60,033 nucleotides of DNA from a virus (lineage: Duplodnaviria > Caudoviricetes). Positions 1 to 60,033 of this stretch are shown piece after piece. The DNA lies in the IMG/VR virus record IMGVR_UViG_3300037484_000683, positions 1 to 60,033 of that record; one strand, given 5' to 3'. The notes beneath the pieces are model-generated. The model was not told where the DNA came from. It was given only the letters and a program-made list of their open reading frames with translations, and did not search any database. Positions within the stretch are counted from its first letter, which is position 1, and each line of letters begins with the position of its first letter. Position numbers and translations under genes: made by a program.

Positions 1-43
1 TTCCAGATGCTTATCTAGTTGCCAGCCGTATGGCCCGCAAAAA
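1..43. repeat. Terminal overlap, copy 1 (circular assembly)
   Basis: 1-43 equals 59991-60033 except position 23 (C vs T). Confidence 0.95.
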
Positions 44-162
44 TTATAAACAGCGCCGCATGGTAAAGTGACGCTAGTAAAATGCTTTTCGATTGGAGAT
101 TGTTCACCGTGTTCTGGACAGGTTATTTTGATCTCAGATAATGGGACTAATTGAAGTGTCAT
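1..162 (-). CDS. Small Cys/His protein (CPEHG...LPCG), 5' part; continues across the junction to 59952
   Basis: ATG at 162 after GGGG; manual translation MTLQLVPLSEIKITCPEHGEQ...GWQLDKHLE joins in frame to KQVIKPGPSETK* at 59990-59952. Confidence 0.7.
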   Translation of the reverse strand, partial: MTLQLVPLSEIKITCPEHGEQSPIEKHFTSVTLPCGAVYNFCGPYGWQLDKHLE

Positions 163-305
163 AATTTCCCCCATTTTCTTTTCCAGTCAATCTGTAACGG
201 GCCAATAGAAAAAAAGAGACGATAACCAAAACGTGTAACCATTCCAAGATACCAATATCGCCACCGCAATCTAAAGGCTATAATCCAAACAGGCAGGAAA
301 ATCAT
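159..305 (-). CDS. Small hydrophobic hypothetical protein (48 aa)
   Basis: Manual ORF MIFLPVWIIAFRLRWR...; ATGA overlaps with both neighbours; GGAG RBS. Confidence 0.5.
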   Translation of the reverse strand: MIFLPVWIIAFRLRWRYWYLGMVTRFGYRLFFSIGPLQIDWKRKWGKL

Positions 306-508
306 TTCGTCTCCGATGGGCCGGGGATTTTAGGGAAAGAAAAAACACCTATTGCACGGCTAAACCCAAACGCGACCGCCGCTTCACAGGCTTTAATTGT
401 GGCATCAAAAGAGTGCGTCCTATCGTAAATAGAACTAACGTCCTCAATTGGATACGGAAAACTTTTCGCAATTTCTTGTAGGATTCTATCCTTAAGTTGA
501 TTATCCAT
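302..508 (-). CDS. Hypothetical protein
   Basis: ORF track 302..532; start moved to the ATG at 508, which overlaps the upstream TAA (TAATG). Confidence 0.6.
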   Translation of the reverse strand: MDNQLKDRILQEIAKSFPYPIEDVSSIYDRTHSFDATIKACEAAVAFGFSRAIGVFSFPKIPGPSETK

Positions 509-1263
509 TATGTCCTCGGAGATGTTGAGCACCGGCAGTTAATGGTTTCTTCTGGCGGCCCCGCCGGATCGTGCGGGTATAACATAGGCCAACCTCCTAC
601 GCTAAATGGCGAGCCGACCCTCACCACTTGCCCGTCAATAGCGCGATGGTCTTGACGGGTGCGGTTATCGTGGGTTGCCAGCCATTCGTGAAATTCTACG
701 CCCCAAGCGCTGTACAATCTATAACTGACAGCATTAAGGGCCTTCATTGTTTCAGTTCGAGCTATCGTCTCAAGCCGATATTCCGGCAACCGCTGATTAA
801 ACCATTCAAATTCTGCCGGGGTTACATTGCCAGTCATCCATTGATTGAATAATGTCTCAAGATGCTTCATTGTCATCGGCACTGACCAGCCCTCACTCAC
901 ACCTTGCTCAATTAACCGCCTGATAGTTTCTTCAGTAGTGGCATTGATATACTGAGCAAAATTGATTGTGTATTCATTAAACCATTCCTGAGCTAGTAAG
1001 TCCGCTGCCGGATAGGTCTGTTTGAATTGCCGGTTCAGGTCGTTTACCCGGTCAGTCATCAGGCTGCTAACCGCGCCCGTCATCTGCTGTTGCCAACTGG
1101 CAAGCGACGGGCCGGCCAGATAAACCGCTATTGCCCCGGTCACTACATCCCAATTCAGGCTTGACCGTTGCCGCCTGGCTTCGCGGTTGGCGTCGTTGAT
1201 GATGGCCTCAATATAGCGTTGGTCTGCGGTAAATGAGGCAGTGGCCGCAGTGCTGAATTGCAC
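508..1263 (-). CDS. Phage head morphogenesis protein (SPP1 gp7 / Mu gpF family); probably reached by -1 frameshift from portal
   Basis: Motifs TIARTE, EWLATHDNRTRQDH, HDPAGPPEETINCRC; directly downstream of portal. Confidence 0.9.
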   Translation of the reverse strand: MQFSTAATASFTADQRYIEAIINDANREARRQRSSLNWDVVTGAIAVYLAGPSLASWQQQMTGAVSSLMTDRVNDLNRQFKQTYPAADLLAQEWFNEYTINFAQYINATTEETIRRLIEQGVSEGWSVPMTMKHLETLFNQWMTGNVTPAEFEWFNQRLPEYRLETIARTETMKALNAVSYRLYSAWGVEFHEWLATHDNRTRQDHRAIDGQVVRVGSPFSVGGWPMLYPHDPAGPPEETINCRCSTSPRT

Positions 1264-1316
1264 TTCATAGCTGACGGCAAGTTCATCGGCTTTGGCCCGG
1301 AAGGATTCACGGTCTT

Positions 1317-2744
1317 TTAGTTGGGCTTTTTTTTTACAGGAGGATTGTTTTTATAATCCCAATCCTGAGAAGTCCATTTTTCAAATTCAGCCTCTTTGCG
1401 TTTTAGTAATTCGTCTGCCTCCTCCTCAGCTTCAGGCATGGTCTCATCCCGTGGAACAACTTCTACAGGCTGTTGAGCTTGCCTGGTTAATTCCGGGTTG
1501 GGGTCTAATCCCAAAACGGCCCGGTATTCGTCAACCGTTACGGCCTTCAGTCCCAGGGCTTTCTCAAACCTATCGGCCTGCACCAGCTTACGCTTGACGT
1601 AAGCGGGCGTATTGCCCAGATCATACATTACAAAAGAGCCGTCATCACCCTGTAGGTAGTATTGCCAATCGGATTGCCACCAGTTTAATTCCGGCTCCAT
1701 TGTGTCTTCCCAAAACATTAGCCGGTCAGTTTCTTTGTTTGAGTAGGTAGAGGTGACTAATTGTGGCCGGCTTTCAATGAGTGTAAGTGGCACCCCGTAC
1801 GGGCCGACTATGCGGCTTTCATCGCGGGCATCAATAGAACTGACATCCATCTCCTGGAAAGTGAAGCCGATACGCTGATATTTACCGCCCTGGTCCAGGA
1901 CTGCAACGCTTTCCTCGGCCCAATTCTCGGAACCGCCGTAGACCTCATTCCAACGCCGGCGGGCCGCGCTAACATCATCTTCTTGCATTGGCACATCAAA
2001 GGACAAAAGGCCGCTGGGCATTGCGCCGGCCTTAAAGAACAGTCGAAAGAACTTGGTCAGGTCATTGTCTACATCGGCGCTATGGGCGGCAGCGGAGAGG
2101 GGGGAGAGACCATAGCCCAAACCGTCAAGGGGGTCGCCGGGGTTGGGTAGCTTATTATGCATCACATCTTGGGGCAGGTAGGGCACCCCATCATTCCAAC
2201 TCCGGCCCTCCGGTACGTACCAAAAGCCGATAACCCGCTTGCGGTCAGTCGTTGGCACAATAAATACCCGGTCAGGGCGTAGATTGTACATCTCAGGGAT
2301 AGTGCCCCTGGAGCGGTTGAATATGGTAAAATTATTGCCGGATATGAGCCAGTAGACCCAGGCTTGTGACTTAAATTCAGCCCAGCTTTGGAAGGGGTTG
2401 GGTCGCATGCAGAGCGATTGCAGCCAGTGATTGGGGGGGAGTAATTCGGGCTGCTCAGGCGTGCCGGTGTAGGCCCGTAGGGGCACTTGAGTAGCCGCCC
2501 GTGTTTTATACATTATGGCAGCGTAAATAATAGCGTTGGCATTAAACCCCTCAGTGACATATGCCTCATAGTTGATTAGCTGCCATTGGGGTTGACCATT
2601 GACCCAGGTCGGCCAGATGAAGGGGATTTTCTTGACCTGCCCCCCGGTTGAGGTGGGAGCTTGCATAAAGCGCCGGTAGCCGTGTTGGTAGAATTGATAG
2701 GCCGCTTTGAGGCGATGCCAGGGAGAGGGTTTAGATTGGATCAT
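1317..2744 (-). CDS. Portal protein (HK97 family)
   Basis: LISGNNF, LRPDRV, GLSPL, GAMPSGLL motifs; follows terminase. Confidence 0.93.
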   Translation of the reverse strand: MIQSKPSPWHRLKAAYQFYQHGYRRFMQAPTSTGGQVKKIPFIWPTWVNGQPQWQLINYEAYVTEGFNANAIIYAAIMYKTRAATQVPLRAYTGTPEQPELLPPNHWLQSLCMRPNPFQSWAEFKSQAWVYWLISGNNFTIFNRSRGTIPEMYNLRPDRVFIVPTTDRKRVIGFWYVPEGRSWNDGVPYLPQDVMHNKLPNPGDPLDGLGYGLSPLSAAAHSADVDNDLTKFFRLFFKAGAMPSGLLSFDVPMQEDDVSAARRRWNEVYGGSENWAEESVAVLDQGGKYQRIGFTFQEMDVSSIDARDESRIVGPYGVPLTLIESRPQLVTSTYSNKETDRLMFWEDTMEPELNWWQSDWQYYLQGDDGSFVMYDLGNTPAYVKRKLVQADRFEKALGLKAVTVDEYRAVLGLDPNPELTRQAQQPVEVVPRDETMPEAEEEADELLKRKEAEFEKWTSQDWDYKNNPPVKKKPN

Positions 2745-2889
2745 TTGTACCTCAATATAATCTTGGCCACTTCAGAATGACTCATCTTCTTTTTAGCCAG
2801 CATCTTTTGAAAGTGCAGTAGCAAATAGATATGCCGCTTTTCAGGAGTTTTGTGTACCCAATAAAAGGGGAACCGAGGCAAAAATAGAG

Positions 2890-4572
2890 TCATCCCACAA
2901 AGACTCCTTGCTTAAATAATCTATTTGGAGCTACACACAAACAAAATCCATCACCATCATCAGGAGAGCGGCTAAACTTGTCCTTGAACTTCTCTTTTGA
3001 GACAAGTTGCTTTAAGTCCAGTCGGGATTGTCCGTTACTTGTTTTGATGACATACCCATATTGCCGTTCACACAAGTCCGTCTCAAGATTAGGAGACGGT
3101 GATAAAAGCCTGAGTACCTTTAATGCCTGCCCGGCGTGGTAATACATCTCAGTTACACTATCGGCAAACTTGTCGTTTTCCAGGGCGGTTCCATTATTAT
3201 GGACTTCAAAAACCTTAAAAAGATCAAACCAGCTTTGCAGGTCGGCATCCCGGCGCAAGTTGTCAACGCAAGTTGAATGGTAGCCCCCGCCGGCGTCAAC
3301 TCTGACCCATACCCGTTTGACACCCTTATCTCTCAACTTCTGGCAAGCCTTTTTGACGGCCAGGTAATAAGCAAAGCCATCTTGCTTGGCTATCTCGGTT
3401 TCTTTCCAAACCATGCCGGCGTGCCGGATATAGATCGTGCCTTTGTCGTTTCCATAGCGGGCCGCATCAACTCCTAGCCACGCCTCCTCTGGATTATCCC
3501 CATCATACGGGGGATTGCTAATAGCTGCCTCGTATCGCCCTGGTGGGCAGAATGTGTCATCGGTTCCTTTAGACGAAGCAATACCCAGGACGCGCCAGAG
3601 GGTTTCGAGCGTGGGCCGGTAAATGGCACCGGGTTGCCAGGGTAGTTCAAAGGTATAATCATCCGCATTGTGTTCGTTGACTACCTCGCAGTTTTCAAGC
3701 ATCCCGGCAACGTATTCACGTCTAACCGAGCCGGGGATTATCTCTTTATCCTCTAAAACATTGGGATGCTCCAAGCAACTAATCCGAAAGGATTTGACGT
3801 TTTCGCGCCGCCTGATTTTGTGCGCTTTACAGGTGGTGGTGCGAGGGTTTCGAAGGATCAAAACGATAACGATACCACCGGAGGCCATACTTTCTACCGC
3901 CTCCCAAATGAAACCGGGTATACCTTCGGCTTCATCTAAAACAAACATCAGGTATTTACCATGCTGCCCTTGCGCCCGTTCGGTTCCTGTGCCTTTGGCG
4001 TTGTTTGTGGCCTTACCCTTTACGAAATGATTGCCCTTATACTTGATACGCGGCTCTAAAAGCACCTCGCCGGGCAGGTTTTTACCATCTCTATCGGTGC
4101 GAATTTCTTTGAATAGCAAGTCATTGATCTGGTCATCACTTGGGGCAAAGCAGTAGATAATTGAGGGAGCAAAGCAATCAAAGAAGTGAGAAACAATACC
4201 GGCTGCCAGTTTGGTTTTGCCAACATTGTGACCGGCGTCAACCGATAACCAATTTTGAATAATTTGCCCCGGACGCCAGTATTCGAGATCATCAAGAGTG
4301 ATGTTACCTTGCTCAAAATCGTAACGCTCATGCTGCTGGCGGAGGGCTAAAATGTAAGCATCAAGTATCTCAGATTGCTTATGCCAGGGGGTCCAGCCCA
4401 AAAACTGTTGAATATAGCCGGGGTCAAAGCGGTAGGGGGTAAAGCGTTCATCAACCTGCTCTACCTCGCTCACCACCTCCGCCATAAACGCATCGGCCTG
4501 CGCTGAGGGCAATGATAAAAACCAGCGGGCTAAAGCGGGGTCAACCTGCGAAATGACATCACTCCGTAACAT
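2890..4572 (-). CDS. terL: Terminase large subunit
   Basis: Walker A AGHNVGKT, Walker B FVLDEAEG, nuclease motifs LGVDAARYGND and SPDDGD. Confidence 0.95.
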   Translation of the reverse strand: MLRSDVISQVDPALARWFLSLPSAQADAFMAEVVSEVEQVDERFTPYRFDPGYIQQFLGWTPWHKQSEILDAYILALRQQHERYDFEQGNITLDDLEYWRPGQIIQNWLSVDAGHNVGKTKLAAGIVSHFFDCFAPSIIYCFAPSDDQINDLLFKEIRTDRDGKNLPGEVLLEPRIKYKGNHFVKGKATNNAKGTGTERAQGQHGKYLMFVLDEAEGIPGFIWEAVESMASGGIVIVLILRNPRTTTCKAHKIRRRENVKSFRISCLEHPNVLEDKEIIPGSVRREYVAGMLENCEVVNEHNADDYTFELPWQPGAIYRPTLETLWRVLGIASSKGTDDTFCPPGRYEAAISNPPYDGDNPEEAWLGVDAARYGNDKGTIYIRHAGMVWKETEIAKQDGFAYYLAVKKACQKLRDKGVKRVWVRVDAGGGYHSTCVDNLRRDADLQSWFDLFKVFEVHNNGTALENDKFADSVTEMYYHAGQALKVLRLLSPSPNLETDLCERQYGYVIKTSNGQSRLDLKQLVSKEKFKDKFSRSPDDGDGFCLCVAPNRLFKQGVFVG

Positions 4573-5110
4573 CTTTGTCCTGTAGGATTGCTGCCTGTTG
4601 TGTCATTGCTCTAAATTGCCGCTTTGCTTCTTCCGCATCAATATTGGGGGGGAGTTTGTCACGCCAGGAGATTTCGACTTTATCATTATACATGCCGTGA
4701 TAGCGCATTATTTTATCAAGTGCGGCCTGAGCGTCGTAAAGTTCAAAATGGGTTTTATAATGAACTTTGCCATTCTTATCTTCGTAAACATCCATAGTCA
4801 GCCTTTTAATCAGATGGGATTTAGGGTGGTTTTTCAAATCCGCCATTAACTGAATATCGGCAAACTCGCCCAGGTCGCCCCGCGCGTGTTCAGATAGCCG
4901 GGTAAGGGCTTCATCGGCTGACATAAGACGCTCGTCTAACCGCAACCTGATGTAGTCCATTATCTGTACTTTTCTGTAGTTATCAGAGCCTATCTTTGCT
5001 AACGAAACATCGTTGCCATCATAGCCGGCCCGTCGGGCTGCCTCGGTTTTGTTGAAGGTTTCAAGGTAGGCATTGGCCCACGCTTTTTGCTTGTCTGTTA
5101 AATCTGCCAT
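4559..5110 (-). CDS. terS: Terminase small subunit
   Basis: N-terminal LTDKQKAWANAYL..NKTEAARRAGY HTH; upstream of terL. Confidence 0.9.
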   Translation of the reverse strand: MADLTDKQKAWANAYLETFNKTEAARRAGYDGNDVSLAKIGSDNYRKVQIMDYIRLRLDERLMSADEALTRLSEHARGDLGEFADIQLMADLKNHPKSHLIKRLTMDVYEDKNGKVHYKTHFELYDAQAALDKIMRYHGMYNDKVEISWRDKLPPNIDAEEAKRQFRAMTQQAAILQDKDVTE

Positions 5111-5160
5111 AAGGTATCTTCGCTCAACTCACCCGCTAACGAGGCGCGGGGGTTGGGTGG

Positions 5161-5880
5161 TTATTTAACCGCTATCCAGCCGGCAAAATTCATCCACCGC
5201 CAAAAACAATCAATATGATTAAATCCGGCCATCTTCAAAAGCTCCTCATTCCAGCGAGCCGTAACCGGAACTAACACCCCCTCAAGGCTTAATCGCTTGC
5301 GTTCTATTTGTTCCTGAGTATAGCCATTATGAGCTTTTAGACCGTAGTAGAGTTTTACCATTAGCTCATCTAACTCAGCATCAGCGCCTAACAGTTTTTC
5401 AACCAGGATCAAGGCGCCGCCAGGGGAAAGGTGTTTGTAAATATTCCTGATAATCCGCTGTCGGTATTCAATCGGTGTAAACTGCAAAGTTAGAACACAA
5501 AGGGTGACGCTTGAATAAACTGGGGGGTAATCCGTTCTTAAATCAAGCTGCCTGATGTCTACCGTCTTGCTATTGATATAGCCCTCAAACCGGCTGCGAC
5601 AAGCCTCTAACATTGGCAAGCTAACTTCTACGCCGATGAAGCGATTACCAGCGCCGTATTTATCAATAAGCTCTGCTATAGCCTCACCCCGGCTACAGCC
5701 CAGGTCTACAATATCGGTGTTAGGTTGCCGGTACTGGCAAGCAATATCAAGGCAGGCTTGACGCATCACGGCGTACTGAGGGATTGACCGGGCCAGCATA
5801 TCATCAAAGACGTGAGTTACATCAGGATCAAATTCCCACTTGCCGACGGGTAGGGTTTGGTCAATCATTTGAGTTTGCAT
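5161..5880 (-). CDS. cmoA: CmoA-like carboxy-SAM synthase (class I SAM fold)
   Basis: WEFDPDVTHVFDDMLARSIPQY, DLGCSRG, LTLQF, GYTQEQIERKRLSLEGV and NFAGWIAVK follow CmoA family patterns. Confidence 0.85.
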   Translation of the reverse strand: MQTQMIDQTLPVGKWEFDPDVTHVFDDMLARSIPQYAVMRQACLDIACQYRQPNTDIVDLGCSRGEAIAELIDKYGAGNRFIGVEVSLPMLEACRSRFEGYINSKTVDIRQLDLRTDYPPVYSSVTLCVLTLQFTPIEYRQRIIRNIYKHLSPGGALILVEKLLGADAELDELMVKLYYGLKAHNGYTQEQIERKRLSLEGVLVPVTARWNEELLKMAGFNHIDCFWRWMNFAGWIAVK

Positions 5881-7448
5881 AGTATCTCATCTCTAATTAC
5901 CTGAGCCACCGCCGCCATCATCACCGGAGGCACAGCCCGCCCCAATCGCTCCCATTGCTGACTGTAGGTTCCTGTTAGTTGAAAGTCATCAGGAAAGGCA
6001 CAGATACGCTTAAGTTCGGCAATGGTGAATTTTCGCTTTTCGGTCAGTCCGGCCTTGTAGACAAGGCCGGACTGACCTCTGCCGTGTGTCATTATCGTAG
6101 GAACAACATCGTTAGGCCCAAATTCTCGCTCCGCCCCTGTTACAGCATTCCAACCGCTTTCAGGCTCAACTACCCAATGAGTCCCTATGCTATCGCTTAG
6201 AACAGTTGGCGCGGGTTGGTCGGTAATATCACCATCATTGCCAAAAGCCCCGCGCTTATCTCGATAAGCGCGGGTTTCAACTTCAAATTGTCCTGACCCG
6301 CCGCCGGCTATAATAGTCGGTGCGAGCGCGGCGAGATTGTCAATCTCGCCGCGCTGTGAAGAGTGACCATTTTTGCCACCCTGTTTTATTTGCGCCTCAA
6401 CTAGCGCAGGCGGGAAACGTCCGTTTCCCGCCTGCGCTCCTGTTCCTATTGTGCCGCTTGGGTGTTGCCCGGCGTCTTGCCAGCCGCCACCGCCAAAACC
6501 GCCATTGTCTCCCTGCCTGACAATCCAGGGAATAGCCTCTCTGACACTATACCGATATGTTAACGGCTTCGGGTAAACCGGCTCTAAGCCCAAATCATTT
6601 CGCACCCCGATAAAGATAATCCGCTGCCTCATCTGTGGGACGCCTAACCACTGGGCGTCAAGTAGTTTAGCTTTGACGTTGTAACCACAATCTTTTAGCT
6701 CCTGTAGGATTAGCTTAAAGTATCCTTTTGCTGTTCCCTTGACAAGCCCGCTGACATTTTCGGCTACAAAGACTTTAGGCTGTAACCCATTTAGGATTCG
6801 GGCGTATTCAAAGAACAGATCATCAGTGCGCTGTTTGGTATCGCTATAGTTTTTGACTTTACCCCAACCGGCCTCACGCTTGCCCGCCGTTGAGAACGAA
6901 GCGCACGGCGGGGAGCCGTCCATTAGATCAAGTTCACCAGCCTTTAATCCGATTGCTTCTAATATTTCCCCTGGCTCGACCGCGCGAATATCACGGGTAT
7001 CTAAAATTGATCCGGGGTGGTTAAGCCGGTAAACCTCCTGGGCTGCCGGGATAAACTCGGAAGCCCATAGGACTTTGAAGCCGGCCATGCGATAGCCCAA
7101 ACAGCTACCGCCACAGCCTGAAAATGTACTTATGGCAGTAAAGCCATTCCAGGGTAGGGCGGCTATATCGGTCATTAGAGGGACTTGGTAAGGGGGTTTA
7201 TTTTCTACTCGCTGCTTTGTCATTTTGCCATCATTTTCTATGTAATACCTTACCGACCTATTGGCCTGCACCGTTGGAAACGGCTTGTCAGTCACATCTA
7301 CAAATAAGTGACCGCTGCCCCCCCCGCGTAACCTTAGACCATTGGCATCTTCAACAAAGATGCGCTGATTATTTCGGCTGGCCGGCCCATTCGTATCCAC
7401 ATTTTGGGCAACAGTACGCGGTTTCAATATCTTCACCATATTCTCCAA
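5865..7448 (-). CDS. C5 cytosine DNA methyltransferase fold, predicted carboxymethyltransferase
   Basis: FSGCGG, GSPPC, ENV and QMRQR motifs; motif X reads GRAV instead of GNAV; start position uncertain. Confidence 0.9.
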   Translation of the reverse strand: MENMVKILKPRTVAQNVDTNGPASRNNQRIFVEDANGLRLRGGGSGHLFVDVTDKPFPTVQANRSVRYYIENDGKMTKQRVENKPPYQVPLMTDIAALPWNGFTAISTFSGCGGSCLGYRMAGFKVLWASEFIPAAQEVYRLNHPGSILDTRDIRAVEPGEILEAIGLKAGELDLMDGSPPCASFSTAGKREAGWGKVKNYSDTKQRTDDLFFEYARILNGLQPKVFVAENVSGLVKGTAKGYFKLILQELKDCGYNVKAKLLDAQWLGVPQMRQRIIFIGVRNDLGLEPVYPKPLTYRYSVREAIPWIVRQGDNGGFGGGGWQDAGQHPSGTIGTGAQAGNGRFPPALVEAQIKQGGKNGHSSQRGEIDNLAALAPTIIAGGGSGQFEVETRAYRDKRGAFGNDGDITDQPAPTVLSDSIGTHWVVEPESGWNAVTGAEREFGPNDVVPTIMTHGRGQSGLVYKAGLTEKRKFTIAELKRICAFPDDFQLTGTYSQQWERLGRAVPPVMMAAVAQVIRDEILCKLK

Positions 7449-7917
7449 AGTCCTCCGGCGACTCTACTTGCCGATCAAGCAACCCATTAGCCGCTCGCAA
7501 CCGCAGCGACTCCAACATCCCGGCCAGCCCCGGCCTATCCGCTGTCATGGCGCGGGTGCGTTCAAGCAGCAGTGCCAACTTTTCGGGGATAGGCTGGGCT
7601 TGCTCGGTGATGGCATCGTGAATTTGCAGGGCTAGTAATTCCTCATCAGGCGTCAAGTCGTAATAGTCAACGGGGATTTGTAACGCCGGGTCTTTAACTA
7701 GGGCGCGGGTTACTCGCAAATGACCATCAAATATACGGTTCGTGGATATGTTTACCTTAACGCTGCCAACCCAGCCCAGCAGATCAAGGCTATCGTCAAG
7801 TGATTCGGCTTGCGCCTCTGGATGGCCCCGCCAATTCGCCTCGTTGAACTTATGGGCTAATTCCTCCGCTGTCTCATAGCCGATTTTAACGCGCCGATCT
7901 TCCCAGATGTCATTCAC
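7369..7917 (-). CDS. ParB-like N-terminal domain protein with C-terminal Zn ribbon
   Basis: NWRGHP, IFDGHLR, CPKCGYEW; typical neighbour of phage methyltransferases. Confidence 0.75.
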   Translation of the reverse strand: MNDIWEDRRVKIGYETAEELAHKFNEANWRGHPEAQAESLDDSLDLLGWVGSVKVNISTNRIFDGHLRVTRALVKDPALQIPVDYYDLTPDEELLALQIHDAITEQAQPIPEKLALLLERTRAMTADRPGLAGMLESLRLRAANGLLDRQVESPEDFGEYGEDIETAYCCPKCGYEWAGQPK

Positions 7918-8144
7918 AATTTAATCGCCTCCGGGAACTCTTCACACTCCCACCAGCTACCCCAATCATTACCCCGCCAGTCAGCGTACTCCCACCGGCC
8001 CGATTGAAAACGGTATACCCGGTCGCCGGCGGCATTGATATTTGAGGCATTTACCCGGCGAGCCAGGGCCAGACGTTTAGCCGGAATAGGCGGGTGTTCC
8101 TCCGGGGGATGTTGACGGTAGTTAGCAGGGTAAGGATGATACAT
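7914..8144 (-). CDS. Hypothetical protein
   Basis: ORF coupled to neighbours. Confidence 0.55.
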   Translation of the reverse strand: MYHPYPANYRQHPPEEHPPIPAKRLALARRVNASNINAAGDRVYRFQSGRWEYADWRGNDWGSWWECEEFPEAIKL

Positions 8145-8145
8145 A

Positions 8146-8430
8146 CTATGGCTGGCCCCGCAAAGCTGGATTGTCCATAATTGCTAGCGCAATCGGCCCG
8201 CAAAGTTGCATTACCATTTCCTCATCTAAGGTGATGCCGTAAGCGTTCTCAAAACAGTGTAAAACTTCGTGCCATAAGGTGACAAAGGTCTGGCTATCCG
8301 ACTTGCCGGTGGATAGGTTGATCTGTCCATTTTCGTGATGCGCTTGCCCCCACAGGGATTCGCCGTCATCGTTCTTTAATCCTTCCACCCAAACCACGTC
8401 ATAGAGAAGCGGGCCGACTTTGATTTTCAC
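8146..8430 (-). CDS. Small HEXXH metallopeptidase-like protein
   Basis: TLWHEVLH; start placed at the GTG overlapping the upstream stop. Confidence 0.7.
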   Translation of the reverse strand: MKIKVGPLLYDVVWVEGLKNDDGESLWGQAHHENGQINLSTGKSDSQTFVTLWHEVLHCFENAYGITLDEEMVMQLCGPIALAIMDNPALRGQP

Positions 8431-9026
8431 TTTACTCCGACTTCTACATTTACCAGCCAATCAGGGTCTTGGGCCGCGTAGTGGGCATCGGTCGCGCCCC
8501 AGGATTTGTATGTGCCATCTTTCCAGACAGTAGTTACCATTTTCTCAGTATATGCCAGCTTTTCCCAAATAGTCCTCAAAAACTGAGTTTGCTCATCGGT
8601 GAGACTAAAACGTTTCCGTCTCATCTCCCACGTTTTATTCATATCCGCCTCGGTGTCCCTTTCCAACCGAGCCGCTTCCCAATCAAAAAGCATTTCCAGA
8701 ATATCAATGAACGGCATATCCTCTATGCCATTTGGCCAGTGCTCTGGGTGGTGACTATTGCGGCTAAAATGCAACTGGACAGCATCTATCTTTATACCGG
8801 CTTCATAGTCTTTAGAGCCGTATTCCTGTTTTTGATGACTACGACCTATGTCAAGCTGACAAAAGCCTTCTAGCTCATCAAATTCAAGCTTTGATTGATC
8901 GTGTATATCGGCCCGCTGTTCCAGTTTTCGAGCCAATTCTCGTAAGAAAAAACTGACTTGTCTCTGGTGCCTGATAATTCTGGCAAGTGTTTTTATTTCG
9001 TCTGATAATTTCTCAGGCATCCTCAC
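8427..9026 (-). CDS. HD-like protein (DUF5662 type)
   Basis: HDQSK, HFSRNSHHPEHW, EMLFDW motifs. Confidence 0.75.
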   Translation of the reverse strand: MRMPEKLSDEIKTLARIIRHQRQVSFFLRELARKLEQRADIHDQSKLEFDELEGFCQLDIGRSHQKQEYGSKDYEAGIKIDAVQLHFSRNSHHPEHWPNGIEDMPFIDILEMLFDWEAARLERDTEADMNKTWEMRRKRFSLTDEQTQFLRTIWEKLAYTEKMVTTVWKDGTYKSWGATDAHYAAQDPDWLVNVEVGVK

Positions 9027-9120
9027 CCCTCCCCCACCACCAAATCAACATACCCACCAATGCCGCTGCAATCAGGGCCACAAGCAGGCCGATAAGGAGG
9101 CCGGCGGCGTCAATCATAAT

Positions 9121-9358
9121 TTAATATCCCAACGGGTTAGGAATTGGCACTTCGCACAATCCGATAGCGACAGCCTCCGCTAATTTCCATTCAAAGCGCT
9201 CTTCTTCTCCCTCTAAAAATTCATAGTTTTCATTTGGGTCAGACGGGTTTGTGTTTAATCTTTCCATCCTGGCTCTGTACCACAAAATGGCCAGTGATAA
9301 AACTTCATCCGTGCTTGTTTTTAGGATAAGCGGTTGCGCTCCGAATTGTGCCGTCATC
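9121..9358 (-). CDS. Hypothetical protein (possibly frameshifted from a start at 9410)
   Basis: ORF track 9121..9465; internal ATG overlaps the stop of an 18-codon ORF beginning at 9410. Confidence 0.45.
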
Positions 9359-9409
9359 GGTCCTCTATTCCATCCAATCGTTTTAGGATTGACTCCTCGT
9401 TTGCTGCCA

Positions 9410-9940
9410 TTACTCTTTTTCCTCTGCCACAAAATCAGCCCTGGCCAGCGCGATTCCGGCCTCAAGCGCCCTGACGATCACGTAAGAATTTCCTGCAATA
9501 ACGGCGTAGTAGACTTCATTGACCAGAGCCTGCTCGCCCAGGCCGTTCATCAGCCGTGACAGTGCGCCCTTATTCCGGGCCAACAGGTAGGCAACAATGC
9601 TCTTTAGTTCGTCCGCCTCAAAGGGCTTGTCGAGAAAAGTAATAGCCCCCGACTCGATCAGGGTTTGGCTTATTTCGGCTGGGTTGGTATGTCCCGATAT
9701 TGCCAGAATTGGCATACCGGCCAGGCTAGGATTATCGTGTAAGATTTTGCAAACTTCCGGCCCGTCTGGCTTGCTACCGAGATGGATGTCCAAAACGACC
9801 AGACTGGGCTTGGCCAGCTTGACCAGCCGCAGCGCGTCAAGGCCGGTTGATGCCTCAACTACCATGTGCTCATCGGCCAGTACGTGCCGGATAAAGCCGC
9901 GTACCAGGTCCTCATCATCAATCACCAATATCAGCGCCAT
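9410..9940 (-). CDS. Response regulator receiver-domain protein
   Basis: ILVIDDE, VVLDIHL, AISG and LDKPF receiver motifs. Confidence 0.9.
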   Translation of the reverse strand: MALILVIDDEDLVRGFIRHVLADEHMVVEASTGLDALRLVKLAKPSLVVLDIHLGSKPDGPEVCKILHDNPSLAGMPILAISGHTNPAEISQTLIESGAITFLDKPFEADELKSIVAYLLARNKGALSRLMNGLGEQALVNEVYYAVIAGNSYVIVRALEAGIALARADFVAEEKE

Positions 9941-10482
9941 GCGTCTATCTCCGCTTCCAAATCATCTATCTCGTTCAATATTTCCGGCGGGGACGCTATC
10001 CCCATTTTGGCCGCCTGTTCCTTGAGCCGTTGCAATCGTCTCATTTTGGCTATTTTCTCACTGTGATCACCCGTTAGAGTCAGCGTATCGAAACGCCGGT
10101 TGGCCGCTTCCTGCGCCTGTCGAAGGGCCATCAGGCCGGAAAGTTTGTCGTGAAGCTTTGGATAATTCGGAGGCTTCTCAATATAGCCATCTGCCCCCAA
10201 GCGGGCAGCGCGTTCGCGGCTGATCTTGTCCCCAAAAGCCGAAAGTACAACAACCGGCGTGTTTGGGTCTCTTCGCTTGATAGCTTCCAGAACCACAAAT
10301 CCGCTGACTACTGGTAATCGCAAGTCTAAAATCACCCCATCGAACGTTTCGCTGTCCAGCTTTTGAATCGCCTCATCACCCCGCGTCACTAGCGTCACCC
10401 GCATGCCGCCGTAGCTCTCCAAAATGGCCTGAGCAATAAAGCCGTTTTGATCTTCCACCAGTAGTACGGCCTTCGCTTTCAT
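9931..10482 (-). CDS. Response regulator receiver-domain protein with helical C-terminal module
   Basis: VLLVED, ILDLRLPVVSG, VLSA and IEKP motifs. Confidence 0.9.
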   Translation of the reverse strand: MKAKAVLLVEDQNGFIAQAILESYGGMRVTLVTRGDEAIQKLDSETFDGVILDLRLPVVSGFVVLEAIKRRDPNTPVVVLSAFGDKISRERAARLGADGYIEKPPNYPKLHDKLSGLMALRQAQEAANRRFDTLTLTGDHSEKIAKMRRLQRLKEQAAKMGIASPPEILNEIDDLEAEIDAWR

Positions 10483-10769
10483 TCCGGCGGTCCCGGACTT
10501 AGACTGGCGCTCAGGGTTTGAATCTGTTCAAGTGCAGCCAACAGCTTGGCTTCGAGGATAAGTTTCTCACCCTGAAGCCTGAAATTATCGGTTGTTAAAG
10601 TCTTGTTTTCCTCAGTCAGTCGCCGCCGTTCCTGGCGCTGGTCTCTACGATCAATGTAAGATACTACCGCACCGCCCAGGGCGAAAAGCACCACCACCCC
10701 GAACGCCAGAACCAAAACACCGAAGACAAGATACTCACTGACGGGAAACTCCCTTGACAACAATTCCAC
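10479..10769 (-). CDS. Single-pass membrane protein with coiled coil (holin- or spanin-like candidate)
   Basis: One hydrophobic segment followed by a heptad-rich tail. Confidence 0.55.
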   Translation of the reverse strand: MELLSREFPVSEYLVFGVLVLAFGVVVLFALGGAVVSYIDRRDQRQERRRLTEENKTLTTDNFRLQGEKLILEAKLLAALEQIQTLSASLSPGPPE

Positions 10770-10883
10770 AGCATCTTAACATTTAGCCTTAAGGTGTGAT
10801 ATAATGCCTTAAGGCCAGGCATCCTCTTTGCCTGCGTTTAGCCGGGGCGATTTGCTTCAACACTTCGCCCCGGCGATGGCCAA

Positions 10884-11111
10884 CTATTCGCTGGTGTGAA
10901 AATCTACATAGATAGCCACGCCCAGCTTGAACTGCTTCAAGGCTGCGGGGTTGTCTACCGTCATTTCAATGCGTCCGGTGGGTGTGGCTTTTGAATAGGC
11001 CGCATCCTCTGATAATTCGGGGTCATATTGCGCCGTAAAAACAAGGGTGCGCCCGTCGCCCCCATAGGAATTTTGAGTAATTGATTGCAGAGTGAATTTA
11101 CCGCGTACCAT
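10884..11111 (-). CDS. Hypothetical phage protein
   Basis: AGGAG RBS before ATG at 11111; ORF track 10884..11144. Confidence 0.7.
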   Translation of the reverse strand: MVRGKFTLQSITQNSYGGDGRTLVFTAQYDPELSEDAAYSKATPTGRIEMTVDNPAALKQFKLGVAIYVDFHTSE

Positions 11112-11130
11112 GATGCTTCTCCTATGCCAA

Positions 11131-11178
11131 ACAAAAAAGGCCACAAAACCGGGCGCTCTGCCCAGTCCAGTGACCTTT
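11131..11178 (-). terminator. Intrinsic terminator-like hairpin in the leader of 10884..11111
   Basis: Minus strand AAAGGTCAC...GTGGCCTTT stem followed by a T-run. Confidence 0.6.
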
Positions 11179-11689
11179 GCAACTCAAATTATGGCCCAAT
11201 GCGGGCCGGATACCATTGCTCAATTTTCCTCCGGTAGGTGTGTTACCGGTGGTAGCGTGCTGGGGCGCTTGGCGGCTATCCTGGTGCGGATGCTGCGCCC
11301 CGTTGTAAAAGTTTGCCGGGATAACGCGCCCGGCTCGCGTCACGTGATTATATTTTCTTAGCCTATAAACGGCTTGAAATTCTGCTTAGAGTGCCGGTTA
11401 CGCTTTCCGGCTTGCCGTTCTACGACAACGCCCCCTTTGGGGACTGTAGGCTCTCGGCCCGTGTTCTTCGTGGGAACGGGTTGCTGCTGCCATTTTATCA
11501 TCTATATTTTAACGGGAGGGTTACGCCCGGCCTGTGAGCCGCCGGGTGGCTTTTACTCGCCTTGATCCCCCTGTCGTTGGGGGAGGCCCCTCCCAATGTG
11601 AATTGAGTTTTGCCGGGAAAATTATACCCCGCCCGGCTGAGGTAGCGACAACAGTTTAAAGAGTATGCCGCCTATATGGCCTCACTTAG

Positions 11690-11718
11690 AGTGTAGCACA
11701 GTTGTGCGGGTTTGTAAA
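11690..11718 (-). promoter_or_regulatory. Sigma70-type promoter candidate
   Basis: Minus strand TTTACA-17 nt-TACACT with a TG extension. Confidence 0.5.
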
Positions 11719-11736
11719 GCGGCTGATATATCAGCC

Positions 11737-11958
11737 TCACTCGATAACCCGCCGCGCCTCACCCCCGCTGTCCATCGGCTCCGCTGTCACCTCCCTGGCT
11801 ATCCCCTCGACAAAATAGGCGGCTATCCGGTAGGCCGTCTGGGGTGATGTGCCGAATAGTACGCAGGTATTTTTTGCCCATTCCCCGATTTCCAAAAGGG
11901 CATCGTTGCGGGTGGCAAGGTTTCTCAGGCGGGCGTTGATGCGTTGGGGGATGTTCAT
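11737..11958 (-). CDS. Hypothetical protein
   Basis: Coupled ORF in the minus-strand operon. Confidence 0.55.
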   Translation of the reverse strand: MNIPQRINARLRNLATRNDALLEIGEWAKNTCVLFGTSPQTAYRIAAYFVEGIAREVTAEPMDSGGEARRVIE

Positions 11959-12194
11959 TTAGCCACCACCCGCCGCGCCTCTGCTATCTGCGGCCCGGCG
12001 GCGCGGTCAACTAGCCAGTTGGGTTCGAGTTTATCCAGCCCGGCCAGCAAGGCCAGCAGCACCCGCCGCAGTTCCGCATTCTCCGCCGTCAGCGCGGCCA
12101 GGTCGCTGGCGAGCACTTGCGCGGTTTGCCAGCCGAGCGAGGGCTGCTGGGCCGGGGGGAGGTGGCCGCCGTAGGGTATTCTTCGTTCAGACAT
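11955..12194 (-). CDS. Hypothetical protein
   Basis: GGAGG RBS; coupled ORF. Confidence 0.6.
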   Translation of the reverse strand: MSERRIPYGGHLPPAQQPSLGWQTAQVLASDLAALTAENAELRRVLLALLAGLDKLEPNWLVDRAAGPQIAEARRVVAK

Positions 12195-12197
12195 TGG

Positions 12198-13769
12198 TTA
12201 GGTTCCTCCTGCAAACATAAAGGTTTGGGCGGCGTGAATTTCCTCAGCCGCTAAAATGGCTTTGGGGTCTGATTGGCCAAAGCGGAGCCAATCAGACCAC
12301 CATTCGAGGCGACGGCAGGCAATGCTGGCAAATTTTGGATCTATTTCTACCGCGAGCACTTCATCCCAACCGGCCAACAATGCTCCGATTGGAAGCGATC
12401 CCGTTCCGCTGGTGCAATCTATCATCCGCCGGGGGGCGTACTCAGCCGGCGGTAAGAATAGGCCCGAAATATGTTTGCACAATTTTATAGGCTTCAGCGT
12501 GGGGTGATTATTTTCTTGCCACGTCGTGGCGAATCGCGGTTCTCTTTCCAACCCGCCAGGATTGACCCGGTGGCGCTCCGATAGCGGCATGCCGGACAGG
12601 CCGGCGTTACGCTCGGCTACCTGGACTTTACCCGTGTAAAAAACGGGGTTTGTTTCGGCCAGGCGCTCGGTTATTTCGTGCGTCCAATCGGCCTGATAAA
12701 AATGATAACTCTTTTCATCACCCGTCTGCGCATCAAGGCGGGCCACCGGACAATCCGGGTGGCAGAGGTAGTCAGGGACAGCGATCATGCCGGAGGCGTC
12801 GCCTTTGGCCCTGTAGGGGGTATGTTTCTCCATTTTGTTGTAGATTCCATTTTTACCCATTGCCTGCCCAGGCGGGTCGACTACATCTCCGCTATTGTTT
12901 TTAATCATCTTCACCCCCCGATACTCGCAGCCCGGATGATGCGTTATCATCAGATGACCCGGATGACCACGCCCCGGCATACCGTTTTTACCGGCCTCGA
13001 TATTGACCGCGCCCGCGCCGGTTGCCGTGATGGTGTCTAGCCGGTCAAGGCCGTGCCATGGCGCTTGGGCGATTAGAATCGGCTCAAGCTCAGGAGCTAG
13101 GGGTGAGCCGTATTGATGGCCGGCCCAGGTGCGGGCGAGGGGGGAAAGCGGAGTCCCGTTTGAAATATCCCCCTTGCCTTTGACGTGGGGTACTATCTTG
13201 TCAAACGCTTCGGCCTTGCCATTTCGGTAATCACCGCCGCTATTTACCTTGCCCATATGCCCGCCGTTGATTCTGTCGGTTCGATTCGCCCCTGCCCGCT
13301 TATCAAGCAAAAGCCCCATATTTGTACCATTCGGTTTCCCGGACGAATATACCCAGCCAAGTTGATACAGCGCCGGATTCATCACATAGCCCGCGCAACG
13401 CTGGGCAAAAGCAAGTAAGTCCTGCTTGCGCGGGTGGCTGAAGCTGGCCGTAAATGCACCGGGGTGCAGGTGAGGCAACAGGGCGGCCCAAGTTTCGGGG
13501 CGATAGGCCAGATCAGTATCCCAACGAGCGCCCATAAAACCGGCCGATTGCCGCGCAAAGGCCCCGTCGCGGCCAAATTTAGCCGGGGCGCTATTAGGAT
13601 TGCCAAAACGTTTGGTTTGAGACTCCAGGTTATACGGCCAGTCATCAAAGCAAAAATGGAAAAAAGATTGCTCATACTGCCTCTGCCAGAGTGACCCGGC
13701 CAAGTAATCCAACACGTCACCCTGAACGACTGTCCACTTTTCGCCCTGGCCTATGATTTTATAACTCAT
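12198..13769 (-). CDS. Amino (N6A/N4C) DNA methyltransferase, beta class, with divergent motifs
   Basis: DWPY in place of DPPY, HPTLKP, DCTSGTGS and EID motifs in beta order. Confidence 0.8.
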   Translation of the reverse strand: MSYKIIGQGEKWTVVQGDVLDYLAGSLWQRQYEQSFFHFCFDDWPYNLESQTKRFGNPNSAPAKFGRDGAFARQSAGFMGARWDTDLAYRPETWAALLPHLHPGAFTASFSHPRKQDLLAFAQRCAGYVMNPALYQLGWVYSSGKPNGTNMGLLLDKRAGANRTDRINGGHMGKVNSGGDYRNGKAEAFDKIVPHVKGKGDISNGTPLSPLARTWAGHQYGSPLAPELEPILIAQAPWHGLDRLDTITATGAGAVNIEAGKNGMPGRGHPGHLMITHHPGCEYRGVKMIKNNSGDVVDPPGQAMGKNGIYNKMEKHTPYRAKGDASGMIAVPDYLCHPDCPVARLDAQTGDEKSYHFYQADWTHEITERLAETNPVFYTGKVQVAERNAGLSGMPLSERHRVNPGGLEREPRFATTWQENNHPTLKPIKLCKHISGLFLPPAEYAPRRMIDCTSGTGSLPIGALLAGWDEVLAVEIDPKFASIACRRLEWWSDWLRFGQSDPKAILAAEEIHAAQTFMFAGGT

Positions 13770-14188
13770 CTCTCCCCCTCGCCCGCCGCCCGCAGTGTTG
13801 CATCACCTGCACCCGTACTTTGGGTGTGAGCTTGACGAAGGGCCGCGATGAAGGCCGTCAGGAGGGCGGTAGGAACGTCAACCGCGTGGGCTGAGAAATA
13901 ATCTTGTCTCGCTGGTATCTCGACTTTGGCATATGATACGCCTGCCATTGATTCTATCCTGAGTGACCACCCCCGCGCCGCTATCGCCGCCTCCAGCGCG
14001 TCACGTAGCCAGGCGAGGGCGGGGGAGCCGGTAATGGGCCACTTGCAGCCAAACGCGGCGTATAACTCATCGCTATTAAGCCAAAACTCATAATCACTAA
14101 TTCGATACCTGACCGGGGAAAACCCAATAGTAATTTTCCGGCAAACATCCGGCCCGGCCTCGCTCAACTGCTGCAATAATTCTATCAT
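13766..14188 (-). CDS. Hypothetical protein
   Basis: ATGA coupling, RBS. Confidence 0.6.
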   Translation of the reverse strand: MIELLQQLSEAGPDVCRKITIGFSPVRYRISDYEFWLNSDELYAAFGCKWPITGSPALAWLRDALEAAIAARGWSLRIESMAGVSYAKVEIPARQDYFSAHAVDVPTALLTAFIAALRQAHTQSTGAGDATLRAAGEGER

Positions 14189-14439
14189 CGCTCACCTTCC
14201 TTTTCCGTTTCTGGCTCTGGCCTCATTGCCTCGTGTACCAGCCCGCAAGTTGTACATTTCCAGCCGTTGTCCTGCCAGCAATACAAGCACCAGCAGGTAT
14301 TGTCGCAATCTGCACAGGGTATAAATTCATCCTGTAGCACGGCGAATCCACAGCCAGAACAAACAATGCGGTCTTGATTACTGATTTGTGTCAGGGTCAA
14401 GAGTTCTCCTAAAGGGGTTGGATATTTTTTCTGTTTCAT
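14185..14439 (-). CDS. Cys-rich Zn-finger-like protein
   Basis: Four CxxC pairs. Confidence 0.6.
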   Translation of the reverse strand: MKQKKYPTPLGELLTLTQISNQDRIVCSGCGFAVLQDEFIPCADCDNTCWCLYCWQDNGWKCTTCGLVHEAMRPEPETEKEGER

Positions 14440-14654
14440 CGCTCGATTCCTTCCTTTTCCGTTTCTACCGTCACCACCTCAACACCCGTTAAAAGCCGGG
14501 TGCAAGCCTTCACCCGCGTCTCTACTGCCGGCACCAGCAGCCCCGGCTTCGTGGGATGCGGTAGCCAAATGAGCGAGCCGGGTACGACCTCGCGGCCTGA
14601 TGCGCGGATGAGGTCGAGTTCGTCAAGGATGGGTAGGGGGTGGGTTGGGGTCAT
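14436..14654 (-). CDS. Hypothetical protein
   Basis: ATGA coupling, GGAGG RBS. Confidence 0.55.
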   Translation of the reverse strand: MTPTHPLPILDELDLIRASGREVVPGSLIWLPHPTKPGLLVPAVETRVKACTRLLTGVEVVTVETEKEGIER

Positions 14655-14866
14655 ATCGTCGCCTCTTTCAAGAAAGTCTCTCCGGCCTCAGTAATGTAAT
14701 ACTTGCCGGTATGAAACGAGTTGGCTAATCCGCGCCTTTTCAAAGCACGGGCCACGCTCAACCATTTGGCTTGACCGTAGCCGGCTAACTGTACCTCGTG
14801 GTCCTTATGGGCGGCCAGGTGATTTAGTAATTTAAGTTGATGCTCTGATAATTTTTGGTCTTTCAT
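14651..14866 (-). CDS. Small winged-helix-like protein
   Basis: Start at MKDQKL; LSEHQLKLL...ALKRRGL...YITEAG pattern. Confidence 0.6.
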   Translation of the reverse strand: MKDQKLSEHQLKLLNHLAAHKDHEVQLAGYGQAKWLSVARALKRRGLANSFHTGKYYITEAGETFLKEATI

Positions 14867-14906
14867 CGCTCTCTCGCTTTCCTTCCCGGCCCGCGTGGGG
14901 GGGGGT

Positions 14907-15731
14907 CTACCGCCGCATTTTAGGCCGGGCGCTGGGTGCTGTGTTTTCAACCACTTTGAACCTGCCATCTCTTACGCGGTCCCAAGCCGCCTCCGGTAAC
15001 GTGGCCGGGTTTTCGTTGCTGGCAAACAGGGTTATGGTCTGGCCGGCCAGTGCCGCCCGGTAACGCTCATCTAAAAAATCAAAGCGAAAGTCCTGCATAA
15101 AGGGGGTTTCCCTGGCCTTGTCCATTTCGTCTATGGCCAGCACCTTAACCGCCTTCAGCCGTTCAAACCGGGCAATGTAACCCATATCAACATCAGGATC
15201 GCTGTCTTTCTTTTTGCGCTCGCTGTAGGCATCCCGCATAAATTCGATCAAACTGGTGAATTTGGTATAAACCGCCGGCCCGTTGCCGGTGCGATTCAGT
15301 TCGTTGACAATGGCTATCAGGACTTCGCTTTTGGCATTGCCAGGCCCGCCCCAAATGTATAGCCAACCGAATGGATCACTGACCATCTTACGGGCCGCCG
15401 CGAGCATGGCCCGGTTGCCATCCATTGGGTTGATGTCCTTTAGGCTGCGGTTTAATTCAGCCGGTAACATATTCGATACTTTAGCCATCCGCTGGAGTCG
15501 TTCCTCCTGATGCCAGGCGTTGGGGCAGGGAATCGGCTTGCCAAATCCAGGTTGACCGGGGTCTACATCGGCCCGCAGGAAGCCAGCGCCGGAACAGTCA
15601 GGGCACGGTGTTGGCTGGTTCGGTGTGACCGTCGGGATACTCAAGGAGTCCGGTGTAGGGGTCAAAGACTGGCTTGCTATCGAGGTTGCCTGATTGACGA
15701 TGGCTCTGACTACTTCGGTTATTGTTTCCAT
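14907..15731 (-). CDS. DnaC/IstB-like helicase loader ATPase
   Basis: CPDC Zn site, WLYIWGGPGNAKS (variant Walker A), VLAIDEMD, FASN; follows the initiator. Confidence 0.88.
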   Translation of the reverse strand: METITEVVRAIVNQATSIASQSLTPTPDSLSIPTVTPNQPTPCPDCSGAGFLRADVDPGQPGFGKPIPCPNAWHQEERLQRMAKVSNMLPAELNRSLKDINPMDGNRAMLAAARKMVSDPFGWLYIWGGPGNAKSEVLIAIVNELNRTGNGPAVYTKFTSLIEFMRDAYSERKKKDSDPDVDMGYIARFERLKAVKVLAIDEMDKARETPFMQDFRFDFLDERYRAALAGQTITLFASNENPATLPEAAWDRVRDGRFKVVENTAPSARPKMRR

Positions 15732-16542
15732 TTTGGGTTACTCCGTTTTTGTTTCTTGGTTTAGACAGTGCTGATTTTATCGCCGGTATTGCATCCCCCA
15801 GGCCCATGCCCTTATTAGCCGCCCATTCTGCCAAAGCAGAGACCTCCGGCTCTCCGTGTTTCTCGGTCAGGCCGCATAAGGTTTGATACTGAGTAGGGTT
15901 CTTAAAACGCTTGGCATTAAAGCGGGCTAAAAAACCACGCTGAAAATCAGTATATTCAATCCTGCCAGGCGAGGAATCTAAAACCGGCGAGGGCGGCATT
16001 GTGCCATCTTCTCCGTTAGGAGAAGATTCTTTTAAAGGTGTTTCTTGAGAGTCTTTCTTCAAGTGCAAATCTTGCATAGTAGGCTGTGCAAATTCTGCAT
16101 TGTCAGTGTGCAAATCTTGCATAGTAGATACCTGTTGCTGTGCATTATTTGCACTGTCACTATGCAAATTTCGCATACCAACATCATTATCCTGTTGGAT
16201 AGTAGCTTGCTCGGTATGCGAAATTTGCATAGTAGTTATTAAAGCCTCGCCCTTTTTGGTGCAATAGGTGTGCGGTTTATTTCTCAGGCCGGGAGTCAAA
16301 TCCTCAACGTAGCCATCCTCAATCAACTTGTCCAGATACTTTATGATTGTCCGTCGTGACATTTTAGCCCGCGCTGCAATCGTATCGTGTGAGGCCGTGC
16401 ATGATCCGTTTTCCATCTGACAGTAACGCCACACGACGCCCCAAACATAAGCCGGCTCAAAGGCGGGTGCATACCGCTTTAATAGCTCATCAGGGACGGG
16501 CGTGAATCCTCCGGCGTTATCGAGAAATGGATTTGTTGTCAC
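15598..16542 (-). CDS. Replication initiator with N-terminal HTH
   Basis: FTPVPD, ASHDTIAARAKMSRRTIIKYLDKLIEDGY; internal iterons. Confidence 0.85.
   Translation of the reverse strand: MTTNPFLDNAGGFTPVPDELLKRYAPAFEPAYVWGVVWRYCQMENGSCTASHDTIAARAKMSRRTIIKYLDKLIEDGYVEDLTPGLRNKPHTYCTKKGEALITTMQISHTEQATIQQDNDVGMRNLHSDSANNAQQQVSTMQDLHTDNAEFAQPTMQDLHLKKDSQETPLKESSPNGEDGTMPPSPVLDSSPGRIEYTDFQRGFLARFNAKRFKNPTQYQTLCGLTEKHGEPEVSALAEWAANKGMGLGDAIPAIKSALSKPRNKNGVTQNGNNNRSSQSHRQSGNLDSKPVFDPYTGLLEYPDGHTEPANTVP
16064..16229. repeat. Iterons, probable replication origin
   Basis: Six copies of about TGCA-N5-TGCA (16064, 16087, 16109, 16141, 16163, 16217) inside the initiator gene, as in lambdoid origins. Confidence 0.8.
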
Positions 16543-16560
16543 ATCGGCCTCGCTCTCAAT

Positions 16561-17595
16561 TTAGTACGGTATATCACTACACAAGATGTCCTCAGCCGCC
16601 CCCACCGCCGCCGCGCCCTGCTCTGCCCATAGCGTAGCTTGCTCTTTTACCGGCAGGTACTTAGCGAAGTCCCGGCGATATTCCAGCCAGGGAACAATTT
16701 TGTAATATCGGCGTACTGCCCAGCGTTGAAACTTCTTTAGCTCTTTATCCTGATTGTTATAGACCATTGGATAAGGCAGGATTCCCCGCGCTGTCATTCG
16801 CTCGAAGCGGTATAAAATCCGTTCCATTGTTTCAGACGGGTCAAAACCGATCAGCATATAAACCATTAAATGACTTGGGGGAATACCGGCCTGCTCTAAC
16901 CGGCCAACACCCTCAAAGAATATGCGCTCATCTCTGAGATTGTCCCAGGCTGTATATAATCGCCGGTTTTTGAATTGGTCATCATAATAGCGAATTTGAT
17001 TTAACCAGTAGGCCGCCTCATCTGTTACCAGCCGGATATTGATCCCCTGATTAAAGCAGACTTTGAAGCCGCCTGTTTTAATTTCTCCGATCCGCTGTAA
17101 CCATTGCTCTTTTGGCTGCCCAAAAAAGTCATTGTCCAGCAGGCAGACATGGCGCGGGGTATCGGGCCTCCAAATATCATAAATCGTATTGATAGACCGG
17201 GGCCGGCCTTCCTTTTTCGGCACAACGCAAAAGCCGCAATTTAGCCGGCACCCGCGCTGAGTAAATCCTATTGACCATTGATACTCAGGGTAGATTGAAT
17301 AATCATAGTGTTCATATTCAGTACCTATAATTTGCTCAATTGTTCCGGGGTTTCCGGTTCCGGTTCCCCCGACAACCGCGCCGGGCCATAGGGCTTTGAA
17401 TTGCTCGGTTCGTTTCTGGCTAAAGGTAAAGACGGTCGAACCATAAATAATATCGTATTCAGGCTCAAGAAAACTGCGGTTAATTCGCGGGGTAAAATAA
17501 ACCTCATCACCCCGGCTTTTGTGCCAATGGGCGAGCTTCATTAGGGCTAAATTTGGCAGCTTACCGTCAATGTGCGTTAGCCTAACTACTGTCAT
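16561..17595 (-). CDS. Radical SAM protein
   Basis: QRGCRLNCGFC (CxxxCxxC), N-terminal PNLALMKL, LLDNDF. Confidence 0.88.
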   Translation of the reverse strand: MTVVRLTHIDGKLPNLALMKLAHWHKSRGDEVYFTPRINRSFLEPEYDIIYGSTVFTFSQKRTEQFKALWPGAVVGGTGTGNPGTIEQIIGTEYEHYDYSIYPEYQWSIGFTQRGCRLNCGFCVVPKKEGRPRSINTIYDIWRPDTPRHVCLLDNDFFGQPKEQWLQRIGEIKTGGFKVCFNQGINIRLVTDEAAYWLNQIRYYDDQFKNRRLYTAWDNLRDERIFFEGVGRLEQAGIPPSHLMVYMLIGFDPSETMERILYRFERMTARGILPYPMVYNNQDKELKKFQRWAVRRYYKIVPWLEYRRDFAKYLPVKEQATLWAEQGAAAVGAAEDILCSDIPY

Positions 17596-17879
17596 TGCTC
17601 TTGCCCCTTACTCAGCATTGCCTCAACTTCGCTGACTGCTTCCGCGCCCTGCTCCCTCAACATCCCGGCGTTCAGCGCGTCTTGATAGCGCACCGTCTCC
17701 GCTGTGATCTCAGCTTGCAGTTCAAGACGCTCTGCAAAGATACGCAAAACAAGCGCATCACTATCGCACAATTGGCGACGGAGCGCGGTTAGACGTTTTT
17801 GGATTTGTAGGGGGGTGGCCGGGGAATCGGCCAGGGTTTGCCCGTTTTGGGCAGGTTGGGGTATATTACTTTGTGCCAT
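17592..17879 (-). CDS. Hypothetical coiled-coil protein
   Basis: AAGGA RBS before ATG at 17879. Confidence 0.6.
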   Translation of the reverse strand: MAQSNIPQPAQNGQTLADSPATPLQIQKRLTALRRQLCDSDALVLRIFAERLELQAEITAETVRYQDALNAGMLREQGAEAVSEVEAMLSKGQEQ

Positions 17880-18145
17880 CTGAAAGCTAATCCTTTCTTT
17901 TGGTAGGGCCGGGTAAATGTTTGCGCGTTTACCCGGCCTATTTATTTTTAAGGGGAAAAAGAAAACCCCAGTGAAGCCAACTGTCCTATCCTTGAAGTTG
18001 CAGCGCAAGGCCGCAATTACAAAGCAGTTAACCCCACCGGGGATTCTAGCAAGAGTATAATGTTTTTGCGCGGACAAAGAAAAAACTTGCGCGTTTACAA
18101 CTTCAAAGATAGGTAAATACATTGTACTCTATTTTCTCTGATAAG

Positions 18146-18409
18146 TCAATTAGAACTTTCCAACAAATTCGGCGGGCCGAGTCCGGCCCGCTTCTGGTCC
18201 CGCATTGTCCGAAACATCTTGAAAATCACGTCAAGCGCCGACTCCCGGCCTAATCCTTTGACCCCGCAGAGCGTGACAATCATCGCCTCGATTCGCTCCT
18301 GTTCGCCCGCTGGTAGTTTGGACAGGCGACGTTCGAGTTGGTCGCTGTAGGTTTTGTCAGCCCGATGAAATGATAATGTGAGGGGAATTAAAGTTTTCTT
18401 TTTGCTCAT
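18146..18409 (-). CDS. Hypothetical protein
   Basis: ATGA coupling. Confidence 0.6.
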   Translation of the reverse strand: MSKKKTLIPLTLSFHRADKTYSDQLERRLSKLPAGEQERIEAMIVTLCGVKGLGRESALDVIFKMFRTMRDQKRAGLGPPNLLESSN

Positions 18410-18744
18410 TTTCCCACCTTGATAATGGTCAACTCCAAGTCAGGGTAACGATACTCAAACAGTTTTTGCTTAATCCGAAATGTATCAGTCAAAACGCCTT
18501 TTGTGTCCTCGATTACCCGCTTGCCCCCGGCGTAGTAAGCAAAGTCAGCCTCATAGCTTATCGCCTGGTAACGCTTGCCCCGCTTGGTGAATCCGGCCTG
18601 CAACTCGAAAACCGGATGCACTTCCAGGCCGGTTATTTCGCCGGCGTACTCTCGGAGTTGTAAACCTTGATAGTGATGAAATTCAGCGACGGAATCAAAG
18701 ACAAATCCCGCGTAGTGAACTTTGCGATTGTTGAATTTACTCAC
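18406..18744 (-). CDS. DUF1064-type PD-(D/E)XK nuclease
   Basis: SKFNN, FDSVAE, YEADFAY, IEDTKG motifs. Confidence 0.85.
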   Translation of the reverse strand: MSKFNNRKVHYAGFVFDSVAEFHHYQGLQLREYAGEITGLEVHPVFELQAGFTKRGKRYQAISYEADFAYYAGGKRVIEDTKGVLTDTFRIKQKLFEYRYPDLELTIIKVGK

Positions 18745-19058
18745 TCCGCACCCTCCCCCGACAGCGCCTTAAGCAGTTGACTTTGCAAAACCAACCTGTC
18801 ACTTGCGTGATTTAACTGGACTTCCAGAGCGTGGTACGATCTCCGCATTTCCTCCAACTCCACCCGCGCCGGGTGCTGCTCACAGGTGCGCCAGTGGTCG
18901 AGCACCGCCGGATCATCATTCCAAAATGTAGTGCCACAATAGGCACAAGTGGCGGCAACCAGGTCAAGCCGGGCTTGTAGCTGGTCAACGGTGGATTGCT
19001 TAAAGAGCAGCTCAATTTGTAGCGCTTTGATTTTGGTGAGGAGTTCGGTTTTGGTCAT
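18741..19058 (-). CDS. Hypothetical protein with CxxC...HxxxC
   Basis: GGAGG RBS before MTKTEL. Confidence 0.6.
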   Translation of the reverse strand: MTKTELLTKIKALQIELLFKQSTVDQLQARLDLVAATCAYCGTTFWNDDPAVLDHWRTCEQHPARVELEEMRRSYHALEVQLNHASDRLVLQSQLLKALSGEGAE

Positions 19059-19747
19059 TGGGTGGCCTCCATCGCTTCGAGTAGTTGTTTCCCGATCCAT
19101 TCACAATATGCTGGGGGAATCGCCTGGGCCATTTCGTCTCTGGTCATCCAATCTATTTTCATTGCAACCCGTCCCGATTCGGCCTGAAAATTATGACCTA
19201 CACAGGTTATAAATTCCCGGTTTTTCAATTTGTGGTAAGCCCCCTTCGACGGGGGCATTTTGTAGCTATGATTGCAGGGAGCCGGGGGCCAGTAAATCGG
19301 GGGGTTGGTTTCAAACAGACGATGCCGGTAAACTCTCAGGCCGGGAAACATAGAACCACAGAGGGTTATCGGGTTGACAAGCGGGGCACCCTCTACGTTT
19401 TCGATTACGTAGGCTAGTCCGGTTTCCAGCAATAAATCACGTACCGGCCCAACCAGGTCAGGATGATTGCCATTAGAGAGGGAGGCGGTTACACTGTAAA
19501 ATTGACACGGTGGACTTGCGCTTATCGCTGCAAAATCCGATAGATACCAGCGCTGGCCAGTGTTGTCGGTGATGCAGCCGCCGGCAATGAGAATCCGCAA
19601 GCTCTCCAGGGCGTCCATTTGAACGAAGGGAAACGGGTAACGTGGCATAGGGGCAATATCAACCCCAACGACTTCAAAGCCGGCCTGATTGTAGCCAACC
19701 GAGCAACCGCCGGCCCCGCAAAAGGCGTCGAGCAGAAGCGGCTTCAT
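19055..19747 (-). CDS. Short C5 cytosine DNA methyltransferase
   Basis: LDAFCGAGG, ASPPCQ, IENV, RHRLFE. Confidence 0.88.
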   Translation of the reverse strand: MKPLLLDAFCGAGGCSVGYNQAGFEVVGVDIAPMPRYPFPFVQMDALESLRILIAGGCITDNTGQRWYLSDFAAISASPPCQFYSVTASLSNGNHPDLVGPVRDLLLETGLAYVIENVEGAPLVNPITLCGSMFPGLRVYRHRLFETNPPIYWPPAPCNHSYKMPPSKGAYHKLKNREFITCVGHNFQAESGRVAMKIDWMTRDEMAQAIPPAYCEWIGKQLLEAMEATQ

Positions 19748-20040
19748 CCCCTATCTACCTCCGCTAAAATCTTTACAATCCCCCGTACTCGCTCCCGTAT
19801 TGCCTCTAATGCTGCCTCTGCTCGTTTGTCTACTCTGTTGATTGCGCCAGTCTGCGCCCGGACCTGTATCCATAGCCATTCATCTTTTATGGCTAAAGAA
19901 ATCGGGTCGGTCTGGGTCAGTAAAGCGCGGTACGTTTTGGCCTGCGCTGCTATTTCTCGGCACCGGTCAACGACAAAGAGATTGGTATTGGTTGTCATTG
20001 ATACAATGTGCAGAAATTGGCCTATGATAGATTGCGTCAT
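19744..20040 (-). CDS. Hypothetical protein
   Basis: ATGA coupling on both sides. Confidence 0.6.
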   Translation of the reverse strand: MTQSIIGQFLHIVSMTTNTNLFVVDRCREIAAQAKTYRALLTQTDPISLAIKDEWLWIQVRAQTGAINRVDKRAEAALEAIRERVRGIVKILAEVDRG

Positions 20041-20963
20041 ACCTGCACCGCCTGAAACATCGGCAAATGGCTATAATCGCTATCTAGCGCCTTGACAGTC
20101 CGGGGCGATAGCCAGAGGCTTTCAATCCGCTTGCCGCCACTGTTCGTCTGCGCTTCTTTGTCTACCCGTCGCCAGCCGTGTGCCTCGTAAAGCTCGGCAT
20201 ACAGCGGGCAGGCGTAGCCGGAAACGACCACGTAGCCGAGGGCAGAGCGGAGGAGGGCAGCGGCTTCTATGTGGAAAGCCCTATCAACTTCTAGGGTGTA
20301 ATTATTCCCGTGACTTCTTTCTTCGAGGACATAAGGTGGATCAAAATAAATCAAGGTATCAAAATGGTCATATCTTGTTATAACTTCAATGGCTGGCCTA
20401 TTTTCCATTTGAACCTCAATCAGCCGACTGGCTATTGTCCACAAATCATCAAAATATAAACCATACGGATAACCCTTATCGTTTATAGCCACCTTCCAAC
20501 TGCTACCACTTTTGGTATTCGCCGCACCATCCATAGACATCCAGCACAGGCAGAAGAATCGCCGGGCGGCCTCTAGCGGGTCGTCAACCGGTTGCCATGC
20601 GTTGTCAAACTCAGCCCGCGCCCTGGGCGTCAGGCGGATTTTTCTAATCAACTCGTCCGGCCTGTCTCTCAGCATTCTAAAGAAATTGACCACGTTGCCG
20701 TCAAGGTCGTTTATTGTCTCTAAAGGGCTTCTAGGTTTTCGGAGTAATACGGAGCAAGCGCCCGCGCATGGTTCGACATAATTCTGATGCGGAGGAAAAA
20801 AACTTATAATCCACGGTGACAGCTTCCATTTGCCGCCAAAGTAGCGGAGCGCTGGGCGTTTGATTTCTTCGGATAGTGGTTCACTCAGGGCCACTTGGGC
20901 CGCCGTTTCCAGCGATGAATCGAGGGGATTTTTAAGCTCTGAGGGGGTGGGATTTATTGACAT
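20037..20963 (-). CDS. Dam-like (D12 class) N6-adenine DNA methyltransferase
   Basis: YFGGK, YVEPCAG, INDLD, YFDPPY. Confidence 0.92.
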   Translation of the reverse strand: MSINPTPSELKNPLDSSLETAAQVALSEPLSEEIKRPALRYFGGKWKLSPWIISFFPPHQNYVEPCAGACSVLLRKPRSPLETINDLDGNVVNFFRMLRDRPDELIRKIRLTPRARAEFDNAWQPVDDPLEAARRFFCLCWMSMDGAANTKSGSSWKVAINDKGYPYGLYFDDLWTIASRLIEVQMENRPAIEVITRYDHFDTLIYFDPPYVLEERSHGNNYTLEVDRAFHIEAAALLRSALGYVVVSGYACPLYAELYEAHGWRRVDKEAQTNSGGKRIESLWLSPRTVKALDSDYSHLPMFQAVQV

Positions 20964-21084
20964 TTGTGGGCCTCCTATGGTAAATTAGGAGGCAATCCGG
21001 CGAACAGTTTGGCGACCTACGCCGGATGGCCTCTTTGCTGGCCTGGCTGCCCCCGCGTGGGGTGGCCAGGCTTGTTTTTTGTGG

Positions 21085-21285
21085 TTACAAATCTAGGTTA
21101 GTTGTGTGAACATCTACTCCACTCGCCACCGCCTCCCCGCGCACCCGCTCCAGTTCGGCCCGCAGGCGCTCGACCGCATCTACAAGTTCCCAAAAGAATG
21201 TGCCAGCGCTCAAGGGGAAATGCTTCGCTTCCCAGGTTTTTACCGTTTTTTTGATCTCTGCCAATCTCTCAGGTGTCATCTTCAT
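21085..21285 (-). CDS. Hypothetical protein
   Basis: GGAGG RBS. Confidence 0.6.
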   Translation of the reverse strand: MKMTPERLAEIKKTVKTWEAKHFPLSAGTFFWELVDAVERLRAELERVRGEAVASGVDVHTTNLDL

Positions 21286-21414
21286 TACCTCCGCGTACTA
21301 TGCGCATTATACACAGCGGCATCATCGCCCTTTAGCCGCTGCTGCAACCACATATTGCGGGTTGCCATCGGGGAGCCGCTTAGGCTAGTGCTACCCGTTC
21401 AATATCTCTAATCC

Positions 21415-21546
21415 TTATCCCTTGCTCTTTTTAACCTGCTTGCTAACCCGGCCCGTTTTCTTGCGCTTCATCCGCGCTCGCCCGTTGCCGTTTGTGACCG
21501 TTACTTTCTCGCCGCCACTTTTGATTTTTACCTTAACTTTTGTCAT
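21415..21546 (-). CDS. Very basic 43-aa peptide
   Basis: Manual ORF MTKVKVKIKSGGEK...VKKSKG*; below the track length cut-off. Confidence 0.35.
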   Translation of the reverse strand: MTKVKVKIKSGGEKVTVTNGNGRARMKRKKTGRVSKQVKKSKG

Positions 21547-21604
21547 AACTGGTTTTGTGGTTCAGGTTCAAGTTCCCAGGTTGAATCGAACGCGCCTCCT
21601 TTTG

Positions 21605-22117
21605 TTATCGCCGTCGCCACCCATTCTCGGTATAGTCGCCCATTTCCAGGGTATCAAGCAGCGCCGTGACTTGCTCAACCACCGAGGACTCGCCGGTGTT
21701 GGTTCCTTTGGGTAGACAGTTTAATAAATCCAACTGAGTGAGATTACATGCTATCTCGCAACTTTCCAGACGCGCCCGGATGACCCGGAATTTGTTGGAT
21801 GGCAGCGCGTCGGCTTCGATCTTATCAAGCGCCCGCTGCGTCTTAATGCTGAAATAGAGGATATTTTCGGTATATTCAAACCACTTCGGAGGCCGCCCGC
21901 CGACCTTGCGCCGGGGTTTCATTGCGAGTAGTTCTCTGGCCTTCAACTCAAGCAGCCTGGCATCCTGCCGAATAACCGGCAGTAGCTTAACGAGAATAGC
22001 ATACTTCTCGCGCTCGATACCCCGATGGATAGCCAACCCCAGCGCGGCGGTTAGCTTGTCCTGAGTGTGGATACATTTCCAGGCTACGGCCAAAGTTTCA
22101 GGTGTCCAGATTGCCAT
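21605..22117 (-). CDS. Hypothetical protein
   Basis: GAGG RBS; 170-aa ORF. Confidence 0.6.
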   Translation of the reverse strand: MAIWTPETLAVAWKCIHTQDKLTAALGLAIHRGIEREKYAILVKLLPVIRQDARLLELKARELLAMKPRRKVGGRPPKWFEYTENILYFSIKTQRALDKIEADALPSNKFRVIRARLESCEIACNLTQLDLLNCLPKGTNTGESSVVEQVTALLDTLEMGDYTENGWRRR

Positions 22118-22424
22118 CGGCCTCTTTATCCTCGCGCAACTTTTTGATTACCTGAAAAACCACCATAGGCCCACCGACAACAACCAGGGCCGCCGGATCT
22201 AAAAACAGCAGCGGCCACAATTTCTCTAACTGGCCGAAATGTACCAGGACCACAAAGGTAGAAAACATCACCCCCACGGAAACGATCAGTGTCCCAACGA
22301 CAACGCTGACCCAGGTCCAACCGTGTGGGCCGGGGCGCAGGTATATTTGGGCCGCGTAGGCCCAGCCAAGCGCGTTGAACACTATTGCTATACCACCAAG
22401 AACGTAACCGATTGAGTATTCCAT
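22098..22424 (-). CDS. Three-helix membrane protein (holin-like candidate)
   Basis: Three hydrophobic segments and a charged C-terminus. Confidence 0.6.
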   Translation of the reverse strand: MEYSIGYVLGGIAIVFNALGWAYAAQIYLRPGPHGWTWVSVVVGTLIVSVGVMFSTFVVLVHFGQLEKLWPLLFLDPAALVVVGGPMVVFQVIKKLREDKEADGNLDT

Positions 22425-22944
22425 TTTTTGCAGTCCCGAATATTTCCGAATGTTTTGGTTTTTGAAAAAAACATAATGTTTCTGAGAGTTGTGCTAAGAT
22501 AGAAAAAGGGGTACCAGTTTGCCGGTGTGTGCAAACTGTTTCCTTTGGGCTGTCTCTCTCCTCTTGCTTGGCGGCGGGTGAGAGAAACGGCAAATTCACA
22601 AAGTCCCTGGCTTAACTGGCCGGGGATTTTTTATATTCGGTTTGAGTGGGAATTATGCCGGCGTTTTGCCGGATTGAATAGAAAAGGTTAAGATGGTTTG
22701 TAGCGCTCACGGAAGTTCGCCTTTCGTGTTCGTTAGGGGGTCGTGGCCCTGCTGTGAGAGGGAGGGCTGCGATCCTCGTTTCGTGGTTGCCCCGGCTTTT
22801 GGCCGGGGTTTATTTTTTAACTACGATTTGTTGCGTGGCGTAGTTATTTTACGCCACATTTACGGATTTTATAATTGCCTAATTTAGTACCTTTTGGCTA
22901 GTATGTCAAAGTTGGGTACTAAAGTACATTAATGGCAGGTATTT

Positions 22945-23232
22945 TTAATGCTCTGCCATTTCCTCAATATCCGGGACTTCGATCATACTCCCCCCGGCTA
23001 TCAATTCCAAAATATTCACCAGCTTCATTTTAGTCATCGCCTTATCTATCTCGTTTTCAGTTCGACCAAATAAGCGCATCTGTAGCGCCTCAAAGGCCCT
23101 AATGTCAGCCAGTGCCTTTTTTACGGCCCAATCGGAGGTATCGCCCTGGTAGGCGTTGACCAGCCCTTGCCGGTCACATTTGGCGCATTGGAGCGCCAGC
23201 CATAGAACCTCTGCTACTTTTCGTTTACTCAT
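22945..23232 (-). CDS. Hypothetical protein
   Basis: GGAG RBS. Confidence 0.6.
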   Translation of the reverse strand: MSKRKVAEVLWLALQCAKCDRQGLVNAYQGDTSDWAVKKALADIRAFEALQMRLFGRTENEIDKAMTKMKLVNILELIAGGSMIEVPDIEEMAEH

Positions 23233-23303
23233 AATTGCTCCGTCACCAGAGACAGAAAAACCCAGCTTGACTTGGCAGCGATGCCAGCGGGCCGGGTTTG
23301 GTT

Positions 23304-23573
23304 TTAGTTGCTTTTCTTCGGTTTGATTTTAATTTGATCTGGCTCAATCTCTAAAGCATAAGCCCCTAGCGCTTCCAATAAAGTCGTGTTATTGACGCTG
23401 CGGGCGTATCGGGCATAGGCTTGTAACGAATCCAGACCAAGCCCCTGCTTGCCGTTATTCTGCCGGGAATAGGTGGTAGTTGTAACCCCCACCATATGAG
23501 CGAACTTCTCAGCAGACAGCTTTACCCTCTTTCGCTCCTGATCTATCAACTCCATCACTTGCGCCATGTCCAA
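23304..23573 (-). CDS. XRE-type HTH regulator (Cro/repressor-like)
   Basis: LSAEKFAHMVGVTTTTYSRQNNG HTH; first gene at the divergence point. Confidence 0.8.
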   Translation of the reverse strand: MDMAQVMELIDQERKRVKLSAEKFAHMVGVTTTTYSRQNNGKQGLGLDSLQAYARYARSVNNTTLLEALGAYALEIEPDQIKIKPKKSN

Positions 23574-23617
23574 GTTTCCTTCCCTCCGATAAAATGACCC
23601 AATGGGCCTTAAAGAAT

Positions 23618-23646
23618 ATCATACACCTTTTTTCACTCGCTGTCAA
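23618..23646 (-). promoter_or_regulatory. Leftward promoter
   Basis: Minus strand TTGACA-17 nt-TATGAT. Confidence 0.8.
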
Positions 23647-23748
23647 TACATCGGCGCTATGGATTTGGCTGTAATTCTCGTTTTTTAATGTAGCCTGGTC
23701 GCAACCTTAAAATATATAAAACTGATGCCATTTAATGACATTAGTGTA

Positions 23749-23777
23749 TTGACATTCGTGTTAATATATGATACAAT
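23749..23777 (+). promoter_or_regulatory. Rightward promoter
   Basis: TTGACA-17 nt-TACAAT with a TG extension. Confidence 0.8.
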
Positions 23778-23839
23778 ATACTTATTCTTAGATAACAAAT
23801 TCACACGACAGCCCGCCGGTTGAAGCCCGGCAAAGAGGA

Positions 23840-24061
23840 ATGATGACACGTAAACAAATGCTCTCTCATCTAAAATCACTCGGCATCACTGACGCCGTCG
23901 TTGACAAAAACGCCAGCACGGAAGGCAATCCGGCAATTCTCCTGCGCTGGAATGGTCAAGAGGAGTATTACACCGGCTTTGGCGCTGACATCCACGCTGA
24001 GCCACAACCGGAATACGAAGCTTGGTTAGTCCAGACCTTTGGCGATAAGCAACCCAACTAA
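23840..24061 (+). CDS. Hypothetical early protein
   Basis: GAGG RBS; first rightward ORF. Confidence 0.65.
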   Translation: MMTRKQMLSHLKSLGITDAVVDKNASTEGNPAILLRWNGQEEYYTGFGADIHAEPQPEYEAWLVQTFGDKQPN

Positions 24062-24096
24062 CCCCCGGCCCCGCGCCGGATCACAGGAGAGCAACG

Positions 24097-24294
24097 ATGA
24101 AACGCAAAACCGTAACCTGCCGCTGCAACGCTTACCGCTTCCCTCACCGCTGGCAAGGTGGGAAGTGTGAGGCGCTAAAGCCACACCGGTTTGAGGAAAT
24201 GGCAGGGTTAGACGAATGGGCCGACGAGTACCAATACCGGATGCTTATCAAGGATGGCCCAGAGTTTGAGTACGATTACCTATTGGACAGCTAA
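24097..24294 (+). CDS. Hypothetical protein
   Basis: AGGAG RBS. Confidence 0.6.
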   Translation: MKRKTVTCRCNAYRFPHRWQGGKCEALKPHRFEEMAGLDEWADEYQYRMLIKDGPEFEYDYLLDS

Positions 24295-24380
24295 CCGGCC
24301 CGCGCCGGCCCGCAAACCGCCCGGCAGAGCGCCGGGATACGACAGCAGCCACCGTTGAAGTCGGGGGCAATGAGGATTAA

Positions 24381-24665
24381 ATGAAGTTTCTACCAAACAG
24401 CGAAGCAATGGGCGGCCACGTGGCCATCGAATTAGAGGACGGAAGCGTAACGTTTCAGTCGTCAACCACCTGTAGGTTTGGCAATGATTTATCCTTGTCC
24501 ATTCGGAAGATGGAAAACGGAATGGTCATTGCTTCCCAAAATAAGCAAGTTTGGGAAGTGACACCCCCGGAGGCTGCCGCCTTGATAGCGGCAGCCGGTG
24601 GGCCAAACCAGCCTGATCCCTGGCTGGCAAACTTTATAGACCCATCCGTTTCTATCTACGGATAA
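24381..24665 (+). CDS. Hypothetical protein
   Basis: GAGG RBS. Confidence 0.6.
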   Translation: MKFLPNSEAMGGHVAIELEDGSVTFQSSTTCRFGNDLSLSIRKMENGMVIASQNKQVWEVTPPEAAALIAAAGGPNQPDPWLANFIDPSVSIYG

Positions 24666-24747
24666 CCCCACCCAAAAGCAAACCGCCTCAGATATTCGCT
24701 GTATCTGAGGCGGGCCAAACAAAAACTATAAAAGGAACAATTCTACT

Positions 24748-25089
24748 ATGAAAAAGAATACCATAATTTTATCAAACGGTCAAGCCGCCACCGTACCCGA
24801 AGGCGCAGACCCCACCGTTTTCCGCCGACTCTGCGAAGCCCGCATCAACCCAGCCCCCGCAAAGCGCAAGCCCACGAAGCGCACCACCACCCGCACCGGC
24901 AAGCAGAGCAAGCGCAGCCAGGTTGCCGCGATGAAATCAGCGGTAAGCTGGGCAACGGTGGAGCTAGTGAAGCGGGTCAACGGCGAAGTTAAGTCGCCGG
25001 TGAGCGATAGTTGGTACACGGTCAATACCGGCGAGTTTGTGGCCAGCGTTGACCGGAAAACCAACGAAGTGAGCTACCAAGATGAGTAG
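24748..25089 (+). CDS. Hypothetical basic protein
   Basis: AAGGA RBS. Confidence 0.6.
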   Translation: MKKNTIILSNGQAATVPEGADPTVFRRLCEARINPAPAKRKPTKRTTTRTGKQSKRSQVAAMKSAVSWATVELVKRVNGEVKSPVSDSWYTVNTGEFVASVDRKTNEVSYQDE

Positions 25090-25226
25090 GCTCATTCGCC
25101 TCCTGGTAGGTCAGCCAGAGTACCGGCCCGGTGATTTGTACAAGTTTTACAGGCCCCAGCCGGTGATATTGACCCGGCGGTTGCCAAAGTAATTATTGAA
25201 GTTTATTAGCAAAGGAAAATCAGACT

Positions 25227-25883
25227 ATGAACATTGTAAATCCCGAAACCGGCGAAGTGAGCAGCGTCGAACTGCAAAGCGCCGAAATCAACGAACTGGC
25301 AAAGGCGCTGTCGAAAGCGCAGGGGGTGATGACATCGGCTCAAAAGGATGGAAGTAACCCCCACTTTCGGTCAAGCTACGCTACGCTGTCCAGCATTATC
25401 CAGGCCGCCCGTAAACCTCTGGCCGACAATTGCCTGAGCGTGGTCCAGTCGTTGTTGCCGGATAACACGCTGGTAACGACCCTGATGCACGAAAGCGGTC
25501 AATGGATGAGATCCTACCTGAAACTCAATCCGGCCCAAAACACCCCGCAGGGGGTAGGGTCCGCGCTGACTTATGGCCGGCGTTATTCACTGGCTGCCAT
25601 TGTTGGCATTAGTCAGGATGATGATGACGGGGTAGAGGCCAATGCGCCGGGCGAGAAAAAGCCAGCAGCCAAACGGCCAGAGCAACCGTCCCCCGCTGCC
25701 CAGCCGGTAACGCAATCCAAGCCAACCAATGGAAAGGCCGAAATTGACCCAATGACGCGCTTTTGGTCTGAGGTCAAAGCCGCCGGTCTGGAGCGGTCCA
25801 AAGGATTAGAGATTTTGGCCGGGGCGAATAATGACCCAAGCCGCGCCGTTGACGTACTGCTAGGAATGGCGCAAGCCGCCTAA
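25227..25883 (+). CDS. erf: ERF-family single-strand annealing recombinase
   Basis: KDGSNPHFRSSYATL, LMHESGQW, PQGVGSALTYGRRYSL. Confidence 0.93.
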   Translation: MNIVNPETGEVSSVELQSAEINELAKALSKAQGVMTSAQKDGSNPHFRSSYATLSSIIQAARKPLADNCLSVVQSLLPDNTLVTTLMHESGQWMRSYLKLNPAQNTPQGVGSALTYGRRYSLAAIVGISQDDDDGVEANAPGEKKPAAKRPEQPSPAAQPVTQSKPTNGKAEIDPMTRFWSEVKAAGLERSKGLEILAGANNDPSRAVDVLLGMAQAA

Positions 25884-25961
25884 ACCCAACCCCCGCCGGC
25901 CCGTTACCCCTTCGCGTGGAGGTGACGGGCCGGCATATGAGCGAACGAAAGGATCGAAACG

Positions 25962-26207
25962 ATGGAATCACCAGATGTAAAATACTACCCAAAAGCCGGC
26001 TACATAGGTGGAGATACCTGGATTTTATATGAATCCGACTCGATTAAGCATTTTACAGTTGCCGCCCGAAAGCGCCTGGCTACTCTGAGTAATGAGCACA
26101 AAGGCGAGAGCGATTTTGATTACGAGGCGGCAGAGGCGATTTTGATAGCAGAGGGATTGTATACCCCCCAGCCGGGGGAGAAGGAAGCGAATGATGGAAC
26201 AAGTTAA
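25962..26207 (+). CDS. Hypothetical protein
   Basis: AAGGA RBS. Confidence 0.55.
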   Translation: MESPDVKYYPKAGYIGGDTWILYESDSIKHFTVAARKRLATLSNEHKGESDFDYEAAEAILIAEGLYTPQPGEKEANDGTS

Positions 26208-26478
26208 AATTTGCCCGACCTGCAAAGAATCAATCTCTAAAACACCCCTAGAAGCAATTTTGGTTACTTTCGAATTTGACTTGACGGGCCACATTTACGA
26301 GCAGGGATGGCACAGGGCTTGCTACCAGCCCGCCGCCGCCGACCTCGTGGCTGCGTTGCGAATGGTCCGGGATGCAATAAGCATGGAGGATGATCTTGTC
26401 GTGGCGTTCAGGGGTGAGGATTTGGAGCAGATAAATAAAGCCCTCGCCCGCGTAGATGCGGCAGGGGGTGAAGCGTGA
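26191..26478 (+). CDS. Hypothetical protein
   Basis: Coupled ORF with CxxC. Confidence 0.55.
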   Translation: MMEQVKICPTCKESISKTPLEAILVTFEFDLTGHIYEQGWHRACYQPAAADLVAALRMVRDAISMEDDLVVAFRGEDLEQINKALARVDAAGGEA

Positions 26479-26717
26479 AATACTTAACCATAGAAGCCTG
26501 CCCGGTTTGCCGTGCTCAAATGACCATAGAACACGGCGTTAGGGACGGTGGCAAATCGGGAATGTTTGTTCACCTGGAGCGCTGCGAGAACTGCGGAGAG
26601 CATAGCCCGTTCGTGGCCTACGATTGTCCAGATTGCAAAATAGCAGAATTGCCGAAATTACAACAAAAAGTTGACCGCCGCCGCCGCCGCTATCCCCAGG
26701 GGGACGTGCCACCATAA
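26475..26717 (+). CDS. Cys-rich hypothetical protein
   Basis: Three CxxC pairs; GTGA coupling. Confidence 0.55.
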   Translation: MKYLTIEACPVCRAQMTIEHGVRDGGKSGMFVHLERCENCGEHSPFVAYDCPDCKIAELPKLQQKVDRRRRRYPQGDVPP

Positions 26718-26761
26718 AAATACCTAACTAAAGTACTATTGTAAACCAAACAGTTTGGTTA

Positions 26762-26805
26762 TATAATGTACACATAGATAAAAATTAGTTTGGTTACAGG
26801 AGATT
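26762..26805 (+). repeat. Duplicated promoter/leader, copy 1
   Basis: 41 of 44 nt identical to 29625-29668; runs from TATAAT to the AGGAG RBS. Confidence 0.9.
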
Positions 26806-26808
26806 GAA

Positions 26809-27066
26809 ATGACACAGAAAAGTTTACTTGAACAGGCCGAAGAACTGACAGCCAAATTTGAAGCGAAATCCCTAGAGGCCGCCGAATTGGATGCTCAGAT
26901 TGAAGCCAAATACGGCTTCCCGGCTGCTGACAATCGCGCCAAAAACGATGAACACGCGGTGATGTCAATGCGATATTACGTCCTCCTGGAGGACGCTGAG
27001 AATTTACGTCAACAGCAGATCGAGATTACCAGGAAATTTGAGGCAGAGGGCTTTGAGGGTGAATAA
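26809..27066 (+). CDS. Hypothetical coiled-coil protein
   Basis: AGGAG RBS. Confidence 0.7.
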   Translation: MTQKSLLEQAEELTAKFEAKSLEAAELDAQIEAKYGFPAADNRAKNDEHAVMSMRYYVLLEDAENLRQQQIEITRKFEAEGFEGE

Positions 27067-27346
27067 CACCAAAGCCCGCTCGGAACTCATCTTCAACACC
27101 GCCGTCTCTGCATTAGAGGCGGCGGGAGGGTGCGAGGTAATTGACCGGCTCCCCATCGGCCAGGCTCGTACGCTGGCATACGAGGCACTTTATCGGCAGG
27201 TAATCGAGGCCACCAGTTGCCACCGCGAAACCGCCAAGCGCAATGTAGCCAAAGCGCTGCGGCGGGCGCGGTACGGCGAGATCATCAAACGTGGCGGGCT
27301 GCGAGAACCGGCAGGAGGCAGGCCACCTAAAACAACAACCACCTAA
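27059..27346 (+). CDS. HTH-like protein, paralogue of 29895..30209
   Basis: NNTKAR.E.IFNTA and CHR.TAKR.VAKALRRARYGE shared with the paralogue. Confidence 0.75.
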   Translation: MNNTKARSELIFNTAVSALEAAGGCEVIDRLPIGQARTLAYEALYRQVIEATSCHRETAKRNVAKALRRARYGEIIKRGGLREPAGGRPPKTTTT

Positions 27347-27424
27347 ACCAAAAGCGCCGGCCCCGCGCTATCAACACGAGGCCGGCCAGCACCCACAATT
27401 CAACCCGACAAAGGAACCTGAATT

Positions 27425-27712
27425 ATGAATACCGCTTCAAATAGTACCCCAAAATCGAATAGTTTCAAAACCGACGTGACTGACCCCAGTGGCGCGATTC
27501 ACCTGTGCCAATGGTTCAGCCTCAACGAGCGCCCCGACAGTGAGCGTCGGGAAGTTGCCGCCGACCTGGGCACGGTAATCCTGGCCGAAGTCTGCAAGCC
27601 GGCTACGTTCGCACCTGCGCCGGTTGCCGTGCAAAATACGCCCTGGCAAGGGCCGGATGTAGCCAAGATGGAAGCCGCCTTTGCAGCCGCGTTTATTAAG
27701 GCGGTGGCATAA
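27425..27712 (+). CDS. Hypothetical protein
   Basis: AAGGA RBS. Confidence 0.6.
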   Translation: MNTASNSTPKSNSFKTDVTDPSGAIHLCQWFSLNERPDSERREVAADLGTVILAEVCKPATFAPAPVAVQNTPWQGPDVAKMEAAFAAAFIKAVA

Positions 27713-27843
27713 TGGCAACCCCACTATCAGCGGATGATCTGAAGAAACTGGCTGATGCCCTAAAAGACGCCAAGCCGGAAATCAAAGATGCGGACACGCT
27801 AAAACGGGCCGCAGCCGGCATAATGAGCGGTGGCAAACAATGA
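27712..27843 (+). CDS. Small hypothetical protein (43 aa)
   Basis: Manual ORF MATPLSADDLKKLAD...; overlaps the stop and start of both neighbours. Confidence 0.55.
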   Translation: MATPLSADDLKKLADALKDAKPEIKDADTLKRAAAGIMSGGKQ

Positions 27844-28361
27844 TCCACCACCTGACCCCCTACCGAACTACCGCCACGCCAGTTGTGGCGGTAGACCTGA
27901 ATAATACCCTGATGAACCAAATCGCCGGCATAGCCCGCGCATCCAAAGGCCGGTTGAAAGTAAAAGATTTTGACGAATGGGACGTGGACCTAAGCGCCAA
28001 AATGGGAATGACCAAATCCAGGTATCTCGAATGGGCCTGGAGTAATCCCTACACCGAAATGAGCAGCCCGGCCTTCACTGGCGCAGCCAGAGGGCTGGCC
28101 AGCATCAAGCGGGCCGGTTGGCAAATCTGGATCGTAACGGCCAGTGTACTGACCCTGGGCAATATCGAGGGCTGGCTCGGTTGCAATGGGATGGCCTGGG
28201 ATCGGATAATCAAGACCCAGGACAAACGGGGAATCGGTAACGTTCTAATTGACGATAGCCCGCGAACCTGTCAGCAGTTTTTTGATGAGGGCTTGCCGAT
28301 TTTGAGATATGAGCTACCCTGGAATAGTCACTTAACTAATGTGCTGGGGGTTGGTTGGTAA
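27840..28361 (+). CDS. HAD-family 5'(3')-deoxyribonucleotidase-like protein
   Basis: VAVDLNNTL (DxN variant of DxD), IVTAS, K, LIDDSP, PWN. Confidence 0.8.
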   Translation: MIHHLTPYRTTATPVVAVDLNNTLMNQIAGIARASKGRLKVKDFDEWDVDLSAKMGMTKSRYLEWAWSNPYTEMSSPAFTGAARGLASIKRAGWQIWIVTASVLTLGNIEGWLGCNGMAWDRIIKTQDKRGIGNVLIDDSPRTCQQFFDEGLPILRYELPWNSHLTNVLGVGW

Positions 28362-28374
28362 AGGAGAAAACGAG

Positions 28375-28614
28375 ATGATAACAAAACATTGGGCAGAGGA
28401 AATAGGGCAAGCTGTAGACGAAATTGACAATAAATCTTTTGAAGCCCAGCCGGTCACGATTGTCATCACTACCGATGTTGATGACACCGGCAGGTACTTT
28501 GACGCAACGATATTCAAGGGGCTTTTGCCCATCAGCGGCTTATCACTGGTTGAGTATATCGGCGCTGAAAGTTTGAGCGAGTTACTTCAAAAACTTAACG
28601 AGGGCTGGACATAA
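28375..28614 (+). CDS. Hypothetical protein
   Basis: AAGGAG RBS. Confidence 0.6.
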   Translation: MITKHWAEEIGQAVDEIDNKSFEAQPVTIVITTDVDDTGRYFDATIFKGLLPISGLSLVEYIGAESLSELLQKLNEGWT

Positions 28615-28631
28615 GCAAGGAGAAATACGAG

Positions 28632-29519
28632 ATGGGAATGGATACAGAGATTTCTTGGGCGGACGCGTCTTTCAATCCCTGGGTGGGCTGCTTCAAAGTT
28701 TCCCCCGGCTGCAAACATTGTTACGCTGAAACATTTATGACTCGCAAAAGCCGCTGGGCCAACACCTGGGGACCGCCGGAAACAACGGAGCGCATCAGAA
28801 CCAGCGCGGCGAATTGGGCCAAACCTTTACAATGGGATAGGCAGGCTCAAAAAGAGGGCCGCCGGATAAAGGTATTCTGCGCTTCATTAGCAGATGTTTT
28901 TGAGGATAATATACAGGTCAGAAGTTGGCGACTTGATCTATTTATGTTGATCTCAGATACCCCTAATCTGGATTGGCAGATTTTGACCAAGCGGCCCGAA
29001 TTTGCCAGAGAGTTTTTTGAGCAGCACCCCGGCTTTTTGTTGCCGAATGTCTGGCTAGGCACTTCAATAGAAAATCAGGAGCAAGCCGACAAACGGATAC
29101 CCGAACTGCTGAGAATACCGGCGGCGATTCGTTTCCTGAGTGTGGAGCCGTTAATTGGGCCGGTAGACTTGCTGAGTGTGGACTCTCGCCAGGATGCCAG
29201 GTTAATCGTAAATTATCGCAGGGTAATTGACTGGGTTATCGTTGGCGGCGAATCTGGCCCCAACTCTCGCCCGATGCATCCCGATTGGGCGCGGTCAATC
29301 AGGGACCAATGCATGGCGGCAGGCGTAGCTTTCCACTTTAAGCAATGGGGAGAATTTTTACCTGATGGGCAAGAGATGTCATATAGAAAGGGTAATTTAT
29401 ACAGAGACTATGGCCGTATTCTTTCGTCCGGTGGAAAATTCTACAATGTCGGTAAACACGCCGCCGGTCGCTTACTGGATGGCCGGGAGTGGAATGAGAT
29501 GCCAACCCCCCGCCCGTAG
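28632..29519 (+). CDS. Phage Gp37/Gp68 (DUF5131) family protein
   Basis: NPWVGCFKVSPGCKHCYA, LTKRP, NVWLGTSIE, WVIVGGESG, FHFKQWG. Confidence 0.93.
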   Translation: MGMDTEISWADASFNPWVGCFKVSPGCKHCYAETFMTRKSRWANTWGPPETTERIRTSAANWAKPLQWDRQAQKEGRRIKVFCASLADVFEDNIQVRSWRLDLFMLISDTPNLDWQILTKRPEFAREFFEQHPGFLLPNVWLGTSIENQEQADKRIPELLRIPAAIRFLSVEPLIGPVDLLSVDSRQDARLIVNYRRVIDWVIVGGESGPNSRPMHPDWARSIRDQCMAAGVAFHFKQWGEFLPDGQEMSYRKGNLYRDYGRILSSGGKFYNVGKHAAGRLLDGREWNEMPTPRP

Positions 29520-29529
29520 GCAGCGCACG

Positions 29530-29556
29530 GCCCCGGTTGACAGCCGGGGCTTTTTT
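29530..29556 (+). terminator. Intrinsic terminator
   Basis: GCCCCGG-loop-CCGGGGC followed by TTTTTT. Confidence 0.8.
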
Positions 29557-29624
29557 GTTGGGTGTTCTTACACTACTTTGTGTTATAGGCATAATGGCTT
29601 ATATACAATCAAGTAGCTTGATTG

Positions 29625-29668
29625 TATAATGTGTACATAGATAAAAATTAGTTAGGTTACAGGAGATT
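29625..29668 (+). repeat. Duplicated promoter/leader, copy 2
   Basis: Matches 26762-26805. Confidence 0.9.
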
Positions 29669-29673
29669 AAACA

Positions 29674-29892
29674 ATGGACTTTCAAGAATACCTCAGAAAA
29701 CAAAATGAATTGATTGCCGAAAAAGACGCCCTGTACAGCGCTGCCAGCCGCCGACTAGACAAGGGTGACAAGGCCGGGGCAGCGGTTGTGTATGCTCTGA
29801 TTGATGAGACGCAGGCAGAGCTTGACGCCCTGGTAAACCCAAATGACGAATTATTGAAAGACGGCGAAGGTCTACTGACCTTTGAAAGCTAA
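29674..29892 (+). CDS. Hypothetical helical protein
   Basis: AGGAG RBS. Confidence 0.7.
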   Translation: MDFQEYLRKQNELIAEKDALYSAASRRLDKGDKAGAAVVYALIDETQAELDALVNPNDELLKDGEGLLTFES

Positions 29893-29894
29893 CA

Positions 29895-30209
29895 ATGACT
29901 AACAACACCAAAGCCCGCACTGAGCAAATATTCAACACCGCCGCCTCTGTCTTAGAGGCGGCGGGTGGGTGTGTCTGGTTTGATGATTTGATGACCACCC
30001 CGGCGGCCCGCTGGCAGGAGTTACAAAAAATGTATGCCGCCGTTATCGCTGCCACCGGCTGCCACCGTGACACCGCCAAGCGCCACGTAGCTAAAGCCCT
30101 GCGCCGGGCGCGGTATGGCGAGATGGTGAAACACGGCGGGACCAGGCCAGGCGCAGGTGCGCCACCTGGAAATCGGAACGCGGCAAGGAAAACCAAGCCT
30201 CCTGAATAA
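29895..30209 (+). CDS. HTH-like protein, paralogue of 27059..27346
   Basis: Shared motifs; C-terminal HGGTRPGAG basic tail. Confidence 0.75.
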   Translation: MTNNTKARTEQIFNTAASVLEAAGGCVWFDDLMTTPAARWQELQKMYAAVIAATGCHRDTAKRHVAKALRRARYGEMVKHGGTRPGAGAPPGNRNAARKTKPPE

Positions 30210-30221
30210 GGGGGCTTTTTT
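30195..30221 (+). terminator. Intrinsic terminator
   Basis: AAGCCTCCT/AGGGGGCTT stem plus T-run. Confidence 0.65.
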
Positions 30222-30239
30222 GTTGCCCGAAATCGGGGG

Positions 30240-30268
30240 TTGACAGCGGTTTTAAATTGTGGTACTAT
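30240..30268 (+). promoter_or_regulatory. Sigma70-type promoter
   Basis: TTGACA-17 nt-TACTAT with a TG extension. Confidence 0.75.
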
Positions 30269-30304
30269 TGCCTTTAGAGGCAACAAAACAACCGAGGGCA
30301 ATCA

Positions 30305-30490
30305 ATGAGCGATTTTATCACAACCCAGGAAGCGTCCAAAATCATCGGCTTGAAGGTGCGCCGGATTCGCCAGATGTGCAACGAGGGCAAGTTGCAGGCC
30401 GTCAAATTTGGCCGCGATTGGCAAATCGAGCGGGCCAGCGTCGAGCAGTACGCCGCCGCGCACAAACCGAAACGGGAGGCAGCACAATAA
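30305..30490 (+). CDS. Excisionase-like HTH (HTH_17/MerR-like) protein
   Basis: ITTQEASKIIGL..RRIRQMCNEGKL.AVKFGRDWQI. Confidence 0.88.
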   Translation: MSDFITTQEASKIIGLKVRRIRQMCNEGKLQAVKFGRDWQIERASVEQYAAAHKPKREAAQ

Positions 30491-30738
30491 TGATATTACT
30501 GCAACCAGTCAGGATGGTAGCCCCCAACCGTTTCGGTATCCAGGCCCCCAGTCGCCTGCAAAGTCCGGTATTTATAAATGATGTAGATTTTATGTTGCTG
30601 GCCGATGCTGCCAGGATTGCCCTGGTATCATTTGAGGCGGATGGTATTAGTAATCCGCAACGAGTAACGGCATACAATGGCTGGATAGTCCAGCCAAAAC
30701 TAACGGTCCAAAATATCAGCAGGATTATCAATGGCTAG
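30490..30738 (+). CDS. Hypothetical protein
   Basis: TAATG coupling, GGAGG RBS. Confidence 0.55.
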   Translation: MILLQPVRMVAPNRFGIQAPSRLQSPVFINDVDFMLLADAARIALVSFEADGISNPQRVTAYNGWIVQPKLTVQNISRIING

Positions 30739-30970
30739 AAACAGCAAAAAACAACCCTTTGCATATGCCAAAAAAGGCAGTGACGGCAAGTGGTACCACT
30801 GGACGGCTCTGGCTGGTAAACTGGCCGCCGGTGTAGCTCTGGGCGGTGGAGCCGTGTTGGGTAAATGGCTTTTTGGAGATGTCCTGTTTGATATGGTCAG
30901 ATTTGGCCTGTCCAGCGATGTGGTCAATGAGATCAAAAGATGGTTTGGGGCAGAGGAAACAAAACGATGA
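30731..30970 (+). CDS. Small membrane protein
   Basis: One glycine-rich hydrophobic segment. Confidence 0.55.
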   Translation: MARNSKKQPFAYAKKGSDGKWYHWTALAGKLAAGVALGGGAVLGKWLFGDVLFDMVRFGLSSDVVNEIKRWFGAEETKR

Positions 30971-31242
30971 TCCGCGCCCTGGCCAGCCGTGCCGATATGC
31001 CGTTTATGGTCACGATTCCCAATGACCCGGACGCGCTGAAACTAATCCGGCTCCTCCTGATTTTCTTTAATTTCCTCTGGTCCAACCGGCAGGAGGTTTT
31101 GTTACTCGTTGAAAATATCAACAAAGCGGTTGACCTGATTGAAGCCATCTTGGATACTTGCGCCGTGTGTTACGATATGTACTTGGGGCTAAAATGCAGA
31201 GTGAAATACGCCTTCGCACAACCAGTTTCAAGCTTTATCTAA
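30967..31242 (+). CDS. Hypothetical protein
   Basis: ATGA coupling, GAGG RBS. Confidence 0.5.
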   Translation: MIRALASRADMPFMVTIPNDPDALKLIRLLLIFFNFLWSNRQEVLLLVENINKAVDLIEAILDTCAVCYDMYLGLKCRVKYAFAQPVSSFI

Positions 31243-32375
31243 GTATCGGCCTGTGTGCCGTTGTTTTGGTTATATTCATCTCGGTTTGGTTCGCCGCCGA
31301 GGTGAGCTTCATCCTGTATTCGGTTGGCGGCGTGTTTCTCGCCACCGGCGGCGTCAGCGTCTATGCCCGGTTTTCGGCAATCCGGCATAACCGAGAGATG
31401 GCCCGGATCAGTCTGGAGCGGGAGCGTCAGCAGTTGCGCCGGGAAACGGCAGAGGCAAATAAGGCCGAACTGTTGGCCGGGGTCGTCTTATTTTCTCGAA
31501 ACGAACGCGCCTTGCTGCTACCTGGCAACGATATGAGATTGATAGAGGCGTTAGCCAGCAATGGCGCAACGTCGGACCCGCTGGCCCTACCTGCGCCCGC
31601 GCTGGACTTCTACGCCGCCATGTCGGACCCGCTGCAAGCGTATGCGATTATCGGCCCACAGCGGGTAGGCAAATCCATAATGCTGCAACACCTGACCCAG
31701 CACTTGACCCGGCAGGGCCGAACCTGCCTCGTTATCGGCACAAAAGCTAAACCGGGCGAATGGGTCAATTGTCGCCGCTACATCGGCAATGCTGATACTC
31801 AGGCCGCGCTCGATTCCATCATAGCCGAGGTAGGTAAGCGCATCCCTGGCAATATCACCACGCCGCCGCTGTGTGTGGTGTTGGACGACTGGCTGAATAC
31901 CGTCGCTCTTAACCCCGATCTGGCCGAGGCGTTTTTTGTAGATGCCGCCACCCGAATGCTGACCGCCGGAATCGTGCCGTACTTCCTCTTGCAGAGTGAT
32001 AGCAAAACCGACTGGGGAACCCGGCATGGGGCGCAACTCAAAAACAACTTTACCCACCTGATACTCAAAGCGCCCCGGATTGACGGTCAGCTAGACCATA
32101 GGGCGCTACAAGGTGTGATGATCTACCCCGGCGAAAAAGAACAGCACCCCGTCCGTTTGCCGGTGGGCCTGCCGATATTTGGCGACGGTGAGCCGGTGGT
32201 TGACCTCCCTGCCCCAGAGCCGAATGGACAGGAGCGCCGGATATTGGAATTGATAGACGCTGGCTGGGCACGCCGGGCGATTACTGAGGAGGTTTGGCAG
32301 CAGCGCGGCAATTTTTACAACGCCAAACTTGAGGCCATAGCCCGGCGATTTGGCCGTGAAACTGGAAATACATAG
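31194..32375 (+). CDS. Membrane-anchored P-loop ATPase (FtsK/HerA/TraB-like) with C-terminal HTH-like region
   Basis: Two N-terminal TM segments, coiled coil, IIGPQRVGKS, VVLDD, LLQS. Confidence 0.75.
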   Translation: MQSEIRLRTTSFKLYLSIGLCAVVLVIFISVWFAAEVSFILYSVGGVFLATGGVSVYARFSAIRHNREMARISLERERQQLRRETAEANKAELLAGVVLFSRNERALLLPGNDMRLIEALASNGATSDPLALPAPALDFYAAMSDPLQAYAIIGPQRVGKSIMLQHLTQHLTRQGRTCLVIGTKAKPGEWVNCRRYIGNADTQAALDSIIAEVGKRIPGNITTPPLCVVLDDWLNTVALNPDLAEAFFVDAATRMLTAGIVPYFLLQSDSKTDWGTRHGAQLKNNFTHLILKAPRIDGQLDHRALQGVMIYPGEKEQHPVRLPVGLPIFGDGEPVVDLPAPEPNGQERRILELIDAGWARRAITEEVWQQRGNFYNAKLEAIARRFGRETGNT

Positions 32376-32580
32376 GCGAAACCGCGAAAAGACTTCGCAT
32401 TTCGCATTTCGCATTAGAAAACGAGGCAAAAAATGACCACACAAACCGACCAACCCATCACCCTAACCGCCAACGGCCAGCCTCGCGAGCTTCGCCAACC
32501 ACCCGCCCCGCTGGTGCTGCGATTGCTGCGGGTGGTATGCGCGGTGGTCAGGTGGGTGGTGGGGTAGATAGGAGGAAATT

Positions 32581-32796
32581 ATGGCAGAAAATGACTTTAC
32601 AACGGCTAACGCCAAAAACGGCATACCGGGCCAGGCAATCATCGACGCCGGATTAAACGTTTTTGCGTTGCAATTGTTACTTGAGTCGTTTACCGAGATT
32701 GCCGGCGGTAATACTGAGCCGGTAGAGTTTACCTATTTGGGCGTTAATGTGCGGTTGCAGATAGCGGCGCCCGCAGACGCGGGGGAGGCCAGATGA
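32581..32796 (+). CDS. Hypothetical protein
   Basis: AGGAGG RBS. Confidence 0.6.
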   Translation: MAENDFTTANAKNGIPGQAIIDAGLNVFALQLLLESFTEIAGGNTEPVEFTYLGVNVRLQIAAPADAGEAR

Positions 32797-33065
32797 AAAT
32801 ACTCGTTGATGTAGAGAAAATACCCCTACAATTAAACAACCAACAATGGACCACGCCGGCCTATGTGAATTTGGATAAAAGCGGCATATCCATAGATGTG
32901 TTAGTCTCTGACGGTCAAATCGGCGTAGAGGTTGCACTGCTGGAAGATGGCAAAATCAGAATGGTTATCAGGAATTACACAGCCAGCAAAGAACCAACGC
33001 CGCAGGTTTTTGATTTATACGATTTGAATAAGTGGCCCGCAGACGCGGGGGAGGGAGAGAGATGA
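32793..33065 (+). CDS. Hypothetical protein
   Basis: ATGA coupling. Confidence 0.6.
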   Translation: MKILVDVEKIPLQLNNQQWTTPAYVNLDKSGISIDVLVSDGQIGVEVALLEDGKIRMVIRNYTASKEPTPQVFDLYDLNKWPADAGEGER

Positions 33066-33280
33066 CACCTAAACTAATAGAGGCACTTAAAGAACTTTTG
33101 GTCATCATTGACGAATTGCGGATTATTGATGATCCCGATATAACCCGGCAATTATTAGGTATAGATGGCCTTATTTATTCCGGTGACTTCGTTGACGCCT
33201 ATGAGGATATTCGGAGCGAGCTGGAAGCGTTGGGGATTTTGCCAAATCATTTAGCAGAGCTACCGAGGTACGAAGAATGA
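33062..33280 (+). CDS. Hypothetical protein
   Basis: ATGA coupling. Confidence 0.6.
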   Translation: MTPKLIEALKELLVIIDELRIIDDPDITRQLLGIDGLIYSGDFVDAYEDIRSELEALGILPNHLAELPRYEE

Positions 33281-34086
33281 GCAAGAAACACAAAGAAACC
33301 GATTGGATTAACTATCTTCTGTGGGGTATTTACATCCTACTCCTGATGGTTTTGTTACCTCATACCGCCTGGATGTTTGCGCGGGGCGAATCTAGCGAGG
33401 CCGGCCCGTTTGGTATCTCCTGGGGGATCGCCACGGCCTGGGCAGCAGCAACCGTTTTTGAGTTGGTCATTGCCGCGATGACTCACAAACTGTCTAGCCA
33501 CATATCCAAGACCCCGAAGTATACCGATGAGTGGAAACGGCTAAGGGCGCGATACGTGAACGCCTACGGAGCCGGCCTACTGCTGGCCTGGGTTGTCTCT
33601 ACGTATGCCAACCTTGCCCACGCGGTGGAGTTTGGCCAAACGATTAAAATCTTCAATGATTGGGGTTTGCCCGTTTGGTCGTATTCGGTAGCATTCGGTG
33701 CTATCCTGCCTACCGCTTCGCTCCTATTCGCCTGGGTTTTGTCGAGCGTAATCGAGCAGGACAGCAACGAAGCTCAGGCGAACCCTGAGCTTGATAAAGC
33801 GAAGGAAACCATTCGTATTTTACAGCATAGCCTTCGGCAGACCGAAGAACTACAGAGGCAGGCCGAACAAAAGGCGGCTGAGGCTGAATTGAGATTTAAC
33901 GCCGCCGGTGATATGTTCGCCATGCTCCTGTCAAACCAAAAAAAGGATCGTGTTTTATTCGCCCGCCAACGGTGGCCCCAGTTGCCACAATCGGCCATCG
34001 CTATTATCACCGAAGTTTCACCGGCCCGCGTTTCGGAAGTGTTGACCGAAGCGAACGGAGCCACCCGGCCCGGCGGTGCGCTGTGA
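33277..34086 (+). CDS. Four-TM membrane protein with coiled coil and C-terminal HTH (DUF2637/Spd-like architecture)
   Basis: VSTYANLAHA, GAILP, PQSAIAIITEVSPARVSEVL. Confidence 0.65.
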   Translation: MSKKHKETDWINYLLWGIYILLLMVLLPHTAWMFARGESSEAGPFGISWGIATAWAAATVFELVIAAMTHKLSSHISKTPKYTDEWKRLRARYVNAYGAGLLLAWVVSTYANLAHAVEFGQTIKIFNDWGLPVWSYSVAFGAILPTASLLFAWVLSSVIEQDSNEAQANPELDKAKETIRILQHSLRQTEELQRQAEQKAAEAELRFNAAGDMFAMLLSNQKKDRVLFARQRWPQLPQSAIAIITEVSPARVSEVLTEANGATRPGGAL

Positions 34087-34352
34087 CAACCCAAAGAGGG
34101 TTTTACGAGAAACTAGCGCAGGCGGAGCCGTGCATTGTACCAGTGCCAAACTTGCCGATAAAACTCGGCCCACAGGATATTATAGCGGCCCGGCTTCTCT
34201 TGTGGCTAGAAAGCCAGATGCCAGCCGATGCCACGCAAGGCGACCTTGATGACGTGCTTGATTCCGCCAAGTGGTGGTCTATGTTTTTTGGCAGTGCATT
34301 TTCGGCAACGGTTGACGCCCCCACACCCGAAAGCAAAGGCACCCCGCTGTGA
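34083..34352 (+). CDS. Hypothetical protein
   Basis: GTGA coupling. Confidence 0.5.
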   Translation: MTTQRGFYEKLAQAEPCIVPVPNLPIKLGPQDIIAARLLLWLESQMPADATQGDLDDVLDSAKWWSMFFGSAFSATVDAPTPESKGTPL

Positions 34353-34555
34353 CCTGGCTCCCCATCGCCCAGCAGCAGCCCGCAGTAGGCCAGCGCTGCC
34401 TCGTTTGGGATATCCGCTACAGGGAAGAAACGCTGGCCTACTGGACAAGGGATCATACCTTTGAGGAATGGCAGCGAGGCAAGTCAAGGCGGGTTGATGC
34501 CAGCCATTGGCAGCCTTTGCCGGGACCGCCGGAAGGAGAACCAAAGCCGCTATAA
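34349..34555 (+). CDS. DUF551-like protein
   Basis: TWLPI..QP and SHWQPLPGPP. Confidence 0.75.
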   Translation: MTWLPIAQQQPAVGQRCLVWDIRYREETLAYWTRDHTFEEWQRGKSRRVDASHWQPLPGPPEGEPKPL

Positions 34556-34569
34556 CAGGCGGCTTTTTT
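34543..34569. terminator. Terminator at the convergence of the two arms
   Basis: AAAGCCGC-loop-GCGGCTTTTTT. Confidence 0.8.
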
Positions 34570-34570
34570 G

Positions 34571-34840
34571 TTACCCTGGCCTCTCCGTTAAATACGCCTC
34601 AATATTTGTGCCATGCCCCGCAACCCACCACGTATTTACCAAATCATTAGCCGAAACCATCAACGCATCATACTGCGCTTTGGTCACTGGTCGACCTGCG
34701 AAGTCACCCGCTACCAATCCCGACAATGCTGCCGAATTATGCCGCGACAGCAGGCCAGCCAATCTATCTCTGGCCGCCCGTAAATCGGAAGCGGCTCCGC
34801 CTACCTCGTCAAGATACTGATTAAAAGTAATTATAGCCAT
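34571..34840 (-). CDS. Hypothetical protein, last gene of the tail operon
   Basis: Position and RBS. Confidence 0.65.
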   Translation of the reverse strand: MAIITFNQYLDEVGGAASDLRAARDRLAGLLSRHNSAALSGLVAGDFAGRPVTKAQYDALMVSANDLVNTWWVAGHGTNIEAYLTERPG

Positions 34841-34843
34841 AAT

Positions 34844-35317
34844 TTAAGACCTTTCATACGTCGCATTGATAGCAATTCTATCCCCATTAGCCAGCGCGAA
34901 GTTTGGCGTAACTCCGATAGCATTGGCGTTTCCGCTGGCTACGATTTGAAAATCAGCCGCACCCACTGCCGCCAAAACCCCATTATAAAATGTACCGGCG
35001 CTTAAATCTCGCACTTGCCCATTACCAATAACGACATCAATAGAGCCAGTGTCCACCGGGGCAATGGCTGCCGGGATGCCCCCGATACTAATAGCATTCG
35101 CCGCCGTGCCTGCCCCGGTAACGGCCAACCGTGCCCGCAAATGCACAGTATTGGCAATGGTTATATACCGAGCGTAAACCGTTGTAAATGTCACTGCCCC
35201 CGATTGGGTTAGTGTCGGCGTCCAAGTCACCCATAGCCCCACCTCCGGCTTGGTCAGCTCGTCTATCTGCTGCTGTAGCCGTGTAACCTGCTGGATTAGC
35301 TCATCTAAGTTTTTCAT
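34844..35317 (-). CDS. Tail fibre/tip-associated protein
   Basis: N-terminal coiled coil, WVTWTPTLT...ARY..I.NTVH beta-rich domain. Confidence 0.7.
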   Translation of the reverse strand: MKNLDELIQQVTRLQQQIDELTKPEVGLWVTWTPTLTQSGAVTFTTVYARYITIANTVHLRARLAVTGAGTAANAISIGGIPAAIAPVDTGSIDVVIGNGQVRDLSAGTFYNGVLAAVGAADFQIVASGNANAIGVTPNFALANGDRIAINATYERS

Positions 35318-36450
35318 CCAATGACCGCCTCGTAATCCAGCCGGGCCGAAATATCCTCTTTGCCGGCGTCGCCCCCGTCTTTTGAGATGACAACCGCTCG
35401 CACAATGCTATCAAATTCACGATTGCGGTAACGGGCTTTGACCTTATAGCCAATGTCCCAATCCCGGCCAAAACGTGTTCCCTGTGTATCCATGGGCACA
35501 GCGGAGAAACGTACTTGAGGCCGACCCGATTCGAGTAAACTTCTGGCCCTGGCAATGACTCCGTTATCGGTTGCTTGATCTCTGGCATCCGCTTCGGCCT
35601 CGCAACGCGCCCAAATAGAGGCACTATAGCGGGTACTGTCATAAACCTGCTGTACATTGCGATCCGCTTCCTCTCCCTGACCAGTGCCATAGATATAATT
35701 TTCTTCATCCTCGTAATCGTATTCGAGGCTGGCATTTCTGAGATTGCCTTTATCCTTGTCAAATGTTACCCGGTCGGTAACGTCCTGCCCTGGCTGGCCG
35801 GTAAACGTTTGAAATTGAAACGTGATGCTATTTGAAGTGACCACGTTGGGCACAATATCAAAAAATACCTCGTTACCGGCCTCACGGGATGCCTTAGCCA
35901 GTCCAGCTATAACCCCCTGGCCGGAAGCGGTTAATAATTTCTTGAAGGGGAATGAGTCGGAAATAGTCGGGCCGGCGCTCAAATCAGCGGCGATGCTCAA
36001 ATTAGACCAGACCCTTGTGCCGGCGGTCGGGGTAGGAGCCACCCCATCGGCAATTGCCTGGGTGACAATCTCTTTCATCATATCATCAGCAAAATCCGTT
36101 TTGCTGGCCTGAGCGCTGGCGGCAAAGGCGGCTACAATACGTCGCCTCAATAGGTCGTTGGTATCTAACCCCCCGACCGTCAACACCTCATCACTGCCCT
36201 GCATCTCGAATTTCCACTTGCGCACAAAGTAGGCTCGCCACAAACCCAAGCGCCCGCCGGTGGGTTGCCGCCACACTTGCAGCATTCTATCCGGGGCAGT
36301 CAGCAGGCTGTCATCAAACGAGGCCGGCATTTGCAGGTTAAATTTGCCTATACCGTTGACCACCCGCCCGCAGGTAATCGCCACGAAATTGTCAAGCGCA
36401 GCCAGTCTAACGCCTCGGTCATCGGTTAGCCAGAGTTCATAAAAGGCCAT
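35314..36450 (-). CDS. Siphovirus tail-tip hub protein (ReqiPepy6 Gp37-like)
   Basis: RVVNGIGKF, YGTGQGEEADR, FGRDWDIGYKV; position after the distal tail gene. Confidence 0.75.
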   Translation of the reverse strand: MAFYELWLTDDRGVRLAALDNFVAITCGRVVNGIGKFNLQMPASFDDSLLTAPDRMLQVWRQPTGGRLGLWRAYFVRKWKFEMQGSDEVLTVGGLDTNDLLRRRIVAAFAASAQASKTDFADDMMKEIVTQAIADGVAPTPTAGTRVWSNLSIAADLSAGPTISDSFPFKKLLTASGQGVIAGLAKASREAGNEVFFDIVPNVVTSNSITFQFQTFTGQPGQDVTDRVTFDKDKGNLRNASLEYDYEDEENYIYGTGQGEEADRNVQQVYDSTRYSASIWARCEAEADARDQATDNGVIARARSLLESGRPQVRFSAVPMDTQGTRFGRDWDIGYKVKARYRNREFDSIVRAVVISKDGGDAGKEDISARLDYEAVIG

Positions 36451-36479
36451 TTGACTTATCCATACATTGGGTATATAAT
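36451..36479 (+). promoter_or_regulatory. Promoter of the RAMP/array cassette (leaderless first gene)
   Basis: TTGACT-17 nt-TATAAT; ATG lies 7 nt after the -10 box. Confidence 0.85.
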
Positions 36480-36485
36480 GTCTAT

Positions 36486-36623
36486 ATGATTAAAATAAGT
36501 TTTTATATCACCAAAAAACAAAAGAAGGCTCTTGAGGACTTAAACGAATTAAGTTTGTCAGAGCATATCAGGCGGGCCATAGATGAATATTTGGCCCGTC
36601 TCAGAAAAGAAAGGAAAGAATAG
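36486..36623 (+). CDS. Ribbon-helix-helix (CopG-like) regulator, 45 aa
   Basis: Manual ORF MIKISFYITKKQKKALEDLNELSLSEHIRRAIDEYLARLRKERKE; missed by the track. Confidence 0.85.
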   Translation: MIKISFYITKKQKKALEDLNELSLSEHIRRAIDEYLARLRKERKE

Positions 36624-36625
36624 TT

Positions 36626-37207
36626 ATGTACACAATTCTCGTTTCCGTTGAAGGCATCGCCCCGTTGATGCAGCACCGTTACCCGCTGCCCGACTTTGCC
36701 GATTTGAGCAAGGGCGGCAAAAAGAAAACGGGTGAGCAGGATTACAGCCAGGAGTGGCGGGAATATCTTTACGTCTCGCCCGATGGTGACATCTACCAGC
36801 CTGCCACCCATTTTGATGGGGCGATGGTCAAGGCCGCCGCCGGTTACAAAATCCAGGGCGCAAGGGGCAAGACCTATAAAGACCTTTTCAAAGGTAATGT
36901 TTTTGTCAGTCCTGATGCTATCTATCATGGTGTTAAAGCTCCTGAAAATCTTGACGCTGATGCTGATAAGCCACTTTACCTTGATGTTAGACCCGTCGTT
37001 GTCCAGCGGGCGCGGGTGGTGCGAATCCGGCCCTGCTTTGCTCCTGGCTGGAAACTCAGTTTTGAGATAACCGTCCTTGATGACCAAGTACCACATAACG
37101 TAGTTAATGAGGTTCTTTCCCTTGCCGGTCGTACCGTTGGCGTTGGCGACTTTCGCCCGCGCTTTGGCCGGTTTATGGTCACCCGGTTTGAGGTTGCCAA
37201 GAATTAA
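36626..37207 (+). CDS. Small solo RAMP/Cas7-like RNA-binding protein
   Basis: First strand VSVEGIAPL, IYQPATHFDGAM helix motif, WKLSFEI strand, C-terminal Gly-rich loop AGRTVGVGDFRPRFGRF; directly followed by repeat arrays. Confidence 0.75.
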   Translation: MYTILVSVEGIAPLMQHRYPLPDFADLSKGGKKKTGEQDYSQEWREYLYVSPDGDIYQPATHFDGAMVKAAAGYKIQGARGKTYKDLFKGNVFVSPDAIYHGVKAPENLDADADKPLYLDVRPVVVQRARVVRIRPCFAPGWKLSFEITVLDDQVPHNVVNEVLSLAGRTVGVGDFRPRFGRFMVTRFEVAKN

Positions 37208-37209
37208 CC

Positions 37210-37278
37210 TTGTGGTGAGGAGTGGCCTGGTCTGGTATGGTACGGTCGGGTGCGGTTTGGTTTGGTGGGGTAAGGTTT
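37210..37278 (+). ncRNA. Putative guide RNA unit 1
   Basis: NN = GA GT CT CT AT AC CG GC TT TT GG AA TT. Confidence 0.65.
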
Positions 37279-37282
37279 CTTT

Positions 37283-37391
37283 TTGTGGTATGGAGGGCTA
37301 TGGCGTGGTGGGGGTCGGTGGGGTAATGTTCGGTACGGCCTGGGATGGTTGGGCGTGGCGAGACAAGGCGAGGTACGATATGGTGAGGTTA
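37283..37391 (+). ncRNA. Putative guide RNA unit 2
   Basis: NN = AT GG AT GT GG TC GG AA TC AC CT AT TG GT GA AA GA AC AT GA TA. Confidence 0.7.
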
Positions 37392-37395
37392 CAAT

Positions 37396-37479
37396 TTGTG
37401 GTAGGGGACGGTCGGGTCGGGTGCGGCAAGGTAAGGCCAGGCAGGGCGGGGCGAGGTAAGATAAGGTGAGGTATGGAAT
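37396..37479 (+). ncRNA. Putative guide RNA unit 3
   Basis: NN = AG AC CG CG GC AA AA CA AG GG GA AA AA GA AT AT. Confidence 0.65.
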
Positions 37480-37484
37480 CCATT

Positions 37485-37568
37485 TTGTGGTATGGATTGG
37501 TTAGGCTAGGTGATGTCAGGCGCGGTAAGGTAAGGTCAGGTCAGGTGGGGATTGGTATGGTGTGGCTA
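37485..37568 (+). ncRNA. Putative guide RNA unit 4
   Basis: NN = AT TT TA TA GA CA GC AA AA CA CA GG TT AT GT TA. Confidence 0.65.
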
Positions 37569-37587
37569 TTCAGTTAGGGGTAAATCA

Positions 37588-37851
37588 GTGTCAAGATATT
37601 TTCAAATAGATGAACTCCCAGGATTAAGATTTTTATGGTTTTCCCGTCTCTCCCTTGAGACGTGGCGACCCTTGAAACAGTTTATCTATGAACGCGATAG
37701 AGGGATTTGCAGCTACTGCAAAACTCAATTCCCCTATGAACAGACTCATTGCCATCACGCTTTAGAACTTTCCGAAGGCGGTACAAATCATCCAAGTAAC
37801 CTCAAAACTCTTTGTCATAACTGCCATAAAATTAGACATCCTTTTATGTAA
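37588..37851 (+). CDS. HNH endonuclease (87 aa)
   Basis: RDRGICSYC, HCHH, GGTNHPSNLKTLCHNCH; GTG start after AGGGG. Confidence 0.92.
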   Translation: MSRYFQIDELPGLRFLWFSRLSLETWRPLKQFIYERDRGICSYCKTQFPYEQTHCHHALELSEGGTNHPSNLKTLCHNCHKIRHPFM

Positions 37852-37853
37852 CC

Positions 37854-37978
37854 TTGTGGTAAGGGCGGGGCGGGGTACGGCACGGCGCGGCGTGGCGTGG
37901 CGAGGAACGGTCTGGCAGGGCAAGGTGAGGAACGGCACGGCGGGGCAAGGTGAGGCCTGGCAAGGTATGGATAGGGCT
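37854..37978 (+). ncRNA. Putative guide RNA unit 5
   Basis: After a 6-nt first unit GGTAAG, NN = GG GG AC AC GC GT GT GA AC CT AG AA GA AC AC GG AA GA CT AA AT TA CT. Confidence 0.75.
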
Positions 37979-38001
37979 AGAAATTCTATCCCTAATTTTT
38001 T
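37972..38001 (+). terminator. Terminator closing the cassette
   Basis: TAGGG-C-TAGA/TCTA-T-CCCTA imperfect stem followed by ATTTTTT. Confidence 0.6.
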
Positions 38002-40552
38002 AATCCTGACTTTTGAACTGTTCCTTCCATAACATCCATCCCGTAATCGTTGGACTACCGGAGGTTGCCACAAAGCTGCTAATAGTATTAGCAGCGGGTA
38101 GCAAGCTCCATGTCCCAAAATCCGAATTAGCTAAAATCGCATCTGGTCTAGGCCCAAAGAAATTAGATATTATTGATTTTTCGGTAGGGGTTAGGTCAAT
38201 CGTCAAACGCTCACCACTCAATAAGCTATAATTGAATAATAATTCTCGCCCGCTGGTTTCGTTCTTTAATGTCTCAATAATGCCCGTAGTGCCACCGCTG
38301 CGCTCGTAGATGATTTTGGGGAAGGCCGGGGCGTTGCCCTCGTTGGTTGCCGTGATCTTGCCGGCGAAGTTGCCTGTGCCGGTGGTGTCAAATCCGAGCC
38401 ATAAATTGTATTTTTGAGGTACGATAGAATCAACATACTTACTAGCTAAAATAGCTTGCGGAGTAGCCGAGCCTGGTAAATTTATATCTAAGTGTGCCCA
38501 GGCGTAACCATTCCAACGAGCTATTCTATCTGCCAGTGTGATACCCCCTGAGCTAGTAAATGCACCCGAAACGTAAAGGATACCATCATTGCCATAACTT
38601 AAAGCCTGTCCGGTATTATTTATACCACTACCCAACGCGATAAAGCCTGTTCCATCCCAAACGGCTATTCTACTAGCACTTACACCTCCCGCCGTTGTAA
38701 AGGCCCCGGTAACAAAAAGTAATCCATTAGGGGCTATGGTTAAAGCAAATCCTTGTGAGTTAAGTCCAGAGCCTAATGCCGTAAAGGCACCACTAGCCCA
38801 TTTTGCTATACTATTGACTGTTACCCCCCCGGCTGTTGAAAAATCCCCCGTTACATAGATAGCGCCGTCTATTCCTGTTGTTAAGCCTCGGCCTATATCA
38901 TTTAAGCCCGTTGACATAGCACTAAAGGCCGTACCGCTCCAGGAGGCTATCCGATTTGCGGCCACACCTCCAATAGTAGTAAATGACCCTGTAGCGTAAA
39001 GCGTGCCATCATGACCAAAAGTTAGGGAATTTACATCGTTATTTGCCCCTGTGCTTAGTGCGTTCCATGCACTGCCATCCCATCGGGCAATTCTAACCGT
39101 GTTGGCTACCCCGCCAGCTAGTGCAAATTCTCCCCCAATATAAACCGACCCATCTGGGCCTATAACAATACATGTTATAATCCCATTTGTGCCCGTACCC
39201 ATCGCTGAATAAGTAGCCGTTTGTTTGTTGTATCTAACGATATAATCAGCGTTGGCAATATTATCAAAGTTGAGGAAGTTACCTGCGAAATAGACATAAG
39301 TTGCATCTTCGGCAATCCCCCGAATTATCGTGTAAGTACCCGCCGCATTAGGCGGCCCCAATGCCGACCACTGCCCTGTTGATCGTAGTCGCGCTGCTAC
39401 TATCCTAAACGTCGCACTGTCATTCGTATCAAGCAGTGCCGCCGATTCGCCTATTTCAGTCCAATAAGGAGCCGGTGAGAAAAACCGCACCGCCACCCGT
39501 TCCCAGGCGCAAGGCTCCGAGGCTTGTATGTCTCCCTCTAGCCCCCCGTCGTAATGGGCCGCAATCTGCTTATGGATCGTTGCACCCTGATAGCGCAATC
39601 TGACCGGCTGCACCCCGTTCTCATCTTCGGGGTAGGTATCCGGCGATAGAGCATTAAGTAGCACCTGTTTTTTACTGTGGAAATCACTTTGACTTGTGCC
39701 GGTGATGACGCCGGTCAAGGTAAAGACCCGGCTGTCAATTTTGAGGCTGTTTAGCTCACCCCCCGGCAAAGCGGCATATTTATCTACGCCCAAATCCTGG
39801 GGAGCCGTGCCCACGCCCGACATACCCCCTATTTTTAGGTTATAGTCATCTTCTAAATCTTCTACCTTCCCCCCGGCTCGACTGGCCGCACTGCGCTGGC
39901 TGGTCGCTGCGTTCTCTGGCCCAAGCCATTCGCAACCTTCCTGAGTACCATCACAGTAGGTAGTCCAATATTCCTTCGCCTCCACCTGAATCCCGTCAAG
40001 GTAGAAGTCACCAGAGCCAGCGCCGTTTTGGTGTACTTCCAGTAGTACCGAGGCATTGGCCTGTGCTGCTGGGAATTGCAAACCGTACAGTGCCCAATTG
40101 GAATCTATTTGTTCCAGCAGGGTGGGAGCCGTAAAGGTTGCGCCGTTAAGTGACCAATCCCAGGCCGCGGGCAATGTACCACGCACGCGCATGGTAACGT
40201 AGTGAATGGCATTGGTTAAAGCCGATAAAGTAAATTCAATGCCCTCATTATCGGCATTGGTCTCCACCCGATAGGAATAGAGGCCATAGTGCTGATAGGT
40301 GGTAGACCGGGTAACGGTGGTGCCAGCTTCGGCGGCAAAGTTGCCGGTTAGTTCAGCACTAGGATTCATCACATAATTGATCGTGGCTTCCGGTGTTATG
40401 AGTTTCCAATCAGACATACCACCCCCGATATTGCAGGGATTCTCTGCTGACAGAATCGCAGGCAGCCAGACACAATACCCCTGACACTGTGCCCCAACAG
40501 GCAAGGCCGATAGCAGCCAAAGCAAGCAAACCGTTAAAAGTCGTTTCCACAT
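38000..40552 (-). CDS. Distal tail protein with carbohydrate-binding-like and beta-propeller insertions
   Basis: NYVMNPSAE...LDGIQVE module, repeated LY.GG.FT.AGG...IA.WDG blades, NEGNAPAFP; follows the tape measure; second start possible at 40417. Confidence 0.8.
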   Translation of the reverse strand: MWKRLLTVCLLWLLSALPVGAQCQGYCVWLPAILSAENPCNIGGGMSDWKLITPEATINYVMNPSAELTGNFAAEAGTTVTRSTTYQHYGLYSYRVETNADNEGIEFTLSALTNAIHYVTMRVRGTLPAAWDWSLNGATFTAPTLLEQIDSNWALYGLQFPAAQANASVLLEVHQNGAGSGDFYLDGIQVEAKEYWTTYCDGTQEGCEWLGPENAATSQRSAASRAGGKVEDLEDDYNLKIGGMSGVGTAPQDLGVDKYAALPGGELNSLKIDSRVFTLTGVITGTSQSDFHSKKQVLLNALSPDTYPEDENGVQPVRLRYQGATIHKQIAAHYDGGLEGDIQASEPCAWERVAVRFFSPAPYWTEIGESAALLDTNDSATFRIVAARLRSTGQWSALGPPNAAGTYTIIRGIAEDATYVYFAGNFLNFDNIANADYIVRYNKQTATYSAMGTGTNGIITCIVIGPDGSVYIGGEFALAGGVANTVRIARWDGSAWNALSTGANNDVNSLTFGHDGTLYATGSFTTIGGVAANRIASWSGTAFSAMSTGLNDIGRGLTTGIDGAIYVTGDFSTAGGVTVNSIAKWASGAFTALGSGLNSQGFALTIAPNGLLFVTGAFTTAGGVSASRIAVWDGTGFIALGSGINNTGQALSYGNDGILYVSGAFTSSGGITLADRIARWNGYAWAHLDINLPGSATPQAILASKYVDSIVPQKYNLWLGFDTTGTGNFAGKITATNEGNAPAFPKIIYERSGGTTGIIETLKNETSGRELLFNYSLLSGERLTIDLTPTEKSIISNFFGPRPDAILANSDFGTWSLLPAANTISSFVATSGSPTITGWMLWKEQFKSQD

Positions 40553-43500
40553 CTATGCTCCCAAAAACATCTGCATAACCCCGAAGTCATTTATCACGCT
40601 TGAGCTATCAGCCCGCGTGTTGACCGTCATACTGAAATAGTTATTCGTGGTGCGCCCCATCCCGGCAACGTCTTCAATGCTACGGCCCGCCGGCGCAACT
40701 AAAACCCGCTCGCCCGATTGCACCCGCAAGGGGAAGCTATCGTTAGGGAAGCCGGGGGGAACTTGAAAACCGAGCGGCCCCGTGCCAGAGGCAAAGCCCA
40801 GGCCCCCCGCCGCGCCCGATGCACTTCCGGCCCCCTTTGCCGCTTGCGCCGCCGCCTCTGCTGCCTCTTTCATTTTCTCAAATTCTTTTATGGCCGCCTT
40901 GATCGCCTGGATTAAATCATCCTCTATTTTATCAGCGGCTTTCTTGAAGGCATCCCCGGCCGATTTCATCCCCGATACAATAGCCGTTGTCAGGGCAACC
41001 GAGGCTGAATTTGCCGCCGCAATTATACCAATGAGGCTATTTACACTGCCGATAGTAGTTGTAATCTGGGCTACTATTTGAGCCGTTGAAGATGTCCAGG
41101 TTGCCACCAGTAAGGGTAGGTGGACTATATAAATGGTACTCATAGTCAGAATGAGCATCGTTAGCGGCCCAACTGTCAAGCCTGTAACTTGCTCCGTAAC
41201 GGTGGTGATAAACAGGGTAAAACTCGCACCTAACATTACTACCTGTAGAGTGGCGGTGGTAAAGAAGGTGGTAAAAGTCACGCCCAGCATTGTTACCAGG
41301 GCCGGGATAGTTTCAGTCAGGGTGGTGATAAGTACACTAAAATCTATACCGGTGCCCTCGCCCCCCCCGGATAAGGCTCCAAAAACAGCGCTTAAAACGG
41401 TAGTGATACCACTGGACAGCGTTTCAAAAACTGCCATAATCGGCGCAGTCAGGGTGGTAAACCAGGAAATGATACCTGTCACCATGTCAGGAATAATCGA
41501 ATGGCCTACCAAAGTATCAAAAAGACCTTGCCAAAAAGCGGTTATCGAAGCTACCAGCCCGCCAAAAAACCCAACGATAAAACCACCCATACCCAGGATA
41601 CTGGCCTGAATCGTGGTAACAATACCACTGATAAATGTAGCCATACCCGAAAATCCCGTTTGAGCCGCCAGAAGCGCCGCCGGAATATCGCCGGCAAAAA
41701 CCGCTGTCCAAAAATCCATCAGGCTGGTAACGGTAACAATAATGCCAGTAATAGCGGTTGATACGCCCATGACTAATTCGTCCCAAACACTAATGATTGT
41801 TCCTACCGCCCCCACAACCGCCCCCACTAACCCCACTACTATTGAAATAGCGACCAGAATAGCGGCTCCAATTCCGGCAAAAACCAAACCTGTAGCAGTC
41901 AGCAGAGCATTACCTACATCGGCCCAATTGATGCCAAGACTGGTAAATGTGGCTCCGATTTGTTCAATTGCTGGCCCGACAGAGGCCGTTATCCCCTGAA
42001 CAATGCCATTAAAAACGGCCTGTATGACCGTCCAGGCCGTTAGAACTGTCGCGGCAATAACCGGCCAGTTTGCCGTAAACCATTCGACCAGCCCGGCCAG
42101 AGCAGGCACCACAATATTGATTCCGGCCACAATCCCGCTGACCACCACTGAGAATCCAACCGCCAGCGCGTTTAAGATATCGCCGGTGGTGATGCTTTCC
42201 ATCTGTGTGCCAAACGCGGTAGCAAAATCAGTCACCAAAGCTGACACCTGGGCAAAGGTACTTTGTAGAATCCCAACCGTCTCATCGGTCAGCCCTAGCG
42301 CTCTAAGTAACCCGCCAGTATCGCCGGACCCGAAGAGACCCTCGCTACCAAAAGTCGCCAAAAGCGCTTTGGCCTGTTCGATCCAGCCGGAAACAATTGC
42401 CAGGGTATCCGGGCCAAACCCGAATTGGTAGAGAGCCATTCTGATGCCCTCGCCCCAATCCCGCCCAAAAGCGTTAAAAATGGCCCGCCCCTTTGACATC
42501 CCCTTAGCCAGCGTCTTTACCAAATCCTCGCCCATCGTTGCCATTGGGCCGCCCAAAACAAAATCACTCAGCACCCCGGCAATTGCCGCCACTGCCGGTG
42601 TTGCCGCGTCAACCAGAGGCCGCAAAAAGGTACGCGCCCCAATAACAAAAATATCTGAGAAAGTGGATTGCAATCCCTTAACTGATGTCGCCATTTCCCT
42701 GGCAGTTCCAGCAAAGGTGTTTTGAGAGAAGCGGGTAACGGCGGCAAAAAGCTCGTCAAATATTTCGGGCGAGTTCTCTGCTTGTGCGTTAAACTCCTCA
42801 ACCGACATTCCCATTTCAACGCCGATGACTTTAGCCAGGTCAATACCGAGCCGGCGCAACTGGCGCAGGTCAACCTCAGTTAGTTTGCCGATTCTCTTCA
42901 CCTGAAATAGCTGATCGGCGGCAAAACCCAGACTGTCAGAGGTGATGCCCACCGCCCCGGCGAGATCCAAAAAGGCCGGGACAAACTCTTTGGTTTGCTC
43001 AACGCCAAGCCCTGCGGCAATAGCGTATTTGGTGGTCATCTCAACGGTTTCGGTTTCGAAGGGGGAAACAACGGCCAACCGAGAGACAAAATCAAGCAGG
43101 TCTTTTGTCTCCCTGCTGGCAATTTTGAAGGCATCGGCCTGGTCCATTGTCTGTTGCCAGGCTGATTTTGTGGAGGTGGTGTACTCGGTTTCGGTAGTGG
43201 TCAGACCGGCTAACTCGCGCTCTGTAGCCTGAATTGACAAAGCTAGTTGATCGTGCTGTGCTTTGGCCTTGATGACATTTAAGCCATTTTCACCATAGGC
43301 AGCGGTCAGATCAATGATGCGCTGCTGCTGCTCCTGATAGGTTGCCCGTTGGGTCATCAATTTGGCGTTTAGTTCATCGGTCGCAATGGCAAGCTCTTCC
43401 TGACTCATCACCTGTTTCGTCACCGCCGCCGTTACCGTCTCGGTAGTCTGCTCATACATATTATTGGCGGTGAGTAGAGCTTTCAACGAGGTTTCAAGCT

Positions 43501-43753
43501 GTTGTGATGAGCCAACCGCTTCCAGGCCGGTAGAAACAAAACCGGTGATACCCTCAACGATTTTGCCAAAGATGTTGGCGGCAACGATACCCCCGGCAAT
43601 CGTCGCCATGTTGCCCAGCGCCCCGCCAAAACCGCCCAGCATGCCGGTAACACCCTTAGCGGCCCCCCCTAAGCCGCCCAGGGCTTTGGTGGTGGCATCT
43701 ATGGCGTTACCAGTGCCGGTTTGTTTTATGACAACTTCAACTACATTAGCCAT
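40553..43753 (-). CDS. Tape measure protein
   Basis: Over 1000 aa, Ala/Gly-rich amphipathic repeats, SPFE motif, VPPGFPND..SGERV; start at MANVVEV. Confidence 0.92.
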   Translation of the reverse strand: MANVVEVVIKQTGTGNAIDATTKALGGLGGAAKGVTGMLGGFGGALGNMATIAGGIVAANIFGKIVEGITGFVSTGLEAVGSSQQLETSLKALLTANNMYEQTTETVTAAVTKQVMSQEELAIATDELNAKLMTQRATYQEQQQRIIDLTAAYGENGLNVIKAKAQHDQLALSIQATERELAGLTTTETEYTTSTKSAWQQTMDQADAFKIASRETKDLLDFVSRLAVVSPFETETVEMTTKYAIAAGLGVEQTKEFVPAFLDLAGAVGITSDSLGFAADQLFQVKRIGKLTEVDLRQLRRLGIDLAKVIGVEMGMSVEEFNAQAENSPEIFDELFAAVTRFSQNTFAGTAREMATSVKGLQSTFSDIFVIGARTFLRPLVDAATPAVAAIAGVLSDFVLGGPMATMGEDLVKTLAKGMSKGRAIFNAFGRDWGEGIRMALYQFGFGPDTLAIVSGWIEQAKALLATFGSEGLFGSGDTGGLLRALGLTDETVGILQSTFAQVSALVTDFATAFGTQMESITTGDILNALAVGFSVVVSGIVAGINIVVPALAGLVEWFTANWPVIAATVLTAWTVIQAVFNGIVQGITASVGPAIEQIGATFTSLGINWADVGNALLTATGLVFAGIGAAILVAISIVVGLVGAVVGAVGTIISVWDELVMGVSTAITGIIVTVTSLMDFWTAVFAGDIPAALLAAQTGFSGMATFISGIVTTIQASILGMGGFIVGFFGGLVASITAFWQGLFDTLVGHSIIPDMVTGIISWFTTLTAPIMAVFETLSSGITTVLSAVFGALSGGGEGTGIDFSVLITTLTETIPALVTMLGVTFTTFFTTATLQVVMLGASFTLFITTVTEQVTGLTVGPLTMLILTMSTIYIVHLPLLVATWTSSTAQIVAQITTTIGSVNSLIGIIAAANSASVALTTAIVSGMKSAGDAFKKAADKIEDDLIQAIKAAIKEFEKMKEAAEAAAQAAKGAGSASGAAGGLGFASGTGPLGFQVPPGFPNDSFPLRVQSGERVLVAPAGRSIEDVAGMGRTTNNYFSMTVNTRADSSSVINDFGVMQMFLGA

Positions 43754-43792
43754 ATACGCTAAACTGAGATATAATATTTGCACGGAGAAAAC

Positions 43793-44008
43793 ATGAACAC
43801 ATTAAAATTCACCTGTTCTGAGCATGGCTTGCAGACTGCAAGGGTTGGATTTCTTCCCTTCTTTGGCGCATACTTTAGGATACAACTCAATTGCGGTTGT
43901 ACATTTGACGCATTTCCAGGTAATCCATTTCGTTATGTTGGAAAAAAAGAGGGCGAATGGACATCTGTTCCTTATAATTCAGACACCCCTCTTATTGCTC
44001 AAGATTAG
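43793..44008 (+). CDS. Small antisense-oriented Cys/His protein (moron)
   Basis: TATAAT at 43770, GGAGA RBS; CSEHG...LNCG. Confidence 0.65.
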   Translation: MNTLKFTCSEHGLQTARVGFLPFFGAYFRIQLNCGCTFDAFPGNPFRYVGKKEGEWTSVPYNSDTPLIAQD

Positions 44009-44216
44009 CCAAGTGTATGCCTGTGCTTTGCCGCTTTTAATTCGTATTCCTGACATCTCATATCCTGCAATACTTCAAACAGAAATTGCCCGCGCTGTTC
44101 GTGAAAAACAGAGGGTGGAATGTGATACATCATCCTGACCTGATAATCCAGGTACTCAGGTGGCGCTTGACCTGTTTTGGTAATCAGGTACTCGGTCAAG
44201 CGCCATTCTAGTTTTT
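44005..44216 (-). CDS. Tail assembly chaperone, frameshift extension (gpT-like)
   Basis: -1 frame open from the GGAAAAAAC slippery site at the end of 44208..44498. Confidence 0.75.
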
Positions 44217-44498
44217 TCCGTTTTTAGCCACCGGGTTAGCCATCTGCATTACGGCATTTCTAAACTGCTCGCTCAAATCCCGCATCTGGCGCAAGGTGAG
44301 TTGCCGAAAGAATTGCGTCATTTCCTCTTTAGAAATGCCCTGGACAATGGCGTATTTTTCCATCATCTGGCGAATCTTGGTGGGGGAATTGGATTCCATA
44401 TCTTCCAAATCTCCCCACTGAAACTCATCCATATTGATTTTGTCCAGGTCTAAAACGATCTGAGTTGGCTCTGTTTGTTCGTGAATTAGTTTTGCCAT
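44208..44498 (-). CDS. Tail assembly chaperone (gpG-like)
   Basis: Between tail tube and tape measure; ends GGA AAA AAC TAG. Confidence 0.82.
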   Translation of the reverse strand: MAKLIHEQTEPTQIVLDLDKINMDEFQWGDLEDMESNSPTKIRQMMEKYAIVQGISKEEMTQFFRQLTLRQMRDLSEQFRNAVMQMANPVAKNGKN

Positions 44499-44514
44499 AG
44501 TTCTCCTGAGTGGG

Positions 44515-44976
44515 TTAGCTCGCTACGATGGTAGTAGTCAGATCACCTACCTTGACTTTAAAGCCGGTAATAATCGGGCCGCCCGCTGAAGCGTCTGCCG
44601 GGGGATAAGTAAAGGCTGTAATCACCCCGGCCCCGCTGGTAATCTGCTCATCATCAGCCGCCCCGCCGCGAGGCGACCAACGAACATAGAAATTAGGTGA
44701 ACAGGTGGCCGTTTCAAATCGCTGTCTGACCACCTGGTAGGCTTCGGCGTCCGTCTCGGTATAGATGATGGTGAATGTCAGTTCAAGCGGCTCTTTCTTG
44801 CCGCTTTTGACAATCGCCCCCTCCCCTGAAAACGTATACGCCTCGCCGCTGATGCGGGTTTGCTCCGTATCAGCTACGCTTTGGGCCACGCCGCTGATGT
44901 CAGTCCAGGTCACATTATCGGTACTGATCTCGACCTTAGCGCAGGCATTGGCTACCGCTCCGCTTGTTTGTGCCAT
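44515..44976 (-). CDS. Major tail tube protein
   Basis: EISTDNVTWTDISG, RWSPRGG; position. Confidence 0.8.
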   Translation of the reverse strand: MAQTSGAVANACAKVEISTDNVTWTDISGVAQSVADTEQTRISGEAYTFSGEGAIVKSGKKEPLELTFTIIYTETDAEAYQVVRQRFETATCSPNFYVRWSPRGGAADDEQITSGAGVITAFTYPPADASAGGPIITGFKVKVGDLTTTIVAS

Positions 44977-45003
44977 TTTGGAACCTCCAAATTATCCTTA
45001 ATC

Positions 45004-45336
45004 TCAGCCTGGTTCATTAGATGGTGGCGGATTTAGCCAGGCTATTGCCTCATCCTGCCATTGTTTAATAATTTTCGCTGGCCGTTTAATGCTCTTGGCC
45101 AGATTACTCACATTCGCCTCAATGAGTTGAGTAACGGTAAAAACCCCGGCCATTGCCAACGTGCCGGCCCGTTTATCCCAATCAGGTAGCTCGGATAGTG
45201 GGGGGGTTGCCACTCTAACTAATGTGCCACTTTCGAGCATCCGGGCTATAGTGTTCGGACTTAGCTCACCGTCTTTGATAATGTCGCCATATTTTTGCCC
45301 GGTTGAAAGCGGGGTGCGTCTAACCATTCTGTACAT
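45004..45336 (-). CDS. Hypothetical protein (HhH-like C-terminal part)
   Basis: GGAG RBS; LAMAGVFTVTQL. Confidence 0.6.
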   Translation of the reverse strand: MYRMVRRTPLSTGQKYGDIIKDGELSPNTIARMLESGTLVRVATPPLSELPDWDKRAGTLAMAGVFTVTQLIEANVSNLAKSIKRPAKIIKQWQDEAIAWLNPPPSNEPG

Positions 45337-45353
45337 TTATGCTCCAAAACAAA

Positions 45354-45403
45354 CACGGCCTACTCAGGCCGCGTGATACACTGTGGCGGTCAAGTAGGCC
45401 GTG
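45354..45403 (-). promoter_or_regulatory. Long hairpin before the RBS, related to 58605-58648
   Basis: CACGGCCTACT/AGTAGGCCGTG stem with inner CCGC/GCGG. Confidence 0.65.
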
Positions 45404-45449
45404 CGGATTACTCCGGTGGGCCGAACTAAAGTAGAGTTTTTAGAACTTC

Positions 45450-45926
45450 TTAGAAAGTCCTGAATACCAATCTAAACCGTGCCCCGATATATTTTAACTC
45501 TGGTCCACCGTACTCAAATACCACCCGATTCCAGCTCCATTGAAAATTAGCGATACCAGTCAAGCTGAATGGGTTAGGGCAGTTTTGGGTTTTGAGATTG
45601 GCTCTAATTGCATCTATACCGCTAACTAGCGTGGCCATATCCTCGCCAATGTGGGACCGCTGCCGCCCATAGTAATCGGCGTGAATGACAATTTCCTCAT
45701 CAATGAAAGGCGTAGAGCCAAAGGTGATTTTTTGCGTTCCACTGCCTACGCTGACCGGCGCTTCTTCCTCTGGGTAAATCTGCAATACCTTTTCGTCATT
45801 CATCCCCTCGGTTAGCTCGCTGAAATTCTGACTTTCGGTCAAATCCCCAGAGGCAACCAGAGCCGCGCCCAGAGTGGTATCAATAGCCGTGCAAATTTGG
45901 GCGACCGTAACGGTAGATGCTGGCAT
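45450..45926 (-). CDS. Tail terminator/completion protein
   Basis: Position between the gp10-like gene and tail tube; size. Confidence 0.6.
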   Translation of the reverse strand: MPASTVTVAQICTAIDTTLGAALVASGDLTESQNFSELTEGMNDEKVLQIYPEEEAPVSVGSGTQKITFGSTPFIDEEIVIHADYYGRQRSHIGEDMATLVSGIDAIRANLKTQNCPNPFSLTGIANFQWSWNRVVFEYGGPELKYIGARFRLVFRTF

Positions 45927-46370
45927 TTATTTAGCTACCTTCCTGATATAGTCATTAAATAATTGTACAATCCGGCCCTGGTTTGTGTCCAATGCCTTTT
46001 GCAGAAACAGCCGGGCTTTGGTGCCCCGCCGTGATATAGCCCGCGCTACAAGGAAGGCCGTTGTACCATGCCGCCGTGCCCAGGTTTCCAGTGCAACCAG
46101 TGGCGGCCAATGCGGACGTGTCCCCCGTTCCATATACAAAGCCGATAGTTGATTGCTGCCCACCACGCCGGTTGTCGAATTGTTACGACTTTCCACGCTC
46201 GGCATAATGCTGGCCCTGGTCACACCCCGATCAACCGGCGCGTTACGCCTGGCATCGCCGGCAACGAGTAGCGTAGCCTGGCGCATTGGTTCGGTTGTAT
46301 CCTTGACTTGCCCTGATATGCGGGTTAGATTCACTACTGTTTCATTCAATCCCTTGAATGATATTTGCAT
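45927..46370 (-). CDS. HK97 gp10-like neck protein
   Basis: ARRNAPVDRG..RASI, YMERGT, FLQKA. Confidence 0.85.
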   Translation of the reverse strand: MQISFKGLNETVVNLTRISGQVKDTTEPMRQATLLVAGDARRNAPVDRGVTRASIMPSVESRNNSTTGVVGSNQLSALYMERGTRPHWPPLVALETWARRHGTTAFLVARAISRRGTKARLFLQKALDTNQGRIVQLFNDYIRKVAK

Positions 46371-47042
46371 CTATCGCCGCCCCACCGCTGGCTTGACATA
46401 GCGGCCATTAACCAAAATCATTTTAACGTCAGGGTCTAGCACCTGCCGGTAAAGCAGCGTCCCTAACTCGGAGCTCGCCAGGGCATCACTCATAGCCCCT
46501 TCCAGCCGTTTGTACCAGCGGGCCGATTGCATAATGCAAGCCTCTTTAATGTCAGCAGGCACAGCCACTGAATACCCCCATTTCGCCGTCACTCGCACCG
46601 TTGGCGCTCCCCGGCTCCTGTCGGTTTCAGGGGGGAACCCGCGCAGCCCGCCAAACTTACCGCCCGTAAAATACGCCTGGTCTCCGGTCGGGTTAGTCAT
46701 CAACATCGTATAGGGTAGCATATTAAAATTAGGGTCTTTATAGTCACCCCGGAAGGGTATCCAATCGCCTGCCGCCCAACTGACATATGTGGTGTCGCTG
46801 ACACTTTCCTTAACCTCGACCAGAGTGATAGCCACGCACTCATCAATAGACATATAGGCTCTACCTGTGCCGGCGTAAATTCGAGCTATTGCAGTGGTCA
46901 GGGCTACAAAGCCATCAATTCGATTTGTAAACAGGTTGATGGTATTCTCTGCTGCCGCAATGATGGCGGTCAAGATAGTATCATCGGCTACAGAGGTCTT
47001 ATTCATCTGGGTTCGAAGTTCGGCGGCAGTTGCGTAGGCCAT
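46371..47042 (-). CDS. Head-tail connector/adaptor
   Basis: AYATAAEL, VRVTAKWGY..VPADIKEAC. Confidence 0.85.
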   Translation of the reverse strand: MAYATAAELRTQMNKTSVADDTILTAIIAAAENTINLFTNRIDGFVALTTAIARIYAGTGRAYMSIDECVAITLVEVKESVSDTTYVSWAAGDWIPFRGDYKDPNFNMLPYTMLMTNPTGDQAYFTGGKFGGLRGFPPETDRSRGAPTVRVTAKWGYSVAVPADIKEACIMQSARWYKRLEGAMSDALASSELGTLLYRQVLDPDVKMILVNGRYVKPAVGRR

Positions 47043-48286
47043 TATCTCAACTCCAACCAATTCAATTCGGCAGCAGTGTCAGTCGCTCCGCCCGGTATAG
47101 AAGTAGCCACCACCGATAGACTGTCGGTCAAAGGGGTTGTCGGGTGATTGCCGTCAATGTCAAGGGCCAGGGGAAGTTTTGATAAAACATCCTTATGTAT
47201 TTCACCCCCAATAATACCAGCGCCAACTACAACATAACCCGACCCAACCTTGACCCCTCCGGTAATGGCCGTAGCCGCCACGTCTTTTTCAACTATACTG
47301 TAAGTCGTGTCAACATTTGCCCAGCTTGCCCCGGTCAACGTTCCTCCGTAGATAAGTTCAAAAAAGGTATTTTGGTCATCGGCAAACACTTCAACCTCCG
47401 CTTGTCTTATCTGCCCGCGGTTGACAATACTATTAAATAAAGCTCTGGGTCGAATAGATAAAATAGGGCGACGGGTGGTTACTGATACGGACGTGGTGCC
47501 ATTCCCAGCGCTAATAGGGATACCTCGCTCTGTCTCAAAGCCACCTTCACTGATGACCTGAGAGCAAATCTGTTTCAGACTGTGGACTGCGCTTATCGTT
47601 GAGCTAATCTCGTATCTAACCGGCAGATTAGCTGTTGTCATATAAACAGAGGTCAGAACGTTGGCATTTTTGAAGTAGTTGGCATAAATAATTTGACCAT
47701 CCATCACAAAGCCGATTCTAACCCGGCCCACGCCTAACCATTCCATATCAATGACCAGGATTTGAGTTTTGCTGACATCTAATTGATAGCCGCTTGGATT
47801 TCTCTGGCCATCTCGATTACCAATCAGGGTATCCGGCTTCCAATCGGCCTGAGCCACTACATTGTCAACCGCCGCCCCGGTGACATAAGTACGTCTCACA
47901 AAACGTAGGGTCGTACCGCTAACCTCCAAAAATATACCGTTTCTGTCATCAAAATAACCAACCCGTTGAGTTATCCCAGCGGTAGGAGTTGCCCCGGCAA
48001 AGGTCATTAAAATATACTGGCTTTTGCCGGGCTGGTAACGATGATACGCTTTCGTCTGTCTGATAATCGTATCATTTTGGCCAACGGTTAGATTGACGCT
48101 CGATTCATTGGGTAAATGAGTAATCGCCGCGTTACCGCTGTTATTGGTGATCTTCTCATTCCACAAAAGGGTAAATGTGTCATATTGCGCCTGGCTATCA
48201 AACAAGCTGGCCGGGTTACTGGTACGCCAACGGCCAAAGGCATCTATGGCGGCAGAATCGGCAGGATAAATAGCAACGCCATCCAT
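47042..48286 (-). CDS. Beta-rich virion structural protein
   Basis: DAFGRWRTSNP..LFD, RYQPGKSQ, WLGVGRVRIGF pattern seen in phage virion proteins. Confidence 0.65.
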   Translation of the reverse strand: MDGVAIYPADSAAIDAFGRWRTSNPASLFDSQAQYDTFTLLWNEKITNNSGNAAITHLPNESSVNLTVGQNDTIIRQTKAYHRYQPGKSQYILMTFAGATPTAGITQRVGYFDDRNGIFLEVSGTTLRFVRRTYVTGAAVDNVVAQADWKPDTLIGNRDGQRNPSGYQLDVSKTQILVIDMEWLGVGRVRIGFVMDGQIIYANYFKNANVLTSVYMTTANLPVRYEISSTISAVHSLKQICSQVISEGGFETERGIPISAGNGTTSVSVTTRRPILSIRPRALFNSIVNRGQIRQAEVEVFADDQNTFFELIYGGTLTGASWANVDTTYSIVEKDVAATAITGGVKVGSGYVVVGAGIIGGEIHKDVLSKLPLALDIDGNHPTTPLTDSLSVVATSIPGGATDTAAELNWLELR

Positions 48287-48912
48287 TAGATAGTTTCCCC
48301 CGGTCTCCGCACAAAACCGGCCAACCCTACCAGGCCATCATCTACAATCAATACGTCCGGTTGTCGCCCTAGATGTTTTGCCAGGTCGTTGACCGCTTCA
48401 TAAACGGGCGGGCACTGGCGACGGCTGCCCAATGGCGAATAATCGTGAAAGACCATCAAGCCCCCATCAATGAGCCGGTTAAAATAGGGGAAATCCATTT
48501 TTACCCGCTTGTGATCTCCATCAACAAAAATGAAATTGTAACAGGCCGTGCCATCGCTTTCCCTGAGATAATCCCAACTCAGCCGGTGTAAAATCTCCAC
48601 ATTGGGGAAGCGGATTAACACCCTGGCACTTTTGACCGCTTCCACTTCACCTTCTGAAGCGTTCAGAGTGGTGATCCTGCTGGCGGGCATGGCGCTGGCC
48701 AGGTAGAAACAGGAGTACCCGTAAGCCGTGCCGATTTCCAGCGCCCGCCCGCCATTATAAGGTTTGGCGAGGTGATACAGGGCTGCGGCCTGGTAGGGGA
48801 AAACCGCCTTTTTGGTATTGTTTACTGCACCCCGCGCATTTTTTTCGATATTGATAAGCTCAGGGTGGAGGGCCACATATTCGGCTAGAAGTTGCTCAGG
48901 TGTGTTATTCAC
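48286..48912 (-). CDS. Class I SAM-dependent O-methyltransferase-like protein
   Basis: LEIGTAYGYS, FIFVDGDH, VFHDY. Confidence 0.88.
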   Translation of the reverse strand: MNNTPEQLLAEYVALHPELINIEKNARGAVNNTKKAVFPYQAAALYHLAKPYNGGRALEIGTAYGYSCFYLASAMPASRITTLNASEGEVEAVKSARVLIRFPNVEILHRLSWDYLRESDGTACYNFIFVDGDHKRVKMDFPYFNRLIDGGLMVFHDYSPLGSRRQCPPVYEAVNDLAKHLGRQPDVLIVDDGLVGLAGFVRRPGETI

Positions 48913-49072
48913 AGTAGCCCCCCCCATTTACGAAGAGAGCAGCCAACACGCCAAGCGCGACAGTGGTAATAAACCACATTAGGCAACCGGTAAGCTCCAG
49001 GTCGTAGTGATCTAATATATACCTGCCGATTTTGAGCGAAATATGGCCTGTATCATCGTGAAAAAAATTCAT
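48905..49072 (-). CDS. Small membrane protein
   Basis: ATGA coupling, C-terminal TM segment. Confidence 0.5.
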   Translation of the reverse strand: MNFFHDDTGHISLKIGRYILDHYDLELTGCLMWFITTVALGVLAALFVNGGGYCE

Positions 49073-50313
49073 ACCAACCCCCGCCCTGATAGCTCGCTCA
49101 TCAATTGCTGTGGTATTTTCTTGGCATCCCATTCGCCGGGCTTTTTACCCTCACCCCCGATAGCATTGGCGTAAACCAGAGGAGGATGCTTGCAACCCAA
49201 TATCAACCCGTCAAACTCGCCCTTTTCTCTGGCTTCGATTATTCGCTTTGTGCCTAGTTTCTCAAATTGCCAGGCGTTTTCTTTTGGATCCAAAAACCTG
49301 AGTAAAAAGCCTTTGCGCCAGATAGCCGCCTGCAAGCTGGCTTGAAAAGGAGCGTCATTGGTGGATTGGATAAACAATTCACTAAGCTGATTATGGGGCA
49401 CTTTGGCCCTATCGCCGGCCAGGTCTATTTTAGCAACCTCTGGGTGTTGGCTCATAAAATCCCAAACCGACTGAATAGCCTTAGCTCCTACCGGCTCGGT
49501 TAAAAAGTAATCTTCCAACATCAGCAAAATCAACTCACCATTATATTGGGTCAGATATTTTATCAAACCACTTGACCACGTGTAATCAGCCTGATTGCCA
49601 ATGGCCCAATTCGTAAAATTGCCGGGTAGGTTATAGGGTCGTTTCTCATACCTGACCACCTTGACCGGCTGCCCACCTCCCCAAAACTTATTAAACAAAT
49701 AAGCAAACGGCGGCAAGCAGTGAAGGTAGTCGTTGGAGGTCAGGACCGTTACCTCTAACTTGTCAGGCTCAACAAAGCGCCTGACTATCGACATAGCCTT
49801 TACTGGCATAGCGATAATAGCCGCCTGCCAGATGACCATTTCATAGCCAGCAGGTAAGGCCGCTTTGACTTCATCCAATGTCGGCCATTTGGCAGCGTTA
49901 TATGGCGACTTGACCGGCTCAACAAAGTAGCGGGCATCGTCAATTAGAATGAGGTGAGGTAAGCCCGTTTCTTTAATGGCAGTCAGTTCTGCTAATAGCG
50001 GACATTCCTCTGTCAACACAGCCGGTTTGTCCTTGCATCTATGGGCATCTAGCCAAAAAATAGCAGGCTTCTTAAGCCGCTTGACTACTTTGGGCAACTC
50101 AACCGCGCTGTCGCCGTGAATAAGTCTGGCCTTAATGTCCAACCCCACCGCCCGGTTATAATAGCCCTCATCAATTTCAATGCTGACCACTTTGGGGAAA
50201 CTATCAGCCGCCCAGCGGGTGGTGTAGGCTTTGAAAATGCCGGTCTCAACGAAAGTAGAGATATTAAAAGCGTCTCGCAACGCCAGGGTTAAATCTTCCA
50301 ATTCTTTACGCAA
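49069..50313 (-). CDS. Methyltransferase-like domain fused to a GT-A glycosyltransferase-like domain
   Basis: FVETG, HGDS, FWLDAH, ILIDDAR; then LLMLEDYFL, SLQAAIW, AWQFE. Confidence 0.75.
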   Translation of the reverse strand: MRKELEDLTLALRDAFNISTFVETGIFKAYTTRWAADSFPKVVSIEIDEGYYNRAVGLDIKARLIHGDSAVELPKVVKRLKKPAIFWLDAHRCKDKPAVLTEECPLLAELTAIKETGLPHLILIDDARYFVEPVKSPYNAAKWPTLDEVKAALPAGYEMVIWQAAIIAMPVKAMSIVRRFVEPDKLEVTVLTSNDYLHCLPPFAYLFNKFWGGGQPVKVVRYEKRPYNLPGNFTNWAIGNQADYTWSSGLIKYLTQYNGELILLMLEDYFLTEPVGAKAIQSVWDFMSQHPEVAKIDLAGDRAKVPHNQLSELFIQSTNDAPFQASLQAAIWRKGFLLRFLDPKENAWQFEKLGTKRIIEAREKGEFDGLILGCKHPPLVYANAIGGEGKKPGEWDAKKIPQQLMSELSGRGLV

Positions 50314-51157
50314 TGCCTAGCTCCTCTTGTAAAATCACTCGCAACTGCCGCGCCCGCATGCTCCATGCGTGGTACTTGGCGACTAATCGTTTACCCCACC
50401 TGGCCCGCTCCTGCCACTCGCCACTATCCAAAAGGTAATCGCAGACGGTAGGAATATCGTCAAGGTGCTTCACCTCTACATAGTCGCGGCCCGGCACTCG
50501 CTCGTCGCCGGATATAGCCGGGATTGGACCGGTAACGAGGCAAGCCCCGCAGGATAGCGCATCAAAGACCCGGTGGGGGCGATTGCCGGGCACTCTGGGC
50601 CAGTTGACCACGATCTTGCTTTGGGCCATAGCGCGGGCATAGTCCACTATATTGAGCGTGCCGGTAGCAAAGTTCAAGCCTCGTTCTTTGTAATAAGCCC
50701 TCAACATATTCCGTAGCCGGCCCCGCTCCTCGTTGCTGCCACAGTAGAATGACACGTCAATATCTCGTTTGGATTCATAATCCCGCATCAACCTATCGTT
50801 TACGCAATAATTCCAGCGTCTAACCGGTTTGCCCAGATGAGTGAAGCGGTCGAGGCTGTCGTGATCCACTAAAATCAAATCGGCGTTTTTGGCCCGCTGT
50901 AAACGTGATTCCAAATGGCCTTCTGACAAAGTGCTGTCAATCACCACGTAGACCAGCGGCTTGTGTAGGCCGGCGTACCGTTTTGGCCCCGCATCCTCCT
51001 GAATGACAATATCAAATTTGTTGAGCGCATCAGCGTTAAGCCCATCAAAATGAGTCCACTTAAATTCAGGCACCGCGTATGAAAAATAGCCCATATTGCG
51101 ACAATCACGCTCCTGGGTAGACGGGGCAGACTTGACCACCAAAGCCACGTTAATCAA
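50306..51157 (-). CDS. GT-B glycosyltransferase (CgeB-like)
   Basis: DVSFY, SKIVVN, RVFDALSCGACLVT. Confidence 0.8.
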   Translation of the reverse strand: MINVALVVKSAPSTQERDCRNMGYFSYAVPEFKWTHFDGLNADALNKFDIVIQEDAGPKRYAGLHKPLVYVVIDSTLSEGHLESRLQRAKNADLILVDHDSLDRFTHLGKPVRRWNYCVNDRLMRDYESKRDIDVSFYCGSNEERGRLRNMLRAYYKERGLNFATGTLNIVDYARAMAQSKIVVNWPRVPGNRPHRVFDALSCGACLVTGPIPAISGDERVPGRDYVEVKHLDDIPTVCDYLLDSGEWQERARWGKRLVAKYHAWSMRARQLRVILQEELGIA

Positions 51158-52067
51158 GGCGCAAATGCTCCCCTACATAACCAAGCCAGCCAGGGAAGAG
51201 TAGGTATTTCTCTGCCCATTGCCGGCTATGTTTTCCCCACTCAATTACACGGGCACGGTCCAGGCACAAGGTACGCAATTCCTGGTATAGCCCATTTTCA
51301 TCATAGGCTTTAACAACTGGCGGAGCCGGGAAAAATCCTTCCAAATATTCCTCACCGCGTAAGGCCGTGATGACTACTGAGCCAAAAGCCAATGCCTCTT
51401 CACCACTGCGGCCCAGGCCCGCCGGCATATCGATGTCGGGGATTTGGTCAATAAAAATGTGGGCCTTGCGCTTTTGGGCTAAACATTCTCGCCAGGGCAG
51501 ATTGAGCAATGAGGTATAAACCAGGTCGGGGAACTCCTGTTTTAATTGATCTACCACCCGCTCTATTTTGTCAGTCCCTTTGAGCTTGCGCTTATTCTCA
51601 GTTCGAGGGGAGTGCATAATCTGTAAGGGGTAGGGCTTGTCAATATCCCACCCAAAATCCAGCACCGGATGACACAAGGGCACGGCCCAGGCAGCAGCCT
51701 TATCCATTAAATCCATCATGGCAAAGGTGGTTTTCACCTCAAGCATTTCGGCTATGTGCTTGAAATAATGTGGCTCTTGCCAGTAGGCAGTATCACCCCA
51801 AAAGGCTACCCAATTCGCCTTAGTCGGCATTAGTAAATCCAGCGATACGCCCAGGCCAGCAGCGTCGGCAATCATCGTAAAGCGTGAGGATTCAATGAGA
51901 CTGCGGCAATAATCGGCATTAGCACGGGTCAAAATAATATCTTCTTCCCCTGGCCAAAGGGGGTGTGTTTCCAGGGTGATAAGCCGTGTTTCTTCCCACA
52001 TTGAAAAGGCCCGGCGCAGATTGTAAGCCGCCCCAAAAGTGGGGTTAAGGGCGAGTATTGTTATCAT
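51150..52067 (-). CDS. GT-B glycosyltransferase-like protein
   Basis: HSP...KGT, HIFIDQI, GRSGEEALAFG. Confidence 0.78.
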   Translation of the reverse strand: MITILALNPTFGAAYNLRRAFSMWEETRLITLETHPLWPGEEDIILTRANADYCRSLIESSRFTMIADAAGLGVSLDLLMPTKANWVAFWGDTAYWQEPHYFKHIAEMLEVKTTFAMMDLMDKAAAWAVPLCHPVLDFGWDIDKPYPLQIMHSPRTENKRKLKGTDKIERVVDQLKQEFPDLVYTSLLNLPWRECLAQKRKAHIFIDQIPDIDMPAGLGRSGEEALAFGSVVITALRGEEYLEGFFPAPPVVKAYDENGLYQELRTLCLDRARVIEWGKHSRQWAEKYLLFPGWLGYVGEHLRLD

Positions 52068-53698
52068 CCCTTCACCTTCCCGCTAAACTTCTCTACCGCC
52101 TGCCACGCCTCCGGGCTATCTATCCGGCCTTGAATTAGACCATTCCACCGCCGCGCCTCCATATTGTGATGCTTAATGGCAATCTCACCTTTGGGCATCT
52201 CGTAGCGGGTGGTGGCGTTCCATTGGTTCATCAGGACAAAGGTGCGGAGAGGCTTATCATAAAGCGCCCGCAGTAAGGCCCCTTGATCTCGTTTGCCGTA
52301 TTTTTGCCATTCGCTCTGCCACATCTGGAAAAAGCGCCGGGTATTTGCATTGCGCCGGTAGGCCATCATTCCGCCGTTGTACTGTAGCAACTGCTGGCCG
52401 CCCATCACCTCCCAGGTTTCAACGCACTCATCTAGGTTGTCGGGTCGCTTCATCTCCCCCACGATACCATATTTATTGTTATCCTTGCAGATAACAAATT
52501 CCCACCCATCTCGCAGGACTTGAAACAAGAATGAGACATCCCCGACTATTTCAATATCGGCGTCGAGGTAAAGAACATAATTCCAGGCAGCCGGGGCGAG
52601 TTCGTCAACCTTCAATTTTGCCACCCGCCCGCCGGCGTCAACATCATCCTGCTGGATAAAAATATCTTCACTGCCAATAGGTTTTTCAGCTACCAACGCG
52701 ACCGGCAGCCCCGGCATTTGCTTGTGAACGCTGTCAATGCAGCGCTGGGCACATTTACGGGATGGCTCTCCAAAGGCAACGACATACACACCGCTATTGC
52801 CTTGCCAGTCGGGTAAGCTGTCAATATCCTCGTGTTGAAAATAGCTGTTGACCATTTGCCGATGATCGGCGGCCCAATGCTCAACGGTGTAGTTATCAAG
52901 TATCACTTGACGTAAGGCATCGCGGTCAACCGGCTCCGCAAAGGCGGCCCGCTCGGTTGCCTCAATCATTGCCTTGACGTTGCCACACTCATAACGGTAA
53001 ATGCCTGGTATGTCGGGCAATTCGTCAATGAGACCGATGTGCTCAGGTACTACGATTTTAACACCGCAGGCCAGGGCTTCTAATGGTGGCATCGGGACAC
53101 CCTCGAATAGCGATGGCACCAGCAAAATATCAAGCTCCTGGAAGTAGGTTTGAATGTCTTTCCACTCGTGGTACTCGCAACGGACGCCAGTCCAGCCGCG
53201 CCCGCTCGCCCGCAGGGTGATACGCCTGACAAAATCGGAACCGGCTAATTGCTCAAATAATCGTTCCCCTTTGCGCCCATCGTTGTAGGTAAACCCCATC
53301 ACCCCGATAACCGGCTTGTCGCCTTTTGGAGCCGGTTTAATGGTGAATTTGTCCACTTCAACCGGAGGCCGGCATTGGTAGATTTTATCAGCCGGTAAAT
53401 ATTGATGGTACATTTTGGCCGTTGTTACGCAGGTATCAACCAGCCCTGCGGAGGTGTGCCACATCTGCTCTTTGCCCTTGTTTTGAGTATCAAGATGGCT
53501 AAAATACGCGCCTATCGGTGTACCGTGCCAACCCTTGCACTTTTGGTGATAGGTGTTGTAATTGTTGAAATAGTTAAAATCGGCGGTAGGTTCTGGCGAT
53601 TCCGACAGGCTCCAACCGTTATGCACGGCCAGGTATTTGGCCAGCCGGGGCAGGATGCGGTCACTATTCATGCGGTCGGTAATGATGTGGACTCTCAT
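52064..53698 (-). CDS. GT4-like plus GT8-like bifunctional glycosyltransferase
   Basis: DILLVPSLFEGVPMPPLEALACG; then LYLDAD, YNGGM, DQGAL, WN. Confidence 0.88.
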   Translation of the reverse strand: MRVHIITDRMNSDRILPRLAKYLAVHNGWSLSESPEPTADFNYFNNYNTYHQKCKGWHGTPIGAYFSHLDTQNKGKEQMWHTSAGLVDTCVTTAKMYHQYLPADKIYQCRPPVEVDKFTIKPAPKGDKPVIGVMGFTYNDGRKGERLFEQLAGSDFVRRITLRASGRGWTGVRCEYHEWKDIQTYFQELDILLVPSLFEGVPMPPLEALACGVKIVVPEHIGLIDELPDIPGIYRYECGNVKAMIEATERAAFAEPVDRDALRQVILDNYTVEHWAADHRQMVNSYFQHEDIDSLPDWQGNSGVYVVAFGEPSRKCAQRCIDSVHKQMPGLPVALVAEKPIGSEDIFIQQDDVDAGGRVAKLKVDELAPAAWNYVLYLDADIEIVGDVSFLFQVLRDGWEFVICKDNNKYGIVGEMKRPDNLDECVETWEVMGGQQLLQYNGGMMAYRRNANTRRFFQMWQSEWQKYGKRDQGALLRALYDKPLRTFVLMNQWNATTRYEMPKGEIAIKHHNMEARRWNGLIQGRIDSPEAWQAVEKFSGKVKG

Positions 53699-53976
53699 TT
53701 GGTTTCAGATACAAATTCTCTGCGAATACAATAATATATTTCGACTGGTCGCAATTGATGTTCTAAAATCACCAATTCAAACGGGCCAAAAGTAATAGTA
53801 TCAAATATTTGGGGATCATCTGGGTGAATAAAAATCTCCCTGTTGGCTTGTAGCATCAATTCGCCGGAAATACCCAGAATACCGTCTTTTGGCCCTGTCC
53901 ATTCAAAATCGTAATTAACAGGTTCCCCGGCTGAATTGTAATCAGCATTGGTATTTATACCTGCTGTAACTTCCAT
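53695..53976 (-). CDS. Hypothetical protein
   Basis: AAGG RBS; ATGA coupling. Confidence 0.55.
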   Translation of the reverse strand: MEVTAGINTNADYNSAGEPVNYDFEWTGPKDGILGISGELMLQANREIFIHPDDPQIFDTITFGPFELVILEHQLRPVEIYYCIRREFVSETK

Positions 53977-53977
53977 T

Positions 53978-54379
53978 TTACCTTCTCTTTATTTGTCTTT
54001 CTTGGGCAACATCATAAATTTGCCGAATTGTCAATATCATAAATTTGCCGAATTGCCAATATTGGACAGGATTACCATATTCTTTTCCCGAATAAGGACG
54101 ACCCTGCTCGTCCAATTTTAAGCGTCTGACCAGTCCATACCCCAAGCCGTTCCTTCTTAAAATGGCCTCGGTTATGTTGAGGGATATATTCCGAATTTGA
54201 ATATCAAAAACACTTACATCAGCCTCGGCAAAGCGAAAGGCGGCATTACGATAGGTGTACCCCAGAGGCCACAAAAGAGCATCAAGAATAATCGTAATAT
54301 ATTTACCAGAGGTAAAATAAACATTCCATTTAGCCCGCCTAAACTTTTCCGAATAGATGTTCGACAATTTCACCGCCAT
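53978..54379 (-). CDS. Hypothetical protein
   Basis: ORF track; start uncertain. Confidence 0.5.
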   Translation of the reverse strand: MAVKLSNIYSEKFRRAKWNVYFTSGKYITIILDALLWPLGYTYRNAAFRFAEADVSVFDIQIRNISLNITEAILRRNGLGYGLVRRLKLDEQGRPYSGKEYGNPVQYWQFGKFMILTIRQIYDVAQERQIKRR

Positions 54380-54926
54380 TCCAACACCTCCCTAATAGCC
54401 AAATCCTAACCGGCTCAATTGCCAGTGCTCGCAATAAGGCCGCCTGGTCTTGTCCTTGCCAGCGGTTCCATTGCCGCGCCCATTCGTCAAACAACTTGGC
54501 GCAGCGTTGCCGGTGAAAAAACATTACACCAGCCTGTAACTGCATAGGCCAGAAGTTTCCAAGTTCGTGTAAGGTTTGTTCCTTTTCATCGCTATTTTGA
54601 ATGTGTCTAAACAAATCGTTACCCTGATTCCTGCTGGGCGCTATAGCTAAATCCCAATTGTCTAGCAGGTCAAAGCCGGGGGTGATGTCGCATTTTATCC
54701 GGGTATCTGCGTCCAAATAAAGCACCTTGTCAAAGTCCACCAGCCTGGGCAGGTTCACTTTTGCCAGCCTAGATTTTTGCTCATCAGTCCTGAATTGATC
54801 TACATCAAACTGATATTCCGTGATAACTTTAACAGGTAGATCATTGTGCTTTAACAGGCTGGCTATACTCTGCTCGGCTTCGTATTGAGCCTGCTGTCCG
54901 TAAACGACATAGGCGACGCCGTTCAC
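54339..54926 (-). CDS. GT8-like glycosyltransferase
   Basis: LYLDADT, QAGVMFF, DQAALLRAL; paralogous to the C-half of 52064..53698. Confidence 0.85.
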   Translation of the reverse strand: MNGVAYVVYGQQAQYEAEQSIASLLKHNDLPVKVITEYQFDVDQFRTDEQKSRLAKVNLPRLVDFDKVLYLDADTRIKCDITPGFDLLDNWDLAIAPSRNQGNDLFRHIQNSDEKEQTLHELGNFWPMQLQAGVMFFHRQRCAKLFDEWARQWNRWQGQDQAALLRALAIEPVRIWLLGRCWNGGEIVEHLFGKV

Positions 54927-55022
54927 TATACTTTCTTGATTTTAAACAGCTTAAAAAATACAGTGATTATCACTATAAAAATTACAACGGTATATTCGAG
55001 AATAGAAGGTTTTTCCATTGCA

Positions 55023-55187
55023 TCACCGATTGAGCAGTGATATAACCTGATCTCCACCGATTAACAGAAAGGCCAGCAAGCCAGCAAAGAAAGCAATCCG
55101 GCCCATTTCAGCCACTTTGGGATTTGTCGCCAGAGCGTACATTAAGACACCGACGACAGCGACCAATAAGGGAAGTAAAACAATCAT
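55023..55187 (-). CDS. Small two-TM membrane protein
   Basis: AAGGAG RBS; two hydrophobic segments. Confidence 0.65.
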   Translation of the reverse strand: MIVLLPLLVAVVGVLMYALATNPKVAEMGRIAFFAGLLAFLLIGGDQVISLLNR

Positions 55188-55197
55188 TGTAATCTCC

Positions 55198-55824
55198 TTA
55201 CATAATCCAACTCGGCGGCAAGGCATTAACTATCGGCCTTGCCTGATAAAGTGCCTGTAAAAAGCCCAACTCACTACCGTTTTGCCACAGTTCAAATAGC
55301 CGCCGCGTCTCCTGACATTGCCGGACAAACAGCACTCGGTGATTGTAAATAGGCACTCTCAGATCGTGGACAACTGCCTTCGTTTCGGCCTGCTCATCTG
55401 CCATGCCAACATCAGAGGCCAGGGTATCGTAGTTCAAAAGCGGAACCGCTAACTGCCATTTGGTGAGCAATCCAAAGCCGGTCAAAATCAAGTCCTGTCG
55501 TAAATTGGCCGATGTATCCCACAGGAGGAAACGCCCGCTTGTGGGCATTGTGCCGCCATAAGGAAAGATGGGCACTGCCGGGAACCTGTTGACAAGAGAG
55601 TTTTCGAGCTCGGGCGTAAATCCCTTTAGAACAATGGCGCAATCGGTCAAATCCTGCACGGTTTGCAGGACAGCAGGTTTAAGAATTTCTAAGAGACCAT
55701 CCCTTAGTCCATCCCTCGCCTGCTGCCTGCCAACCGGCCACCAATCGCCCGGATAGAGCGGCTTTTGCTTGCCGTGATCGTCAACGTACATATTTGCCTT
55801 AGCTCTAATCCAGACTTGACTCAT
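55198..55824 (-). CDS. Degenerate GT8-like protein
   Basis: GFGLLTKWQLAV, YNHRVLFVR, RLFELW and FLQALY echo the GT8 paralogues, but there is no DxD. Confidence 0.55.
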   Translation of the reverse strand: MSQVWIRAKANMYVDDHGKQKPLYPGDWWPVGRQQARDGLRDGLLEILKPAVLQTVQDLTDCAIVLKGFTPELENSLVNRFPAVPIFPYGGTMPTSGRFLLWDTSANLRQDLILTGFGLLTKWQLAVPLLNYDTLASDVGMADEQAETKAVVHDLRVPIYNHRVLFVRQCQETRRLFELWQNGSELGFLQALYQARPIVNALPPSWIM

Positions 55825-56267
55825 TAGTCTACCACTTCGTCCCACGCTGTGACGGGCACCGCCTTATAACGACTGTATGCACCAAACAACGTGGCCGCAT
55901 ATTCCGAATCGGCTACGGCAATAGTGGTGTAGAAGCGCACATACTCAAAACCTCCGTTGACATCCAACTCCTCAGTTCGCAGTTCAATGCAAATCTGGGA
56001 ATTGGCATCGCTGCCGGCCTGGGTTAGCGCAGCAGTCACCTTGCCGGTGATTGCCTTTGCTCCTGTACCTATTGCGTCGCTGGCCTGCTCCAACCCGGCT
56101 ATCAGGGTACTGGCCGCGCCCATTGCACCCAGCGTCAGATATAGCCAGGCCCGATGATAGCTTGCCATCAGTACCCAATCTGAGACGTGGGTGGCTACTT
56201 GCCGGGTCAGGGGGTAGTGTGTAGCCAGGGGAACAAAATCTTCACTTACTCTATTTGTGTATGCCAT
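55824..56267 (-). CDS. Capsid-associated (decoration-type) protein
   Basis: Directly after the capsid gene; LEQASDAIGTGAK, ELDVNGGFEYVR. Confidence 0.65.
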   Translation of the reverse strand: MAYTNRVSEDFVPLATHYPLTRQVATHVSDWVLMASYHRAWLYLTLGAMGAASTLIAGLEQASDAIGTGAKAITGKVTAALTQAGSDANSQICIELRTEELDVNGGFEYVRFYTTIAVADSEYAATLFGAYSRYKAVPVTAWDEVVD

Positions 56268-56269
56268 TT

Positions 56270-57598
56270 CTAGCTACCTCCTGCCGTGCCGGTCAAAATC
56301 ACAAACGGGCTGGTCTGGGTCGTACCGTCGCTCCACGTAAAGGGGAGATTGAGCCAGGGTTGACCGTCTACCCGGCTGACACATCTCCAGGAAGTGATGT
56401 CGTTTTGGAATTTGAAAATTTTGGTGGTATCAACCGTGATGGCCTTGCGATTGCCGACAAGATATTTTGACCAGTCAGCTAACAAGACGCTGCCCAACGA
56501 GCCAGGGCCGGGCATCTGCTCCACGAAAAAGAGCGGATAACCCAACAGTGAGGCCGGGAAGCCGTCGCGGGCGCTGGGCATAAAAACATAACTTGGGTGG
56601 CTTGCCGGCCCATTGAGTTGCAACAGTTCGGCCATCCAGCGCCGCGAGAAAAACCAAACAGGGTTGGTTCCTTGAAAACTTTCAAGCATCCGGGCCAGAT
56701 CGTTGACTGACAGCGCATTAGCCGCCGCCGGGTTGAGGGCAATTGTCGCCGGGGCGTTGATAACCCCCAAAGGCTGTCCGGCCCCGGACCCATTGATAAA
56801 GGCGTTTTGCCGTTCCCACTTGGTTACACCGCTGAACATGGAGTTCAGCAGGGCTTCCAACGATACGGCGCTGTCCTCTAACAGTTCGTCTGAGGCTTCG
56901 GTGTAGCAAACCAGCTTGTGGGCTACTAGCTCAATCTGGCGGAAGGTCGGCTGAGTTTCCTCTTTTGTGCCCGTCTCTTCTGTCCATTTTGCCAGCACTC
57001 CGCCCCACCAATGCGGCTGCCCTGCGGTCGTGCCACCCTGATTAAGCGCCGGAATTTGAATAGCCCGGCGCATCATCGGGATAACTGTGGCCCGACTTTC
57101 GACCAGCATCGAGTCGCCGGTGTCGGTCCACTGCAGGAACTGGTTAGGCATCTCGGTAGGAACTAAAAAGCCGCCACTGGCCCCGATACTTTCGACCAAG
57201 TCCTTGCTTTCCGACCAGCCATTTTCACCGGTATGCGCCCCGCTACTTGGCTCTTTTGGATCCGAAAAAGTTTTCAGCCGTTGATTAGCTTTACCCCGAA
57301 AGGTAACGCTATGGATTTCTCGCAAAAACTCGCCGGCGGTTTTGAAGCCGCCAGGGGTAGGCTTATCGTCACCCTTTTGGGGGGTGAAGTTCATACCCTC
57401 AAAAGCCTTCGCTGATTCTTTGACCAAGATCAAAGCATCAATTCGGCCTTTGATTTGTTTTTGCTCTTCTATCATCGCCAGCGCCTTCGTGGTCTCTTCA
57501 GCCGTTATGTCCGGCTTGATGAGTAAGGTATTGGCATCATTTAAGAGCTTGCCCGCTTCGGCCTTCATTTCGACCAGGCGGGTGTCCTGGATTTCCAA
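56270..57598 (-). CDS. Major capsid protein (HK97 fold)
   Basis: N-terminal delta-domain coil, GGFLVP, SDELLEDS, FINGSG..QPLG. Confidence 0.95.
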   Translation of the reverse strand: MEIQDTRLVEMKAEAGKLLNDANTLLIKPDITAEETTKALAMIEEQKQIKGRIDALILVKESAKAFEGMNFTPQKGDDKPTPGGFKTAGEFLREIHSVTFRGKANQRLKTFSDPKEPSSGAHTGENGWSESKDLVESIGASGGFLVPTEMPNQFLQWTDTGDSMLVESRATVIPMMRRAIQIPALNQGGTTAGQPHWWGGVLAKWTEETGTKEETQPTFRQIELVAHKLVCYTEASDELLEDSAVSLEALLNSMFSGVTKWERQNAFINGSGAGQPLGVINAPATIALNPAAANALSVNDLARMLESFQGTNPVWFFSRRWMAELLQLNGPASHPSYVFMPSARDGFPASLLGYPLFFVEQMPGPGSLGSVLLADWSKYLVGNRKAITVDTTKIFKFQNDITSWRCVSRVDGQPWLNLPFTWSDGTTQTSPFVILTGTAGGS

Positions 57599-57600
57599 AT

Positions 57601-58581
57601 TTACACCTCCAATAGTTTGAGCTTTTCCTGCTCAATTTCAATAAGTTTAAGGTAGCGGGTGCGTGTATCCTCATTCGGCCCGGCCTCACTTGCGCTTTCG
57701 GAGGTGGGTGGTAAAGTATCGGACTTTTGCGGCCCGGTTGGTTTGCTACTTTCTGTTTCGTCTTTAGGCATTTCCATTAAGCCAGCTTCCATTAAGCAGT
57801 TATGAAGCTCTGCCATTGCCGCCTTGATACGCTTGGCGTTGCGGTCAGACAGGACGCGGCCGGCTTTATCCTCTGGGGTATCATCGCTCTTATCCTCTTC
57901 CTCTGAGGCATACAAGGCGCGCATCTGTGTCCGCGCCTCGGCCTCGGTAGGATGTCTACCCATCGGCTTGCCGGTTGGCTTGCCCTCGGCGTCAAGTTTG
58001 TAGACACAAAACTCATCACCTTCAGGGATAACGCCGTAGGGCTTACCCTCAGAGGGCGCAGCTTTGGCGGCTGTGGTAGTGGTGGCAGAGTTGGCCGGAA
58101 ATAAAACGGGGCTAACTTCGTAAAGTTTTATGCCCCGTAGATTCCGCACTGACTTACCATCTTTGTTTGAGTAATCTTTGTCAACAGCATCGTAGCCGAA
58201 TGACCACTGATGAACGGCCCCGCTTTTAATCCGGCTAAATGCTCCCTTACCCTCTGGGGTATCAAGCAGGAACTGGAAGCGGCCCCACGCCCCGCCGGTC
58301 ACATCGGCGTGCTGGTTCATCATCTCCTGGGGCAATTCGGCTCGTTTCACTTCTCGAAGTTCTTTGACTACGCCCAGCGAGGCCATAACCGAATCCGTGC
58401 GATGATTATCTAGCAGCTTGATTTGGTTGCCGCGCTCGCTGAAAGTCTTGGTAAAAGCGCCGGGGTGAATTATGTCACCCACTTCATCAACATTGCCCAT
58501 AACCGCCCAGATAGCTTCAACGATGCCTTGTGCCTCATCTACGGTGGTTATAATCGCCTCAGTTTGTTTACGTTCCATCAT
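57601..58581 (-). CDS. Prohead protease (HK97 type)
   Basis: DEVGDII.PGAF, LDNH, WSFGY, LYEVSPVLFPAN. Confidence 0.95.
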   Translation of the reverse strand: MMERKQTEAIITTVDEAQGIVEAIWAVMGNVDEVGDIIHPGAFTKTFSERGNQIKLLDNHRTDSVMASLGVVKELREVKRAELPQEMMNQHADVTGGAWGRFQFLLDTPEGKGAFSRIKSGAVHQWSFGYDAVDKDYSNKDGKSVRNLRGIKLYEVSPVLFPANSATTTTAAKAAPSEGKPYGVIPEGDEFCVYKLDAEGKPTGKPMGRHPTEAEARTQMRALYASEEEDKSDDTPEDKAGRVLSDRNAKRIKAAMAELHNCLMEAGLMEMPKDETESSKPTGPQKSDTLPPTSESASEAGPNEDTRTRYLKLIEIEQEKLKLLEV

Positions 58582-58604
58582 TCCCCCTTTTGGGAATAAA
58601 AAAA

Positions 58605-58648
58605 ACGGCCCGTGAGCCGCGTCATTATGTAGCGGTTCAACAGGCCGT
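58605..58648 (-). promoter_or_regulatory. Long hairpin plus T-run before the protease RBS
   Basis: ACGGCC/GGCCGT stem with inner CCGC/GCGG, followed by a T-run on the minus strand. Confidence 0.65.
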
Positions 58649-58687
58649 GTAAGGTTTTAGCCTTAGTGGGCTGAGTTATTTGGTTGA

Positions 58688-58987
58688 TTAAAATAATTTA
58701 CATATTTGTATTCTATTTGTTGTTTTTATACTTTCTACTGAAATAAAGACTATTTCTATCGGACCAATTCGTACCAATGTCAATCCACAGTAAGACTTGA
58801 AACTGATGGTCAGCCAATGGTACGGATGTAGCCTTAAGGTGAGACGCTCACCATAAAACAACCAATTTGGCAACGGAATCAACCAGACAAATTTGCGATT
58901 AAATAATTTACCCCTGATACCCAGTGCAGGCCCGGCCCAGCGATCATAATGCAAAATGCGAATCTCTAACTTCATTTTGTTTATCAT
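58688..58987 (-). CDS. Hypothetical protein
   Basis: ORF track. Confidence 0.45.
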   Translation of the reverse strand: MINKMKLEIRILHYDRWAGPALGIRGKLFNRKFVWLIPLPNWLFYGERLTLRLHPYHWLTISFKSYCGLTLVRIGPIEIVFISVESIKTTNRIQICKLF

Positions 58988-59002
58988 GATTATTTGGCTA
59001 GG

Positions 59003-59209
59003 TTACTTTTGAATAGATGAAACTCTTTTGCTTTCCATCTCGCCTACCCATACCCCAGCTAAAATTATAGACAATAATATACCAATTATGTAGACCCATT
59101 GGGGTAAAATAACCTTCATAGCCGGCTCTAAATCGAGAACACCAAACGCCCCAACAATGCAAAAGGCAGTAATCATTCCCAGTATAAAAATTCTAACCCC
59201 TAATTTCAT
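59003..59209 (-). CDS. Small two-TM membrane protein
   Basis: GGAG RBS. Confidence 0.6.
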   Translation of the reverse strand: MKLGVRIFILGMITAFCIVGAFGVLDLEPAMKVILPQWVYIIGILLSIILAGVWVGEMESKRVSSIQK

Positions 59210-59232
59210 AACTTCTCCGGCTTCGTGCCTGG

Positions 59233-59490
59233 TCAGAGTTTTTCTGATTCTGCATCAAGTTTTAATGCCATAATCTCTAACGGATTCGTCTCAAAGTCAT
59301 CAATCTCGTTTATACGATTTTTAAGGCAGGAACAAGAGCAATATAGGCCAAATAATACGGGTTTAAGATAATTTCCCGAAAGTGCAAAACTGCTACCATT
59401 AGCCGGAGAGACAGCAATCCAACCATAGGCCGTCCCCTCCAAAACTCGCTTTTTACAAACATCGCAGATCATAAACGTTTCGCGGGTCAT
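59233..59490 (-). CDS. Cys-containing hypothetical protein
   Basis: CDVC...CSCSC; GGAG RBS. Confidence 0.6.
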   Translation of the reverse strand: MTRETFMICDVCKKRVLEGTAYGWIAVSPANGSSFALSGNYLKPVLFGLYCSCSCLKNRINEIDDFETNPLEIMALKLDAESEKL

Positions 59491-59631
59491 AATTTCTCCG
59501 GCCTTGTTCCGATAACCAACTCAGCTATCAAGTAAACCAATGCCGTGATGTGGCGCACCATCTGCGAAAAGATTTGCACTTTTCGACTTGTGTCTATTTT
59601 ATCATATATTGCTTCAGATTGCAATGAGGGG

Positions 59632-59955
59632 TTACGATAACCGTTTTGGCTCATTATTTTTAACCGTTTGCCTAAAACTAGCTAACATCTGATGATTTTG
59701 GATAATTCTATCTGCTTGATATTGCAATCGTTTAGCCTCGCCAATTTCCCTATACCAGCGCATCATACCGTCATCTGTCTCGCCATAGGGTGCGCCCGCC
59801 TTCAGGTAGATTTCCCAAAAGCAATCATAAAGCTCTTGTATTGCCGGCTTCAATTGCTGAAAGATAGGCGTAAGATTTTCGGCTATGTCCTGAGCAAATA
59901 CCGTAAGGGCTTTACCAAATTGTTTCAATTCTTCTACTTGGTTTTGTTCAATCAT
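59632..59955 (-). CDS. Hypothetical protein
   Basis: GGAG RBS; ATGA coupling. Confidence 0.6.
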   Translation of the reverse strand: MIEQNQVEELKQFGKALTVFAQDIAENLTPIFQQLKPAIQELYDCFWEIYLKAGAPYGETDDGMMRWYREIGEAKRLQYQADRIIQNHQMLASFRQTVKNNEPKRLS

Positions 59956-59990
59956 TTCGTCTCCGATGGGCCGGGCTTAATAACCTGCTT

Positions 59991-60033
59991 TTCCAGATGC
60001 TTATCTAGTTGCTAGCCGTATGGCCCGCAAAAA
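59991..60033. repeat. Terminal overlap, copy 2
   Basis: Matches 1-43 with one mismatch. Confidence 0.95.

Follow-up and report, generated by a model that had tools for sequence, protein, structure and literature searches.

A phage CmoA/CmoX gene pair predicted to write 5-carboxymethylcytosine in DNA, probably as the final mark

The enzymes CmoA and CmoX of the Synechococcus phage S-B43 were reported to make 5-carboxymethylcytosine (5cxmC) (Yang et al., Nat Commun 2025; PMC12783734). According to that report, CmoA makes carboxy-SAM (Cx-SAM) from SAM and prephenate, and SpCmoX is a C5-methyltransferase homologue with Arg-350 replacing Asn-304 of M.HhaI; the role of R350 is also described there. 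The PDB entry 8YF3 is SpCmoX, a DNA cytosine C5-carboxymethyltransferase complexed with Cx-SAM. The 5cxmC-modified DNA was found to resist HhaI, and a ParBc-domain neighbour of CmoX was noted (PMC12783734). Moreover, Yang et al. compiled 5,615 CmoX candidates, with IMG/VR as one of the sources, by two search criteria, the SPPC motif and an Arg at the R350 position (PMC12783734).

The window analysed here is the whole stretch of 60,033 nucleotides from an IMG/VR virus record, which is of the linear class and about 92% complete (CheckV). Its CmoX homologue has both the SPPC motif and the Arg (Arg504), and the record may be among the 5,615 published candidates. A sequence-only reading of this DNA had proposed a natural phage pathway for 5cxmC and had allowed for earlier descriptions of such phage pairs. 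The proposed pathway appears to be the same as that of S-B43, with SpCmoX as the best solved relative, and the system is indeed the one published in PMC12783734. The window pair is a further case of the published CmoA/CmoX system; the prediction was right, and the system had already been described. The discovery was published in December 2025, and the locus mainly confirms it. The biology remains notable, with a tRNA-modification cofactor borrowed by a phage to write a carboxylated base into DNA.

The gene order of the module is ParB-like, CmoX and CmoA, directly ahead of the terminase genes. The features of the locus are as follows:

7369..7917, minus strand: ParB-like protein of 182 aa; the C-terminal tail is zinc-ribbon-like, with CxxC
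5865..7448, minus strand: CmoX homologue, 527 aa from a TTG; likely start ATG 7439, giving 524 aa
6903..6914, minus strand: CmoX motif IV SPPC with the catalytic Cys182, aligned to SpCmoX S95-P96-P97-C98
5937..5939, minus strand: CmoX Arg504 codon CGG in motif X, aligned to SpCmoX R350
5865..5880, minus strand: overlap of the CmoX stop and the CmoA start, 16 nt, read from the sequence
5161..5880, minus strand: CmoA homologue (carboxy-SAM synthase), 239 aa, matching TIGR00740
5293..5295, minus strand: CmoA Arg196 codon, equivalent of E. coli CmoA Arg-199 by alignment
4559..5110, minus strand: small terminase subunit downstream of CmoA (PF03592, E 1.9e-19), context outside the pathway
2890..4572: large terminase, matching phrog_2

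The overlap of the two pathway genes had been noted from the sequence, and the ORFs 5161..5880 and 5865..7448 do share 16 nt; with the second ATG as the CmoA start, only a 4-nt ATGA would be shared. Because the genes overlap, CmoX and CmoA are probably translationally coupled. The database gene call for CmoX is the 524-aa form with the ATG at 7439, and a GGAGGA was read from the sequence 11 nt upstream of this ATG. The module begins with the ParB-like ORF, which shares about 71 nt with the beginning of CmoX. Two other gene models were rejected. A CmoX start at Met76 would drop an N-terminal module (module N), which is an intact and conserved unit in other homologues; a ParB-CmoX frameshift fusion found no support, and the relatives have separate genes, adjacent or slightly overlapping. 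The tRNA and Rfam scans of the whole window gave no match, and the base composition is unremarkable (GC about 0.47-0.56). Other genes of this phage code for a radical SAM protein (16561..17595; phrog_9298, E 4e-49), a DUF5131 protein, and two glycosyltransferases located among the structural genes.

The CmoX homologue matched PF00145 (E 3.7e-55) and TIGR00675 (173.8 bits, above the cut-off of 100.65). SpCmoX was its best sequence match in the PDB (8yf3, E 8.9e-67), and the two proteins share 34% identity by BLASTP (E 3e-73). The AF2 model of CmoX has a mean pLDDT of 74.5, with values below 50 at residues 355-388 and 424-462 (524-aa numbering), which lie within the modules V2 and V4 described below. 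The Foldseek search of this model ranked 8yf3 first (E 4.2e-23), and the top matches also include M.HaeIII and M.HhaI. The context of motif IV reads GSPPCASFS, with C182 aligned to SpCmoX C98, and the SpCmoX residues F25, E47, F48, D69, C98 and R350 correspond to F109, E131, F132, D153, C182 and R504 in the window (BLASTP). All SpCmoX residues named in PMC12783734 are thus conserved, including the Cx-SAM contacts F25, E47, F48 and D69.

The sequence-only reading had placed an Arg codon at 5937-5939, within an LGRAVPP that stands where the family consensus is GNAV/GNSV. This was confirmed to the base, as the plus-strand bases 5937..5939 are ccg, giving CGG (Arg) on the minus strand. The C-terminal end of CmoX reads ...WERLGRAVPPVMM..., and HMMER pairs its LGRAVPP with VGRMVPP of SpCmoX and IGNAVP of M.HaeIII, so the Arg occupies the Asn position of the family. 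The motif X Arg column is invariant in an alignment of 115 sequences (R501 in the 524-aa numbering). S176, P177 and P178 are invariant in the same alignment and C179 is nearly so (524-aa numbering). The columns of F109, E131, F132, D153 and R504 are likewise invariant in the 115 homologues, together with the cytosine-contacting residues, the Glu of the motif VI ENV and the Arg residues of the motif VIII R-x-R. Among the 120 best homologues, SPPC is found in 119 and GR[AS]VP also in 119, with GRVVP in the remaining one. Arg504 is predicted to bind the carboxylate of Cx-SAM. A reversion of Arg504 to Asn is unlikely to give a 5mC enzyme, because the SpCmoX R350N variant took neither SAM nor Cx-SAM (PMC12783734).

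The CmoA homologue matched TIGR00740 over residues 12-239 of 239 (E 1.8e-50), and its 171.9 bits are below the curated NCBIfam equivalog cut-off of 193.3. The biochemically validated SpCmoA reaches only 115.6 bits and the homologue of the Streptomyces phage TurkishDelight 89.5; the first of these values indicates that the cut-off misses genuine phage CmoA. The structure matches of the window CmoA are PDB 4gek of E. coli CmoA (E 1.2e-36) and 1im8 of H. influenzae CmoA (E 1.7e-34), and it is 29% identical to SpCmoA (E 6e-26). The KR motif in IERKRLSLEGV had been taken as a CmoA hallmark, and K195-R196 do align with K198-R199 of E. coli CmoA. In the E. coli enzyme, Arg-199 was reported as the sole residue touching the Cx-SAM carboxylate (PMC4482062). 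The window CmoA keeps the equivalent of this bacterial residue, whereas the alignment places a Glu at the position in SpCmoA. Since SpCmoA is validated, the KR motif is dispensable for the activity of phage CmoA.

A survey of the co-occurrence of such methyltransferases with cmoA had been suggested by the sequence-only reading. In the related IMG/VR viral loci, the CmoA-like gene adjoins CmoX in 49 of 56, and CmoX is preceded by a ParB-like gene in 49 of 56. Among the cultured phages, CmoA-like genes were found in 82 records and CmoX-like genes in 142, with 48 Erwinia records in each listing; in the Pseudomonas phage PaBG, the CmoA-like and CmoX-like genes are about 400 bp apart. Close relatives were also found in MAGs of Roseiflexaceae, Limisphaerales, Armatimonadetes and Rhizobiales. 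With the window locus, the CmoA/CmoX system extends to a siphovirus-like phage of about 60 kb. The ParB-like protein matched phrog_620 ('ParB-like partition protein', E 6.5e-8, residues 25-177) and also phrog_498, and its C-terminal 27 aa matched TurkishDelight gp122, a 'ParB-like nuclease domain protein' (E 8e-9). Its assignment comes from the PHROG profiles, as the ORF gave no Pfam match (including PF02195) even at E <= 1.

These data also bear on another use of the two proteins. The CmoX homologue might be a plain 5mC enzyme or inactive, with CmoA serving another purpose, such as a drain on host SAM against SAM-dependent defences, or tRNA modification. The score of CmoA under the NCBIfam cut-off would agree with this, and the Discussion of PMC12783734 raises SAM depletion as an unanswered question. 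However, wild-type SpCmoX was reported to take Cx-SAM alone as its cofactor (PMC12783734), and the family shows no variation at the motif X Arg. The CmoB profile (PF08003) gave no match in the record, and a role of the phage CmoA in tRNA modification is therefore disfavoured. Moreover, the tight, overlapping and widely conserved pairing of CmoX and CmoA is hard to explain without a common cofactor. Such an alternative is considered highly improbable.

The locus is instead likely to be a phage module of the CmoA/CmoX type that carboxymethylates DNA cytosines after replication, with 5cxmC as the probable final mark. This reading is based on homology (at 34% and 29% identity to the validated CmoX and CmoA), conserved residues, synteny and the lack of a ligase homologue. 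What both enzymes do, what they make, which sequence they target and that they counter restriction were inferred from these data. In the predicted pathway, CmoA (5161..5880) would convert host SAM and prephenate to Cx-SAM. CmoX (5865..7448) would flip out the target cytosine, and Cys182 of the SPPC motif would attack its C6. The carboxymethyl group of Cx-SAM would then be transferred to the cytosine C5, with Arg504 holding the cofactor carboxylate, and the product would be 5cxmC. The modified base would likely shield the phage DNA from host restriction.

The question whether 5cxmC is the end of the pathway depends on CmoY, an AMP-forming 5cxmC amide ligase similar to asparagine synthetase, which is present in S-B43. 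The PF00733 profile gave no match in the whole record of about 92% completeness; tblastn of SpCmoY and the TurkishDelight ligase against the window gave none at E 1e-5, and the Pfam and PHROG scans of 49 window ORFs revealed no ATP-dependent ligase. The system appears by homology searches to be a two-component CmoA/CmoX form without CmoY. As no amide ligase of the CmoY type was found, 5cxmC itself is probably the final mark, and not a handle for the addition of glycine or an amide.

A ligase or follow-on enzyme could still be encoded in the missing genome part, or belong to an unrecognised family. In that case 5cxmC would be only an intermediate, to be converted to a further hypermodified base by a ligase from the missing 8% or so, or by some enzyme that is no relative of CmoY. 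The term 'handle' is used for 5cxmC in PMC12783734, where the native S-B43 DNA was reported to hold the glycine amide only. A ligase lies between or beside CmoX and CmoA in 16 of the 56 related loci; the record is not closed, and the radical SAM protein, the DUF5131 protein and the two glycosyltransferases lack an assigned role. However, where the relatives have a ligase, it directly adjoins CmoX and CmoA, and the overlap of the two genes here leaves no room for it. The ligase was not seen in 40 of the 56 related loci (some of which are partial), and Yang et al. reported it in only 2,251 contigs, compared with 5,615 CmoX enzymes (PMC12783734). The candidate enzymes are also far from the module, with the glycosyltransferases among the structural genes. 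A further modified base is therefore unlikely, and the preferred reading is that 5cxmC is the end product. The locus would then illustrate the common ligase-less form of CmoA/CmoX, with 5cxmC as the would-be end product.

The variable region and the N-terminal extension of CmoX are made up of five short modules that resemble target-recognition domains (TRDs):

7230..7364, minus strand: TRD-like module N, residues 29-73, with a PFPTV core, ahead of motif I
6045..6578, minus strand: variable (target-recognition) region, residues 291-468, with four tandem modules
6393..6527, minus strand: V1, module of the variable region
6276..6392, minus strand: V2, module of the variable region
6159..6275, minus strand: V3, matched in the alignment to the one TL-motif TRD that SpCmoX has
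6045..6158, minus strand: V4, module of the variable region

In the second HSP of BLASTP, module N pairs with that end of the SpCmoX target-recognition region which carries the TL motif. It corresponds roughly to residues 21-70 of the AF2 model (524-aa numbering), in which the means of 10-residue blocks are about 57-77. The N-type module is N-terminal in 12 of 120 homologues and internal in 10 of 120. The consensus of the TL motif has been published (PMC2413257), and natural C5-methyltransferases with a TRD ahead of motif I have also been reported (PMC5944983). Of the cores in the five modules, four read PT[IV] and one reads GTI, and none of them fully fits the strict published consensus P[STCA]PT[ILV][TASV]. 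Four PT[ILV] cores occur in the 256 non-core residues, compared with 0.19 expected, a number that was reached in 0 of 20,000 shuffles. The profile comparisons between module classes align on the PT core, with probabilities from 0.1 to 91%.

The modules are shuffled among the 120 CmoX homologues, with 27 distinct arrangements. In multispecific phage C5-methyltransferases, each TRD confers one specificity. The shuffled TRD-like modules hint at several specificities, or at one extended specificity, in CmoX. The GpC specificity of SpCmoX is not transferable to the window CmoX, because the variable regions differ greatly. A tentative extension, which is at present doubtful, is that CmoX and most of its close relatives are modular, multispecific enzymes. 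The short TL-motif modules, of which this CmoX has five, would then be exchangeable TRD units, shuffled by phages to broaden or alter the range of cytosine contexts given 5cxmC, and 5cxmC would be a terminal, dense protective mark in the ligase-less phages. The module shuffling and the TRD-like make-up go beyond Yang et al. 2025 and bear on the specificity question left there. If the modules set the specificity, natural CmoX variants could supply carboxymethyltransferases for non-GpC contexts, which would serve the sequencing chemistry that already relies on engineered enzymes (PMC13288465).

Compared with S-B43, the window has the same combination of a Cx-SAM synthase homologue and an enzyme with SPPC and the motif X Arg; both systems are phage-encoded, and the fold is the same. 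However, the identities between them are only 34% (CmoX) and 29% (CmoA). The order in S-B43 is CmoA, CmoY and CmoX among replication genes, whereas the window has the ParB-like gene, CmoX and CmoA by the terminase genes, without CmoY. SpCmoX has 372 aa, compared with 524-527 aa for the window CmoX, which carries an N-terminal extension of about 75 aa; the window enzyme also has a variable region of about 180 aa and four PT[IV] cores, whereas SpCmoX has one such core.

The nearest CmoX from a cultured phage is that of the Streptomyces phage TurkishDelight, which is annotated merely as 'methyltransferase' (49% identity over 84% of the query, with GRAVPP and SPPC). The locus gp121-gp125 has the order ParB, ParB, methyltransferase, amidotransferase-ligase and a CmoA-like methyltransferase. 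The ligase between its CmoX and CmoA is similar to glutamine amidotransferase/asparagine synthetase and has no counterpart in the window. A regex search found no PT[ILV] core in the TurkishDelight CmoX.

The M.MpeI N374K variant likewise carries a basic residue in place of the motif X Asn, which was reported to lead to Cx-SAM use and 5cxmC (PMC13288465, PMC12783734). This variant was engineered from a CpG methyltransferase and has a Lys, whereas the window enzyme is natural, has an Arg and is accompanied by its own cofactor synthase. The cofactor branch resembles the E. coli CmoA/CmoB pathway for tRNA cmo5U; the window CmoA is 34% identical to E. coli CmoA over the full length, with R199 kept. 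The E. coli acceptor enzyme CmoB is absent from the phage, and the acceptor enzyme here is a DNA C5-methyltransferase homologue.

The candidate module architecture of the window CmoX resembles that of the multispecific and permuted C5-methyltransferases of phages and bacteria (SPR, phi3T, rho11s, H2, M.phiBssHII and M.BssHII), with tandem modules of the P-x-P-T-[ILV] type in the variable region and one module before motif I. Those enzymes use SAM and have the motif X Asn, whereas the window CmoX has the Arg. Should the multispecific reading hold, this family would be a ready-made toolbox of carboxymethyltransferases with differing sequence specificities. It would also be the first natural case of a cofactor switch in enzymes analogous to the multispecific methyltransferases of the SPR/phi3T type.

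The window is a tailed-phage genome, in which a portal, a MuF-like protein, a capsid, a prohead protease, a tail protein, and small and large terminases were identified. The local order on the minus strand is ParB-like protein, CmoX (the C5-methyltransferase homologue), CmoA (the carboxy-SAM synthase homologue), small terminase and large terminase. The first three are:

5161..5880, minus strand, CmoA ORF, 239 aa
5865..7448, minus strand, CmoX ORF, 527 aa from TTG
7369..7917, minus strand, ParB-like protein (PHROG profile E 6.5e-8; C-terminal match to gp122 of Streptomyces phage TurkishDelight; no Pfam match to the ORF)

The database gene call for CmoX is 524 aa, starting with the ATG at 7439. 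The CmoX and CmoA ORFs overlap by 16 nt; the second ATG as CmoA start would give a classical 4-nt ATGA overlap. The C-terminal end of CmoX reads WERLGRAVPPVMM. Positions 5937..5939 are ccg on the plus strand and therefore CGG (Arg) on the coding strand, in motif X; the motifs and coordinates noted in the sequence-only reading were thus exact. The overlap of the ParB-like and CmoX ORFs at 7369..7448 (71-80 nt) is unusually long. In relatives, the N module of CmoX, located ahead of motif I, starts with Met close to the end of the ParB-like gene (locus L007); the window has Gln at this position, and the upstream starts are all inside the ParB-like gene.

Judged by its sequence, the 527-aa protein is a homologue of the C5-cytosine DNA methyltransferases (PF00145 in Pfam, E 3.7e-55; TIGR00675 above cut-off). 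Against all solved structures, the best sequence match by far was 8yf3 (E 8.9e-67), the SpCmoX of Synechococcus phage S-B43, titled 'DNA cytosine C5-carboxymethyltransferase in complex with Cx-SAM' (carboxy-SAM); M.HaeIII was second (1.4e-24). The 8yf3 structure also ranked first by fold when the AF2 model (mean pLDDT 74.5) was compared with the PDB. The HMMER alignment placed LGRAVPP with VGRMVPP of 8yf3 and IGNAVP of M.HaeIII. By BLASTP, CmoX and SpCmoX share 34% identity (E 3e-73), and all SpCmoX residues named in PMC12783734 are conserved: F25 (window F109), E47 (E131), F48 (F132), D69 (D153), C98 (C182) and R350 (R504). When the closest homologues were aligned (115 sequences), the F109, E131, F132, D153 and R504 columns were invariant and the Cys is nearly so; the ENV Glu and motif VIII Arg residues are likewise invariant. 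Among the 120 best CmoX homologues, 119 have SPPC, and 119 have GR[AS]VP, with GRVVP in the other.

Along its entire length, the 239-aa protein matched TIGR00740, the CmoA equivalog (E 1.8e-50). Solved structures of CmoA were matched too, namely 4gek and 1im8, with E values of about 1e-36 to 1e-34. The KR motif, noticed earlier as a CmoA hallmark, proved to be K195-R196, which aligns with K198-R199 of E. coli CmoA; there, Arg-199 is described in PMC4482062 as the sole residue touching the Cx-SAM carboxylate. The score of 171.9 bits is below the NCBIfam curated cut-off for TIGR00740 (193.3 bits). This cut-off is uninformative for phage enzymes, since the biochemically validated SpCmoA scores 115.6 bits and carries Glu at the R199 position.

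The co-occurrence of motif X Arg methyltransferases with cmoA, proposed for survey earlier, was examined by tblastn in 56 related IMG/VR loci, several of which are truncated, so that absences are soft. A CmoA-like gene lies near CmoX in 49 of the 56 loci and a ParB-like gene upstream in 49; a ligase is nearby in 16 (5 SpCmoY-type, after the S-B43 amide ligase, and 11 TurkishDelight-type), and a downstream terminase related to that of the window in 4. Among cultured phages, CmoA-like genes were found in 82 of 50,697 records and CmoX-like genes in 142, with 48 Erwinia records counted in each list. In Pseudomonas phage PaBG, about 400 bp separate the two genes. Among cultured phages, TurkishDelight has the closest CmoX (49% identity), with the module order ParB, ParB, methyltransferase, amidotransferase-ligase, methyltransferase.

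The window record had no match to PF00733 and no tblastn match to either ligase type; no CmoB was found in it, and domain scans of 49 window ORFs revealed no ATP-dependent ligase. Ligase-bearing relatives carry the ligase beside or between CmoX and CmoA, whereas in the window these two genes overlap. Because of the missing ligase and this overlap, the system is probably a two-component form with 5-carboxymethylcytosine (5cxmC) as the end product, with the caveat that the record may lack about 8% of the genome.

Other features of the window include:

9410..9940 and 9931..10482, minus strand, two neighbouring proteins, each a stand-alone receiver domain of the response-regulator type (PF00072 E 4e-20 and 3e-22)
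10769..12198, about 1.4 kb, both strands without an ORF of >= 90 aa; no tRNA or Rfam match
12198..13769, minus strand, 523-aa amino-methyltransferase-like candidate (DWPY motif, large insertion, weak phrog_67 match)
16561..17595, minus strand, radical SAM protein (phrog_9298 E 4e-49)
19055..19747, minus strand, second C5-methyltransferase-like protein, very short (230 aa)
20037..20963, minus strand, DNA methyltransferase candidate, Dam-like D12-class N6-adenine enzyme (PF02086 E 7e-20)
28632..29519, plus strand, DUF5131 protein (PF07505 E 2e-90)
50306..51157, minus strand, glycosyltransferase-like
52064..53698, minus strand, glycosyltransferase-like, apparently two domains (GT1/GT4-like and GT8-like)

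The receiver-domain pair, which lies upstream of the ParB-like/CmoX/CmoA module and is separated from it by a few genes, is an unusual phage cargo. This 60-kb phage has four putative DNA-modifying transferases. The 230-aa protein matched phrog_363 'DNA methyltransferase' (E 2.6e-28) and, weakly, PF00145; it contains FCGAGG as motif I together with SPPC and ENV, its variable region is not recognisable, and AQAIPP stands at the place of motif X. Since this lacks the Arg, the phage may also make 5mC. The two glycosyltransferase-like genes lie among structural genes and their products may glycosylate virion proteins; no link of these genes to DNA modification was found.

The window CmoX exceeds SpCmoX in length by 150 aa. 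The extra length is in an N-terminal extension (about 75 aa) and the variable region (about 180 aa), which resolve into five modules of 38-45 aa (N and V1-V4) that are like target-recognition domains (TRDs). Four of the five have a P-T-[IV] core (PFPTV, APTI, PAPTV, VPTI), and the fifth has GTI. These cores resemble the TRD 'TL motif' of C5-methyltransferases, given in PMC2413257 as (YFW)x(RK)x5-P(STCA)PT(ILV)(TASV)x5-16-H(PFYWL), the strict form of which none of the five fully matches. PT[ILV] occurs four times in the 256 non-core residues versus 0.19 expected from composition, a number reached in 0 of 20,000 shuffles, and is absent from the catalytic core. SpCmoX has one such PT core, whereas 80 of the 120 closest homologues have two or more; V3 aligned with the single SpCmoX TRD. 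The 120 homologues show 27 module arrangements of varying content, and the N-type module precedes motif I in 12 proteins but is found within the variable region in 10. Profile-profile comparison aligned the module classes on the TL core (probabilities 0.1 to 91%), consistent with divergent units having only this core in common. The sequences give evidence that the modules are real, mobile units. The AF2 model has strands at the module borders and is unreliable for V2 and V4. In one homologue (P0028, 648 aa), the C-terminal block (TRD end, motif IX, and a GRAVPP-bearing motif X) is present twice, once in its normal place and once before motif I; this protein resembles a duplication intermediate towards a circularly permuted methyltransferase.

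Multispecific phage C5-methyltransferases with tandem or separated TRDs are known. Natural enzymes with a TRD ahead of motif I are described in PMC5944983. That the CmoX modules confer several specificities is a tentative and rather unlikely reading; alternatively, they might together form one larger domain.

The literature search for a natural system returned one describing paper, Yang et al., Nat Commun 2025 (PMC12783734), so similar phage pairs had indeed been described, as the sequence-only reading suspected. In S-B43, SpCmoA produces Cx-SAM from SAM and prephenate, SpCmoX puts 5cxmC at GpC sites, making the DNA resistant to HhaI, and SpCmoY joins glycine to 5cxmC. Arg-350, which replaces Asn-304 of M.HhaI, binds the carboxymethyl group, and R350N shows no activity with either cofactor, SAM or Cx-SAM. 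The same paper lists 5,615 candidate CmoX (SPPC plus R350) from a database search including IMG/VR v4, accompanied by 4,257 CmoA, 2,251 ligases and 1,660 ParBc-domain neighbours, and leaves the specificities of other candidates for later determination. The window, an IMG/VR record (60,033 b, linear, CheckV 92%), may well be among these CmoX candidates. The predicted 5cxmC pathway of CmoA and a C5-methyltransferase is supported by this homology, and the system appears to be a member of the kind published in 2025; its novelty is therefore low. The remaining interest is in the ligase-less architecture and the shuffled TRD-like modules; the latter go beyond PMC12783734, where the terms TRDs and multispecificity have 0 occurrences.

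What the first reader, a model, noticed from the sequence alone, without database searches (positions are those of the whole stretch)
37205..38299. HNH nuclease embedded in the arrays, paired with the guide that points at the flanking gene: possible RNA-guided homing or exclusion
Seen: the RAMP-like gene and the HNH gene both end in the identical 12-mer TAACCTTGTGGT (37205-37216 and 37849-37860), which fuses the stop codon to the array opener. The array after HNH is the one matching a site about 240-300 bp outside the cassette edge. Established: free-standing phage HNH homing endonucleases cut the cognate allele of a neighbouring gene in co-infecting relatives and spread by repair. Inference: this 87-aa HNH has little room for its own specificity domain and may be recruited by the RNP to cut a rival's tail gene, driving cassette transfer or exclusion. 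Alternatively it is an independent passenger.
Basis: inference. Interest (0 to 1): 0.85.

Follow-up and report, generated by a model that had tools for sequence, protein, structure and literature searches.

The report
Phage VIPR cassette with HNH nuclease
A small phage gene cassette of the recently described VIPR type (a CRISPR-like RNA-guided DNA binder) carries its own HNH nuclease and one guide RNA aimed at the neighbouring tail-fibre gene as it exists in a related phage that lacks the cassette, which suggests a weapon against rival phages and possibly a self-spreading element.

Summary
Window 36451-37999 is one + strand cassette: promoter, RHH gene, a 193-aa gene, four pentamer (GGY-NN) arrays, an 87-aa HNH gene, a fifth array and a terminator. 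It lies exactly between two minus-strand tail genes.

This is a VIPR system, described in 2026 bioRxiv preprints. The 193-aa protein matches the solved SUSP1 Vipr protein (E 1e-9; profile 8.7e-27) and folds like Cas7-type RAMPs.

Read by the published rule (NN pairs, one target base skipped), the fifth array matches the adjacent tail-fibre gene in frame:
- 31 of 40 positions in the phage's own gene (38241-38299, minus strand);
- 39 of 40 in a related phage whose junction is empty;
- at most 26 of 40 for permuted guides.

The HNH is not a passenger. In 30 of 30 metagenome loci with enough upstream sequence, its relatives lie downstream of a vipr gene, and its catalytic residues are invariant.

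Not shown: that the HNH cuts, that the RNP recruits it (complex prediction gave weak support only), or that the cassette homes.

The verdict is a new member of a known kind. The guide aimed at a neighbour's allele makes RNA-guided exclusion or homing directly testable.

The parts
36451..36479 (+). Sigma-70-like promoter TTGACT-17-TATAAT at the left edge of the cassette
   Evidence: 11 of 12 consensus positions, and the only promoter-like site in 36350-38100. This is a consensus match only.
36486..36623 (+). 45-aa ribbon-helix-helix (CopG-type) gene, first gene of the cassette; probably a DNA-binding regulator or accessory protein
   Evidence: PF01402 RHH_1 E 2.9e-5, 24.3 bits (cut-off 20.5). 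Not conserved by sequence in the related loci: the phmmer returned no rows, and one search shows varied upstream ORFs.
36626..37207 (+). vipr gene: 193-aa Vipr protein, a minimal Cas7-like RAMP that polymerises on vrRNA
   Evidence: PDB 36pp_D 'SUSP1 Vipr protein', phmmer E 1e-9 over residues 8-186; profile E 8.7e-27; pLDDT 94.8; Foldseek top hits are type VII Cas7, Cmr4 and Csm3. PHROG 4652, E 1e-22; 8 of 8 viral relatives have GG-period-5 arrays directly downstream.
37210..37282 (+). vrRNA unit A1 (about 12 GGY-NN pentamers after the opener TTGTGGT)
   Evidence: No target found in the window, in five related phage records, in nine other loci, or by a 10-unit exact pattern in viral contigs.
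37283..37395 (+). vrRNA unit A2 (about 20 pentamers)
   Evidence: No target above the permuted-guide null.
37396..37484 (+). vrRNA unit A3 (about 15 pentamers)
   Evidence: No target.
37485..37572 (+). vrRNA unit A4 (about 15 pentamers); its end is approximate
   Evidence: No target.
37588..37851 (+). 87-aa HNH nuclease, a VIPR accessory (vap-type) gene
   Evidence: PF01844 E 2.1e-9. C41, C44, H56, H57, N67, H68, N71, H80 and H84 invariant, C76 and C79 nearly invariant, in 25 sequences; 30 of 30 loci have vipr upstream; a single compact domain, pLDDT 93.4.
37854..37978 (+). vrRNA unit A5: opener 37854-37860, 20 guide pentamers 37859-37958, constant 3' tail 37959-37978 that runs into the terminator stem
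   Evidence: The last three NN (AA AT TA) match in no allele and resemble the ends of the other units.
37969..38001 (+). Terminator-like hairpin and T-run closing the cassette, facing the stop of the tail-fibre gene
   Evidence: 8-pair stem at 37969-37991, then CTAATTTTTT.
38241..38299 (-). Site in the phage's own tail-fibre gene that A5 matches imperfectly (31 of 40 NN positions). It lies in frame, codons 752-771 (SGGTTGIIETLKNETSGREL), 241-299 nt from the cassette edge
38000..40552 (-). Tail-fibre-like gene (850 aa, beta-propeller repeats) flanking the cassette on the right
   Evidence: Homologous genes in 9 viral loci.
35314..36450 (-). Gp37-like minor tail protein gene flanking the cassette on the left
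   Evidence: PF14594 E 8e-19; phrog_538. In L009 this gene starts 3 nt after the tail-fibre stop.

Best explanation
Window 36451-37999 is a phage-borne VIPR system (Viral Interference Programmable Repeat). It has been inserted as one transcription unit between the tail-fibre gene and the next tail gene.

Shown here:
- The 193-aa protein is a Vipr, a minimal Cas7-like RAMP.
- The five arrays are vrRNAs. GGY is the fixed protein-bound part of each pentamer and NN carries the address.
- The 87-aa HNH belongs to a clade that is always found beside vipr.
- The fifth vrRNA, read by the published one-base-skip rule, spells codon positions 1-2 of a 20-codon stretch near the 3' end of the neighbouring tail-fibre gene. 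It matches almost perfectly in a related phage with an empty junction and imperfectly in the phage's own copy.

Taken from the preprints: Vipr polymerises on the vrRNA and binds double-stranded DNA at such gapped sites, which silences transcription.

Inferred:
- When a related phage carrying the matching allele is in the same cell, the Vipr-A5 filament binds that rival's tail-fibre gene.
- The small HNH has no recognition domain of its own. It acts at or beside the bound filament and nicks or cuts there. The rival then loses an essential tail gene (allelic exclusion).
- The resident genome is spared by its nine mismatches.
- Because the target lies about 240-300 bp from the cassette, repair of a cut rival from the cassette-bearing genome could also copy the cassette and its protected flank into the rival (homing). 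This last step is the least supported.
For: Identity as VIPR:
- Sequence match to the solved SUSP1 Vipr and a Cas7-like fold.
- GGY-NN arrays downstream of the gene in 8 of 8 viral relatives. Type II hammerhead ribozymes sit between arrays in 3 of these 8 loci, which shows the arrays are RNA.
- The architecture and code are as described in bioRxiv 10.64898/2026.04.26.720920. I read its Results, Discussion, methods sections 20 and 27, and passages found by term search.

Guide and target:
- Only the 1-nt skip gives a signal: 31/44, against 24-25 for other skips and a permuted-guide maximum of 27.
- The match is in frame, with the skipped base on the wobble position.
- Matches of the 20-unit guide: 39/40 in L009/G001, 34 in G002, 33 in G004, 32 in L011, 31 in G003, 30 in G005 and L015, 31 in the window itself. 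The null maximum is 26.
- L009 matches the guide at 8 of the 9 positions where the window's own allele mismatches it.

Empty site:
- In L009 the tail-fibre stop is followed after 3 nt by the next tail gene.
- None of the 9 relatives' loci carries arrays at this junction. The next gene follows within about 50 nt or less in 8 of them, and a different gene follows in L010.

The HNH is dedicated to VIPR:
- Of 56 metagenome loci found with the HNH profile, 30 of 30 with at least 1100 nt upstream have vipr upstream on the same strand. 46 of 51 with at least 200 nt upstream have an array just upstream.
- In the viral loci, HNH is present in 3 of 3 loci with Vipr at least 71% identical, plus G002 at 82%, and in 0 of 5 loci at 53% identity or less.
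- The catalytic residues are invariant.
- The cassette has one promoter and one terminator.

Predicted complex (two Vipr plus HNH): weak support. Score 0.40, best of 3 controls 0.00. That mark was reached by 58 of 80 solved complexes and 2 of 110 mismatched pairs, but at 0.60 or under by only 7 of the 80. The runs agree in at least 38% of contacts and the partner's pLDDT is at least 78.

Same logic elsewhere:
- In L043/L038 a vrRNA matches codons at the start of the gene just after the HNH: 19/22 in L043, local score 14.5 against an unrelated maximum of 10.
- In L036/L037 seven units match perfectly the start of the gene just before vipr: 14.0 against 12.
Against: - No biochemical or expression data exist for this locus. 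No sequencing run was listed.
- The preprints demonstrate silencing without any nuclease, so binding alone could explain exclusion.
- The own allele matches at 77.5%, only just under the 80% cut-off the preprint uses to call targets. Several relatives at 80-85% are hardly better than self. How many mismatches the complex tolerates is not known to me.
- The target stretch is not unusually diverged between the window and L009: 8 differences at positions 1-2, and 35% of 20-codon windows in the gene have as many or more. There is thus no signature of selected escape.
- The L009 record is only about 75% identical over the 66% that aligns. That is too distant for efficient repair-mediated homing. 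An exact 12-unit pattern found no other carrier in viral contigs.
- A guide-to-neighbour match above the unrelated-locus maximum was seen in only 3 independent groups (window, L043, L036/37) of 36 loci scored, and several of those 36 are duplicates. A downstream array follows the HNH in only 19 of 46 loci.
- Four of the five vrRNAs have no identified target.
- The complex prediction is weak.
Confidence: 0.55

Rival explanations
1. Silencing only. The Vipr-A5 filament blocks transcription of the rival's tail-fibre operon, as shown for type II VIPR. The HNH has another job, such as a general nuclease acting on host or competitor DNA, vrRNA maturation, or packaging help as with other small phage HNH proteins. 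It is not aimed by the guide.
For: The preprints show strong phage restriction and prophage induction by vrRNA plus Vipr alone, and targeting inside coding regions on either strand silences. The cryo-EM preprint says it is unclear whether accessory nucleases sense the bound complex (passage found). The complex prediction is only weak. An array follows the HNH in only 19 of 46 loci.
Against: The HNH clade is strictly linked to vipr (30 of 30), sits inside the array region in one operon, and keeps its catalytic residues. It has a conserved 35-residue N-terminal part of no known function that could be a docking surface. The discovery preprint itself reads nuclease-bearing types as target-destroying.
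Confidence: 0.25
2. RNA-guided homing is the main function. The cassette is a selfish element. Its HNH, aimed by A5, breaks cassette-free genomes about 240-300 bp from the insertion point, and repair copies in the cassette together with the mismatch-protected end of the tail-fibre gene.
For: The insertion lies precisely in an intergenic spot that is empty in relatives. The guide matches the cassette-free allele and not the linked one. The target is close to the insertion. As I recall, free-standing phage homing endonucleases have the same geometry; I saw only the listing abstracts of PMC2790892 and PMC2988022. Guide-to-neighbour matches occur in two further locus groups. A related cassette sits at a different place in G002, so the unit moves.
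Against: No second genome with the cassette at this junction was found, so there is no co-conversion tract to examine. The only near-perfect target is in a genome about 75% identical. Tight linkage of a guide and its immune allele is also expected for pure exclusion. Most loci show no such match.
Confidence: 0.25
3. The HNH is an independent free-standing homing endonuclease that happened to land inside the array region.
For: Small HNH genes are common mobile passengers in phage genomes (established knowledge). PHROG HNH families match it. The closest solved relatives are generic HNH enzymes: McrA at E 3.7e-7 and the Gme nicking HNH at E 1e-3.
Against: 30 of 30 loci of this clade with enough flank have vipr upstream. 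The 11 of 56 loci without a Vipr hit all have 840 nt or less of upstream sequence. The protein is a single 87-aa domain with no recognition module. The same stop-to-opener junction follows both genes and recurs in relatives.
Confidence: 0.03
4. Self-regulation. A5 binds the phage's own tail-fibre gene through the 31/40 match, to time or limit late transcription that converges on the cassette.
For: The own-gene match is well above chance. The cassette and the tail genes are convergent and divergent neighbours. In L036 seven units match the adjacent gene of the same genome perfectly.
Against: The guide fits another phage's allele much better: 39/40, with 8 of the 9 own-allele mismatches matched there. 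The preprint reports that perturbing NN pairing abolished silencing and that no self-hit reached 80% in their sets. Pairing a nuclease with a self-directed guide would be hazardous.
Confidence: 0.05

Closest known systems
VIPR systems (Vipr + vrRNA), type II of Escherichia phage SUSP1 and a Pseudomonas fulva prophage; bioRxiv 10.64898/2026.04.26.720920, 10.64898/2026.04.26.720927, 10.64898/2026.10.15.759431
   Same: Homologous Vipr protein. GGY-NN pentamer vrRNAs beside the gene. The one-base-skip, wobble-aligned target code works here. The system is phage-borne and aimed at a competing mobile element. A vrRNA aimed at other systems' vipr genes, a kind reported in the preprints, was also seen in related loci.
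   Different: About 27-30% of positions match SUSP1 Vipr in the printed alignment (my estimate by eye). The accessory genes are an RHH and an HNH nuclease rather than the winged-helix type shown for type II. Each unit opens with TTGTGGT directly after a stop codon. Units have 12-20 repeats. The identified target is a structural gene of a related phage, next to the cassette itself, not a satellite or a lysogeny regulator.
Nuclease-bearing VIPR types (types III and V in the discovery preprint; an HNH-domain Vap is shown in its Fig. S21 legend)
   Same: Vipr with a predicted HNH accessory nuclease. The preprint proposes target destruction rather than repression.
   Different: The preprint describes these types as enriched in defence islands and acting for the host. 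Here the cassette is in a virus record between tail genes. Related HNH loci lie beside a tape measure gene (L040), a major head gene (L080) and a tail spike gene (L083). No nuclease activity has been reported for any of them in the texts I read.
Free-standing HNH homing endonucleases of T4-like phages (such as MobE)
   Same: A small HNH gene lies between conserved genes and is absent from relatives. The presumed target is in the neighbouring gene of cassette-free genomes, a few hundred bp from the insertion. The linked allele differs from the target. (Concept taken from the listing abstracts of PMC2790892 and PMC2988022, and from general knowledge.)
   Different: Those enzymes recognise DNA through their own protein domains. 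This HNH has none and never occurs without vipr and arrays. Specificity would come from an RNA-protein filament.
TnpB / IscB (OMEGA) RNA-guided nucleases of IS200/IS605 elements
   Same: A mobile element carries its own guide RNA aimed at the element-free version of its site, so that a break promotes its retention or spread. (Listing abstracts of PMC10055086 and 10.1101/2023.11.20.567912.)
   Different: There a single large RuvC or RuvC+HNH effector binds a structured guide with a contiguous match, and a TnpA transposase is present. Here there is a RAMP filament with a gapped code and a separate tiny HNH, with no transposase. Homing here is only a hypothesis.
Type I CRISPR Cascade variants with an HNH domain fused to Cas5 or Cas8 (PDB 8zp7, 8yb6)
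   Same: A RAMP backbone on a guide RNA is combined with an HNH nuclease in place of a helicase-nuclease. These chains appear among the weak structural neighbours of the HNH model (E 0.05-0.07).
   Different: In those systems the HNH is fused to a Cascade subunit, the guides are contiguous CRISPR spacers, and adaptation genes are present. None of this is seen here.

Membership tests
VIPR system | Vipr protein homologous to the characterised Vipr | tested here: met
   phmmer against PDB chains: 36pp_D 'SUSP1 Vipr protein', E 1e-9, residues 8-186 of 193. A profile of 106 homologs gives E 8.7e-27.
VIPR system | Minimal RAMP fold (RRM core with glycine-rich loop and thumb, as the preprint describes) | tested here: met
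   AlphaFold2 model pLDDT 94.8. Foldseek PDB top hits are Cas7-type RAMPs: 8z4l_F E 4e-7, 6s6b_I, 6xn3_F, TM about 0.55-0.59. The nearly invariant glycine-rich C-terminal motif G168/G172/D175/R177/P178/G181/F183 is consistent with a G-loop. I did not map the loop and thumb individually.
VIPR system | Tandem YNNGG (GGY/NN) repeat RNAs next to vipr | tested here: met
   Five units with GG fixed at period 5. Arrays follow the gene in 8 of 8 viral relatives. Rfam has no family for them.
VIPR system | Targets recognised by NN pairing with one skipped base, usually the codon wobble position | tested here: met
   Met for A5: only skip 1 gives a signal, in frame, and 39/40 in a relative. For A1-A4 no target was found.
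VIPR system | vrRNAs expressed, processed and bound by Vipr; the complex binds DNA | not testable with these tools
   No sequencing run was listed for the cassette. Indirect only: hammerhead ribozymes between arrays in L004, L005 and L007, and a promoter and terminator around the cassette.
VIPR type III (HNH Vap) of the discovery preprint | Placement in the preprint's Vipr phylogeny and vap gene clusters | not testable with these tools
   The typing rests on figures and supplementary data that are not held or are closed. The main text and legends only say that HNH domains occur among the Vap proteins shown for types II, III and VII, and that types III and V carry nucleases.
Free-standing HNH homing endonuclease | Intact HNH (beta-beta-alpha-metal) catalytic motif | tested here: met
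   PF01844 E 2.1e-9. Cys, His and Asn positions are invariant or nearly so in 25 sequences.
Free-standing HNH homing endonuclease | Own DNA-recognition module and occurrence independent of other systems | tested here: not met
   An 87-aa single domain. 30 of 30 loci with enough flank carry vipr upstream.
Free-standing HNH homing endonuclease | Cleaves the element-free allele near the insertion site and is copied in by repair | not testable with these tools
   Only the geometry is shown: an empty site in L009 and a guide-matching allele 241-299 nt from the junction.
CRISPR-Cas (class 1) | Repeat-spacer CRISPR array and adaptation genes (cas1, cas2) | tested here: not met
   The arrays are 5-nt periodic with no repeat-spacer structure. 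The cassette holds only the RHH, vipr and HNH ORFs.
OMEGA (TnpB/IscB) elements | Single large RuvC-type effector with a structured guide, and a TnpA transposase | tested here: not met
   No such ORF lies in or beside the cassette. IscB and Cas9 appear only as distant HNH-domain matches.

The most novel reading that the evidence does not exclude
The HNH-bearing VIPR cassette is an RNA-guided homing element, a natural gene drive among phages. One of its vrRNAs is kept aimed at the cassette-free allele of the gene next to its own insertion point. The Vipr filament marks that allele in a co-infecting relative and the docked HNH breaks it. Repair from the cassette-bearing genome then copies in the cassette together with the mismatch-protected flank. 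That would couple a gapped, wobble-tolerant RNA code to homing. It would also explain why guide and immune allele are adjacent, here and in two other locus groups (L043/L038 and L036/L037).
Probability: 0.25. Interest if true: 0.8.

Novelty: new member of a known kind. Interest (0 to 1): 0.55.

Why it matters
VIPR was described only in 2026. In the texts I read, its accessory nucleases are predicted but uncharacterised, and the nuclease-bearing types are presented as host defence.

This locus gives a concrete natural test case. It is a complete, compact operon of about 1.55 kb in a phage. One guide has an identifiable natural target: the tail-fibre allele of a cassette-free relative. A linked near-cognate self allele defines what the system must tolerate.

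It allows direct tests of three things:
- whether the 87-aa HNH is aimed by the Vipr filament;
- how many NN mismatches protect self;
- whether guide-plus-nuclease cassettes spread by homing.

If the HNH is guide-directed, the pair would be one of the smallest RNA-programmable DNA-cutting systems, with a code that ignores wobble positions. If not, the locus is still a clear example of phage-against-phage targeting of a structural gene.

Tried and rejected
Tools that gave nothing:
- Rfam finds no family in 36000-38500.
- Pfam does not recognise the 193-aa protein; the only hit is a sub-threshold FUBP_C match.
- No RNA or DNA sequencing run was listed for the cassette (after two busy answers), so there is nothing on expression or processing.

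Ideas held before the literature search and dropped once the VIPR preprint turned up: G-quadruplex arrays, a TRAP-like ring binder, a ribosome or CsrA sponge, and coding repeats.

Target searches for the other guides:
- A1-A4 have no hit above permuted-guide nulls in the window, in five whole related records, or in nine other loci.
- Exact 10-unit patterns for A1 and A3 gave 0 hits in viral contigs.
- The first 11 units of A5 gave 0 hits because L009 has one mismatch there. Units 9-20 found only the L009 record.
- The L043 guide pattern gave 0 hits.

Reciprocal targeting: 652 guide windows from all fetched loci, scanned against the window and G001-G005, gave only 5 hits at 20/24. The null gave 1 of 7824 at 20.

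Self-scans:
- 12-unit windows found no self hit of 20/24 or more in 17 sequences.
- 11-unit windows lack power; the window's own case is not separated.

Other checks:
- The escape-signature test was negative.
- RHH conservation: no homolog was found in the related loci. The phmmer run returned no rows and the script stopped on the empty list.
- Plain TTGTGGT elsewhere in the window is at chance level: 14 matches against 7.2 expected.
- The genome-contig scan with the HNH profile gave one locus only, a Caldilinea aerophila MAG with a 5'-truncated vipr.
- No tyrosine integrase (PF00589) was found in the 92%-complete record and no tRNA, so lifestyle and host remain open.
- Apparent 0.75-1.3 kb 'insertions' at the same junction in L011, L012, L014 and L015 are, where I looked (L012, L014), N-terminal extensions of the next gene and not cassettes.

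Full report
**What is in the sequence.** Between two minus-strand tail genes lies a 1.55-kb + strand block, 36451-37999. The flanking genes are a Gp37-like minor tail protein (35314-36450; PF14594, E 8e-19) and an 850-aa tail-fibre-like protein (38000-40552). In order, the block holds:
- a near-consensus promoter, TTGACT-17-TATAAT, at 36451-36479;
- a 45-aa ribbon-helix-helix gene (PF01402);
- a 193-aa gene at 36626-37207;
- four back-to-back arrays (37210-37572);
- an 87-aa HNH gene at 37588-37851 (PF01844, E 2.1e-9);
- a fifth array (37854-37978);
- a hairpin with a T-run.

The arrays are pentamers with GG fixed, a pyrimidine usually third, and two free bases. This period-5 GG signal occurs nowhere else in the 60-kb record, and only on the + strand. 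Each unit opens with TTGTGGT: the motif TTGTGGTRNGG occurs 5 times, all at unit starts, against 0.17 expected.

In both it joins a TAA stop codon to an opener. The same junction recurs in relatives. By a strict pattern it follows 25 of 38 distinct vipr ends and 8 of 40 distinct HNH ends, and locus L035 has the identical 17 bases after its HNH. The 12-mer is therefore a family feature and not a local accident.

**What it is.** The 193-aa protein belongs to a very large family with no Pfam model:
- PHROG 4652, function unknown;
- 407 relatives with E at or below 0.001 among 477 candidates;
- 2577 representatives with E at or below 0.001 in the 50%-clustered library.

All 8 relatives found in viral contigs, at 46-78% identity, have GG-period-5 arrays directly after the gene. 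In three of them a type II hammerhead ribozyme sits between two arrays (Rfam RF02276, 40-42 bits against a threshold of 37). That shows the arrays act as RNA cut into units.

A full-text search then found the bioRxiv preprint 10.64898/2026.04.26.720920. I read its Results, Discussion, methods sections 20 and 27, and passages found by term search. [quoted passage not shown]
- a roughly 20-kDa Vipr protein, an early-branching RAMP;
- vrRNAs made of YNNGG repeats, which bind double-stranded DNA through the NN dinucleotides while skipping one target base per unit, usually the codon wobble base;
- seven types with accessory vap genes. Some of these are predicted nucleases, including HNH domains, and some arrays are interspersed with hammerheads.

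Two companion preprints give the filament and triplex structures and a phage-satellite contest. I saw their abstracts and term-search passages only.

Membership was tested directly. The window protein matches PDB chain 36pp_D, 'SUSP1 Vipr protein', at E 1e-9 over residues 8-186. A 106-sequence profile matches it at E 8.7e-27. The AlphaFold2 model (pLDDT 94.8) is closest to Cas7-type RAMPs: type VII Cas7 8z4l_F at E 4e-7, then Cmr4 and Csm3.

**The guide and its target.** I read the NN positions of the five units and scanned both strands of the window under skips of 0 to 3 bases, with permuted guides as the null.

Units A1-A4 gave nothing above the null. A5 under skip 1 gave 31 of 44 at 38232-38296 on the minus strand. 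Other skips gave 24-25, and the permuted maximum was 27.

The alignment is in frame with the tail-fibre ORF, with the skipped base on codon position 3. The last three pentamers match in no allele and resemble the ends of the other units, so I treat them as a constant 3' tail. One degenerate pentamer upstream also fits. That gives 20 guide units (37859-37958).

This guide matches:
- 31 of 40 positions in the phage's own gene (38241-38299);
- 39 of 40 in locus L009 (record G001);
- 34 in G002, 33 in G004, 32 in L011, 31 in G003, 30 in G005 and in L015;
- at most 24 in seven loci that lack the gene.

The permuted maximum is 26. In the 23-unit scan, L016/L017 scored 27 of 46. L009 matches the guide at 8 of the 9 positions where the own allele mismatches it. 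Several of these differences are conservative or synonymous at the protein level (G/A, I/V, K/R, S/T, R/K, Leu codons).

The guide therefore spells another allele of the neighbouring gene, not a decayed copy of the resident one.

**The junction in relatives.** In L009 the tail-fibre stop is followed after three bases by the start of the Gp37-like gene. The cassette is thus a clean insertion into that intergenic spot.

None of the nine related loci has arrays near this junction. In eight of them the next tail gene follows directly, in some with a long N-terminal extension. In L010 (record G002) a different gene follows.

Of five related records searched whole, only G002 has a vipr gene (82% identical), and it lies about 7 kb away from the tail fibre with its own HNH. 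The cassette therefore occurs at different places in related phages.

Two cautions apply. G001 is only about 75% identical to the window over the 66% that aligns. And the target stretch is not unusually diverged between the two genes: 8 differences at positions 1-2, and 35% of 20-codon windows have as many or more.

**The HNH.** The protein is 87 aa. The usual Cys, His and Asn positions are invariant or nearly so across 25 relatives, and it has a conserved 35-residue N-terminal part. The model is one compact domain (pLDDT 93.4). The nearest solved relatives are generic: McrA at E 3.7e-7 by profile, and the Gme nicking HNH at E 1e-3 by fold, with Cas9, IscB, TasH and Cas5-HNH Cascade further down.

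Its clade is small, 58 proteins. A metagenome scan with the HNH profile gave 56 loci:
- All 30 with at least 1100 nt upstream have a vipr gene upstream on the same strand.
- The 11 without a Vipr hit all have 840 nt or less upstream.
- 46 of the 51 with at least 200 nt upstream have an array just before the HNH.
- 19 of the 46 with at least 200 nt downstream have an array just after it.

Some of these loci are near-duplicates, so the number of independent cases is lower. In the viral set, HNH accompanies Vipr at 71% identity or more (3 of 3, plus G002) and never at 53% or less (0 of 5).

The 'independent passenger' reading is therefore very unlikely.

A complex prediction of two Vipr copies with the HNH gave weak support only. 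The score was 0.40 and the best of three controls 0.00. That mark was reached by 58 of 80 solved complexes and 2 of 110 mismatched pairs, but at 0.60 or under by only 7 of those 80. The runs agree in at least 38% of contacts and the partner's pLDDT is at least 78.

The neighbours of related HNH loci are often phage structural genes: tape measure in L040, major head protein in L080, tail spike in L083. L043 is flanked by a TROVE-type RNA-binding protein and a BNR propeller, and L067 by glycosyltransferases (10 proteins from 6 loci examined). This differs from the preprint's picture of nuclease types as residents of defence islands. I could not place the locus in their typing because figures and supplements are not available.

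**Is the guide-to-neighbour relation general?** I scored every array run of 36 loci against its own flanks and against unrelated loci, using a local score.

Three independent groups exceed all unrelated comparisons:
- the window: 17.0 against 12;
- L043: 14.5 against 10. L043 and L038 are related loci, and the duplicate pair L038/L039 only ties its unrelated maximum, 12 against 12;
- L036/L037: 14.0 against 12.

In L043 a vrRNA matches 19 of 22 positions at codons 3-13 of the gene that begins about 160 nt after the HNH. In L036 seven units match perfectly codons 2-8 of the gene that ends 4 nt before vipr. Most loci show nothing. That is expected if own alleles are mismatched, but it also means the pattern is suggestive and not established.

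The same scan showed the single vrRNA of L040/41/42 matching the vipr genes of other loci: 9 of 9 units in L054, 8 of 8 in L064/65, and weaker matches in L067, L044, L077 and L001. The preprints already report anti-VIPR guides of this kind.

**Most likely mechanism.**

Shown here:
- The cassette is a VIPR operon.
- The HNH is a dedicated partner.
- One vrRNA addresses the tail-fibre allele of a cassette-free relative.
- The resident allele carries nine mismatches.

Taken from the preprints: Vipr polymerises on vrRNA and binds such sites, which silences transcription.

Inferred:
- In mixed infection the Vipr-A5 filament binds the rival's tail-fibre gene, and the HNH, which has no recognition domain, acts at the bound filament. 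I put this at about 0.55.
- The rival then loses an essential tail gene.
- Because the site lies 241-299 nt from the insertion, repair from the cassette-bearing genome could also import the cassette with its protected flank. I put homing at about 0.25.

Tight linkage of guide and immune allele is expected under both exclusion and homing, so adjacency alone does not tell them apart.

Silencing without cleavage remains a serious rival, at about 0.25. No tyrosine integrase was found in the 92%-complete record, which fits action during co-infection better than prophage defence, but that evidence is weak.

**Comparison and novelty.** The locus is a member of the VIPR family by every feature I could test.
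- It is not a CRISPR system: there is no repeat-spacer array and there are no adaptation genes.
- It is not a free-standing homing endonuclease: the HNH has no recognition module of its own and never occurs alone.
- It is not an OMEGA element.

It may work like the last two. They share the idea of an element aimed at its own empty site (listing abstracts only for PMC2790892, PMC2988022, PMC10055086 and 10.1101/2023.11.20.567912). Term searches for 'homing' and 'HNH' found neither word in the two companion VIPR preprints. In the discovery preprint HNH occurs once, in a figure legend; I did not term-search it for 'homing', and the word does not appear in the sections I read. Supplements that I could not see may hold more.

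I rate it a new member of a known kind. Its new and testable aspect is a phage-borne, nuclease-bearing VIPR whose guide targets the cassette-free allele of its own neighbour.

Noticed in passing
window 36457-36469 and 37961-37973: A 13-nt inverted repeat, 12 of 13 complementary (TATCCATACATTG / CAAGGTATGGATA), lies near both ends of the cassette. The left arm is in the promoter spacer and the right arm in the constant tail of A5 (I9). It could be chance, an operator, or a trace of how the cassette moves.
   Followed up: no
L040 about 2328-2372 (also L041, L042): [quoted passage not shown] It matches 9 of 9 units in L054 (624-649) and 8 of 8 in L064/L065, with weaker matches in L067, L044, L077 and L001. 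It matches its own vipr at only 5 units. This looks like an anti-VIPR guide, a kind reported in the preprints.
   Followed up: partly
L043 2928-2982 vs 3408-3439; L036 2932-2966 vs 1935-1954: vrRNAs in two other HNH-type cassettes match the first codons of the gene immediately flanking the cassette. L043 matches 19 of 22 positions in a BNR-propeller gene. L036 matches 14 of 14 in a small gene ending 4 nt before vipr.
   Followed up: partly
L004 1075-1132, L005 4647-4704, L007 479-536: Type II hammerhead ribozymes (Rfam RF02276, 40-42 bits) lie between two vrRNA arrays in more distant, HNH-less VIPR loci. Each locus is followed by a gene that looks to me like a Mu GemA-like gene, judged from reading the sequence and not tested.
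   Followed up: partly
L090 5600-6300 (Caldilinea aerophila MAG contig): This is the only hit of the HNH profile in 185,579 species genomes. It has a vipr gene cut at its 5' end, arrays containing internally duplicated stretches of pentamers, and an intact HNH. It hints that hosts of this clade may be Chloroflexota.
   Followed up: no
L035 1341-1455 (record G002): A GG-period-5 array lies on the opposite strand about 1 kb upstream of vipr, in addition to the array after the HNH. In this locus vipr and HNH abut with no array between them.
   Followed up: no
window 37854-37878: A5 has two possible registers at its 5' end (GGTAA GGGCG GGGCG GGGTA, or GTAAG GGCGG GGCGG GGTAC). Only the second fits the target. 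Similar one-base phase slips occur inside arrays of L036.
   Followed up: partly
L012 5913-8327, L014 5626-7479: In some relatives the Gp37-like tail protein carries a long N-terminal extension: 804 and 617 aa, against 378 aa in the window.
   Followed up: no
L043 513-1949: A TROVE/Ro-like RNA-binding protein gene (PF05731 E 2e-18; phrog_850) lies just upstream of an HNH-type VIPR cassette.
   Followed up: no
window 36486-36623: The RHH gene inside the cassette has no sequence relative upstream of vipr in the other loci examined. L040 has a different RHH-like ORF about 260 nt upstream. The first gene of the operon seems to be exchangeable.
   Followed up: partly

Follow-up and report, generated by a model that had tools for sequence, protein, structure and literature searches.

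One of the five short repeat arrays carried by this uncultivated phage, array 2, spells a Walker A motif in the first two bases of its successive 5-nt units. We conclude, with a probability of about 0.8, that the array is, or was, a guide against the P-loop NTPase gene of another genetic element. The string itself is a genuine P-loop-coding pattern lying far beyond chance. The locus in which it lies belongs to the already described VIPR kind, and no new category is called for. Throughout the text, the window denotes the whole stretch of 60,033 nucleotides that was analysed.

VIPR is a recently described relative of CRISPR: besides Vipr, a minimal RAMP protein, it has an accessory vap gene and vrRNAs of 9-16 YNNGG repeats, and it comprises seven types, including some with hammerhead-interspersed arrays and some with a nuclease as Vap (10.64898/2026.04.26.720920). 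Targeting is said there to follow a 1-nt-skip rule: each NN dinucleotide pairs with double-stranded DNA, and the base passed over is in most cases the wobble base of a codon. The same preprint sets the threshold for a target at an NN match of at least 80%, gives competing phages, satellites and prophages as natural targets, and reports no self-targets. The Vipr filament is described as sequestering each GGY and presenting the NN (10.64898/2026.04.26.720927), and codon-periodic targeting as preventing mutational escape (10.64898/2026.10.15.759431).

A VIPR cassette between two tail genes

The cassette (36451-38001) forms one + strand unit, set between tail genes that both lie on the minus strand. 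Its order is a promoter-like site, an RHH gene, vipr, arrays 1-4, an HNH gene, array 5 and a hairpin followed by a T-run (Table 1). The two boundary signals are each weak alone: the region holds one promoter-like site against a mean of 2.0 in shuffles, and one terminator-like site, again against a mean of 2.0. Hairpins of the same kind stand behind the terminal arrays of two related records (L027 and G006). Weak homologues of the leading RHH gene are present elsewhere in G008 and in G001/G002. The HNH gene, a candidate vap, is co-conserved behind vipr at 53-71% identity in G001/G002, G003 and G006; its listed TTG start overlaps array 4, and its true start is uncertain.

Table 1 Features of the cassette and of the neighbouring site resembling array 5 (window coordinates).
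Feature	Position	Strand	Content or evidence
Promoter-like site (TTGACT, 17-nt spacer, TATAAT)	36451-36479	+	11/12 consensus positions
RHH protein gene (45 aa), first gene of the cassette	36486-36623	+	Pfam RHH_1, E 2.9e-05
vipr gene (193 aa, minimal RAMP protein)	36626-37207	+	profile match to PDB 36pp_D
vrRNA array 1	37210-37282	+	leader TTGTGGT and 12 units
vrRNA array 2	37283-37395	+	leader TTGTGGT 37283-37289; twenty 5-nt units 37290-37389
vrRNA array 3	37396-37484	+	15 units
vrRNA array 4	37485-37566	+	about 15-16 units
Small HNH endonuclease gene (99 aa), candidate vap accessory nuclease	37552-37851	+	Pfam HNH, E 2.1e-09, residues 53-96
vrRNA array 5	37854-37976	+	leader TTGTGGTA, 20 guide units from 37862, then 3 handle-like units
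Terminator-like hairpin and T-run	37969-38001	+	closes the cassette
Near-self site of array 5	38240-38299	-	Dit-like tail gene (ORF 38000-40552), residues 752-771, SGGTTGIIETLKNETSGREL

By its sequence profile, the ORF directly upstream of the arrays is Vipr: a profile of 112 family members matches PDB 36pp chain D, the 'SUSP1 Vipr protein', over nearly its full length, with an E-value of 3.7e-27. The ORF falls into phrog_4652 and matches no Pfam and no PADLOC family. Its relatives number 407 among the candidates from a search of 5.8 billion sequences, with 2,577 cluster representatives at E ≤ 0.001. The single-sequence AF2 fold, at a pLDDT of 33.5, was replaced by an alignment-based model (pLDDT 95.1, pTM 0.89). 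Searched with this model, Foldseek returns 142 PDB matches at E ≤ 0.001, the top ones being Cas7-type subunits (Cmr4, Csm3 and type VII Cas7; probability 1.0, TM 0.52-0.59). The family alignment contains a conserved Gly-rich C-terminal segment, where seven residues (G168, G172, G174, D175, R177, P178 and G181) are either invariant or conserved to 90% or more.

In tblastn, Vipr finds homologues in 106 phage records, mostly of Escherichia and Salmonella phages (72 Escherichia, 6 named Felixounavirus), at about 29-31% identity among the matches listed. Phage allfine, of the genus Felixounavirus, has NNGGY arrays on both sides of its Vipr homologue. Homologues of 26-35% identity also occur in 5 of the 401 genomes of one phylum. 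As for the host, a terminase tblastn gave best identities of only ≤27%, and HIP1 showed no enrichment.

The five arrays of NNGGY units lie within 37210-37976 on the + strand, and each opens with TTGTGGT. The same periodicity is found neither on the minus strand nor anywhere else in the window. Over 88 units, G stands at position 3 in 83 and at position 4 in 82, and position 5 is T or C in 72. Positions 1-2 take 15 different NN dinucleotides, with 70% purine at position 1 and 65% A/T at position 2. A vrRNA is recognised by at least four tandem YNNGG/GGYNN units with a conserved GGY and a variable NN, placed beside vipr; all five arrays, at 12-23 units, have this form. Tandem Repeats Finder missed them because their NN vary; an Rfam scan of the window returned nothing, and ARAGORN found no tRNA there.

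Arrays stand directly downstream of the Vipr relative in all eight related viral loci, and, of 26 further viral contigs picked out by a pattern search, at least 14 carry arrays of this type. The NN of the present arrays are wholly different from those of relatives whose Vipr is 71-82% identical. In three of the seven related loci searched, a Hammerhead_II ribozyme (Rfam) lies between two arrays, suggesting that arrays of this kind are transcribed and processed as RNA.

Set against the preprint's description of VIPR type II in Escherichia phage SUSP1, the locus is alike in having a Vipr RAMP of about 190-200 aa, GGY/NN pentanucleotide arrays beside vipr, and an NNx code that reads coding sequence and skips the wobble base; it is likewise phage-borne, with no self-target at 80% or above (10.64898/2026.04.26.720920). 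It differs from SUSP1 in Vipr sequence, with only about 29% identity to the Felixounavirus homologues, and in its accessory gene, a 99-aa HNH nuclease in place of a predicted DNA-binding Vap, with an RHH gene leading the cassette. Its arrays have 12-23 units rather than 9-16, abut one another behind the TTGTGGT leader and lack the long pseudoknot tail. Finally, the targets recognised here are relatives' alleles of the phage's own structural genes, whereas that of SUSP1 is a satellite.

Types III-V, as the same preprint presents them, have nuclease or helicase vap genes, and hammerhead-interspersed arrays belong to types I and V (10.64898/2026.04.26.720920). The locus is similar to types III-V in its HNH domain, which the legend of fig. 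S21 of that preprint places among Vap proteins, and to types I and V in the Hammerhead_II found between arrays of the 46-53% identical relatives L030, L031 and L033. Unlike types III and V, for which an enrichment in cellular defence islands and a targeting of viruses are described there, the cassette lies inside a phage tail-gene module. With the Cas7 backbone of class 1 CRISPR effectors (Csm3, Cmr4, type VII Cas7) it shares the predicted fold and, presumably, a protomer-by-protomer presentation of the guide with regular unpaired positions. In contrast to class 1 CRISPR, it has no CRISPR repeats, no cas genes and no adaptation module. Its guide and target have periods of 5 and 3, respectively, where Cas7 effectors have 6 in both, and sequence identity to these is only 10-17%.

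The Walker A pattern of array 2

Units 1-10 of array 2 read ATGGA GGGCT ATGGC GTGGT GGGGG TCGGT GGGGT AATGT TCGGT ACGGC, and units 11-20 CTGGG ATGGT TGGGC GTGGC GAGAC AAGGC GAGGT ACGAT ATGGT GAGGT. The NN series is AT GG AT GT GG TC GG AA TC AC CT AT TG GT GA AA GA AC AT GA; the first-pass annotation had quoted its first twelve members (AT GG ... CT AT), in exact agreement with the letters. Taken as codon positions 1-2, units 1-12 give [IM]G[IM]VGSG[KN]STL[IM], which is the same peptide that had been read there as a Walker A motif, hGxxGSGKSTL. Units 13-18 give [CW*]V[DE][KN][DE]T, and the full decode is [IM]G[IM]VGSG[KN]STL[IM][CW*]V[DE][KN][DE]T[IM][DE]. Units 19-20 (ATGGT GAGGT) probably form a 3' handle. 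The scaffold of array 2 is the most degenerate among the five arrays: 4 of its 20 units (GGGCT, AATGT, GAGAC and ACGAT) are without GG.

The P-loop reading was compared with 200,000 shuffles of the NN units, made within arrays or pooled, with the five arrays scored in both orientations. GxxxxGK[ST] arose in 1,122 shuffles within arrays and in 1,580 pooled (0.56-0.79%), and GxxGxGK[ST] in 75 and 93, respectively (0.04-0.05%). The longer GxxGSGKSTL appeared in no shuffle of either kind, so that the outcome named beforehand as fatal to the reading, random arrays of matched composition often yielding P-loops, did not occur. The motif was picked post hoc and the shuffle figures therefore overstate significance and are not clean p-values, yet the margin is still very large: 0 of 200,000 for GxxGSGKSTL withstands a large post-hoc penalty.

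In natural sequences, units 2-11 occur 34 times in GTDB (185,579 species genomes). All 34 occurrences are an in-frame Walker A motif, G[MI]VGSGKSTL, with Lys at AAN, within open frames of 166-1263 aa. Eight of them were tested, with four cases of ABC_tran, three of pPIWI_RE_Z and one of dNK. The IMG/VR viral contigs contain no exact match to units 1-12, 2-11, 5-14 or 9-18. The pattern search suggested in the first-pass annotation was thus split in its outcome, units 1-12 being absent from the viral contigs and units 2-11 found in GTDB as Walker A motifs without exception. The extension of natural matches into units 13 onward, which was to be followed in the same search, failed: the farthest cases in GTDB reach 13/20 units (L045, L063) or 28/40 bases (L038, L039), below the published 80%, and units 13-20 never lengthen a match.

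Closer to the phage, array 2 has no match in its own genome with up to 3 mismatches. The best match of a free scan of the window is 24/40, the level of shuffled guides, in agreement with the published absence of self-targets. The own P-loops of the phage, earlier judged to be poor matches, are indeed present: IGPQRVGKS at 31650 (+), GGPGNAKS at 4236 (-) and AGHNVGKT at 15350 (-). Ten related phage records contain no match to the 17-unit pattern of array 2 with ≤3 mismatches. With a free threshold, the best match in eleven such records is 22/34 bases, no better than shuffled guides. At the protein level, scanning the window together with five relatives was also null (41, with a shuffled maximum of 40). 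Only exact stretches of 10-12 units could score in the collection scans, so that scattered mismatches would hide a target from them, and the missing target of array 2 is weak evidence. Altogether, of the earlier proposal that array 2 targets an ATPase or kinase gene of another element, the P-loop coding stands beyond chance, while no match goes past 13/20 units.

Array 5 and the guides that resemble their own flanks

The codon-phased code is valid for array 5 in this window, and it is the published 1-nt-skip rule of VIPR. Array 5 decodes to [RS]GGTTAVV[DE]TL[RS][KN][DE]TTG[KN][DE]L, and a similar peptide is found in the neighbouring Dit-like tail gene. The phage's own allele matches the guide at 31/40 NN, in frame and with the skip base on the wobble position, and scores 82 by BLOSUM against a shuffled-guide maximum of 46. 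In the relatives' tail gene the NN match is 34/40 (G006), 33/40 (G007), 32/40 (G010) and 31/40 (G008). The null, 100 shuffled guides over 11 phage records, has a mean of 24.7 and a maximum of 27. Three of these relatives (34/40, 33/40 and 32/40) lie at or above the 80% NN published for natural targets, compared with 28/40 at best for array 2.

Three of 120 protein homologues of the tail-gene C-terminus (P0272, P0322 and P0330) are compatible with the guide at 19/20 units. Array 5 ends in three units (AAGGT ATGGA TAGGG) without any match, and their likeness to the 3' ends of other arrays makes a handle probable. An exact scan of viral contigs with array 5 gave no match; its targets came up only through homologues of the tail gene. 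Arrays 1, 3 and 4 have no target above the null in the window or the related phage records, in either NN or protein-level scans. The independent support for the code that had been expected of array 2 therefore exists, but it is array 5 that supplies it (32-34/40 against a shuffled maximum of 27).

The likeness between the terminal guide and the flanking gene is not confined to the window. In all four distinct HNH-bearing cassettes analysed (window, G001=G002, G003 and G006), the array behind the HNH gene, when read in sense, gives a peptide that is similar but not identical to the C-terminal part of the convergent flanking gene. Own-flank NN matches and BLOSUM scores are 31/40 and 82 for the window, as above, 26/46 and 66 for G006 (shuffled maximum 48), 18/24 and 51 for G003 (shuffled maximum 46), and 19/30 and 46 for G001/G002, where the score equals the shuffled maximum of 46 and is marginal. 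Still, the best-scoring site for the terminal guide of G001/G002 in 11 genomes is one about 270 bp away from its array. The own-site NN matches (57-78%) are all below 80%. The sense orientation gave the match in all four cassettes whose decode found a similar peptide, and the P-loop of array 2 is also in sense.

Related phages carry the cassette at different genomic sites. Here it stands between the Dit-like and Gp37-like tail genes of the window; in G007 and G001/G002 these two genes are only about 20-50 bp apart and constitute an empty site. Homing endonucleases such as the free-standing HNH and GIY-YIG enzymes of T-even phages are small nuclease genes between conserved phage genes; homing elements have their recognition site in the flanking gene of element-free relatives, and their own flank carries substitutions. 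As in homing endonucleases and the omega-RNA-guided TnpB and IscB, we see here a small nuclease between phage genes, a putative recognition site in the flanking gene of cassette-free relatives and an own flank with substitutions. Unlike in homing endonucleases, recognition would come from the Vipr-vrRNA filament and not from the nuclease itself, and cleavage and homing are here a proposal.

It is possible, if somewhat doubtful, that the vipr-vrRNA-HNH cassette as a whole spreads by RNA-guided homing (marker exclusion). On this view the 99-aa HNH nuclease would be brought by the terminal guide to a co-infecting relative's allele that lacks the cassette, and repair would then copy the cassette into the cut allele, the own flank being immunised by its substitutions. 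Internal guides such as array 2 might be extra weapons, or guides for other sites, which for array 2 would be beside or inside a P-loop gene. The same likeness of guide and flank may come from plain competition with close relatives, or from guides being generated out of neighbouring DNA. The word 'homing' is absent from the main text of two of the VIPR preprints (10.64898/2026.04.26.720920 and 10.64898/2026.10.15.759431); the idea may be treated in their supplements or in the structural preprint.

A probable guide against a P-loop gene, and its alternatives

We propose that array 2 belongs to the vrRNAs of a VIPR system carried by the phage. If the SUSP1 system is a fair model, Vipr protomers would polymerise along each vrRNA, hold every GGY and present each NN pair to double-stranded DNA. 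The NN would base-pair with the template strand of the target, skipping every third base, normally the wobble position. As the skipped base usually falls there, the NN of array 2 would be a wobble-blind copy of about 18 codons of the target gene, comprising the Walker A codons (G-[IM]-V-G-S-G-K-S-T-L) of a P-loop NTPase and those that begin the helix after them. The gene would most likely belong to a competing phage, satellite, plasmid or prophage of the same host, and the outcome at the target may be silencing or cleavage by the HNH partner. An aim at Walker A would bar synonymous escape, the wobble being skipped, as well as non-synonymous escape, the loop being constrained. That array 2 is expressed and processed, that a target of this identity exists and that the HNH protein has such a role all belong to a model drawn from homology and analogy.

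Several other readings deserve weighing. Array 2 could be retired or in decay, a guide formerly directed at a P-loop gene that has since lost its function or its living target; this would agree with the main reading as to origin and depart from it as to present function. Its scaffold, with GGGCT, AATGT, GAGAC and ACGAT lacking GG, is what such decay might leave behind, and perturbation of GGY abolished silencing in experiments reported in the VIPR preprint (10.64898/2026.04.26.720920); no target was found in any collection searched. We nevertheless regard retirement as rather unlikely, because accepted vrRNAs are often internally degenerate in the examples given by that preprint and because searches that demand exact windows of 10-12 units make a missing target weak evidence. 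It is less likely still that array 2 is a real vrRNA whose Walker A reading is coincidental, its target, if any, being no P-loop gene. The motif was chosen after viewing five arrays, the NN composition is coding-like in general, and units 13-20 do not look like the usual helix after Walker A, and no target was found in the collections searched. Against coincidence stand the rarity of GxxGxGK[ST] (75-93 of 200,000 shuffles), the complete absence of GxxGSGKSTL from them, and the fact that the ten-unit string occurs in GTDB only as an in-frame Walker A motif, 34 times out of 34.

A host gene as target, for instance a defence ATPase against which VIPR would serve as an anti-defence device, appears very unlikely. 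The closest partial matches to array 2 (13/20 units; L045 and L063) do come from a family of proteins of about 1030 aa, and all three members tested carry the pPIWI_RE_Z domain of PIWI-RE defence islands. These two matches, however, end at the conserved P-loop: past unit 12 only unit 14 matches, and units 15-20 are all mismatched. The family merely shares the consensus VGMVGSGKSTL, and the natural targets given in the VIPR preprint are phages, satellites and prophages (10.64898/2026.04.26.720920). That the arrays are no guide RNAs at all is scarcely credible. An open frame of 120 aa (ORF 37107-37469), rich in Gly, Trp and Arg, does run through arrays 1-3, and a GG every 5 nt could form two-tier quadruplexes, as expected of a G-quadruplex or R-loop DNA repeat. 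This frame overlaps the end of vipr, however; a 5-nt period makes the three frames equivalent, and G-rich sequence is poor in stop codons. Moreover, hammerhead ribozymes lie between arrays in relatives, the neighbouring protein is by profile Vipr, whose solved homologue binds such RNA, and array 5 decodes in frame to a gene family. A sponge for a Csr/TRAP-type protein, a cluster of Chi sites, an anti-Shine-Dalgarno sponge, a PAM decoy, a rut site and a telomere-like repeat were also considered and dropped, having no support.

The preferred reading, a past or present guide against a P-loop NTPase gene of another element, leaves the first-pass interpretation right on the code and probably right on the kind of target. 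Reading the raw sequence alone was enough to recover a noncontiguous, wobble-skipping code. The locus adds to VIPR an example from an uncultivated phage, with an HNH partner. Its array 2, a guide probably aimed at the least mutable codons of a protein, those of Walker A, illustrates the escape-proofing logic proposed by the preprint authors. As the target family of array 5 can be read from the neighbouring gene, target prediction in this clade has a positive control within the locus itself. If the homing proposal is true, some VIPR-nuclease cassettes would spread by guide-directed homing, which would link VIPR to homing endonucleases and to TnpB and IscB.

Natural occurrences of the array 2 core string

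The core string of array 2, decoded as a Walker A motif in the first-pass annotation, has most of its natural occurrences in one family of proteins of roughly 1000-1260 residues, in which [VI]GMVGSGKSTL[IM] is the Walker A consensus (GTDB genome loci L038, L045 and L046, with about 16 others like them in the range L037-L070). All three members tested carry an N-terminal pPIWI_RE_Z domain.

Array organization in the window and in relatives

In G006, a related phage record, the HNH gene directly follows vipr with no arrays between them (2565-3403), whereas four arrays separate the two genes in the window (36626-37851). It follows that the internal guides are acquired or lost together, as a block. 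A 120-aa open frame starts inside the window's vipr and spans arrays 1-3 (37107-37469, + strand). The best explanation for it is not a gene but a side effect of stop-poor, G-rich periodic sequence.

The leader motif TTGTGGT occurs 14 times over both strands of the window, five times as an array leader. TTGTGGTA is found at 19230 and 30257 (+ strand), each copy immediately followed by hairpin-like sequence. Either a common motif (promoter, processing or handle) or leftover solo vrRNA ends could account for these copies. Viral loci L007 and L008 lie on a single AT-rich, jumbo-phage contig of 189,632 bases with at least six separate NNGGT arrays. At the two array ends read (L007 1112 and L008 11450), GAGGG precedes a terminator hairpin, and both arrays look like dispersed single vrRNA genes.

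Three further viral loci (L030, L031 and L033) encode Vipr homologues, 51-53% identical to that of the window, upstream of paired NNGGC arrays. Between the two arrays lies a Hammerhead_II ribozyme, scoring 40.1-41.8 bits against a gathering threshold of 37 bits.

Palindrome avoidance

Across the whole window, 6-bp palindromes are strongly avoided: GAATTC and GTGCAC are absent and CTGCAG and GCGCGC occur once each, with 14.7 expected for each of the four. GATC occurs half as often as expected, and the phage has several DNA methyltransferase genes (5865-7448, 12198-13769). Taken together, these features point to restriction pressure on the phage.

Terminal guides and flanking genes

The G006 terminal vrRNA decodes to a peptide resembling LTEYLITKTGQAPPEYLDYQVRMMYH, encoded on the minus strand of the window at 44122-44199 (32/52 NN; BLOSUM 64-71 against a null of 45-48). 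The stop of ORF 44208-44498 is immediately above this segment, and the 1076-aa ORF is downstream of it; the segment may be the frameshift extension of a tail assembly chaperone.

Each of the four distinct VIPR cassettes with an HNH gene has, after that gene, a vrRNA whose decoded peptide is nearly that of the C-terminal part of the convergent gene beside the cassette; own-site NN matches are 57-78%.

Positions of terminal guides with their flank sites, and of ribozymes in relatives
Record	Feature	Position	Flank site
Window	Terminal guide	37854-37976	38240-38299
G001	Terminal guide	about 41168-41227	41543
G003	Terminal guide	4617-4716	4444
G006	Terminal guide	2419-2548	2179
L030	Hammerhead_II	1075-1132	
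L031	Hammerhead_II	4647-4704	
L033	Hammerhead_II	479-536	

The site of these cassettes differs from phage to phage, and the one occupied in the window is empty in the related records G007 and G001/G002. The guides' likeness to the flanking genes, their imperfect own-site match, the varying locations and the empty sites together suggest RNA-guided homing or marker exclusion by HNH-bearing VIPR cassettes.
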